A stretch of 39,897 nt of DNA from Folioceros fuciformis (taxonomy: Eukaryota). The translations under genes were made by a program, and so were the position numbers. How positions within the stretch are numbered: position 1 is the first letter of the stretch; every line of letters begins with the position of its first letter. Under the pieces are notes generated by a model, which was not told the origin of the DNA, made no database searches, and saw only the letters and a list, made by a program, of their open reading frames with translations. This document shows positions 1-39,897 of this stretch, in pieces. The stretch spans positions 1 through 39,897 of the forward strand of contig JBNGIO010001946.1 in assembly GCA_049999805.1 (NCBI GenBank), written 5' to 3'.

Positions 1-95
1 AACGGTGGTGGAGTGGGAGGAAAGGCGCCCGTGCCCCAGGGCTTCCTGCCGGTGCGCAGGTACAAGTCCTTGTCGGAGTTATCTTGTTGACGCAT
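1..95 (-). other. Possible 5' start of a gene running off the left edge (MRQQDNSDKDLYLRTGRKPWGTGAFPPTPPP...)
   Basis: ATG at 95 on the - strand is open to the window edge. It is preceded by a branch-point/acceptor-like CCTAATTCTATCGGCAG ending at 122. No family recognised. Confidence 0.2.
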
Positions 96-1460
96 CCCCG
101 GCTCCAAGGCTCTCCGTCATCCTGCCGATAGAATTAGGTCATGGGGAGTGTACAGTAGAATGACCAGCCCTGCAGCTCTTGGTCCATAGAAACTGCAGCT
201 GGTGTTGGAGCCCTGGCACTGATGTTGTATCGAGGGGATGTGTGGCGGGTGAGCTCCTTTGTAAATCGCAGGGGGAGGTTGGGCGGGGTAGGGAGGTCAC
301 TCGCGTTGGTAGCTTCATGTCCTCAAGGTGTACTTTTTATGTATCACTTGTAGCTTACAGCCTACTAAGGGGTACTCTAGCTGTCTCAGGAGCGACCGGC
401 ATAGGTTTGGGACGAGTGCCGGTATCATCTCAGGTGTCAGATGTTCTGTGTCTTGCCGATGTACATTAGCTACACTTGTTCTACCACGGTTCAACCTCTT
501 GCCAAATCTGTGCACCAAACTCGATACATGCCCTTGCACTTCGCCTGCACCGATCCAATCCACTCTGAGCGCCTTTCGTAGGCTTTGTGTTATTCGAGAT
601 CGATCTGGCAGAGTTGTGGCGGGCCAACTGCACATTCATCTGCACCAGTGATCTGGCCACCAGCTGCTACCTATATGAGTTGAGCCCATCGAGAGTGTGG
701 CACTCGCGGAATGGGAATTGGTCTTCGGACGGGAGGTGGGATGACATTCGTGCACGTGTTAATCAGCGTCCTCCATCGAGTGCCAAAATGGATGCGATAC
801 TGGCGAGGTTTGCAGGCTGAGCTGACTTCCGTCGTAGCCCTTGATCATCTTGCCGGCTTCAATGCTGCAAGGCCCTGTGAATTGGTCTCCAATGGAACCT
901 CGGAAACCGTGATTCCCTCCTGCAACCGACAAAGTCACTGCACACGTCAGGCGTATGGCTTGGTGGACATGGATCCATGATCACCACCTCCTGCATGCAG
1001 ATTTGCAGCATTAGAAACACTCAGCCGAGACTTCGCAAGGAAAACTTTGCACATCATCCTAAGAACCTGCTTGTTCAAGTCGGCACGCCTGCGTGTTCTG
1101 TGTAGAAGTGTGCAGGAGGTGGAGTGCAATAGTGGAACCCACGAACGTCAAATTGGTGTCGCAGCCTGCAGTGGACCCCTGTATCAGTTGCTTGTTTCAC
1201 AGGTCACTGTGTCTCGGCCATTTGAACTGTTTCGAATCGCCACCAGAGATAAGAGGCCCATTTCCACCGTTGTTGTAATCGGAGCACATCCCGACGCCAA
1301 CCCTGCACGCTTGCATTTCACCGATCACACCAAACTGGAAGGGGAACGATGATACCCCCAGCTCTCGGAATCTAGGAGCCAATCGACATGAAGAAGTGGG
1401 TCACCAAACAGCCATAAGCTTAGGAAGCTATATCAGAATGATTGAGAGTGACGACGGTCG

Positions 1461-1606
1461 CAGATAATTCCACAACTCCAAAGGTTTCATCGTCCACCCA
1501 ATTCGTTTGAGTAATCCGCGTATGATCGTGGGCGACGAAGCTCACAGATAAGTCTACCTCTCCAGAAGGTTTCATAGTCTAACCAATTCGTTTGAGAGTT
1601 CCGCGT
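1461..1606. repeat. Imperfect ~60 bp direct repeat, two copies (1461-1521, 1545-1606)
   Basis: Both copies share CAGATAA...AAGGTTTCAT.GTC.A.CCAATTCGTTTGAG...TCCGCGT. Confidence 0.85.
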
Positions 1607-2251
1607 GGGTGTCCAAAAAGGGTCTCAATTCTGCAACACCAATACCTAGCCCAAGGTTTTGCTTGGAATGTCGTCAGTAGCAACGGACTGTTGACCGGTT
1701 GTGACAACGTTTGACTTGCGTCAAGAACTTTCGGTCAGGAGTCGAGAGTTCATGCAGTCTATTGACAAGCATGGAAGAATCAGGAGAGGTCGGTGAGAAC
1801 CAGAAAAGACGCTCAAGCCGAAGAGGATCGTCACACACCACTGTGGCAGACTAGAGTAAGAACTGCCACTGCACAGCACACTGTGCATCGTAGGGACTGG
1901 GACGTATGTCACCACCTCATTCAATAAATCACTCAACAACGGCCATAGAGGCTCTGCAAACTTGCACTCTGTGGTGTGCACATATGTTCATGACCCGTGT
2001 GGCCATAGCGGCGACGGCAATCCCTCGTATGTCCATAAACACAACACTGCCTTGCCTTGCCGTGCCGTGCCTCTTCCTCGACCGTTGCCAAACGTTCAAC
2101 GTCCCAACGGTCAGTTTTGTTACTGCGTGGAACCAATAGATAACAGTGGCCACCAGTAAATGCACAATTTTCTCATGTTTCTTTTTGGGTACCCTTTTTG
2201 AGCTTCCCTTGGTGCTGTGCTCAGGTTGATTGCCTCACTACTGATAGATTT

Positions 2252-2328
2252 TTCAATGAGTGTGTTTTTACTTCACCCAAAATCTGAGGGAAATATAATT
2301 GGATGAAGTAAAGACGCACTCCTTGGAA
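2252..2328. repeat. Imperfect inverted repeat, ~29 bp stem and ~18 nt loop
   Basis: TTCAATGAGTGTGTTTTTACTTCACCCAA (2252-2280) pairs with TTGGATGAAGTAAAGACGCACTCCTTGGA (from 2299). Several mismatches are G:U-compatible on the + strand. Confidence 0.85.
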
Positions 2329-3090
2329 GGTAAGGATTCTCCCTCTTTGGTCAATCAGAGTGAAGTCTCATGTTGAAAATTTATTTTTTGTGAACTTAAT
2401 CAAATTAATATTAGCTTTTGTATTAAAATAATTTATTAACAAAGGCTATGTTTAGGGTGACAACATAGCGACCATGAAAATGCATAAGGACATGGAGTAC
2501 ACATCTTGTAGTTTGCCAAGTGTGCAATAGATTGCATGGCCACATGTGATGTAGATGTGGCTCCAATTAGGTTATAGATGGCAACTTGAAGTGGGCTAGG
2601 TGGTCCCATGATTTTTTCAAAACTAGTGCTCGTGGTCAAGCAAGCAAAATGGACCTAGGGTATGGAGGAATTAGAGAATTGTGGCTCATAGAGTGAGTGC
2701 AAAAATTGTCAAGCATATGGTTGATGAGGTCTAAAAGTGTAGTGAGCAGCAACGGCAAGCATCGAGGAGGGCAATTTTTATCATGGTTAGTGAGGGTAGC
2801 TTTTACCAAGATTAGAAAGGGCAACCAATAGGGGAGGTAGCTTTAAAATTTATCAAGGTCAGCGATAGTAATTAGTAGAGAGGGTAGCAAGGGCACCAAG
2901 CGACAAGGCTCTTCCAGTTGCTTTGCCAAAACCCAAACTTTCTCCTCTTCCTGTCCTTTGAGCCCCTCGAGCTCTTGCTTGCAAGGGTTACACTCCTCCT
3001 GGAGTTTATTAGACTCATCTCATAGTACCAAGGTAAGTCCAGCAACCCGTTTCTTAGGAATTAGCCAACAAGCAGCAAGGCGATCGCTGA

Positions 3091-3170
3091 GGGCAATAAG
3101 AGGTAAGGCGAGTTAAGGGCAACAAGAGGCAAGGCAAGTTGAGGGCAATAAAGCGACAAGGAGACTCAAA
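3091..3170. repeat. Degenerate 26 bp tandem repeat (~3 copies) in a purine-rich tract
   Basis: GGGCAA[T/C]AA recurs at 3091, 3117 and 3143. Confidence 0.7.
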
Positions 3171-3739
3171 GGCAGCGAAGTACAACAGCTCTGTGAGGGT
3201 AGGGAGGCAAAGGTAATGCGCTTAGGATAGCAAGCTTATGGTAAGGAGGCAAGGTTAGCACCCCTAGGACAGGGGATCGTGGTAGGGAGGCAAGGGCAAT
3301 GATCTCGTAGATGGAAGGTAATATGATGAGCACATAAACGAGAGCAAGAGCAGGTCAAGAGGGCCTTGCAGCAAAAGGGAGGAGGGCTCTCATAGGAGGA
3401 GCAAAGGGGGGAGGGAGAGATGGGCAAGGAGGGGAGCAAGGGCAACAATTGCATCTATGGTACTTAGCAGACCCTACCTATTGGACTCAGCAAACCCTAA
3501 TGGTGGGGATAAAAGCAAAGAACAACATTCCATGGCATGCTTTGTAATGAGACTATTAGGCCCCCCTCCATCACTCTTATTCTCCCCTCCCCCTTGTGGA
3601 AAGTATTGCAATGAGTTGTAATTCACCTTTGCAAGCTATAGCTTGACAAGATAGCTCTCTATATAAGGCATCTTCACAACATGGCTATATAAGGCCTCCT
3701 TAAAAATATAGTTTTGTAGCAAATCCATAATGTGGAGCC

Positions 3740-4160
3740 ATGTTGCAACGAGGTAAGTTGGTTTGGCCAAACAATTTTGTAACATTAATGTAGGTTGGGT
3801 CGAATGATCTAGAATGTTGTCGACTACAAGTAGCCATGGTGTTTCTCTTTTGAAGACAAAAAATCACAAACTTTCAGCAATTTATGGTGTGAAGCGATGT
3901 TGCAAGGAGGCAAGTTGACTTGGCCAAACCATCCTAAAACATTCAAGTTACAAGCTTGCTTGAGCAATTCTAGAATGTTGCTAATGAAAATAGAGTGCTC
4001 ATTATTAGGGTTGGTGTTGTAAACATATGCCAAGAGGGAACATCCTAGAGTGTTGTTGATTGAAATAGAGTGCTCAATATTAGGGCTATTGTTATAAACA
4101 TATAGTAAGTGGGAACAGTGTGGGTTGCAAGTAGCTATGATGTTTCTCCTGTAGATGCAG
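3740..4160. repeat. Decayed tandem duplications, likely within an old transposon
   Basis: ~75 bp unit CTAGA.TGTTG...AAATAGAGTGCTCA.TATTAGGG...AAACATAT...GGGAACA at ~3970 and ~4045. GTTGCAA.GAGG.AAGTTG..TTGGCCAAAC at ~3742 and ~3899. CAAGTAGC.ATG.TGTTTCTC at ~3827 and ~4128. Confidence 0.7.
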
Positions 4161-4590
4161 AAAATAGTAAACTTTCATATAACAACCATGAAAGGTGGCT
4201 TAGAGTGTGCTTATCACTGAGTAAATTGACCGTTTTGGTTCAAGCATTGAAGTGAACACAACTACTCTAAAAATATCAAATGAGTATGCCCTTGCATACC
4301 CTAAGAAAAAAAAAATGAGAGATAATATCTATTATCTTTGGCATGCCATATGAATGCACTAAGCAGCTACATGCTTTAATGCTCGTTCCGATCTTGCCCG
4401 ACCTTGTTCTTTCCACATTGAAAGTAGTTCTACATTTACCTCAAAACTTGAGTGACTACTATGGAATACCACATTAGGCATAGCACAGGTGTGGGTTTTT
4501 CTATAAGAGTGTGTGGGGAATCTTGCAAAATATCCATAAGATTTCTAGGACAGTTTGCAAGATTCATAGATTCACTTTGCAATTTTGTTA

Positions 4591-4660
4591 ATCCTTAGAG
4601 GCTATGTGGCCGCTTTTGTACTTCCCCCTCTTACAAAGCGGCCACATAGCCTCTAAGGAT
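4591..4660. repeat. Near-perfect 29 bp inverted repeat with 11 nt loop
   Basis: ATCCTTAGAGGCTATGTGGCCGCTTTTGTA (4591-4620) versus TACAAAGCGGCCACATAGCCTCTAAGGAT (4632-4660); only a single-T bulge. Confidence 0.95.
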
Positions 4661-4891
4661 GGAACTTTCCCAAAAGAGCCTATGGAAGATGGAGAAGGAG
4701 GGGGATAAAGAAGGAAGATCATGGTACTTGAAGAGAATAAAAAAGGAGGAGGAGGGAGCTTCAAAAGAGGCTGGGTAGCTTGAGAGGGATGGAAGAGGTG
4801 AGGGGGGCATGGGAGGGCTCTGCCAAAAAGAATGACGGTTTAAGAATCCCCGGATTTTCATCATGTGGTCTCTTGTACTTGCATTTTCCTG

Positions 4892-5205
4892 TCCTCTAGT
4901 TGCATGTATTTTGGTCTCCTCTAGTTGCATGCATTTTGGTGTCCTCTAGTTGCATGTATTTTGGTCTCCTCTAGTTGCATGCATTTTCGTGTCCTCTAGT
5001 TGTATGTATTTTGGTCTCCTCTAGTTGCATGCATTTTTGTGTCCTCTAGTTGCATGTATTTTGGTCTCCTCTAGTTGTATGCATTTTTGTGTCCTCTAGT
5101 TGCATGTATTTTGGTCTCCTCTAGTTGCATGCATTTTCGTGTCCTCTAGTTGCTTGTATTTTGATCTCCTCTAGTTGCATGCATTTTCGTCTCCTCTTAT
5201 TGCAT
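4892..5205. repeat. Minisatellite: 12 full copies plus a partial copy of a 25 bp unit, organised as 50 bp A/B dimers
   Basis: Alternating TCCTCTAGTTGCATGTATTTTGGTC and TCCTCTAGTTGCATGCATTTT[G/C/T]GTG with an exact 25 bp period from 4892. Confidence 0.97.
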
Positions 5206-5224
5206 GGAATACCATACTAATCTA

Positions 5225-5260
5225 ATTTTGTAGTCTGCGGTATACTATGAACTACAAAAT
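5225..5260. repeat. 36 bp decayed palindrome centred on GTATAC
   Basis: Left half ATTTTGTAGTCTGCGGTA versus reverse complement of right half ATTTTGTAGTTCATAGTA; all 5 mismatches are transitions. Confidence 0.75.
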
Positions 5261-6565
5261 GGCAATGTTGATGGAGAATGGAGCGCTAATTTGGGTATGC
5301 TGCTGGAGGTCCGTAGTGAGACCACTGCATAGCGTGCTGAGCTGCCCTTTCTAGGGCTCCAACTTTGGAGCCCAACCAATCTAAGCCCTGAAACTCTGTA
5401 CAACGAACAAGTACACGGCTTTGGTCGTTAAGCCGCCTTTCTTCCGAGTCTCAAAATACCACCAGACCCTGCAGGTGGAGAACAATGGAGGGGTCCATCA
5501 GCGTGGTGTCGAACCGGGTGGCCCGTACGATATGAGGTTTATTTCTATGTCGTGATAACGAATACAATGTAGACATTGCTCATTGGCGCAAGTCACAATG
5601 AAAAACTACATCGGTTTTGACAGCAAGTAGTACGCCTTTGACGATAAATAATGCGATCTGAAGAACGTTGATAAAGTTGATAAACTTGACTCAGGTGACC
5701 CCCAATTCGCATTCCCGATCACGATGCGTAACCGCCTGAGGAAGTGCGTGTCCCTGGCCGTGAAAGAGAATATGCCACACGAATCTAGAGCGGCGCTGTC
5801 CTGCATGATTCTTTGCCACGATAATCTCGGGCTCCGGCGAGCATACCGGTCTGCTATCTTCAACGTCGATCCCACATCGGCCGTACAGATTGTCTGTCCC
5901 GTTTCGCTCATTGCACCGCAGTGACGCGACTAGGTACGCCCAATCATTTCCGAACACTTCAGCAGACCAACAGTCGCGCAATTTAGAAAAGGAAGGTGCA
6001 AGCTACAGCCGCTCCAACTTTTGGCAAGACCTTGCTGGGCGGACTCAAGAATTAAAAATCAGCACCAACCGAGTGTTCCTTACGCACGGGCGTTCAAGGT
6101 TTTGCCGGTAGCTCACACAACTCGCAATGCGCAACACATAATAGGGCAGAAGCTGTTAAAAGTAGTCCTATCCTCGTCCGAGAAATTGCACGGTGAACAA
6201 CCATTGCCACAATACAAGGGTCACCCCTACTTTGTCCCGCGAGGTGAAGAGTACTCCATACAAGTCGCTCACAGAATGTACATAATGGTGTCTCAGCCCT
6301 AAAGCTGTAGGATTTCCCCACCGTCGCCGTCCGCTGCAAAATTTCCGCCTCCATCGTCCCGTACTCCTCAGAATTAAGAGGTGGATAGAGCCAGTGCTTT
6401 ACACTGGACTACTCCAACAGACGAGACCGACCCCATGCTCCGAGAAAAGAATTTCGGAACCCATCCTTCACGGCGTCCCCGGGCTGCAACAAGAAAAAAC
6501 GGAACAACACAATATGCTGCTTCATCTTACCTAGGAAGCCCCGTAGCTCCATCAGCAGAAAGTCC

Positions 6566-6982
6566 TCAGTTGATATCCATAAAAGTCGAGATAGGGAGCA
6601 CTCTCTGCCTGAAAGGGGACTCAAAGCAGGGCGGGTTCTTCATCAGGTCACGGCATCTCTTCATGGGTGACGTCTCACTATTCTCTGCGTCCCGCTTTCT
6701 TCTAACTCCCCGGATTGCATCCTGCTCGGATATAGTGAGAGGGAAGACTCTTCCGCTCACTCGGCACAGCGTGCTGTGATTGTCATACATAACTCTCTGG
6801 TTGCAGTTCTGGTCACAAACATGGCTGCTGCCACTCGTGGCACATCGATAGAGATTGGCCCAGACATGCTGCACCTCACAACGGCGATCACAGCGGTGCC
6901 CGGCCGCCTCTCCAAAGCCAAGATAGCTGGAAAGGTAGATTGTGTTGATGTCTGAGTTGAAAGACCGGTAATCAACTTCCAT
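6566..6982 (-). CDS. 138 aa conserved plant Cys/His-rich protein (Herpes_UL92-like domain, related to the SKIP31 C-terminus, no F-box)
   Basis: Single-exon ORF with GHRCDRRC...LYRC..SG..HVCDQNCNQRVMYDNHSTLCRVSGRVFPLT.SEQDAIRGVRRK, matching the plant H.CD.NC.QRI.YDNH..LCR.SG family as recalled. Basic RRKR/KRCR NLS-like motifs. Confidence 0.85.
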   Translation of the reverse strand: MEVDYRSFNSDINTIYLSSYLGFGEAAGHRCDRRCEVQHVWANLYRCATSGSSHVCDQNCNQRVMYDNHSTLCRVSGRVFPLTISEQDAIRGVRRKRDAENSETSPMKRCRDLMKNPPCFESPFRQRVLPISTFMDIN

Positions 6983-7002
6983 TGCGAGAGAAATCTAGGA
7001 AC

Positions 7003-7492
7003 CTGCATAACAAAACCGGCCACAGCATCGTCAAGCTTTGCTCCACCATGGGTATCACATGCGAGATGTAAAGCTCCGTAAATACACGCCCAGCCGCGGG
7101 GAAGAAAGTGCAGGCAGCGGTTTTGGAATTAACACCACGAGTTTCAAGCGCAAAGATAGGCGGGAATGCTGCAGAGAGCAGACTTCCAATGCATGCGAGG
7201 GAAAGAAAACACCAGCACCCGCACCAGCGAAGCTTTCCCACTCAAAAAGAAGCAAGTAAAACTTGCCACATGCAGAGCTATGAAGTTGGAGCCTCTTGTG
7301 CTCCTCTCTTAATCGACCTGCCCCGCGGGAAGGCATGCCCGGAAGGAAGCAGCACAAAGCAAAACAAATTGAGAGCGAGAAAGCGAGCATCGTTCCCCCT
7401 TTACCCCTGCGGGCTGCCTCGAACCCGCACCGAAACAAGCAAAAATGCTCCTCTATTGCATCGTCCTAGCCTAAGCATGCAGAGCTACTCAC
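7003..7492 (-). other. Predicted 5'UTR intron of the UL92-like gene
   Basis: Donor CG|GTGAGT at 7492 and acceptor TTATGCAG| at 7003, 20 nt upstream of the ATG; T-rich on the - strand. Confidence 0.6.
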
Positions 7493-8111
7493 CGCACGCA
7501 CGATGGCCGCAATTGCACAGTGCACCAGCGCCGCCTCTCCGCTTCCGCTTCCAGTAGAGAGGCCGCCTCAAGCACTTCGGGCAAAGATTGTGAGCCGCCC
7601 CACAGCGCGGCGTCTTCTTTCCGCCTTCCGCAGCGCAGGTCTGGGGAGAAGCGGAGAAGTGTGTCGGCTAAGAATGCCAGAAGTGTCGTAAACCAGGGAG
7701 AGGAGGGCGACGGGCGCCGCACATGGAACCACGACCTAAGGCAAGGACCCGCCCCACCTTTTATCGGTACCGGTCTTCGAGGAAGCGCCTTAACCACATG
7801 GGCGACCGGGCCACTGGCAGCATACGGTGCCGCCTCGGCCCAGGCTTGCTTTTTCTCTTGGGACCGCCAATGACTGATATATGTATATCTAAAATACCGT
7901 GACTAACAATCAACTTGCCTGCCCTCCAGACTTCCAACGCACAAATTCCTGCAGTCTAGGATCCACCTCCTCCCCCACAATTTGAATGCCACCCACTCTG
8001 CAACGTTGCTTCCGTCTGCATTTCAGGTTGTTGAGAGATGGCGGTGATGCGTGCGTACGGTGGATGAAGTCATGCGTCTCATCCCAAATGTATTGCGTGG
8101 AGAAGTGTGTG

Positions 8112-9039
8112 ATGGGCAACCAGGGCGAAAAGAGAAAGAGGCTTGCAACTAGATATGGATGTGTGACGCGACGTAGAAAGGAGAGGGGCAGACCACGCGC
8201 GAAGTCGCACACGTCTACGCCACCGACACGGTCATTCGGTGCTAGTTACTAGGTTACTGCTTTTGGTGGGTGATGGGGTTTTCAAAAGCGGGGCTGCAGG
8301 GCAGGGCCTTGGAAGTGGTACCTCGTCGAGGGAGAAACCTGATGCCACGGATATTCAGCTTTGCATACCGATACATATTCCTGCAGAGGGAGCTCAGCTC
8401 AGGAGCTGGAGATCCACAACGGTTGATTCTTATTGGGGAAGGTACCTATCATCTGATATCCATATCATATGCCAAAAATACATAGCGGGAACATCGCCCT
8501 ACCCTAAAGCTTTTCCCTAGGGCTTGTTCATACATGCAGTCTATCGTGGAAAGTAGCCGGCACAGGAAGACATTGCAGCGCCTACTTGGCAGCGCAGAGA
8601 TGGAACTTTGGCGCACAAATATCGAAGATGGAGTGGTTGCCAAGGTAGATGTGGCCAACGTGTGGCGTGCCGCATTTATTTGTTTTAGGGCAACCTTGAG
8701 CGGGATGGATTGTAGCACTGGACTGGTCAGTGCCGATTGCCATGATAATGCAGCCTTTCTTTCGTGTCTGGAGGACGCCATGTTCTTCGACCACTACAGC
8801 TTCGTTGGGGGACCGGGGTATCCGCCGCAGGATTGGCTCCTCCCCAGAATGGAAAAGGATAAGGTTAACGACCTTACAATACTTTCGGTGGCATGCATTT
8901 TTGTCCCGTTGCGTGCATAGACTGCTGAATCTCTATCTCGACGGCTTGTGAATGTGTGTGTCAGTGTTGTTCCGTTGTCCGTGTCTCTGCTTACCAGATA
9001 CCGCCTCTCACTGGGATGAAAAGTGCACTGCAGTGCTGA
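8112..9039 (+). CDS. Putative PIF/Harbinger transposase-derived (HARBI1/ALP1-like) protein or pseudogene with an N-terminal AT-hook/NLS
   Basis: Model exons 8112-8238, 8300-8441, 8521-8863, 8998-9039 (217 aa). Motifs in Harbinger order: DIQLCIPIHIPAEGAQLR (~EQLAIFL..LA.G...R), RSTTVDSYWGRAC (~S.STVS.YF..VC), IEDG, MDCSTG..CHDNAAF (~DV.TGWPGS.HD..VF), YSFVGGPGYPPQDWLLP (~YLLGD.GYP...WLL.P). ATQALVERA (~R..VERAF) lies out of frame at ~9074-9100. Introns 8442-8520 and 8864-8997 have good splice signals; 8239-8299 is weaker. Confidence 0.5.
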
Positions 9040-10498
9040 TCCGAGGCTGTTGACTTGCAGGGGGTGGTGTAGGGCAACGCAGGCGCTGGTAGAGCGTGCT
9101 CCAAGCTCCATCACCCGCCACAGTCCTTGCATGCATCCCGCATGACCATTGCCCTGAACAAACCCACCTTCCAACTGTATGGAGCGGCAAGCGTATCCCC
9201 ATCTCCGGAGGCCGGGCAAGTTCATGAACGGGTTACGCACCTTGGGATGTACAGGGAGAATGTGGACAGCGTGCTCAACGATTCGGGATTGATGAGATAT
9301 CTTCCCCTCGTTCTCCATACTGTATTATGATTTCATTTCCCCTCCCATCGTGCTCGCATTAGGTGGGAGCTCCCATCCCGATGACCAGGAGCCGCTAACC
9401 ATCTCGGGCCACGCCGCAGTGCCCAGAACACGCAGGTGATGGACAAAGCTCCTCGGGTTCATGCACATGGACAAAGATGTATGCAGACATGTATATACCT
9501 TACCGCATGCCGTCATATCTTCAAGAGCCTTATTGCAGGAGGGTAGTTCTGGCGTGTTGCGTCAACCTTTCCCCGTGTTCAGAACTTGCACAGACAGCGA
9601 TGGTGGGACCAGATTGCGCCACATTCTCTGACACCATCTTCTGCGGCACGGACACGAATCCAAATGCCCAGTTCTCATTGGCCGACACCTTTTGGACGGA
9701 AGCCACAGCTTTGGTTGCAGGGTTGAACTGCCCCCTAAGTCTGCAGCGAATCCCAGCTGTGTCACAGGCTGCCGCCACCAATGCCCTTCGCCTTTGCGCG
9801 GGCCCTGATTCGAGGGCGAGCCCATCGGCCGTTCTGTCGCTCTCAACGCGCTCATCTCTCATCCTGTACATCAATATTTAATGTTTGTCAGTAATGGACT
9901 GTGCGAAATAAAACTTCGCAAGCTCTGCAAATGAAAACTTGCCGAATTCCTCCCTGACATGCCAAGTGGCTTTTCCCCTGATCAAAACGGTGAGATACTA
10001 TGGAGCAGGGAGGAGCTGAGGTGCTCGTTGCTATGAGACAATGCTGGAGTTCTGCTGCTCTGCCGTGTGCTTCCTTGTCCACAAACTGGTGCACACATTG
10101 TATGCGACGCCATTCGCGCAGGCATGTGTGATTTTTTTCTGCAATGCCGTAGGTCTCATAATCCACTTTGGTGTGCAATAGCGGGGTCGTCCAGGGCAAG
10201 TGAGTTTGCAAGGCTTGGGGTTGCTGCTCCTCCTTTCTCTAGCAAGCGGGTGAACGCTTTGGAGAATCGGCACGGGCACATAGAGCCCAAGAGCCAGAGG
10301 GAAACTCTTGTCGACCGAAGACGTGGTAGCAGTTTCCAATTGGGATGGCTGATCAAAACCCTCGCAGTTCTCTTTCTTCACAATCATAGGAATTTTTGTG
10401 CATATAGTAAGCACCTGCATCACGGAGAGGTGGAACAGTCTTTGAACTGCTTTTCCGCCAATAATTACGGCGGTGGTGGAGACTTGTGTTTCTCCAAA

Positions 10499-12773
10499 AT
10501 GTACTGGGATGACCATGTCGATGTGATCGATATTGAAGCGTTGTGGTCTCATCCACTTGTGCAAGCTCAGTGGCTTAAGGCTGGGGAGCTCCCCGGGCGG
10601 AAAGTGCGGATGTCAACAAACTCGGCAGGCCAATCTCATGTAACTGACGCTGAGATGAGGGTAAATGTTCAGGCATGCCCAATTTTTTTTTTTCTTTTTG
10701 TCAGGTTGATGTGGAATGACCTTGGCAAATTCCATTCAGGCTTTGACGGAGATCACAATCAGCAGGCATTTCACTGGACTTGATCCTGTAAGAGTCTGAG
10801 CCTTGGAGCATGTTTTAAGTCTGGCTGCCCTAGAACTCTACTGTTGAATTCAGGTCTGATGCTGTTCCGCTTGGTCTGCATGGTGTTTCCGGAGCATGGC
10901 TTTTTTGATTGTGCAAAGTGAGGTGCGAGCACTAAACAGCGCATTTCATCAGGTGATGATCTGTGCCATAGCGGACGTTGAAAGTAGCAGGTTGCCCCTT
11001 GCGTATCGCTATGAGATCAGTGTGCAAGAAGCAAGCACAGGGCTCATGCAAACTCTGCAATCTACTGCTGAGTGGCTCGCCAGGTGTGCGTTTATCCTCA
11101 CTCAGACCCGCGTTATGAGATTTTGGGACCATTTTGTCATGGCGCTAATGCCCGGAGCTTGTTGTGGTAGTGTAGGGATATGGGGTATAGATTCTATGGA
11201 GCCAATCACCAACTTCAAAGCCTGTATCGGCCGTTTGTTAGCGTCTATTTTGGTGCGGCATATGTGAAATGGCTTTCAACCTATGCTGGCAAGTATGTGA
11301 TGCCGCAACTCTTTGTCATTCTTAAAATTGAAATTCTTCGTGTCTTTATGTGACATTATCTCACTCTGTAGTATGTTCGTGTGCAGGAGCAGGAGTGAAG
11401 AATTTATTGTTAGAGGTTACAATGGAGGGCCGAACGGGGTAACCAGTCAATCCACTGCGTACTACTGGAGGAAGTACTGCTTAGCAAAGCAGCGTTGGGC
11501 AAGGTAAGCATCGTGACAAAACGGCTGATTGTTATGAGAGATTTTCTACTGTTCATGGTTCATGCATCTGGTGGGCACCTTTAGGAAATTGTAAGACAAG
11601 ACGTGGTATGACACTACTAGAATTTGTGTGCCAGGGTGTTTAGTGCAAGGCCGGCTGTGGCTGCAGTTCCTGTTCCAACCAGTGCGATGATACAACCCAG
11701 CACACTTGATGTTGGTGACAAAGATGGAGTCGTTCCAGAGCCTGGTTTGTCCTTTACCTCCTTGAACTGTAACTGCACCAATCTCTTTGCAGTAACCAAA
11801 TGGCTTCTGTGGGTAGTGCGGGAGTGGACCTACTGGGATGAAAAATCATGTCGAGAGGACCTGGATGAGCTTTGGAAACATTCTGAAGTGAGGCAGGAGT
11901 GGGAAAAGGCTGGAGAGGTGAGAGGAAAAGTACGATTTTCAAGAGATTCAACCCTACAGCCTTATCTGACGAAATCAGAGCTGAAGGTAATAGGCATATT
12001 CAGTACCAGTGTGTCTCAAGTTGTGTGCTTACATTTGGAATGACAAATCTAGTTGGAATCGGTCTCTAGAAGATGTTTCTGATGGCCAGCATGACTTAGG
12101 CTGTCGCAAGCATCATATCAAAACGACATCTCCCCCATACAGGCGTTGATCCTGTAAGTCTTTTTTCTTGCCAGTGCTTTGTGCTTAATTCGGAGCGAAG
12201 TAACTGCTCTGCATAGACAGACTAAGGCTTGGTTTTCTGCGACGATATTGCCCTTGTTGTAGGCCATGCTATGCAGAATTGCAGAGATTACCAGCAATCG
12301 AAGACTCTACGGACCTGGCTCCACGATTGGCATCATGCGCATCACTTTCAAAACTGCTTCATGGCTCTTCAGGTTCTAATTGATCCCAGGGTTGTACAGA
12401 GACATAGTGTGACCACGTACCTAATATTTTTCAAGATTTTTTTCCACTTGGCAGGGACATGGGTTTCTCATGGTACGAATTGGAACATCCGGAGGATCTA
12501 TCTCAGCCATTCGTGTCCATGTACTTTGGGGCAGCATACGTTAGCTGGCTGTCAAAATACGAAGGAAGGTAAGGGCTGTGGCATGACAGGGCTAGTGAAT
12601 CCCCAATCCCATTGTTCCTCGTTGTGTGCTGATTGGCTGTCCTTTGCAGGGAGCAATCAGATGAGTTCATCGTTCGGGCCTACCATGGGGGTCCTCAAGG
12701 TGCTGACAAGCCGGAAACGCATTCCTTTTGGTTAAAGTATATCGGGATCCAGGTTGGTGATGCCAGTGGATGA
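10499..12773 (+). CDS. Tandem SLT (lytic transglycosylase/lysozyme-like) domain protein, At1g16290-like
   Basis: Ten GT-AG exons assembled. Domain 1: MYWDDHVD..LWSHP..WLKAGE, MICAIADVESSR, STGLMQ, RPFVSVYFGAAYVKWL, RGYNGGP. Domain 2: YWDEK..LWKH..WEKAGE.RGKVRFSRD, QPFVSMYFGAAYVSWL, RAYHGGP. Stop TGA 12771-12773; a further terminal exon is possible. Confidence 0.9.
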
Positions 12774-13617
12774 CAAGGATATTCATAGATGCGCCAACTT
12801 TTGTAATAGGCAAGAACCGTGGCAGATGTATATACGGAAGTGTACGCTGTATTATAGTAACGTACTATCAGATTATGAAGATTGTTTATCTGCGCTTTGC
12901 GAAGTGAGTGCAAACAAGTTCCGTGGCTTTCCTCGTGGGACAGGCAAATTGCAGTCTTCTAAACATTTCTTCCGTTCTCGTGGGACCATGGGCTGTTGAT
13001 ACCATCGCAAGCGGCGTTAACCAATGATTACGAACAGTTGTTGGACATAGGGGAGCAAGCATGTAACACCGCGGACACCTCGTATGAAGAAACTGGTGTT
13101 GGTTTTCAGCGTTGAGTTGTCGCTACCGAACGCAGCATTGTTGAACCATGGTGAGAATCCATCTTCGCTGAATGAGTGGTTTCTGGTTTTCAATTGGTGC
13201 TCCAGCCAATCTCCTTCCTGCCTCTGTATTCTGTCAATTCGCGCCAAGCAGATCGGTCGCATTTGTCTCTAATTCTTCGCATAGCGCGCTGTGGTGAGAT
13301 TTGTTGAGCTGGGATTGATCGCGGCCCTTCCCTGTTGTGACATTGTTCGTTCATCTGATCTGCATCTCCTGGATTCTCTATTTATTTGAGATCTGGGATT
13401 CTCTGCACGAGTCGTGGAATATTCACGTATCGCTGTTGCGACATTGTCATTCTGCCGTCTGGATTGTAGGCTGTAATTGGCCCTGTTTTTTCTCCAGCGA
13501 CCAGACATCTCAACTAATATCTGCCTCAATTTTGTTTCTTCTTGAGAGTTCTTCAGTTAACTGCCAATCCTTCAGCTTATCAAAGTAGACATTCATCTTT
13601 TCTCGGTTGATTTTCAG

Positions 13618-15743
13618 GGGAAAGACAATACCTCAATCCATATTCTTGTCACGGTATGCTTCTGGTTATTGCATTAAGTGTTTTCCTCAGTTTTGATTGA
13701 GGGAAACGTGTGGACTATGTTTAAGGTGCAGCATGTTCAGGCATTGTTCCTTTCTCATGATAAGAGCTTGGTTTTCCACTTGTGAACAGGGAGGAGCAGG
13801 GTATATCGGGTCACATGCATGTCTTCGTCTTTTGGAGGATGGATACACCGTGACAGCTCTGGTATTGCTGAATCTTGGTCAGGAGTTCATAATTATCGTT
13901 TTACTTCCATAAAGTTCTCCCAAGTTGTCTTCGATGTACTCAACCAAGGCGGTCTCCACTTATTGATGCAGGATAACTTGTTCAGAGGGAATCTTGGTGC
14001 TATTGAAGTGCTGAAGGGCCTTGCAAAACCAGGGAAATTTTACTTTTATAATGCCGATATTTGTGATCTGCAGAATGTATCCACATTTTATTTTCTTTAG
14101 TTTTCTGTTCTGTTTTGTGCCAGTAAGAAGTCCCCCCAAGTTTGCTGTTCTGCAAATTTTTGTTGACCAGTTTTGTTATCCTTCAAACAGAATGGAGTAC
14201 ATGCTTGTCATGAATGTGATATGACAGGTTGCCATCCTTAACTGTGAGGGATAGCTGCACAAGATTTTTTCAGAAAATCATTTCGATGTGGTGATGCACT
14301 TTGCAGCTGTGGCATATGTTGCGGAGAGCATGAAGAAACCATTGCTGTGAGTGAGCCGCTGATTGTCTCTGTTTGGGAAAGTTCACACTTCGTAACGTGC
14401 TTCACCGTGTTGTGGCTAGGATACAGTTACTACAGACTCAATACCGGAAACGTGTCCAACATTCTTGATGCCATGCGAGTGCATAATGTTACACGGTTTA
14501 TATACAGCAGCACCTGTGCAACATACGGAGAACATGACCAAATGCCCATCACAGAGACAACGCAGCAGGTAAGAAAAGACCAGTCGACTCAAATCTGCAA
14601 CGATTGCTCCTTGGCTGACAACCGTGTTGATTCCCCTCACTTCGAAACCTTTTTGGGAATAGATTTACTTGCTATTATTTATGTGAATGTCTGGTTGTGG
14701 TTCAGAATCCTATAAACCCCTACGGCAGATCAAAGAAAATGGCGGAAGAAATCATTCGAGACTACGGAGCATCTGTTCCTGGATTCTCTGCAACCATTCT
14801 GAGGTAACTGTACTTCATCTTGTTGAAGATTGTTGCACTATTTCATAAAACCTCTTCATGTGTGATCTCAATTACAACTGCTACCCATGGCGTCAGATAC
14901 TTCAACGTGATTGGGTCGGATCCCGAGGGTCGACTTGGAGAAGCACCCTCCCGCGACTCTCAGCTATATTCACGTATAACTGGAGCATGTGTCGATGCTG
15001 CCTTTGGACGTGTACCTTCCATTAAGGCAAGTATTTGTAATTGCTGCATTTACGTTCGCTGTAGGGTGTACTAACCATGTATGTACACTGTAGTGTGTAT
15101 GTAGTGTGTGATAACCTTGTCAAATGATACTGCAGATTTTGGGGACTGACTTTGGCACTCCAGACGGCACATGTGTGAGGGATTATATCCACGTGACAGA
15201 CTTAGTCAATGCTCACATGGCTGCAATGGAGCACTTGCAGCCTGGCCGTATTGAAACTTTCAATGTCGGAACAGGGCACGGTTAGTCACGCAGCAGTTTA
15301 CACCGATGATTTCGAACCATCAAGTTGAAACAAGACGTGCATGAGTTATCTACCTTCTGAGGCAGGTGCATTCGCTATGTTTCGCAGGGAAATCTGTTCG
15401 GGAGTTCGTTTCAGCGTGGTTGACGGTTACAGGTCTGCCAATCAAGGTTAGTTTGCCGTCGTGATGATGTACGTAGATAGCCAAGCTGGTGGCCATGATT
15501 AGTTGCAAATAAGACAATCGTTGGCAAAAGCAGATCGAAGAAATCAGCGAGAGAAGGCCTGGAGATTACTCAGAAGTATATTGTGACCCCTCGAAGATAC
15601 AGAAGGAGCTTGGTTGGAAGGCTACCTTTACCGATCTAGAGGAAGCACTGAGCACAGCTTGGAAATGGCAGAAAGCACATCCAGCTGGCTACGCTTCCAG
15701 CCCAGAAGTCAACGGGACTGGGGAAAGGAAGCATGGAGAATAG
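13618..15743 (+). CDS. UDP-arabinose 4-epimerase (UDP-xylose 4-epimerase; MUR4/UXE-like SDR); first exon(s) upstream of 13618 unresolved
   Basis: Spliced [59 protein letters not shown] (YxxxK), [63 protein letters not shown]; stop TAG 15741-15743. Confidence 0.92.
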
Positions 15744-16074
15744 ATTCCACACGAGCCCGAAGACACACCTCGAGCCCTGGCCTGGTGGACGATCTTAGTC
15801 GTTAGTTTTTCTCATGGAAGATTTGCAAACACGATAATTGGACATTGCATCTACTTCTCAAACGGGCTCTTAGCGCAGGTATGGTAAAATGCTTCCTTGG
15901 AGGCAAAGTTCTTTCCACCATGCGATATTACATTGTCGCGAAAGTTTGTTACCGAAATCCTCCCAATTCAGGGAGCGGACGTTCATCGTGAGCGCAAAGA
16001 GAGAAAACAGAGATCAAACGAAATCTGATCAATAGCTAATACAACGACGTGGTTCCGAGAGAAGAATGTAAGCC

Positions 16075-19000
16075 TTAAGGCTGTTGGGCAGGGGCGTAAA
16101 CCGTGTACCCATTGTGCCCTAGTGAAAACCCCGAGCACTCCGGGGACAGGTGGTGACTGTGAACCAAGGGGAACCCCATGAGAGTGTCTAGACCATTTCT
16201 TAGACTGCTACTAGTATTGCCACCAGGCATGCCTCCATTGCCCATCGGCCAGTAGTGTGTTGGCACCCCCTCCAGCCCACCATGCTGGCTATGCAACCTG
16301 CCAAGAGACGTGTGGGTGAAAGGTGCTTGAAACCGGACCGGTTCCCGAACTCCGTTGCTCACTCTCTCGTCACTTACGTGAAGCCGGACGCGCTCGTCCT
16401 CAGACCCCCTTCCTCTCTCTCCTCTTTCAGAGTCACCCACACCATTGGATGTTACTTCTGGACGCAGCTGCCCGTAGCCCAGTTTGTGCAACGGCGACGG
16501 TAAAGACATCTGCCGCATCTGCCGATGGAAGGTGGGATTCGATTGTTGCTGAAGCATTGCAAGAGCTTGGGTCAGACCCTGGTCTTCATCCAGCAGTTCG
16601 TTGATGATGTCAAGATGAGGGAAATCCTCTGGACCTGCAACTGTACTCAGCGCACTAACCACTGTTTCAATGCACCTGGAAGACATCACTCCATTCTCTG
16701 CACGCCCCTGAAGCTGCATTGGATGGCGATGAAGATGTTGCGGAGGTTGTCGAGAAATATGTTCCTGAGTTTGGACCCGAAGATTTTGAACCCGCTGCTG
16801 TATAACAGCGTCAGAATGCATTGCTGAATCTTGCTGTAGCTGTTGTACCCGCTCCTCATGATGTTGCTGCTGTTGGTGCAACACTTCAGGAGTAACAGTC
16901 CCAAAAGTCAAGAGACTTGCTCCTGTGAGAGCTGTGGCAGAAGAAATAGGAGCGGACGAAAAGGCTGGACCAGAATTTCCGTCCCCCTTGAGGCCATTAC
17001 CCATCACCGTGGCATGCCCTGGTCCAGTAACTACCTTTTGAGAGGGCGTTGGAGGTGGGGAAGGCATCCCTGCAATCCCAGAAATACCAGAAGCCGTGTG
17101 CATCGCCTGGTTGCTCACATATGCGTACCCATTTACACCTGAATTGGGCACAACAGAACCACTGCTACTCTGCACAGAGTGAACTGAAGAACTCGACGAG
17201 GAAGCCCTCATCTTGCCAGCTGCTGCATTCCTGTATGATGGAGTAACTGGTGGACTTATTGTTGTTGAACCGCTGACCGAAGAGCCCACATCAGTTCCTG
17301 CAAGTCTACCCGCAGCACTCAGAGAACGTGACAGAGAAGTGGGATGATGAGCATTAGCCGGTGGAAGCCCTGGGCGAGAACCAGATGAACTTCCAGGCCT
17401 AGATGTTCCCGTGGATTGCACCACTGGGGTGGAAGAAACGAGCACTCCTCCACAACCAGCAGAAGTCTCCTCAATCCCAGAGTTTGGCAATCCAGTTATA
17501 GGTGAAGTTCCAATTCGGGGAGGCCGGGTGGAGTCAACACTTCGACTTCGAACTGGAGCAGGTGATCGTATTGGCTCAGTTTTAGTTGAACCCTGAACAT
17601 AGCTGTTGTCTCCAGGAGCTGCAAATGAGGCACTTACCCCGACTACAGCGGGACTACCTGTCTGGTCACTTGTCAAAAGCCTGCTAGACCTCTGGCTTCC
17701 CCCACTTGTACAACTCTTATCAGGATGGAAGGGCTCTCCTGAGTCTGATCTGGTCAACGATGTAGGCACGTCTGTCCTACCCTCATCGGCTGGGGTCTGG
17801 CCTGCTGAGCTGGTATCACACACTCTAGCTAAGTGATTCTGATGCGCCGAATCATCTACCTTAACACGATTGTTGATGCCATCACAACCCAAGAGGTGTT
17901 GATGCAAGCTAACTTGCAATCTTGCTATTTCCTCGTCCTGCAGTATAATATGTCATGTAAGAGTGCTGCCCAAGAGCATCTAAGACCTATGACACATAGA
18001 ATGGACAAGCAGTAACACCTCTGGGTTATTACACAAACCTTCTCTACTAGACGCTGTTCTAGCCATCGGACTCGCACCTTTAGCGAGAGAATCACAGTCT
18101 CTGGATCTAAACCTGCTGAGCTGCTGCTGGCTTCTGCATTGCCGCTGGTGTCCAAACTACCAGCGCGCATCAAGCCTTCTGCTTCTATAAACCGCCCATC
18201 ATTGTCATACGCATCAGTGTCTATCCTGATCCGTCCCCTGTATCGAACACATAAAGTCAGCACCACGAAGAGTGTAAGTGAGAGGAAAATGAACTTCACA
18301 GTGCGCTTCAGACTAAAACTAAATAGGATACTTGATAATTTTTTAAATCAACCAAGTACAGGACATAAACTTCAACGCACCATACTATCTGCAGCATGCT
18401 CTCTATTAAACCGGGGCCATATTAGACAGGCATAACAAGTACTGGAATCAATCCAAATTGAAAGTGTTAGGTACCTGCTAGATAAGGTGTGATTCTGTTC
18501 TGGCAAATTAGGTCTTCCATATGTCCCATTCATGGTAGGCCGCACTGATTGTAGAGAGTCTGATGAACAAGTTGATGAACTGTCATCTAAAGCCGCTTGA
18601 TTCTTCCTGCCAATCCTCCCACTTCTTAAAGAGGTATCTTCTGACAAAGCTCCGCTGAAACTTGCTTCCATCCCATGCTGAACATACGAGATTTCCCTGT
18701 CCCAGGATGCACGGTCTAAATCCCCATCTTCTAAAGCAGGAGCTAGGGTCCCCACAACATCATCTACAGTGTCCAACCCGCTTAAATCATCATCATCCTC
18801 CATTTCGGCAGTGACCAGAGAAACTGGTTCCCGTTGTTTTGTAAGATGGTCTTTCGACACTCGGCTGCCTACTAACTCCTGCCTTTGTCTTTGCTCCTGC
18901 TCTGACCTGCTTCTTTTTTCCTCTGCTTCTTTATCTTTCTCTTTGCGGTCTTTTCTCCTTTGTTTCGCCTAAGGACAAAAGAGCAGGTAGACCCGATGAT

Positions 19001-22000
19001 TAGGCAAGGCTCCAAGGGCATCACAAACAGAAATTGCACCAAAATGAGCACACAATACACCAAACTTCCTCAAAGCAATCAGTCCTGATCTAGGTGTAAA
19101 GACAGAATTGAACTTCTGAAGATGATCAACCATGAAACACTGGCCAACCTGCTTTTTTCTGGACCGTTTCTCCTTCTCAGCCGCCTCACGCTTTGCTCGA
19201 AGCTCATTTTCCGCCTGTCCCGCAGCTTCTTCTTCCCGAATAAGCTCCTCTTGTCGGCTCAGAGCAACAGCCTCTCTGTATGCGACCTCCACACGATTAC
19301 TGCAGACCAGAAATTAGACACGAAGCATGTGAAGCGTGTCACTTCGCACCAGTGTTGCAGCACCCACCCATGACTTAAAGAAGTGCCATCTCTGTCATCT
19401 TCTGTAAAGTGACAGCCCCTGTCTTACAACACTCTAGTTTGTTCGTTGACAAACGCTCAGCGTGAAAAAAGGTCTGTATAAATGCTGTGGCTGTCCTTAC
19501 GACCATGAAAGAACAGCCACAACCGGTGATAGTTCCTCGACTCACAAGATTAAAAAAACAAACTGCATCACTACGTTCTCCTGTAACAATTGACATGCGA
19601 AAGGCTCCAACCATGCTAAAATGCTAAACTGCAGTAAAAAAAATCTCGAAAGAGCCTAATAGCACCAGAAGAAAGTGTCCATTCCATGATTCCAACAAAA
19701 CCCAGCACACTAAACATGGAAGTAACAGGAAAAGTACCTGAAAAGGTGAGCTAATACAAACATTTCGACTGTGCGCCTTCCCAGCTCTGTCAACCTCCTC
19801 TCGTCACGTTCCACGGAATCTCTCCCAAAGTCATCTCCCGAGCCACCATCCTGCAGCGAAGACGTGATGCAGAATGACTGAACCAAAATAGAAATTGCTG
19901 ACGCAACTCAGACATGACAATACTAATGATAAGACCGACCACCCTTTGTTCTACTGCCAGAGGTTGCTCAGCAAAATCTCAGTGTCTACCATACCCTGGA
20001 TGAGTATAACAGATAACACTCCGTACCTTTGTCCTGTTCTGGGGGCCCTTGTCATCCTTGTAGGGGGGTAGTGATTCGCTTGCAGCTCTTTCAAGTAAAG
20101 CAAGGACATCACCAGCCAATACAAAGGTATCCTTGTCAACCAAGACGATGGGGTTTACTGTGTCTTCCATTTCTACTCCATTTATTTTTCCTTTCTTGTT
20201 TCTGCTGAGGTAATCCAATGCCTTGCACCCACTGTACAGGGCATCCATGACCAGCGTGGATGTAACTTCCTTCTCATTGAAGAATCGCTTCACCACAGCT
20301 TTCAGGATAACATCTGCCTTCTCCCGAGAAAGACCACAGCGACGGTCTTCTTCTACTTTCAACCAGAAAGCTTGAAAACTGTGAAGATTCTATAGAGATT
20401 TAGTGAACAAGAACTCAAGTCATGAGGACAAGCTGCCCTTGTCCTGACATCCTGAGAGACCTTTCCCTAGTGCAGGGAATGACGCTAAGAAAATTCTAAA
20501 GCCTTAAAAGCCTTCACATTACAAGGACTGATATCTAACAAGCTAATTAAGATAGCACACCTGATCCGCCTGACTATGAAAACAAGGTTCTATAACCAAT
20601 TAAGGACACTTACACCAAGGACCAATAGAGCAGCGAGCTCGTTAAAGTGGCATACCTGGTCCACCTGACGGTGTCCTCCATGAGCTTTCCCAACTTGTCC
20701 TTCTTTTCTTCCACAAAACGGCGACAAATGCCTTCGACATTGGTTAAATAGACCCGAACCAACTCCCTTCTGTACTGACAGTCCAAGCATCGAAAAGGCC
20801 GGTGAGGGTTCTCCCTGCACATCAGAAAGACAGATTATTTAAATATTTCCAACCCGACGGCGTAAACAGACCCGTACGGGGATACAACCCGTGTCACCTA
20901 GTATGATGAAAAAAAAATCCTCACACATGTTGCAATGGTTTGTTTCCAGCACACGGACAGAAAGAAGCCTGCAACTCAAACAATGTAGCTTCAAAACACC
21001 TGATAACTTGAACTTGAGCTTTGATGACAAGAGTATCAGCAACTGTGAATCCATCCAGGACCTTCGACAGTTCCATAAACTTCTTCCATCCCCAGTCATG
21101 TTCCTTTTTGCAGAACCGGTGTAAAGTGTCTACAGATAGGGCAGTAAGAGTAAGCAGAGCAGGCAGAATCGTGTACCTAAAAAAAGGAACTGCAATGCCA
21201 AAAGCGCTAGCCACAATAACTGCCAAAATCCGTTGTCACAGCTCAAGTGAAATGCATGCTTGCAGAACTCACTTGACCCACCTGAGTACTTTGATTTTTT
21301 AGGGTCCTTGTTCACAACAGCAATCGTGAACTGAGCAAAATGACTCCAACCTGACCACCAACAACAACAAGGCCAGCATGGTCCACCAGGTTAGAGAAAC
21401 TGCCGTCGTGCAGGCCCCCGTTACCGGAGAATCTGAAGTCAGTTGCACCCTTTCTTCTCGAGCACTTTTCCAACAGTCAAAGCAATGCGCATCTACACAA
21501 CAAGAAAATGAAACACAAGGCTACCTGGAAGAAGTTTGTCATAATCTGCCACACATAAGAATAGCGAGAGGTGATTACACACATCGCAGCCTTGAGGGTA
21601 TACTAGGATATACCTGCCAAGAAATGCAGACATTTCCATGTCCCGAGATGGAGAGAAATTAAAAATAAAAATAAAAAACGACCAGGAGCCCACCAACAGC
21701 GAGACTGGCCAAACAACAGATCCCTTACCACTTGTATCCCCCAACTTCAAAAACGTTGCTCCTCAATTCCCTTTTGCTGATCTCGGAGAAGTTCTCAATC
21801 TTCCAGGTGAATTTTCCATACAAGTCAGACGGTTTCGGCCCTGCACAACAAAAAGAGCCACCCAAAGGATGGTGAATGAATCCAGCGTCAGACACTCCAA
21901 CCATGATTTTGCACGACAGACAGACTGTTTGGACTTCTCCACTATCTGGTTCTGAGATAGTGATACATCTGCGGTATTTGAATGCACAACGAAAACCTGG

Positions 22001-22948
22001 ACTACTTCCTCGAGTTCGAGATTTCACCCAGCCTCCATCCATCCACGAACGAGTTGCCAGGATATCACGGGAGGCTACCGAGGACCGAACGCTCGGACAA
22101 ACATGGGGAAGGCTTCCCGACCAACCACGCACCAACGTCACAGGGCTCGTCCACTAACCTAAAACTGACAGGTTGAAGAATTCGCTAGGGGAGGCTCTAC
22201 GGACAGAGGACAAAAGACACCCAGATTGAATGCCTGGCCACCCTAGACAGTGACTCCGACGGCACTCATTGTTATGTAAGACCTGTTTCAAGTACAGCTA
22301 AGATGCTTTGTCCTATAACATTTGAGAATGGATCCCACATTCATCTCCTCGTTCAGCGTGGGCAGACATTATACCCTAAGCGGAACAAGACAGCAGAGCA
22401 GGGCCAATGGCGCAGCAGCTAAAGTGGGCGGCGATCTTGCAAAAACTGTGGAAGAAACAGAGGAAAAGGGCCGCATTTACAGGCGAGCCATAAATTGAGT
22501 CCAAGAAGCAAGCTGTAGCGACCACATGATCCAAGTGGGCGTGCGTGGCAAGAGCAGAAACGCATTTGAAACTCAATTGAAGGCCACCATGGCGGCAGTC
22601 CAATGGTAGCCCCAGGCATCCTCCGCAGCCCGTGATGGAGAACCTAGAGGCCGACCCCTGCTGCGGCGCATTGGGAGCGACAACCCGACCCAGACCCATA
22701 CCCCGGGAGCAGCCCGGGTGACACATACCCGGCGCAGAAGATGCATTGGAGTCGTCATCGTCGTCGGTGTCCCAGTAAGCCGGAGAAGTTGAGGGAGGCG
22801 ACGGCTCTAGCTGCTCCCGCGAACGCCACTCTGCCACCGATTCCGCGGCGTGGAACTTGGAGGCGAGGGGCGGGCCGGGGTCGGAAGGCACGGGTGCGGG
22901 AGCGGGTGCGGGTGCGGCCGCATAGTCCCCGCGCGAATGGCTGGCCAT
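16075..22948 (-). CDS. MATH/TRAF-domain protein, homologue of Arabidopsis TRAF1a/TRAF1b (MUSE14/MUSE13)
   Basis: AEWRSREQ..PPSTSPAYWDTDDDDD, GPKPSDLYGKFTWKIENFSEISKRELRSNVFEVGGYKW|YILVYPQGCDVCNHLSLFLCVA, KKEHDWGWKKFMELSKV, RPFRCLDCQYRRELVRVYL, KEVTSTLVMDALYSG, EVAYREAVALSRQEELIREEE coiled coil, C-terminal FPHLDIINELLDED; multi-exon, ATG at 22948. Confidence 0.95.
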
Positions 22949-23360
22949 GGCGCCCACGCCCTAGCGGCCGTCGAAGAGGGTGGCGCTGCTGGCTGTGTGT
23001 GCCCAATTTGCGACCCGCAAGAAGACGTTGTGAGGTACGCCAGCCAGGCCTGGGTGCAGCTGCTCCCGATGCTGCTGCTGTTGATGCTCTCCTGCAGTGC
23101 TGCGCTCACTGGTCCGCCATGCCCTAGGCGCGGGCCAGACTCCAAATAGCCCACAGCGACATAGGCGAGGCGGCAGATCAGGCGGCGCAGGAGGCGGTGC
23201 AATGAGCAAGTTGCGCGGGAGGGGAGGCGTGAGCGCGGTCGGGCACGATGCCAACACACCTTATGCAAAACCAGGCACCCTGGCTGGCTCGCTGGAACCG
23301 GAATGGCTGCCTGCACCAGGCTCCAGGACAACGGGGGAAAGAGAGGCTTCCAACCAAGTC

Positions 23361-23456
23361 ACCAGGACCAGGACCGGGAGCGGGGGCGGGAGCGGGAGTG
23401 GAACCGGAACCCAGACCAGGACCAGGACCAGGACCAGGACAAACACCAGCACCAGG
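23361..23456. repeat. Hexamer microsatellite (ACCAGG/GCGGGA-type) in the predicted 5' leader of the TRAF gene
   Basis: Runs of ACCAGG interrupted by G-rich hexamer variants, keeping a 6 bp phase. Confidence 0.85.
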
Positions 23457-23556
23457 GTTCCCGCACTGCGCACCACACCACTGCACAGCACAGCCTGCCG
23501 ACTAACGACCCCTCCTTCCACACTCACGAATTTCACACCTTGTCCTTTGCGTTACG

Positions 23557-23564
23557 TATATATA
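23557..23564 (-). promoter_or_regulatory. Candidate TATA box of the TRAF gene
   Basis: TATATATA at the boundary between the GC-rich leader and the AT-rich intergenic block. Confidence 0.45.
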
Positions 23565-23989
23565 CTTTGCAATCACTCTGTAACTCTTATAATCCCGCTC
23601 TCTCTCTATTAAAAAACTATTTGTTCTTGTTTAGGACGTACATCGCATCTCTAGAAGTAGCTTAAACACTTACATGCTCCGTGCAAGTCGAATGTCAAGT
23701 ACCATCACACATTCTGTTCATGTCAAATATAATAAATTTTTCTATTATTTTATTACAACACCATCTAGATGCACAAAGTCTTCATGGGCTCTCAAGAGTT
23801 GAGCTTGAAGTAAGAACTTCAAAAGACTAATCTTCACAACTTAACAACATCTTGGTGGCTAAGGTGCCTTAGTGTGCATAGGACATTCTTTTGCCATATA
23901 TCTTCAACTCTTTGGGTTTGTAGCATGCTACATCCTGCTCCCTCGAGGTTGAGACTTGTAGCACAGTAAGTGAAAACATCACAAGCTAT

Positions 23990-24640
23990 GCAAAGCCCTC
24001 AACTTGCTAATCCTCATGCAATGAGAGACTTTTAAACTCCAATTTTTCAAACCTTCCATCACAACTCGCAAGCTTCATAAACATTATATCCCATGCTCAA
24101 AAATGTAGATAACCCATACGATTGAGAGTCCTTCTTACTTATGTAAACTTTAGTCTCACAAGATGCTGATGGGTGAGGGAAGGATATCTTAGCTTTGCAT
24201 TCAACACTTCAAACTCAAACAAATGTAAACTAAGATATCTAACTTCATTGTGTCCGTGCTCTGTGTTTACCACTTACTCAAATGGATATAAAAAAATCAT
24301 CACGAATATCAAGTCTAATAAGCTCCAAATTGTTGATGTCTCTATCATGACTTCAACCTTAATTATCTACATGAAGAAAATGCACCCTGCATATTTAGAT
24401 TACAATAATGATAATAGGAATAGATTTTTCTGAATTACATATGATCATTAATGCACTTCGAATGGGTACTCTAATACAAACTTTAACACCTACTTCCAGT
24501 ACATCATTAAGTTTTTATGGATGACACTCTTAGAGTCTGTGGACCATGAAAGTGTCAATACTAAGCTAACCAGCACGAAAGTTGGTTTCAATGATGGTAG
24601 AGAGATTAAGTAATCAACTAGATTAGAACATTTGGACAAG
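23990..24640 (+). mobile_element. Highly degenerate LINE (L1-like) reverse transcriptase fossil
   Basis: Broken frames give, in RT order, AKPSTC..(~RPISL), FINIISHAQ (~IIS..Q), LKWI, VFMDDTL at 24511-24531 (~FADDT) and VIN (~L.IN..KS). Many stops; AT-rich. Confidence 0.45.
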
Positions 24641-24834
24641 CTAATTATTTAAAAGGACCCGCTTCGCTTCCGGACAATGACAAGATAGGACATGGTGGTC
24701 AGTGTGTCTATGATAATGTATCTATCTCTAGCTTCTTCCTTATTGCAAGTAAGTGACTAATCAACCAAGCTTGGGCTAATCACACAACCAGCCTTCTTCA
24801 TTTATAGCATTATTTCACATGCATTTTTAATTAT

Positions 24835-24852
24835 TATATATATATATATATA
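24835..24852. repeat. (TA)9 microsatellite
   Basis: Direct read. Confidence 0.95.
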
Positions 24853-25845
24853 TTATAAAATCAAAATTAATGTACATACGAGAAAATTAGAAGCCCATAT
24901 TGCAATAAGAACTAGCAAAACATATGTAGATGCAACTGGATATACACTTTGGAACCCATTGAGGAGTCATATTTAAATAGATTTTAAGTAATAAATACTC
25001 TTATTTTTATTTAAATATAATGATAAATAATTCTATAAAATCAATGAACAAAGATTATACTATGTGCCCAAAATAAAGTTCTTTAAGGATTGATTGGATA
25101 TTTAGCAAAGCATGTCATGGGAAGTGAAATAATATTCATGTAAATTTTAATCCTATGCATCCTATCAATAAAAATCATGTAAATGCTACTTTCATACATT
25201 ATGAATTCCAAAAACTTATCAAGTGACAATTTTCTTTTCAATGTAAGAAAGTTGCCATGAGTTTCTTGTATTTCTTTCTTTCTCTTCTTCTTTATCCTGA
25301 TACACATACCACTTGAACATTTCATTGAATTTTATAAATACTCATATATAGAATTTTGGTGTAAAACATTTTATATAACAATAACAATAACAACATAGTG
25401 GGAGGAAGTGAAAGCCTCATAGTCAAGCTTCACATGAGATTTGAAGTAAAATGAGTAAAATACCTATTGCAACATTTTGTTACTCATGAGTGTGTGATAC
25501 ATGTCTTCTTGTTGAAAAGTGCAAACTTTTCATTAAGATAATCTAAAAAGTTCATGTCCATTGGAAATTCATCAATATAAAAATTAAATTGTGTAACACA
25601 TGCATCAAACCCCAAGCTTTCTTGAAAGAAGAAGACAAAGAAGAATAAACATTTGACATTGATCTTACTTGAAGAGTATAGTTTGAAGCATGAAAGAACT
25701 TACAATATTTAATGAAGAGCACATGAGCATAAGAAGCACTTCATGAGTTAGCATATTTAAACTCTAAAGTCCAAATGATGACTATGAAGTCCAAACACAT
25801 AAAAACTATGGATCATAAGAAAAGAACTCTTGATGTTCATGTGTT

Positions 25846-27696
25846 TTAGCTACCCAAAGCACTTATACTCACACTCACCACAAATCCAGGACAACCCAAA
25901 GTATGGTTGATGTATATTATTCTCTCTGTCTCTAATACTTGGATGCAATCTATGGGGTTTAAAGCAACATGTAAACCTAAAGGATAATAGAACCCTCTGT
26001 GTACAAAAATCTCTGTACTACACAATGACGAATTTTCTGCAAAATAATACAAAGAAAAGTGGGAGGTCAAAGGATCAAAAGCATAAGAGATGATCTTTCC
26101 ACACACAGCTTGTGGATAAGTTCTTGCAAGCTTCTTGGATAGAAGCATATTTATTTCACCATCAGGATTGAAAAGAGATTGCTCCACCATTGATCCTGTT
26201 TTATTAAGGAATGCTTTATACTCCCAACCAATCCAAGATTGAATGTGCTCGTCTGCAGCTGACAAGACCTCGTCAACTTTGTCCTTGCTTGTCCATGAAG
26301 TAGGCTTTAACTTTTCTTCACCATCATCTTTATCTGTCTTGACTCCTGAATGTGTGCCAAATTTTGAAGACCATTTTGACTTTCTGGCTAGATTGGCGAT
26401 GAAAAACTCTGTGAGCATAGCACCACATCCAAGTCTTCTACTTTCCTTTACACGCTCCGAGAAAGCTTGTATGGGGCTGAGATTAGGAGGACTATAATAA
26501 TGATAGCTCAGGACCGTGCGATTTCGAAAGTTGTTGCCTCCTGGAACGGTAGCAAAACCACAGGTTAAGTCATCAAATGTGATTGTTTCAATGAAAAGGA
26601 TTCGGCCCGGATCCATAGATCGCACTGCTGTCTGCAACTTGTCGTAAAATTTTGCCAAATTTCTGTGATCAGCCACCCCTGGAAGTAATAAAGATGGATG
26701 TCTGAAAAAATTACCTGGCCATGGCTCATTGATAAGCTCATAGCCTAGTACCCCAGCTTGGTCATGAAAAGCATAAGCTACAGTTTTCCAGTACCGGGCT
26801 AAAAGATCACTCCATCCCCAACGATTTTCGTATAAATCTTGGAATGCCCTTGATACTGCATATGAGAAATAGTACCAAAACCAGTTATGCTTACCACATT
26901 GCTCTGGATGTCTCTCTTTTCCATCACCTTCAAATTCATCAATTGGCCATCTTGCGCTTAAAGGCTCTGGAAATGTCTGTGCATATGGGATTAACTTCCC
27001 ATCCAGAGTACTTTCTTCCATTTCCCCTTGACCAACCATCTCCAAAATAGTTTCATTGTTTGCCAACCCCTCCTCCTCCTGTTTGTGAAAAGATGTCTCC
27101 CTGTCTAATACCCAGCCGGGTACACCTTCACCACAAAACTCAGAGGTAAAGAGATCTTGGTGGAATTCAAGCAATGAATAAATTCCAGCCTTGTGAAGCT
27201 TTTCAACAATAGACCTCATGATATCCAAATATGTAGAGTTAAATTGTCCTCGAACAGGTTCGACTCCAGGCCACATGATAGCTAATCTCACAACATTCAT
27301 ACCCCATTGCTTCAACAAAGCAATGTCTGTGTCACAAAATGACATTTGTGGATCAAATTGTTCAATGTGAGGGTGCCACGGACATCCTTTCATCACAACA
27401 TTGAGGCCATGAAAAATCCGCTCCCTTCCCAATTTATCACGAATCTGCCCCACTTCACCCACATGAAATTCTGGCACAAGTGTGCCTACAACATTCAAGT
27501 GGTTTAAAAGCACCATAAACCCTAAAACAATCCCAAACTCTACAAAGACAAAGTTTGCCCTACCGTAAACCTCACATCGTGCAAGCTTCTTCAAAAGCAA
27601 TATCTCTGCGCTCATGAAATCGAACATTGTGTACCATATCATGAACATTGAGAATGACAACAAAATCCCCTGCTTTGTTGAAACTTGGATTATCAT
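25846..27696 (-). CDS. Glycoside hydrolase family 5 endoglycoceramidase-like protein (GH5_27-like) with C-terminal GH5_C domain; intronless
   Basis: GRERIFHGLNVVMK, WGMNVVRL.IMWPGVEP.RGQFNSTYL, FHQD..EFCGEGVPGW, acid/base YELINEPW, SYHYY, nucleophile MLTEF, WIGWEYK, LARTYPQAVCG. Hydrophobic N-terminal segment. First ATG at 27696; the ATG at 27615 (MSAE) is an alternative. Confidence 0.9.
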   Translation of the reverse strand: MIIQVSTKQGILLSFSMFMIWYTMFDFMSAEILLLKKLARCEVYGRANFVFVEFGIVLGFMVLLNHLNVVGTLVPEFHVGEVGQIRDKLGRERIFHGLNVVMKGCPWHPHIEQFDPQMSFCDTDIALLKQWGMNVVRLAIMWPGVEPVRGQFNSTYLDIMRSIVEKLHKAGIYSLLEFHQDLFTSEFCGEGVPGWVLDRETSFHKQEEEGLANNETILEMVGQGEMEESTLDGKLIPYAQTFPEPLSARWPIDEFEGDGKERHPEQCGKHNWFWYYFSYAVSRAFQDLYENRWGWSDLLARYWKTVAYAFHDQAGVLGYELINEPWPGNFFRHPSLLLPGVADHRNLAKFYDKLQTAVRSMDPGRILFIETITFDDLTCGFATVPGGNNFRNRTVLSYHYYSPPNLSPIQAFSERVKESRRLGCGAMLTEFFIANLARKSKWSSKFGTHSGVKTDKDDGEEKLKPTSWTSKDKVDEVLSAADEHIQSWIGWEYKAFLNKTGSMVEQSLFNPDGEINMLLSKKLARTYPQAVCGKIISYAFDPLTSHFSLYYFAENSSLCSTEIFVHRGFYYPLGLHVALNPIDCIQVLETERIIYINHTLGCPGFVVSVSISALGS

Positions 27697-27979
27697 CCAA
27701 GTTTCCACGCTACAGAATTACGCGAGAGACTTCATCCCAAACGTACACTAAAGAACATCTTGCTTTGTCATCATCTACCAGCATAAAGTAACTGCAAATT
27801 GAACGGTGGCCTCCAGCCAGATATACTTTCAAAAGAAGAGCATATGACTCCAACATAACTACGGATCGGTGCAAGCTAGAACGCACCGGGACCTACTCCG
27901 AAGATCCATGTCTTCGTCTAGCACGAAGTCCAGACGTCCATACTTCGGACTTGGCTAGATCGAGAGACGACGAAAAAAA

Positions 27980-27996
27980 GGGGGGGGGGGGGGGGG
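27980..27996 (+). repeat. G17 homopolymer preceded by A7, between the divergent GH5 and myosin genes
   Basis: Direct read. Confidence 0.9.
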
Positions 27997-28606
27997 CGTA
28001 CAGGGGCTCACACCAACCCAAAACCTAAAGAACGGGAGGCGTGGGTTTTTTGGGTGCGGCAAGGTGAGGGGAGGCCAACCCCCCGAGGCATGCAAAATGT
28101 ACGGAATTTATGCATAACTGAGCAATGTTGGCCAAGGTAGAAATTTTGAAAAAGGGAGGTGAGAATTCCCTCTCACGTTTGAACTTGGGGTACCCTGGTG
28201 CGGTGACGCCATGATGGTGATGTCCGTCCTTTAGGGCTGTTTGTGGCAGACACAGAAAGTTGTGTTTGTGGGCTGGCTGTGGGACTGTGTAAAAACTCAC
28301 AGTCCGAGTCTGCGTGTTGGACTGTGATGGAGTGATGAGTAGTGCGTGCTCTCAGCTGTGCCCGGAAATGCCACTTGCATCCGCATCCGTGAGCCTCACG
28401 CTGCGCCACTCCAATTTGTGAAATCAATTTGCACCGACCAGCAGTTCTGTCCGGACTCACTACGCCAGCTGGAGGCAACCACCAAGCCGCTGCAGCGCCC
28501 ATGGATGTCTAGGCTGCCGCTTGCTGTGTGGCACCAGAGATCCCAAGAACTGAGCCTCAAAATTCAGACTGTGGGAAGAAGATCAAGGGTGGCTCGGAAG
28601 CTCTGA

Positions 28607-31600
28607 ATGGTACCCGCTCGCTTGCAGACGGTGATTCATTCCTGGCGGGCACCGGTCCAGAGGCGCCTTGCTAATTCCGCGGATCTCTACTTGTGCGCCC
28701 ACTTGGACTGGATGAATTCCTAGCCCGCTCCGGAGATCCATGTGACTGGCGTCAGTACCAGGATCTGACGGTCAGCTGTGGGCGGGAGTCTGTGCTGAAG
28801 CTCACATGCACAGTTGACTCTGATGCAGGGTCCGAGCACCAATATCTTAGTAGGCTCTCAGGTCTGGGTCGAGGACAATGAGAAGGCCTGGGTGGACGCT
28901 GAGGTTGTCGAAATTGTCGGCAACCAAATCAAAGCTCGCACCAGAGATGGAAAAACGGTGATGCCCACTTCCTGGATCCTTGCGCAGGCTGATTTCCCTG
29001 CTTTCTTTGGGTCTGTTGAGCTGCACGGTGTTGTGTTTTGGCTCTGGACTTCGGTGGTCCGGGCGGTGCTTTCGTGGGGATCTTATTTCTGGCCCAACCT
29101 TGCCTTGTGTGTGATTCTGAGGTTTGAATTTCATTTTTGCCTCAGGTTGTCTCGGCTGCAACCAATGTGCATGCCAAGGATGTGGATGCACAACGGGGCG
29201 GGGTTGACGACATGACCAAGCTTGCCTACCTGCATGAGCCGGGCGTCCTCTACAATCTCGCGAGTAGATATGAGCTCGATGAAATATATGTGAGTGTGTA
29301 GTTAGCTCAAATGGAGGTTAGCACCCAGTGTGTGAGGTTTCCATCTTCCTGGAAGGTGAGCACATGTTCTGCTGCCTGGTTGTGTTCATTTTGTTTTCTC
29401 TAAGCCACGGTTGTGCTGTGCTGCAGACATATACCGGGAACATTTTGATAGCCGTCAACCCCTTTCAAAAGCTCCCACATCTGTATGATGCTCACATGAT
29501 GGAACAATACAAAGGAGTAGCTCTGGGAGAATTGAGTCCTCACGTCTTTGCCGTAGCAGATGCCTCCTACCGGTGTGTGCACATGACTTGGAACAGCTTT
29601 CTTGTGCAGTTCTTGTGTATGATTCACGCCGGGGCTAAGGTGGCATAATTTTGTAGGGCAATGATTGATGAAGGAAAGAGCCAGTCAATATTGGTGAGTG
29701 GGGAAAGTGGAGCAGGAAAAACCGAAACCACAAAATTGATTATGCAATACCTAGCATACATGGGGGGTCGTGCTGCAACTGATGGCCGAACAGTTGAGCA
29801 GCAGGTTCTTGAGGTACTGTGTAACTCCCTAGCTATCCCCTTGAGTCTTGAAGGCATGAAATTTCTGCTCAGTCCTCCTAATGATTCCTAAGCTTCGTGG
29901 TTTGCCTCTTCTGATGTTGTTTTACCACTCGTTGCACACAGTCAAACCCGTTGCTGGAGGCTTTTGGAAATGCAAAAACGGTTCGGAATGACAACTCCAG
30001 GTACTTTCTCCTGTCGAGTGTGAGGACAAGTAGGCACTCAAATCTTTCTTCGCAAGAAGACCGGTGTTGTGCTGGTTTCTAACATTTTCCCTTTACCCGT
30101 TACTTCCCGTTTGTATCTCAGTCGGTTTGGCAAGTTTGTCGAAATCCAGTTTGACCGGAGTGGAAGGATATCAGGAGCCGCTGTCAGGACATATCTACTG
30201 GAGAGATCCCGGGTCGTACAGATCGCAGACCCAGAGAGAAACTATCACTGCTTCTATCAACTGTGTGCGTCCCCTGAGGTAACACAATGCCACAAGGTGC
30301 TGGAACCAGAGCGTTGCCGCATGTGGTTGCAGGCAAACGACCTTTTGCACAATGTTATGTGCCTGTAACGGGCTGGTATCGCTCTAAAAGTCTGCTGACA
30401 ATGGTGTAGGATGCTGAGAAATACAAGCTGGGGGATGCCAAGTCTTTTCACTATCTTAATCAAAGTAACTGCTACGAGTTGAACAATGTTAACAATGCAC
30501 GTGAATATGCTAATACTAGGAGGGCTATGGATGTTGTGGGAATCAGCCTTGATGAACAGGTTTGTCTCTACATGTGTGCATACTTGGACCTTTGTCAACA
30601 AAGTCCCTTTGCATGGTGTTTTGGGCCCACGAATGAGGCCACTCAGAATTTAACTTCGGATGCTGCATTGTAGGAGGCCATCTTCCGAGTTGTAGCTTCT
30701 ATTTTGCACCTGGGCAATATCAAGTTCAGTCCAGGGAAGGAGGCAGATTCTTCCAAACTTCATGATGCTCAATCGGAATTCCACCTTAAAGCTGCTGCAG
30801 AGTTGCTGATGTAAGACATGTTTTTTCCTCTCTTCTATTCTATGCATATCGCTTACACTTCCCCAAATTCAGAAACTATGTTTCATGTGTCGTAGGTGTG
30901 ATGAGCAAGGCTTATTAGATTCACTTACAACTCGAACCATTAAGAGTGTGAATGAGTTAATTACCAAGACATTGGACCCTGACGCAGCAACTATCAACCG
31001 TGACACTCTGGCAAAGACTGTCTACTCCAGGCTATTTGATTGGTCTATCTATCAAACCTTGGCCTTTTGGAATTTCTTGTTTTCCTTCTGATTGAAACTC
31101 TTTGATCTCAATAGAGTTTGCAGGCTGCTGTAATTGATAGAGTCTTTGCAACTCACATTGTTGTCTCTGTCGTGTGAATTGCAGGCTTGTTGATAAGGTA
31201 AACAATTCTATTGGGCAGGACTCTGATTCCAGCACCTTGGTTGGTGTTTTGGATATTTATGGCTTTGAAAGCTTCAAGAGCAACAGGTGATGTCATCTAC
31301 TCATTTTGTCCCTAAAACTTAGGAATGTGCGTTTTGGTGGACGTCATAAGGGTGTGTAGCTCAACAGGTTCCCTTGACTGGTTATGTAAGCTTCTGATTG
31401 TAATTGCTGCCACAGCTTTGAGCAATTCTGTATCAACCTGGCGAATGAAAAGCTGCAGCAGCATTTCAACCAGGTATGTTTTGCAAGGACGTGCATTCAA
31501 CATGTCATCCTCGTTTGGTATTGCCATTCCCTCTGAAGGTTGATCAAGAGAACTGTGTTTTGTGTTTCTGCAGCATGTGTTCAAGATGGAGCAAGAGGAG

Positions 31601-34600
31601 TATGAAAAGGAAGCTATCAATTGGAGTTATATAGAGTTCGTTGACAATCAGGATATCTTAGACCTTGTCGAAAGGGTGGGGTGGCCAGGCATTCATGTTG
31701 TTGTTGTGCTTGTGCTGAGCCTGGGTTGTGATCGCTGGTTGGCATGTTGACATATTGTTTGCTGCCCTACTCAAATCAAACAGATGTTCAACTGGCTGGG
31801 TTTGGAGGCAGCTGTGAACTGAAGCTTAAGAGTGCTTGTGCTCTGTTGCACCTGTGTTGAGAGGAAATATGCCAACAATTTGCCAGTGACCCATTTCTAT
31901 TTGCCTGCTCATTTTGGTGGTCGGTTGCTGTGGCACAAACTTTTCAGAAGCCTGGAGGGATTATTGCACTTCTGGATGAAGCTTGGTAAGCCCACGGGTT
32001 AGCTTCCTGCACATGTTTAATATGAGATGATTAGGCTATTGGTTTAGCCTGGACATTCCTATGTCAGCTGTCATTTGGCCTGGGAAAGCTTTCACTTATT
32101 AGTTGTGAAACGTGTGCAGCATGTTTCCAAAGTCGACGAATGAAACATTTGCCACCAAATTGTTTCAAATGTTTAGAAACCACAAACGCTTTAGTAAACC
32201 AAAGCTTGCAAGGACTGACTTCACTATCAGCCATTATGCCGGAGATGTAAGCCTCATCTCTTGCAAAACTAGGTGTTGTTGGATGTGTAGCTTCCTGACA
32301 CGTTATTTGTGTGCAGGTCACATACCAAACAGAATTATTCTTGGAAAAGAACAAAGACTATGTTGTTGCAGAGCACCAAAACTTGTTAGGCTCATCAATG
32401 TGCCCTTTTGTTGCAAGCCTGTTCCCTGCGTCAACTGATGATTCCCGATCATCATACAAGTTTTCTTCAATTGGCACTCGTTTTAAGGTTACCAAATGTA
32501 ACTTGTACTCTGTAGCGCTTGAGAGAGTCCCTCTGCATCCCGCTTGGCTGATAAAGTGCTTGTGACTTTGTTGAAACAGCAACAATTGCAGCAACTGATG
32601 GACACGCTGAACCAGACAGAACCACACTATGTACGCTGTGTCAAGCCAAACATGTACAACAAACCTGGACGTTTTGAGAACAACAATGTGCTGCAACAGC
32701 TTCGTTGCGGGGTAAGTTAGTTTTGTTGCTTGAAGCCAAGCAGGAAACGTTTATGTTTAGTTCCCCTAGTTTCCATCCTTCATACCGCAACCCTCAAGTC
32801 AAAGGCGTTGATATGGATTGCAGAAAGTTTTTATCTCTAAATGCCCCTAGTGTTTGGCGTGTTGTGCAGGGTGTTCTTGAAGCTGTGAGAATCAGCTGTG
32901 CTGGATATCCAACTAGAAGAACTTTTGATGACTTTCTTGATCGTTTCAGCTTATTGGCACCTGAGGTTCTGGAGGGAAAGTAAGTTCCTGCACCAGTTTG
33001 TATTTATTTGATTCGTGTCCAGAAACTCTTGCACAACCACTGCATTGTAGAGCACACTGGATTGTGAAATGGACTGCACTTCATCAGACTGCTGCAGAGC
33101 ACCAGTCTGGTACATTTATTTCCAGGCTTTTCGTTGTATCTATAATTCTCTGTTGTTGGGCAGTTATGATGAGAAAGCGGCAACAGAAAAGCTTCTCAAG
33201 AAAATGGGTCTCAGTAACTTCCAGGTAAGCTCAAGCATCTGTGATCCTTCTCGTTGATGAGGGTACCAGTGGTTCTCTCGATGCATAGGTGGGTGACCTT
33301 GGCTGCTTGTTATGGTAGTTTCGGTTTTAGCTGAATTTTGCGAATTTGCAGGTGGGAAAAACCAAGGTCTTCCTTAGAGCTGGTCAAATGGCAGAACTTG
33401 ACTCAAAGAGAGCAGAATTGTTAAATAATGCTGCAAGAGTAATCCAGCGACGCGTCCGCACGTTTCTTGCACAAAGGAATTTTGTTGCCATGCGAAAGGC
33501 TGCCATTTGTATCCAGGCTCACTGGCGAGGTAAAGGAAATGTGCTGAATGTGTTTGCAATCCTGGACTGGTGTAGGGAAACTTTAGCATGATTTACGTAA
33601 TTTGTTTTGAGTGCATGCAGGCAGACTTGCCAGAAAGCAGTATGAGAACATGCGGAAGGAGGCAGCAGCTGTCTGCATTCAAAAGAATGTTCGGATGTGG
33701 CAAGCACGTAATGCTTACAAGAAAATGCGGAAGGCAGCAATTGTCATCCAGGCAGGCGTGCGTGGGATGTTTGCTCGTAAGGAATATCGGCTGCGAAGGC
33801 AAACAAAGGCTGCGATCGTTATTCAGGTGTGAACCTGCTTCGAGAATCGTTTGTTCCGGTCTTCAAAGTTGTGGAAATGTTATTTATGGTTTCCCTTTTG
33901 CTTTCAGAAACACTGGCGTGGCTACAGGGAACGTTCGTATTACAAGAAGTTACAGAAAGCTGCTATTACATTCCAGAAACACTGGCGTGGAAGGGCTGCC
34001 AGGAAGGAGCTCAAAAAGCTTAAAATGGTATGTTCATTTAGCTTTATTGTTGGGCATTGTATGGTTTTCTTCAATATTGCCTTTTGTAATTCTCTGTGAA
34101 TTCTGTTTAGGCTGCAAAAGAGACGGGTGCATTGCAAGAAGCGAAGACCAAGCTTGAGAAGCGGTGTGAAGAGCTCACTTGGCGCCTGCAACTTGAGAAG
34201 CGCATGCGGGTACTGGATTATTATTAATATTTTTCCTAGTCCCCACGTAAACCTTAAGCATGCCATGACATTGCTTCAGGTGAATGTAAGCCAATTTCTG
34301 ATTCTGTATGTTCTGGCATGTAGACTGATGCGGAAGATGCCAAAGCACAAGACATCTCTAGACTTCAACTATCGATGCAAGAGCTGCATGCAGAACTTGA
34401 AGCAACGAAGTTGTCCCTCATCAAGGAAAGGGAGACAGCGAAACAGGTGGTAGTCCCTGTCCCCAAGGACGTGCCTGTTGTAATAGAGAATGGTCCAAAG
34501 ATGGAGAAGCTGTCACAGGAGAATGAGAAGCTGAAGGTAAATAGTCTCAATGGTTGTAGAACGGTCGTGCCATAGGCTCCTGCCAATGCGGCTTCAAGTC

Positions 34601-37600
34601 AAAATTCAGCCACTGACGTTGTGTTGCTGTTGCAGAGTCTGGTCGCTTTCCTGGAGAAAAAAGCAGCAGATCAGGGTTCAGAGCTTTCGCAACTCAAGAA
34701 GATCAGTGAAGAGAGACTGAAGCGATCAGAGGAAGCAGAAACAAAGATTGACCAGCTTCAGGAATCTTTGCAAAGGTCCACACCTTTTCTATCTCACGGC
34801 ATGGCCTCTGCTCCTGATCCTCAAAGATGGCTGCATGGTTACACACTCACATATTTTCTTCACTTTTTGCAAATCAGACTGGAGGACAAGCTTTCGAATA
34901 TGGAGTCTGAAAATCAAGTATTGAGGCAGCAGACCCTTGTGCTTTCTCCAACCAAGGGCATTTCAAATCGGTTCAAGACAACTGTCTTTCAGGTTCGAAT
35001 AACCTCAGAAGTAATAGATTATTCATGCCAGTATCTGGCACGGAGATATACTCAAGGCGGAGTAGAGATGGAGAAACTAGGTCTAACCTTCTTCAGTCTA
35101 GAATTACAGTAATTAACTAGTGAATCCAGGCAGAATCAAGTTTGCCGCATTGTTTCTTGTGAAACTGGCTCATGCTGTCAGCAATGAGTCAGGGTTGACT
35201 GACTGACTTTGCAGTTTGCAGCATTGTTTAAGTAGGACTGTTTCCTCACATTTCGTTGTCTTTTAATGCCCAATACAGAGAAGCCCGGACAATGGCCTGG
35301 TTGCAAACGGCGAGCACAGGACATCACCTGTAAGTTGTCCTTGGTTTGTTAGTGTCCTTTGGCTGTTATGTCGGCAGGTATTGATGAATCCATTTCTGGA
35401 TGTTGTAGGAAGCTCCTACTATTGCTCAAATTGAGAGGGAGCAAACCGAGTCTGAGCAACGCCGTCAGAAGTGGTTGATTGACAAGCAGCAGGTCTTGTG
35501 CTTGTCAACATAGGCTCTGCATTCACATGATAACACATCTCATCTTTTACGTTCATCTGTATTTAGATACCCTCCTCACATTTTCCATCTCTCGTTGGTG
35601 TGGCAGGAAAATCAAGATGCTCTGCTTCAATGTGTGATAAAGGATGTTGGGTTCAGCCACGATCGCCCAGTCGCTGCTTGCATGATCTACAAATCTCTCT
35701 TGCAATGGCGATCATTTGAAGCTGAGAGAACAAATGTCTTTGACCGTATCATTCAAACCATCGGCTCAGCCATAGAGGTTAGTAGATGCCAGGAGATCAG
35801 TGAAAATGAAGGAGATGAGGTGATGACAACTTCCATCCAGCAGTAATGAAGACCTCCTTGTTTCTGATGGTGTGGGTGTTGCTCGCAGAGTCAAGAGAGC
35901 AATGATGTGCTGGCTTATTGGTTATCGAATACATCCACATTACTCTTTCTGTTGCAGCGTACACTGAAAGCTAGTGGTGCTGCTGGAGGTGCCCCTAAAG
36001 GACGTCGCCCAAGTTCAGTTACCTTGTTTGGACGCATGACTCAAGTAAGCCTGAGTCGTATGTTTATGTGTTGAAGCATGCCTGTTGCTGTACTCTGCTG
36101 CCCATCCGGAAGGGAGGTATTGTTGCGTTGAACCACAAGTACGAAAATGGTTTTGACTGCAGGGTTTTAGGTCATCTCCATCTGGAGGTGGTGTACCTTT
36201 CGGAAATGGAGGAATTGGAGGGCTGGATATTTTGCGGCAGGTTGAGGCAAAGTATCCTGCTTTGCTGTTCAAGCAACAGCTCACTGCGTATGTTGAGAAG
36301 ATGTATGGGATGATCCGTGACAATCTGAAGAAGGAAATTACGCCATTGCTTGGTCTCTGCATTCAGGTCTGCAGCAGACTTGGGTCATCCCGTAGTTCTT
36401 GCAGCTTCACCTTTTATTTTGTTTTAATATTTGGGCGTTTCGCTGTGTCTGATTGTCTGAAAGGCTCCTCGAACATCAAGGGCAAGTCTGAGCAAAACTT
36501 CGTCTCGATCTCCAAGCACTGCTGCGACAGCCCAGCAGTTGAGCAGTCACTGGAACAGCATCATCTCGAGCTTGAGTTCCCTCTTAAGCACAATGAAAGC
36601 CAATCATGTGAGTTTTTACTTCTTGACATTCCTTTCTCTTGTGGTTTCTAGAACGTGGACCTTGGTTGCCTGTCGCTCACTGTTTAGCAAAATGTTTGTG
36701 GCTCCAGGTCCCACCATTCCTTGTCCGCAAGCTTTTCACACAGATATTCTCATTCATAAATGTACAACTGTTCAACAGGTAAACACGTGTTCCTACGTGT
36801 TTATATTTGATCAGCTGGTAGTTTTCCTTATGGTCTATCGTCTTTGTGTGTGCTATGTGCCAGCCTTCTGTTGAGGCGTGAGTGCTGCTCGTTTAGCAAT
36901 GGAGAATATGTCAAAGCTGGGCTCGCAGAATTGGAGCACTGGATTTACGAAGCTGGAGAAGAGGTAAGCAGCTTGTCTGTCAGAAATTGGCTGGGCTACG
37001 CGTGGTAACTGAAAATTGTTGTGTTCAAAAGCACGGGCTTTTGAAACTGTTTTGACGCTCTGTTTCTTGTGATGTCTGCCTTGAACAGTACGCAGGTGCA
37101 TCATGGGATGAGCTGAAGTACATAAGGCAGGCTGTTGGTTTCTTGGTATGTAGCTTCTGGTGGTTGGAGCTGTAGTACACGACTTTTACGATCATGTCTG
37201 AGTGCTCACTGTCAACTTCCATTTCTTTCTCTTACCAGGTTATCCATCAGAAACCCAAGAAGTCACTTGATGAGATCACCCATGATCTTTGCCCAGTAAG
37301 TGCTTAATTGTTCTGGCTTGGTGCTTTCTTGCAGTTGAAATCTGCTGAATGTAGTCTGCGTCTGGAAATTGCTATTGCTCACATGATCCTTCAATGAACA
37401 GGTGTTGAGCGTTCAGCAATTGTATCGCATCAGCACTATGTACTGGGATGATAAGTATGGTACACACAGTGTGTCGCCTGAGGTATGTATGAGCACCGAT
37501 ATCTTATGGCGGTTTATTACCAATTTGTCGAAGGATGTGTGTAAAGCTGCCAGGTAGATTGGCATACTAATTCTCTTCCTTACTAATGATTGACTCAGGT

Positions 37601-37893
37601 GATTGCAAATATGAGAGTCCTGATGACAGAGGACTCAAATAGCGCTGTCAGTAATTCCTTCTTGCTGGACGATGATTCTAGGTATGTGTGCCGCCAGGAG
37701 TGTTGTCCTTGTTAGGTCTGTTTTGCTTCGATGTGCTACAATAGTTGTCTCCTGTTGGTTGTGATGCAGCATTCCCTTCTCCGTGGATGACATCTCCAAG
37801 TCCATTAAGGAGCTTGATTTAACTGAGATAGATCCTCCACCTCTGCTGCGGGACAATGCGGCCTTTACCTTTTTACAGCCCCGCTCAGAGTAA
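28607..37893 (+). CDS. Myosin XI (SH3-like, motor, IQ repeats, coiled coil, DIL globular tail), 39 coding exons
   Basis: ATG|GT at 28607-28609, then [32 protein letters not shown]-loop [45 protein letters not shown] motifs (IQxxxRGxxAR), [39 protein letters not shown] 37891-37893. All introns traced are GT-AG. Confidence 0.98.
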
Positions 37894-38397
37894 CATCAGT
37901 AGACGACCATTAGCCTTCCTGTAGCTACTATTCCCGTCGCTTTCGAATTTTTTTTTGCGTGGACTGATTGTCCCTTGTGTATCCCACCCCAACAATGGCG
38001 TTCGTCATCGTCACTTCGAACACCTTAATATTGACTGACTTTCCATCGCTTCAGATCCTTGAAGACTGACATCTTAGCTAGCTGATAATTCAACACTGAT
38101 TCTTTTGGGCGCAATGATATAGTAGAAGCCGTGTAATATAGTTTTAAGTGTTGGGGAGGAGTTATCTGGTGATCATTGGCGCTTGTTCCCTGTCCAGTCG
38201 GACATATTTTGTTGTGGGAGTGTCTACTCCTGTTGTATGAAGCTATGGAAGCTGTAGTAGAATACCAAACGAAAGAGGCTTCTTTTGTGTGGGAGCAAGG
38301 CGGCATGTGTGCACTATTAATGACTCTGGGAATACGAAGATTCATCCTGCCAAACAAGGCAGAGTTTTTTTTTTTCCAGCAGATAGCAGCACATATG

Positions 38398-39897
38398 CTA
38401 CCTTGAGGAAGAGAAATCCTCTAGAGTTACTGTTGTACTTGCACTAGTACCAAGGGAGGAACTGGGAATGGACCCCAGTGTGAAATCCACGGGCGCGGAC
38501 GATTCTGGCGGGTTCGGGACGTTGCCGGTGCTGAAGTAATGAAGCACTTGCCTCATGTTGGGCCTCTGTTTAGGCGCCTCCGCACAGCACAGTAAACCCA
38601 CCTTGAGCACGGTAAGAAGCTGCCCTGCATCATATTCGCTCGCAAGCAGCGGGTCTGCAGCGTCTAACAAGGTCTTTTTTTGATTCAATGCCCACACCCA
38701 GTTTACCAAGAACTTCTCCTCAGGGGACCTCAACCACTCAATAGGTTTCCTCCCAGTCACGACCTCCAAAGCCAAAACTCCGAAGCTGAAGACGTCAGAT
38801 TCAGCGCTCACTTTGTCTGAGTACAGCGTTTCCGGCGCCAGATATCCCCTGGTTCCTGCAAATGCATTTCAGTGGGTGAACAAGCAGCGCAAACCATAAT
38901 CGAGCAGCAGGGGGAAGTGAACGAGTGAAAATGTGTGGCAGGCCCACCTGCAGTGTTGGTGACGGTGGCAGCTGCTTTGTTTCTCTTCACCACCCTTGCG
39001 AGACCAAAGTCTCCGAGCCGAGCATTCCAATTGGCATCCAACAAGACGTTGGAGCTCTTGACATCCCGGTGAATCAAACTCTGCTCCTCCCATTCCGAAT
39101 GGAGATAGTGCAACGCCGAGGCCACTCCGTGTATGATTTTGAATCTCTGGTCCCACCCTAGCACATCCTTTGGTGGAGGGATGCCCAGGCGTGTCTCTAT
39201 CATCGGCTCGTTCGGTTCCTCACCGTCGCTGTCAGTGGCGTGCTGGAACAGGTGGTCGAACAAGCTGCCATTGGGCATGTACTCGTACACCAACAACAGC
39301 TCGTTCTCGTTCTTGCACCATCCCTTAAGGGGCACCAGATTCCTGTGGCGAAGCCTCCCGATTGTTGTGAGCTGCCGAGAGTACCACCACAACAGCACAC
39401 GGTAGTGTCACACCAGGAGCATTTTTGAGAGCTGCAGCATGTTAATACGCATGTAACATTCCCTCACCTCGGATAGAAACTCCCTCTCCCCTTGCCTGGA
39501 ATGCTGCGCAACTTTCTTCACAGCCACCACAGAATTGTCCGGAAAAACCCCCTTGTACACCCTCCCAAACCCTCCTTCCCCGAGCACAGACCTGTCACTA
39601 AACCCCGAAGTTGCCACCCTCAACTCCTGGTAAGAAAACTCCCGTGGACCATCCAAGCCCGAAAACCCCAACCCTTCCAGCCCAGTAGCAGCCTTGCTTA
39701 GAAAGGGCCAACCTGCACCCTTGTTCAGCTCGAGCCCCTGCCCTCTCCTCCTCCTCCTCCAAACAAAAAACGCCAACACGGCCCCCAGAAGGGTAGCAGT
39801 AGACACTGCAAGAACCACCCCAATCACCACCCGCGCCCTACTCCCTCCACCCCCGTCTCCATCCGCAACCCCAGAAGTAGAGAACTGCCAGTCGTAA
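38398..39897 (-). CDS. L-type lectin receptor-like kinase, 3' part (ectodomain beyond window)
   Basis: YDWQF (lectin-domain end), [103 protein letters not shown]. Introns 39372-39467 and 38856-38947. Confidence 0.88.

Follow-up and report, generated by a model that had tools for sequence, protein, structure and literature searches.

A single-exon endoglycoceramidase-like GH5 gene of a non-seed land plant, probably inherited by vertical descent

The characterised jellyfish and Hydra enzymes are eukaryotic endoglycoceramidases (EGCases) of subfamily GH5_27. The residues conserved throughout GH5 are an Arg, a His, an Asn-Glu pair holding the acid/base, a second His, a Tyr, the nucleophile Glu and a Trp, and it is a general rule of GH5 and clan GH-A that the nucleophile sits on beta-strand 7 and the acid/base after strand 4. 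The bacterial EGCases prefer gangliosides and lipids of the 6-gala series, which plants are not known to make. Aspeborg et al. (2012; PMC3526467) describe GH5_27 (EC 3.2.1.123) with five sequences from Metazoa and Fungi and no plant members, and place EGALC in GH5_29. Our literature search found no paper on a plant EGCase, though databases name moss and liverwort proteins 'endoglycoceramidase' or 'endoglycoceramidase-like'.

The window, as we call the whole stretch of 39,897 nucleotides that was analysed, contains a gene of this type, for which an earlier note had put forward horizontal transfer or a retrocopy, with ancient retention as the fallback. The first proposal does not hold, as orthologues occur across streptophytes and the land-plant clade is supported at 100/99; the fallback is the reading favoured by the tree and the distribution. 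Our best explanation, in which we have good confidence, is that a non-seed land plant carries here a functional nuclear gene of one exon, whose product is an EGCase-like hydrolase, probably of the secretory pathway, that non-seed plants inherited vertically. The features of the locus are these:

25846..27696, minus strand: EGCase-like GH5 coding sequence (P0001), a complete single exon of 616 codons plus stop (ORF list and translation)
27475..27540, minus strand: hydrophobic N-terminal segment FVEFGIVLGFMVLLNHLNVVGT, residues ~53-74 (alignment with moss-type leaders; AF2 helix 47-66)
26197..27444, minus strand: GH5 (beta/alpha)8 catalytic domain, residues ~85-500 (PF00150; EGCase I/II profile matches; AF2 model and Foldseek)
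26989..27099, minus strand: variable insert 1, a low-confidence loop between WVLD and FPEPL, residues ~200-236 (alignment; AF2)
26722..26730, minus strand: N323-E324-P325, with the predicted general acid/base Glu after beta-strand 4 (invariant in alignments A1 and A2)
26404..26412, minus strand: T429-E430-F431, with the predicted nucleophile Glu on beta-strand 7 (invariant in alignments A2 and A3)
26281..26391, minus strand: variable insert 2, after the TEFF strand, residues ~436-472 (variable in length in streptophytes; AF2)
25870..26124, minus strand: C-terminal beta-sandwich domain PF18564, residues 525-609 (Pfam; all-beta in the AF2 model)
23600..25845, no strand: AT-rich 3' flank of 32% GC, from the GH5 stop to the 5' end of the MATH/TRAF-like gene (composition)
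27697..28148, no strand: head-to-head intergenic region common to GH5 and myosin XI (452 bp, GC 0.50)

The GH5 reading frame is intact, running on the minus strand from ATG to stop without interruption over 616 amino acids (623 from stop to stop), and the related proteins P0002, P0006 and P0004 each align to it as one collinear, unbroken tblastn HSP; the ORF list, the translation and these single HSPs confirm the intact exon of about 616 codons that had been claimed. Of the 164 columns without variation across the other 14 land-plant rows, the protein keeps 163, and its terminal branch in the careful ML tree measures 0.22 against a median of 0.43. A reading of the ORF as a decaying pseudogene was considered and rejected.

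The encoded protein is a GH5 enzyme of the endoglycoceramidase type. It matches the GH5 profile PF00150 at E 1e-20 (74.8 bits, curated cut-off 23.5) and the EGCase-type C-terminal domain PF18564 at E 5.2e-10 (40.1 bits, cut-off 22); the latter region aligns to the C-terminal part of EGCase I and has AF2 block-mean pLDDT values of 83-94 over residues 521-610. The GH5 residue set is present, with R137, H179, N323, E324, H399, Y401 and W491 invariant in A1, and E430 near-invariant there (absent solely in a truncated M. paleacea model). Both catalytic Glu motifs noticed earlier, NEP and TEF, are found at N323-E324-P325 and T429-E430-F431, A2 being the land-plant alignment. In HMMER alignments this NEP pairs with that of EGCase I, EGALC and EGCase II, and E324 comes after strand 316-320 of the AF2 model; E430 lies inside strand 425-432, and its predicted role as nucleophile follows the GH5/clan GH-A rule. 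The local HMMER alignments to EGCase II do not extend over the TEF strand. By sequence, the closest PDB entries are EGCase I (1e-25), EGALC (2e-17) and EGCase II (6e-13), matches which with a profile strengthen to 4.6e-42, 6.9e-29 and 1.1e-20, respectively; EGCases fill the top six of 21 PDB matches, none of the 21 being a mannanase.

The fold tells the same story. Strands and helices alternate in the AF2 model of P0001 (mean pLDDT 70.4), and the top 15 Foldseek ranks are held by EGCase I, EGCase II and EGALC (E 4e-28 to 3e-21, TMt 0.70-0.78), followed by fungal sterylglucosidases at about 1e-19 and, far behind, by ordinary GH5 cellulases at 3e-12 or weaker. The 500 Foldseek matches that were counted all reach E<=0.001, and those listed are without exception GH5-type glycosidases, in agreement with a (beta/alpha)8 barrel in which the two catalytic Glu residues are predicted to follow strands 4 and 7. 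A search of the ESM Atlas again returned endoglycoceramidase and GH5 clusters. The family call of the earlier note, EGCase-like and not mannanase or glucanase, is thus borne out by Pfam, PDB, profile and Foldseek matches. The note also likened the motifs to those of cnidarian-type enzymes rather than to the mannanases and glucanases of flowering plants. Proteins called 'endoglycoceramidase' in cnidarians, sponges, chytrids and amoebae, uncharacterised or automatically named, are 33-40% identical to P0001 (E about 1e-83 to 1e-108), and relatives from prokaryote genomes 24-31%; the protein is thus nearer to the eukaryotic group than to the bacterial enzymes.

At the N-terminus, the segment FVEFGIVLGFMVLLNHLNVVGT aligns with the short hydrophobic leaders of Physcomitrium, Ceratodon and JGI moss-type proteins, immediately before a conserved EF/EYHV motif, and is probably the h-region of a signal peptide or a signal anchor; such a leader would direct the EGCase-like protein to the secretory pathway. 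The N-terminus is atypical, as the hydrophobic segment follows M1 by at least 50 residues and the extension is unusually long if translation starts within M1-M28. The two inserts are the least ordered parts of the model, with pLDDT below 50 over residues 202-233 and 436-471. Insert 1 occurs in most streptophyte rows, variable in length and sequence and short in Riccia fluitans (P0013), and is missing from the Closterium P0017 model, the cnidarian and chytrid rows and one moss-type group (P0277, P0010). By eye, a possible in-frame GT...AG pair can be placed around it (W195|V196 to Q240|T241), an unsupported pair whose splicing would drop the conserved VLD. Insert 2 is kept, collinear with the genome, in the RNA-like contig 26226-26866 of the run described below.

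Relatives at 48-64% identity are found in Marchantia, Riccia, Calypogeia, Ceratodon, Physcomitrium, Diphasiastrum and Closterium. Named streptophyte proteins account for 12 of the best 120 of 339 matches (Marchantia, two; Riccia, two; Calypogeia and Ceratodon, one each; Diphasiastrum and Closterium, three each), and the P0005 cluster includes Physcomitrium patens XP_024373108.1 (P0272), named 'endoglycoceramidase-like'. No fern or seed-plant protein occurs among these best 120 of 339 matches of a word-seeded search, and both groups seem to have lost the gene. In the careful ML tree (50 rows by 503 columns), the window protein pairs with its nearest relative P0002 (100/100) inside a land-plant clade of 16 rows (100/99), where mosses (100/100), liverworts (100/99) and lycophytes (100/99) are each monophyletic; the deep branching among land-plant lineages, at 88/88, is an open trichotomy. 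The algal sequences fall outside the land-plant clade and within a streptophyte-like clade of 22 rows (99/98). The BLASTP search and ML phylogeny that had been suggested as a check recover orthologues in a zygnematophycean alga, liverworts, mosses and a lycophyte, with the window inside the land-plant clade, and the pattern that had been set against transfer, orthologues tracking the species tree, is essentially the one observed. Because mosses, liverworts, clubmosses and some green algae carry the gene, we regard it as an old inheritance and not a recent import. The streptophyte EGCase-like clade would already have existed in the ancestor that zygnematophycean algae share with land plants, from which it would have descended vertically into mosses, liverworts, lycophytes and the lineage of the window, probably a hornwort.

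How that ancestor came by the gene is a separate matter. A single ancient transfer from a eukaryotic microbe, a fungus or a bacterium into the ancestor of Zygnematophyceae and land plants, followed by vertical descent with intronlessness as a relic, would suit the patchy occurrence of the family among eukaryotes and the fact that the best 120 of 339 matches contain no named protein of a chlorophyte, a red alga or an earlier-diverging streptophyte alga. The gene is intronless here, in P0002 and in the JGI/IMG moss-type proteins (predicted calls, full length at 499 aa, on contigs of up to 18,992 bp), and the family is plentiful in soil-type bacteria, a relative being encoded by 451 of 472 pattern-matched prokaryote-genome stretches. 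But no donor was found, the prokaryote matches stay within the low identity range given above, and differential loss of an old eukaryotic gene explains the patchiness equally well. A second tree was rooted with 10 prokaryote rows; in it the streptophyte-like clade (98) and the remaining eukaryote rows taken together (87) are sisters. The root position is untrustworthy, the prokaryote/eukaryote split having a support of only 13. The Nevskia and Binatia outgroup rows stand out by very long branches and unusual composition, which may stem from the extraction of their ORFs, and L081, a Desulfosporosinus MAG with the best prokaryote match (31%), was left out of this tree for want of a continuous ORF. 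In both ML trees the streptophyte-like clade is nested in no fungal, animal, amoeba, ciliate or prokaryote group, and the plant clade is sister to, not inside, the clade with the cnidarian 'endoglycoceramidase' proteins. We judge an ancient acquisition quite unlikely, and vertical inheritance the better account.

The genomic setting bears on the more recent events that had been proposed. The surroundings are intron-dense, as had been said: the MATH/TRAF-like gene is spread over 12 separate tblastn HSPs (16078-22948), with an exon that matches bryophytes best, at 36-41% identity, ahead of ferns at 28-30%, and myosin XI extends across many small ORFs, an RNA-like contig showing two of its GT..AG introns spliced out. 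Both flanking genes are typical plant genes. The GH5 ORF has a GC of 0.41 and a GC3 of 0.38, compared with GC3 values of 0.48-0.52 in MATH, 0.48 in myosin, 0.59-0.67 in a kinase and 0.46 in an epimerase fragment; that it is visibly AT-richer than its neighbours thus stands, but the difference is modest, about 0.1 below the immediate neighbours. Since the GC3 of the ORF declines along its length from 0.48 to 0.31 and merges into the 3' intergenic block, the AT-richness is partly regional. The lower GC3 and the intronlessness call for other causes, such as regional AT-richness, low expression or ancient intron loss. The description of the gene as next to TE-derived DNA found no support, as the flanks lack both Pfam TE domains and insertion scars: none of 45 flank ORFs of at least 35 aa (23085-25907 and 27569-28351, both strands) has a Pfam match at E<=0.01, and between 21000 and 30000 no long terminal or inverted repeats or target-site-like duplications bracket the gene, only chance-like matches of 14-19 nt. 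Non-autonomous TE remnants may be present in the flanks. Rfam gave no match over the whole window.

A single exon among neighbours of at least 12 exons, in an AT-rich block, is what would be expected if a spliced mRNA had been retroposed or introns had been lost through reverse transcriptase, here or earlier. Against this, no poly(A) remnant lies 3' of the gene and no direct repeats flank it, so that the marks of a processed retrocopy are absent; the gene has its own upstream region, head-to-head with myosin XI, and shows the strong constraint and short terminal branch described above; and no parent copy is known. The nearest relative P0002 was predicted as a single 619-aa call on a contig of 19,143 bp and is 64% identical overall (72% over kept columns). 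It is likewise one continuous ORF, and any retroposition must therefore predate the divergence of the two. We consider this origin very improbable.

Still less credible, to the point of being practically dismissed, is a recent transfer, a contaminant or a misassembled foreign segment, for which GC and GC3 below those of the neighbours could be cited, together with a homopolymer tract (27973-27996; on the minus strand of the intergenic region a 17-nt C run, then a 7-nt T run) that lies at the GC shift and is bridged by none of the short-read contigs listed. But the protein sits within the land-plant clade, with orthologues in four other streptophyte groups and thus no nesting among foreign sequences; the nearest non-plant proteins are at most 40% identical, and the best metagenome and prokaryote-genome matches reach 39% and 31%. 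A metagenome scan with the land-plant alignment yielded 80 loci at 26-39% identity, none plant-like, and is uninformative on introns. The ORF recurs at 99% or more in runs of two further studies under the same species label, and one of these runs also contains the neighbouring myosin transcript. In this last run (X3), whose RNA status is a guess backed by two spliced joints, a spliced 8256-nt myosin contig has its 5' end at 28149 and three unspliced contigs lie within the GH5 ORF (26226-26866, 27201-27377 and 27413-27579); all four placed contigs are at least 99% alike and none falls in the intergenic flanks. Depth is low on the GH5 ORF (2-4.4, versus about 150 for myosin), with no cover over 26867-27200, which includes insert 1. 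Contamination and recent transfer are rejected by the land-plant placement and the independent runs.

As for function, the vertically inherited protein is expected to work by a retaining mechanism in which E324 of the NEP serves as acid/base and E430 of the TEF as nucleophile, and would cleave the beta-glycosidic bond joining a sugar head group to a lipid aglycone. The most likely substrates would be glucosyl- or oligoglycosyl-ceramides, from the plant itself or from associated microbes, and homology to characterised bacterial enzymes at 18-22% structural-alignment identity suggests that ceramide may be released from glycosphingolipids. The main complex sphingolipids of plants, the GIPCs, have an inositol-phosphate linkage and are not expected to be EGCase substrates, so the natural substrate pool is in doubt. 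The streptophyte-specific inserts could adapt the enzyme to plant or fungal glycosylceramides. On a broader and doubtful view, which we nevertheless entertain, early land plants and their closest algae would have kept, or very anciently acquired, a secreted intron-free EGCase, later lost in ferns and seed plants, that releases ceramide and oligosaccharide from their own glycosylceramides or those of surface microbes, fungal or other, with a role in turnover or in defence/symbiosis that has no flowering-plant counterpart. If the enzyme acts on glycosylceramides, it represents a sphingolipid catabolic step missing from Arabidopsis-centred models. The negative result is useful in its own right, intronlessness and a GC lower than that of the neighbours being insufficient to call a transfer in a non-seed plant. 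What interest remains lies in evolution and biochemistry, and concerns an EGCase-type clade in Closterium, mosses, liverworts, the bryophyte-like lineage of the window and a lycophyte, seemingly not in ferns and seed plants.

Among known systems, the fungal EGCase-related enzymes and sterylglucosidases (Cryptococcus Sgl1, 7LPO; Aspergillus SglA, 8EXD) are GH5 enzymes that act on a glucoside with a lipid aglycone, as is predicted of the window protein, and are its second-tier fold match, with a weak sequence match of 4e-6; with chains of 670-727 residues, TMt 0.46-0.51 and 13% identity, they are clearly farther away than the EGCases. Rhodococcus EGCase I (5CCU, 5J14), EGCase II (2OSW, 2OSX; GH5_28) and EGALC (6JYZ) are the best solved-structure matches by both sequence and fold, but come from bacteria and have no counterpart of the streptophyte inserts. 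Marchantia polymorpha 'endoglycosylceramidase' (P0003) and the Physcomitrium protein P0272, whose names are automatic annotations, have the clade, domains and inserts of the window protein at 55-61% identity; they belong to other lineages, and the N-terminal extension of the window protein is longer. The eukaryotic GH5_27 EGCases differ in that the plant proteins form a clade of their own and mostly carry the two variable, low-confidence inserts (Closterium P0017 excepted), which the cnidarian and chytrid rows lack; the cnidarian and sponge 'endoglycoceramidase' proteins are 35-36% identical to the window protein over about 85% of the query (E 1e-91 to 1e-100), and GH5_27 EGCases have in common with it PF00150 and PF18564, the NEP and TEF motifs and an N-terminal hydrophobic leader.

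The evidence supports ancient retention of the GH5 gene at 25846..27696, which an earlier note had named as an alternative to horizontal transfer or a retrocopy. In a careful maximum-likelihood tree (50 rows, 503 columns, LG+C20+F+G4; supports as UFboot/SH-aLRT), the window protein pairs with its nearest relative, P0002 (2 rows, 100/100), inside a land-plant clade (16 rows, 100/99) with moss (6 rows, 100/100), liverwort (5 rows, 100/99) and lycophyte clades (3 rows, 100/99), and a streptophyte-like clade unites land plants, Closterium and unnamed algal-type sequences (22 rows, 99/98). Carriers of the gene are Closterium, mosses, liverworts, a lycophyte and the plant lineage of the window. This last lineage belongs to none of the moss, liverwort and lycophyte clades and is most economically read as a bryophyte lineage for which the database has no annotated proteins, probably a hornwort; the branching order of the land-plant lineages is supported 88/88 only. 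A second, quick tree, rooted with 10 prokaryote homologues, two of them unreliable rows, and with a root branch support of 13, gives the streptophyte-like clade (98) the remaining eukaryote rows as a whole for sister group (87) and nests it in none of them. The interpretation as transfer or retrocopy is not supported. The window protein lies inside the land-plant clade among streptophyte orthologues, a pattern that the earlier note had itself set down as refuting transfer.

A word-seeded search of 5.8 billion proteins returned 339 relatives, and the top of the best 120 is streptophyte. Among the matches listed, P0002 is the closest (64% identity), and the others include Marchantia polymorpha ('endoglycosylceramidase'), M. 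paleacea, two Riccia species, Calypogeia, Ceratodon, three Diphasiastrum paralogues (48-61% identity), three Closterium proteins and P0005, whose cluster contains Physcomitrium patens XP_024373108.1 ('endoglycoceramidase-like'). Non-plant relatives among the matches listed reach 33-40% identity (chytrids, cnidarians, sponges, choanoflagellates, amoebozoans, Acrasis, Tetrahymena). Ferns and seed plants contribute no protein to the best 120 of 339 matches; fern proteomes were present in the database searched, since the neighbouring MATH exon matched them, and both groups have apparently lost the gene. Identity goes up to 39% for the best matches in metagenomes and is only 24-31% for the best ones in the prokaryote genome scan. 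By far the best 'prokaryote' match, a 48-kb contig of a Desulfosporosinus MAG (L081; 31% identity, E 6e-71, the remainder at 1e-40 or weaker), lacks a continuous ORF in the matching region on extraction; a frameshift in the gene, or contamination of the MAG by eukaryotic DNA, may be the cause.

The ORF list and translation give one unbroken ATG-to-stop frame of 616 codons (623 from stop to stop), so that the intact single exon of about 616 codons, with its NEP and TEF motifs, was correctly recognized from the outset. P0002 (residues 27-614) and two further relatives, P0006 from Ceratodon (13-563) and P0004 (17-656), each match the ORF in one tblastn HSP, and by sequence comparison the coding region is without an intron relative to its homologues. 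For P0002 there is one gene call, of 619 aa, on a contig of 19,143 bp, and the JGI/IMG moss-type proteins (499 aa) run from initiator Met and leader through the C-terminus on contigs up to 18,992 bp; provided that intron-blind gene finders made these calls, as is assumed for pipelines of this kind, the one-exon structure would be old and common to these relatives rather than the mark of a recent retrocopy. Neither a poly(A) remnant nor a target-site duplication was found at the gene, and its lack of introns may go back to an ancient loss or to an equally ancient origin without introns.

Features of the window, with base composition of the coding parts
1450-1606 and 3970-4117: two-copy repeats, 75-85 nt
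4880-5206: tandem array, 25-nt unit, 13 copies; 50-nt super-unit, 94% matches
14248-14715, plus: NAD-dependent epimerase/dehydratase exon fragment; GC3 0.46
16078-22948, minus: MATH/TRAF-like gene, at least 12 exons; exon GC3 0.48-0.52
25846..27696, minus: GH5 ORF; GC 0.41, GC3 0.38
26404-26412, minus: T429-E430-F431, sequence reading
26722-26730, minus: N323-E324-P325, sequence reading
28149-37005, plus: class XI myosin gene, the 8256-nt RNA-like contig beginning at 28149; GC3 of Pfam-matched parts 0.48
28957-29144 and 29290-29426, plus: myosin GT..AG introns skipped in that contig
38398-39896, minus: protein kinase gene (Pkinase / PK_Tyr_Ser-Thr, three adjacent ORFs, continuing past the window end); GC3 at 38.4-39.9 kb 0.59-0.67

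On both sides of the GH5 gene lie ordinary plant genes, as intron-dense as the earlier note had judged: the MATH/TRAF-like gene gives 12 separate tblastn HSPs from 16078 to 22948, and the myosin (Myosin_N, motor domain, IQ, DIL) is broken up into many small ORFs between ~28800 and 37000. For the long MATH/TRAF exon the best matches come from Marchantia, Riccia, Ceratodon, Physcomitrium and Sphagnum (36-41% identity, E as low as 1e-66), with ferns far behind (28-30%); the best matches of this gene are bryophyte proteins of 1200-1350 aa. Its last large exon (16078-17952, 625 codons) is of low complexity and ends in a conserved 'FPHLDIINELL'-type motif, and its 5' end (22600-23400) is 65-73% GC with short GCGGGA/ACCAGG-type repeats. 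The proximity to TE-derived DNA proposed at first sight did not hold up, as none of the 45 flank ORFs has a Pfam match and no terminal repeats or duplications were found bracketing the GH5 gene. The ORF is AT-richer than its neighbours, as had been claimed, but the difference is moderate (GC3 0.38 vs 0.46-0.67); GC3 falls along the ORF from 0.48 to 0.31, a 32% GC intergenic block follows (23600-25845), and the AT-richness looks like a regional gradient rather than a sharp foreign island. The GH5 and myosin genes stand head-to-head across a gap of 452 bp, which contains a C17/T7 homopolymer tract (minus strand, 27973-27996). This tract sits exactly at a GC shift from ~0.40 to ~0.54, and no short-read contig among those listed spans it. 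In runs X1 and X2 (one sample), DNA contigs agree with the window until 25643, 26079, 25693, 26605, 27473 and 27478, within or just past the ORF, and from there run on into as many as 255 letters of unlike, GC-richer sequence; branching of the graph, chimerism of the contig or a structural variant could account for this.

Of the 164 columns invariant across the other 14 land-plant sequences, 163 are retained in the window protein, the sole difference being A520S, and its terminal branch in the maximum-likelihood tree is short (0.22 vs a median of 0.43). Run X3, which belongs to another study under the same species label, apparently contains spliced RNA, since its 8256-nt myosin contig has two GT..AG introns removed. 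Three low-depth X3 contigs lie inside the GH5 ORF (26226-26866, 27201-27377 and 27413-27579), all collinear with the genome, and none of those placed falls in the intergenic flanks of the gene; they take in insert 2, a variable loop, and extend upstream to codon 40, with insert 1 (~residues 200-236) uncovered. These contigs hint at low-level transcription, unspliced over the covered parts. In alignment A3, all of insert 1 (~65 residues) is missing from the moss-type group P0277, P0281 and P0010 and present in their close relatives from Ceratodon (P0006) and Physcomitrium (P0272); either a dispensable loop was deleted, or the stretch was removed from some transcripts or gene models.

Eukaryotic EGCases form subfamily GH5_27 (5 sequences, Metazoa and Fungi), and bacterial EGCases form GH5_28 and GH5_29, a description of the three that makes no mention of plant members (Aspeborg et al. 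2012, PMC3526467). Searches outside subscription-only publications found no literature on endoglycoceramidase with Marchantia or land plants, nor, more broadly, on any plant EGCase. Public databases already name moss and liverwort proteins endoglycoceramidase(-like), and the window gene therefore adds one more representative to a known protein type. The remaining interest is modest and lies in the lineage pattern, with presence in groups from Closterium to a lycophyte and an apparent loss in ferns and seed plants, and in a putative sphingolipid-type hydrolase of non-seed plants. The predicted mechanism is that of a retaining beta-glycosidase, in which E324 would serve as acid/base and E430 as nucleophile. 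The protein may enter the secretory pathway through a hydrophobic segment (residues 53-74) that aligns with the short leaders of moss proteins and, by homology, would cut between sugar head group and lipid aglycone. Its plausible substrates are glucosyl- and oligohexosyl-ceramides but not GIPCs, in which inositol phosphate connects the head group, and activity on steryl glucosides or oligosaccharides may occur.

The reading as an EGCase-type GH5 rather than a mannanase or glucanase, already made by the earlier note, is correct on several grounds. The two Pfam matches, to PF00150 (GH5, E 1e-20) and to PF18564 (GH5 C-terminal domain, E 5e-10), exceed their curated cut-offs, and the classical GH5 residue set is present and conserved in the alignments (R137, H179, N323, E324, H399, Y401, E430, W491). 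The best solved-structure sequence match is Rhodococcus endoglycoceramidase I (E 1e-25), with endogalactosylceramidase 6JYZ (2e-17) and EGCase II (6e-13) following; the family profile gives 4.6e-42, 6.9e-29 and 1.1e-20, respectively, and aligns the NEP segment with the NEP of all three. In a Foldseek search with an AlphaFold2 model built on alignment A1 (mean pLDDT 70.4, with low confidence in the N-terminus and the two insert loops), ranks 1-15 are taken up entirely by chains of EGCase I, EGCase II or EGALC (E 4e-28 to 3e-21, TMt 0.70-0.78); fungal sterylglucosidases form the next tier behind them (~1e-19), and ordinary GH5 endoglucanases appear from 3e-12 only.
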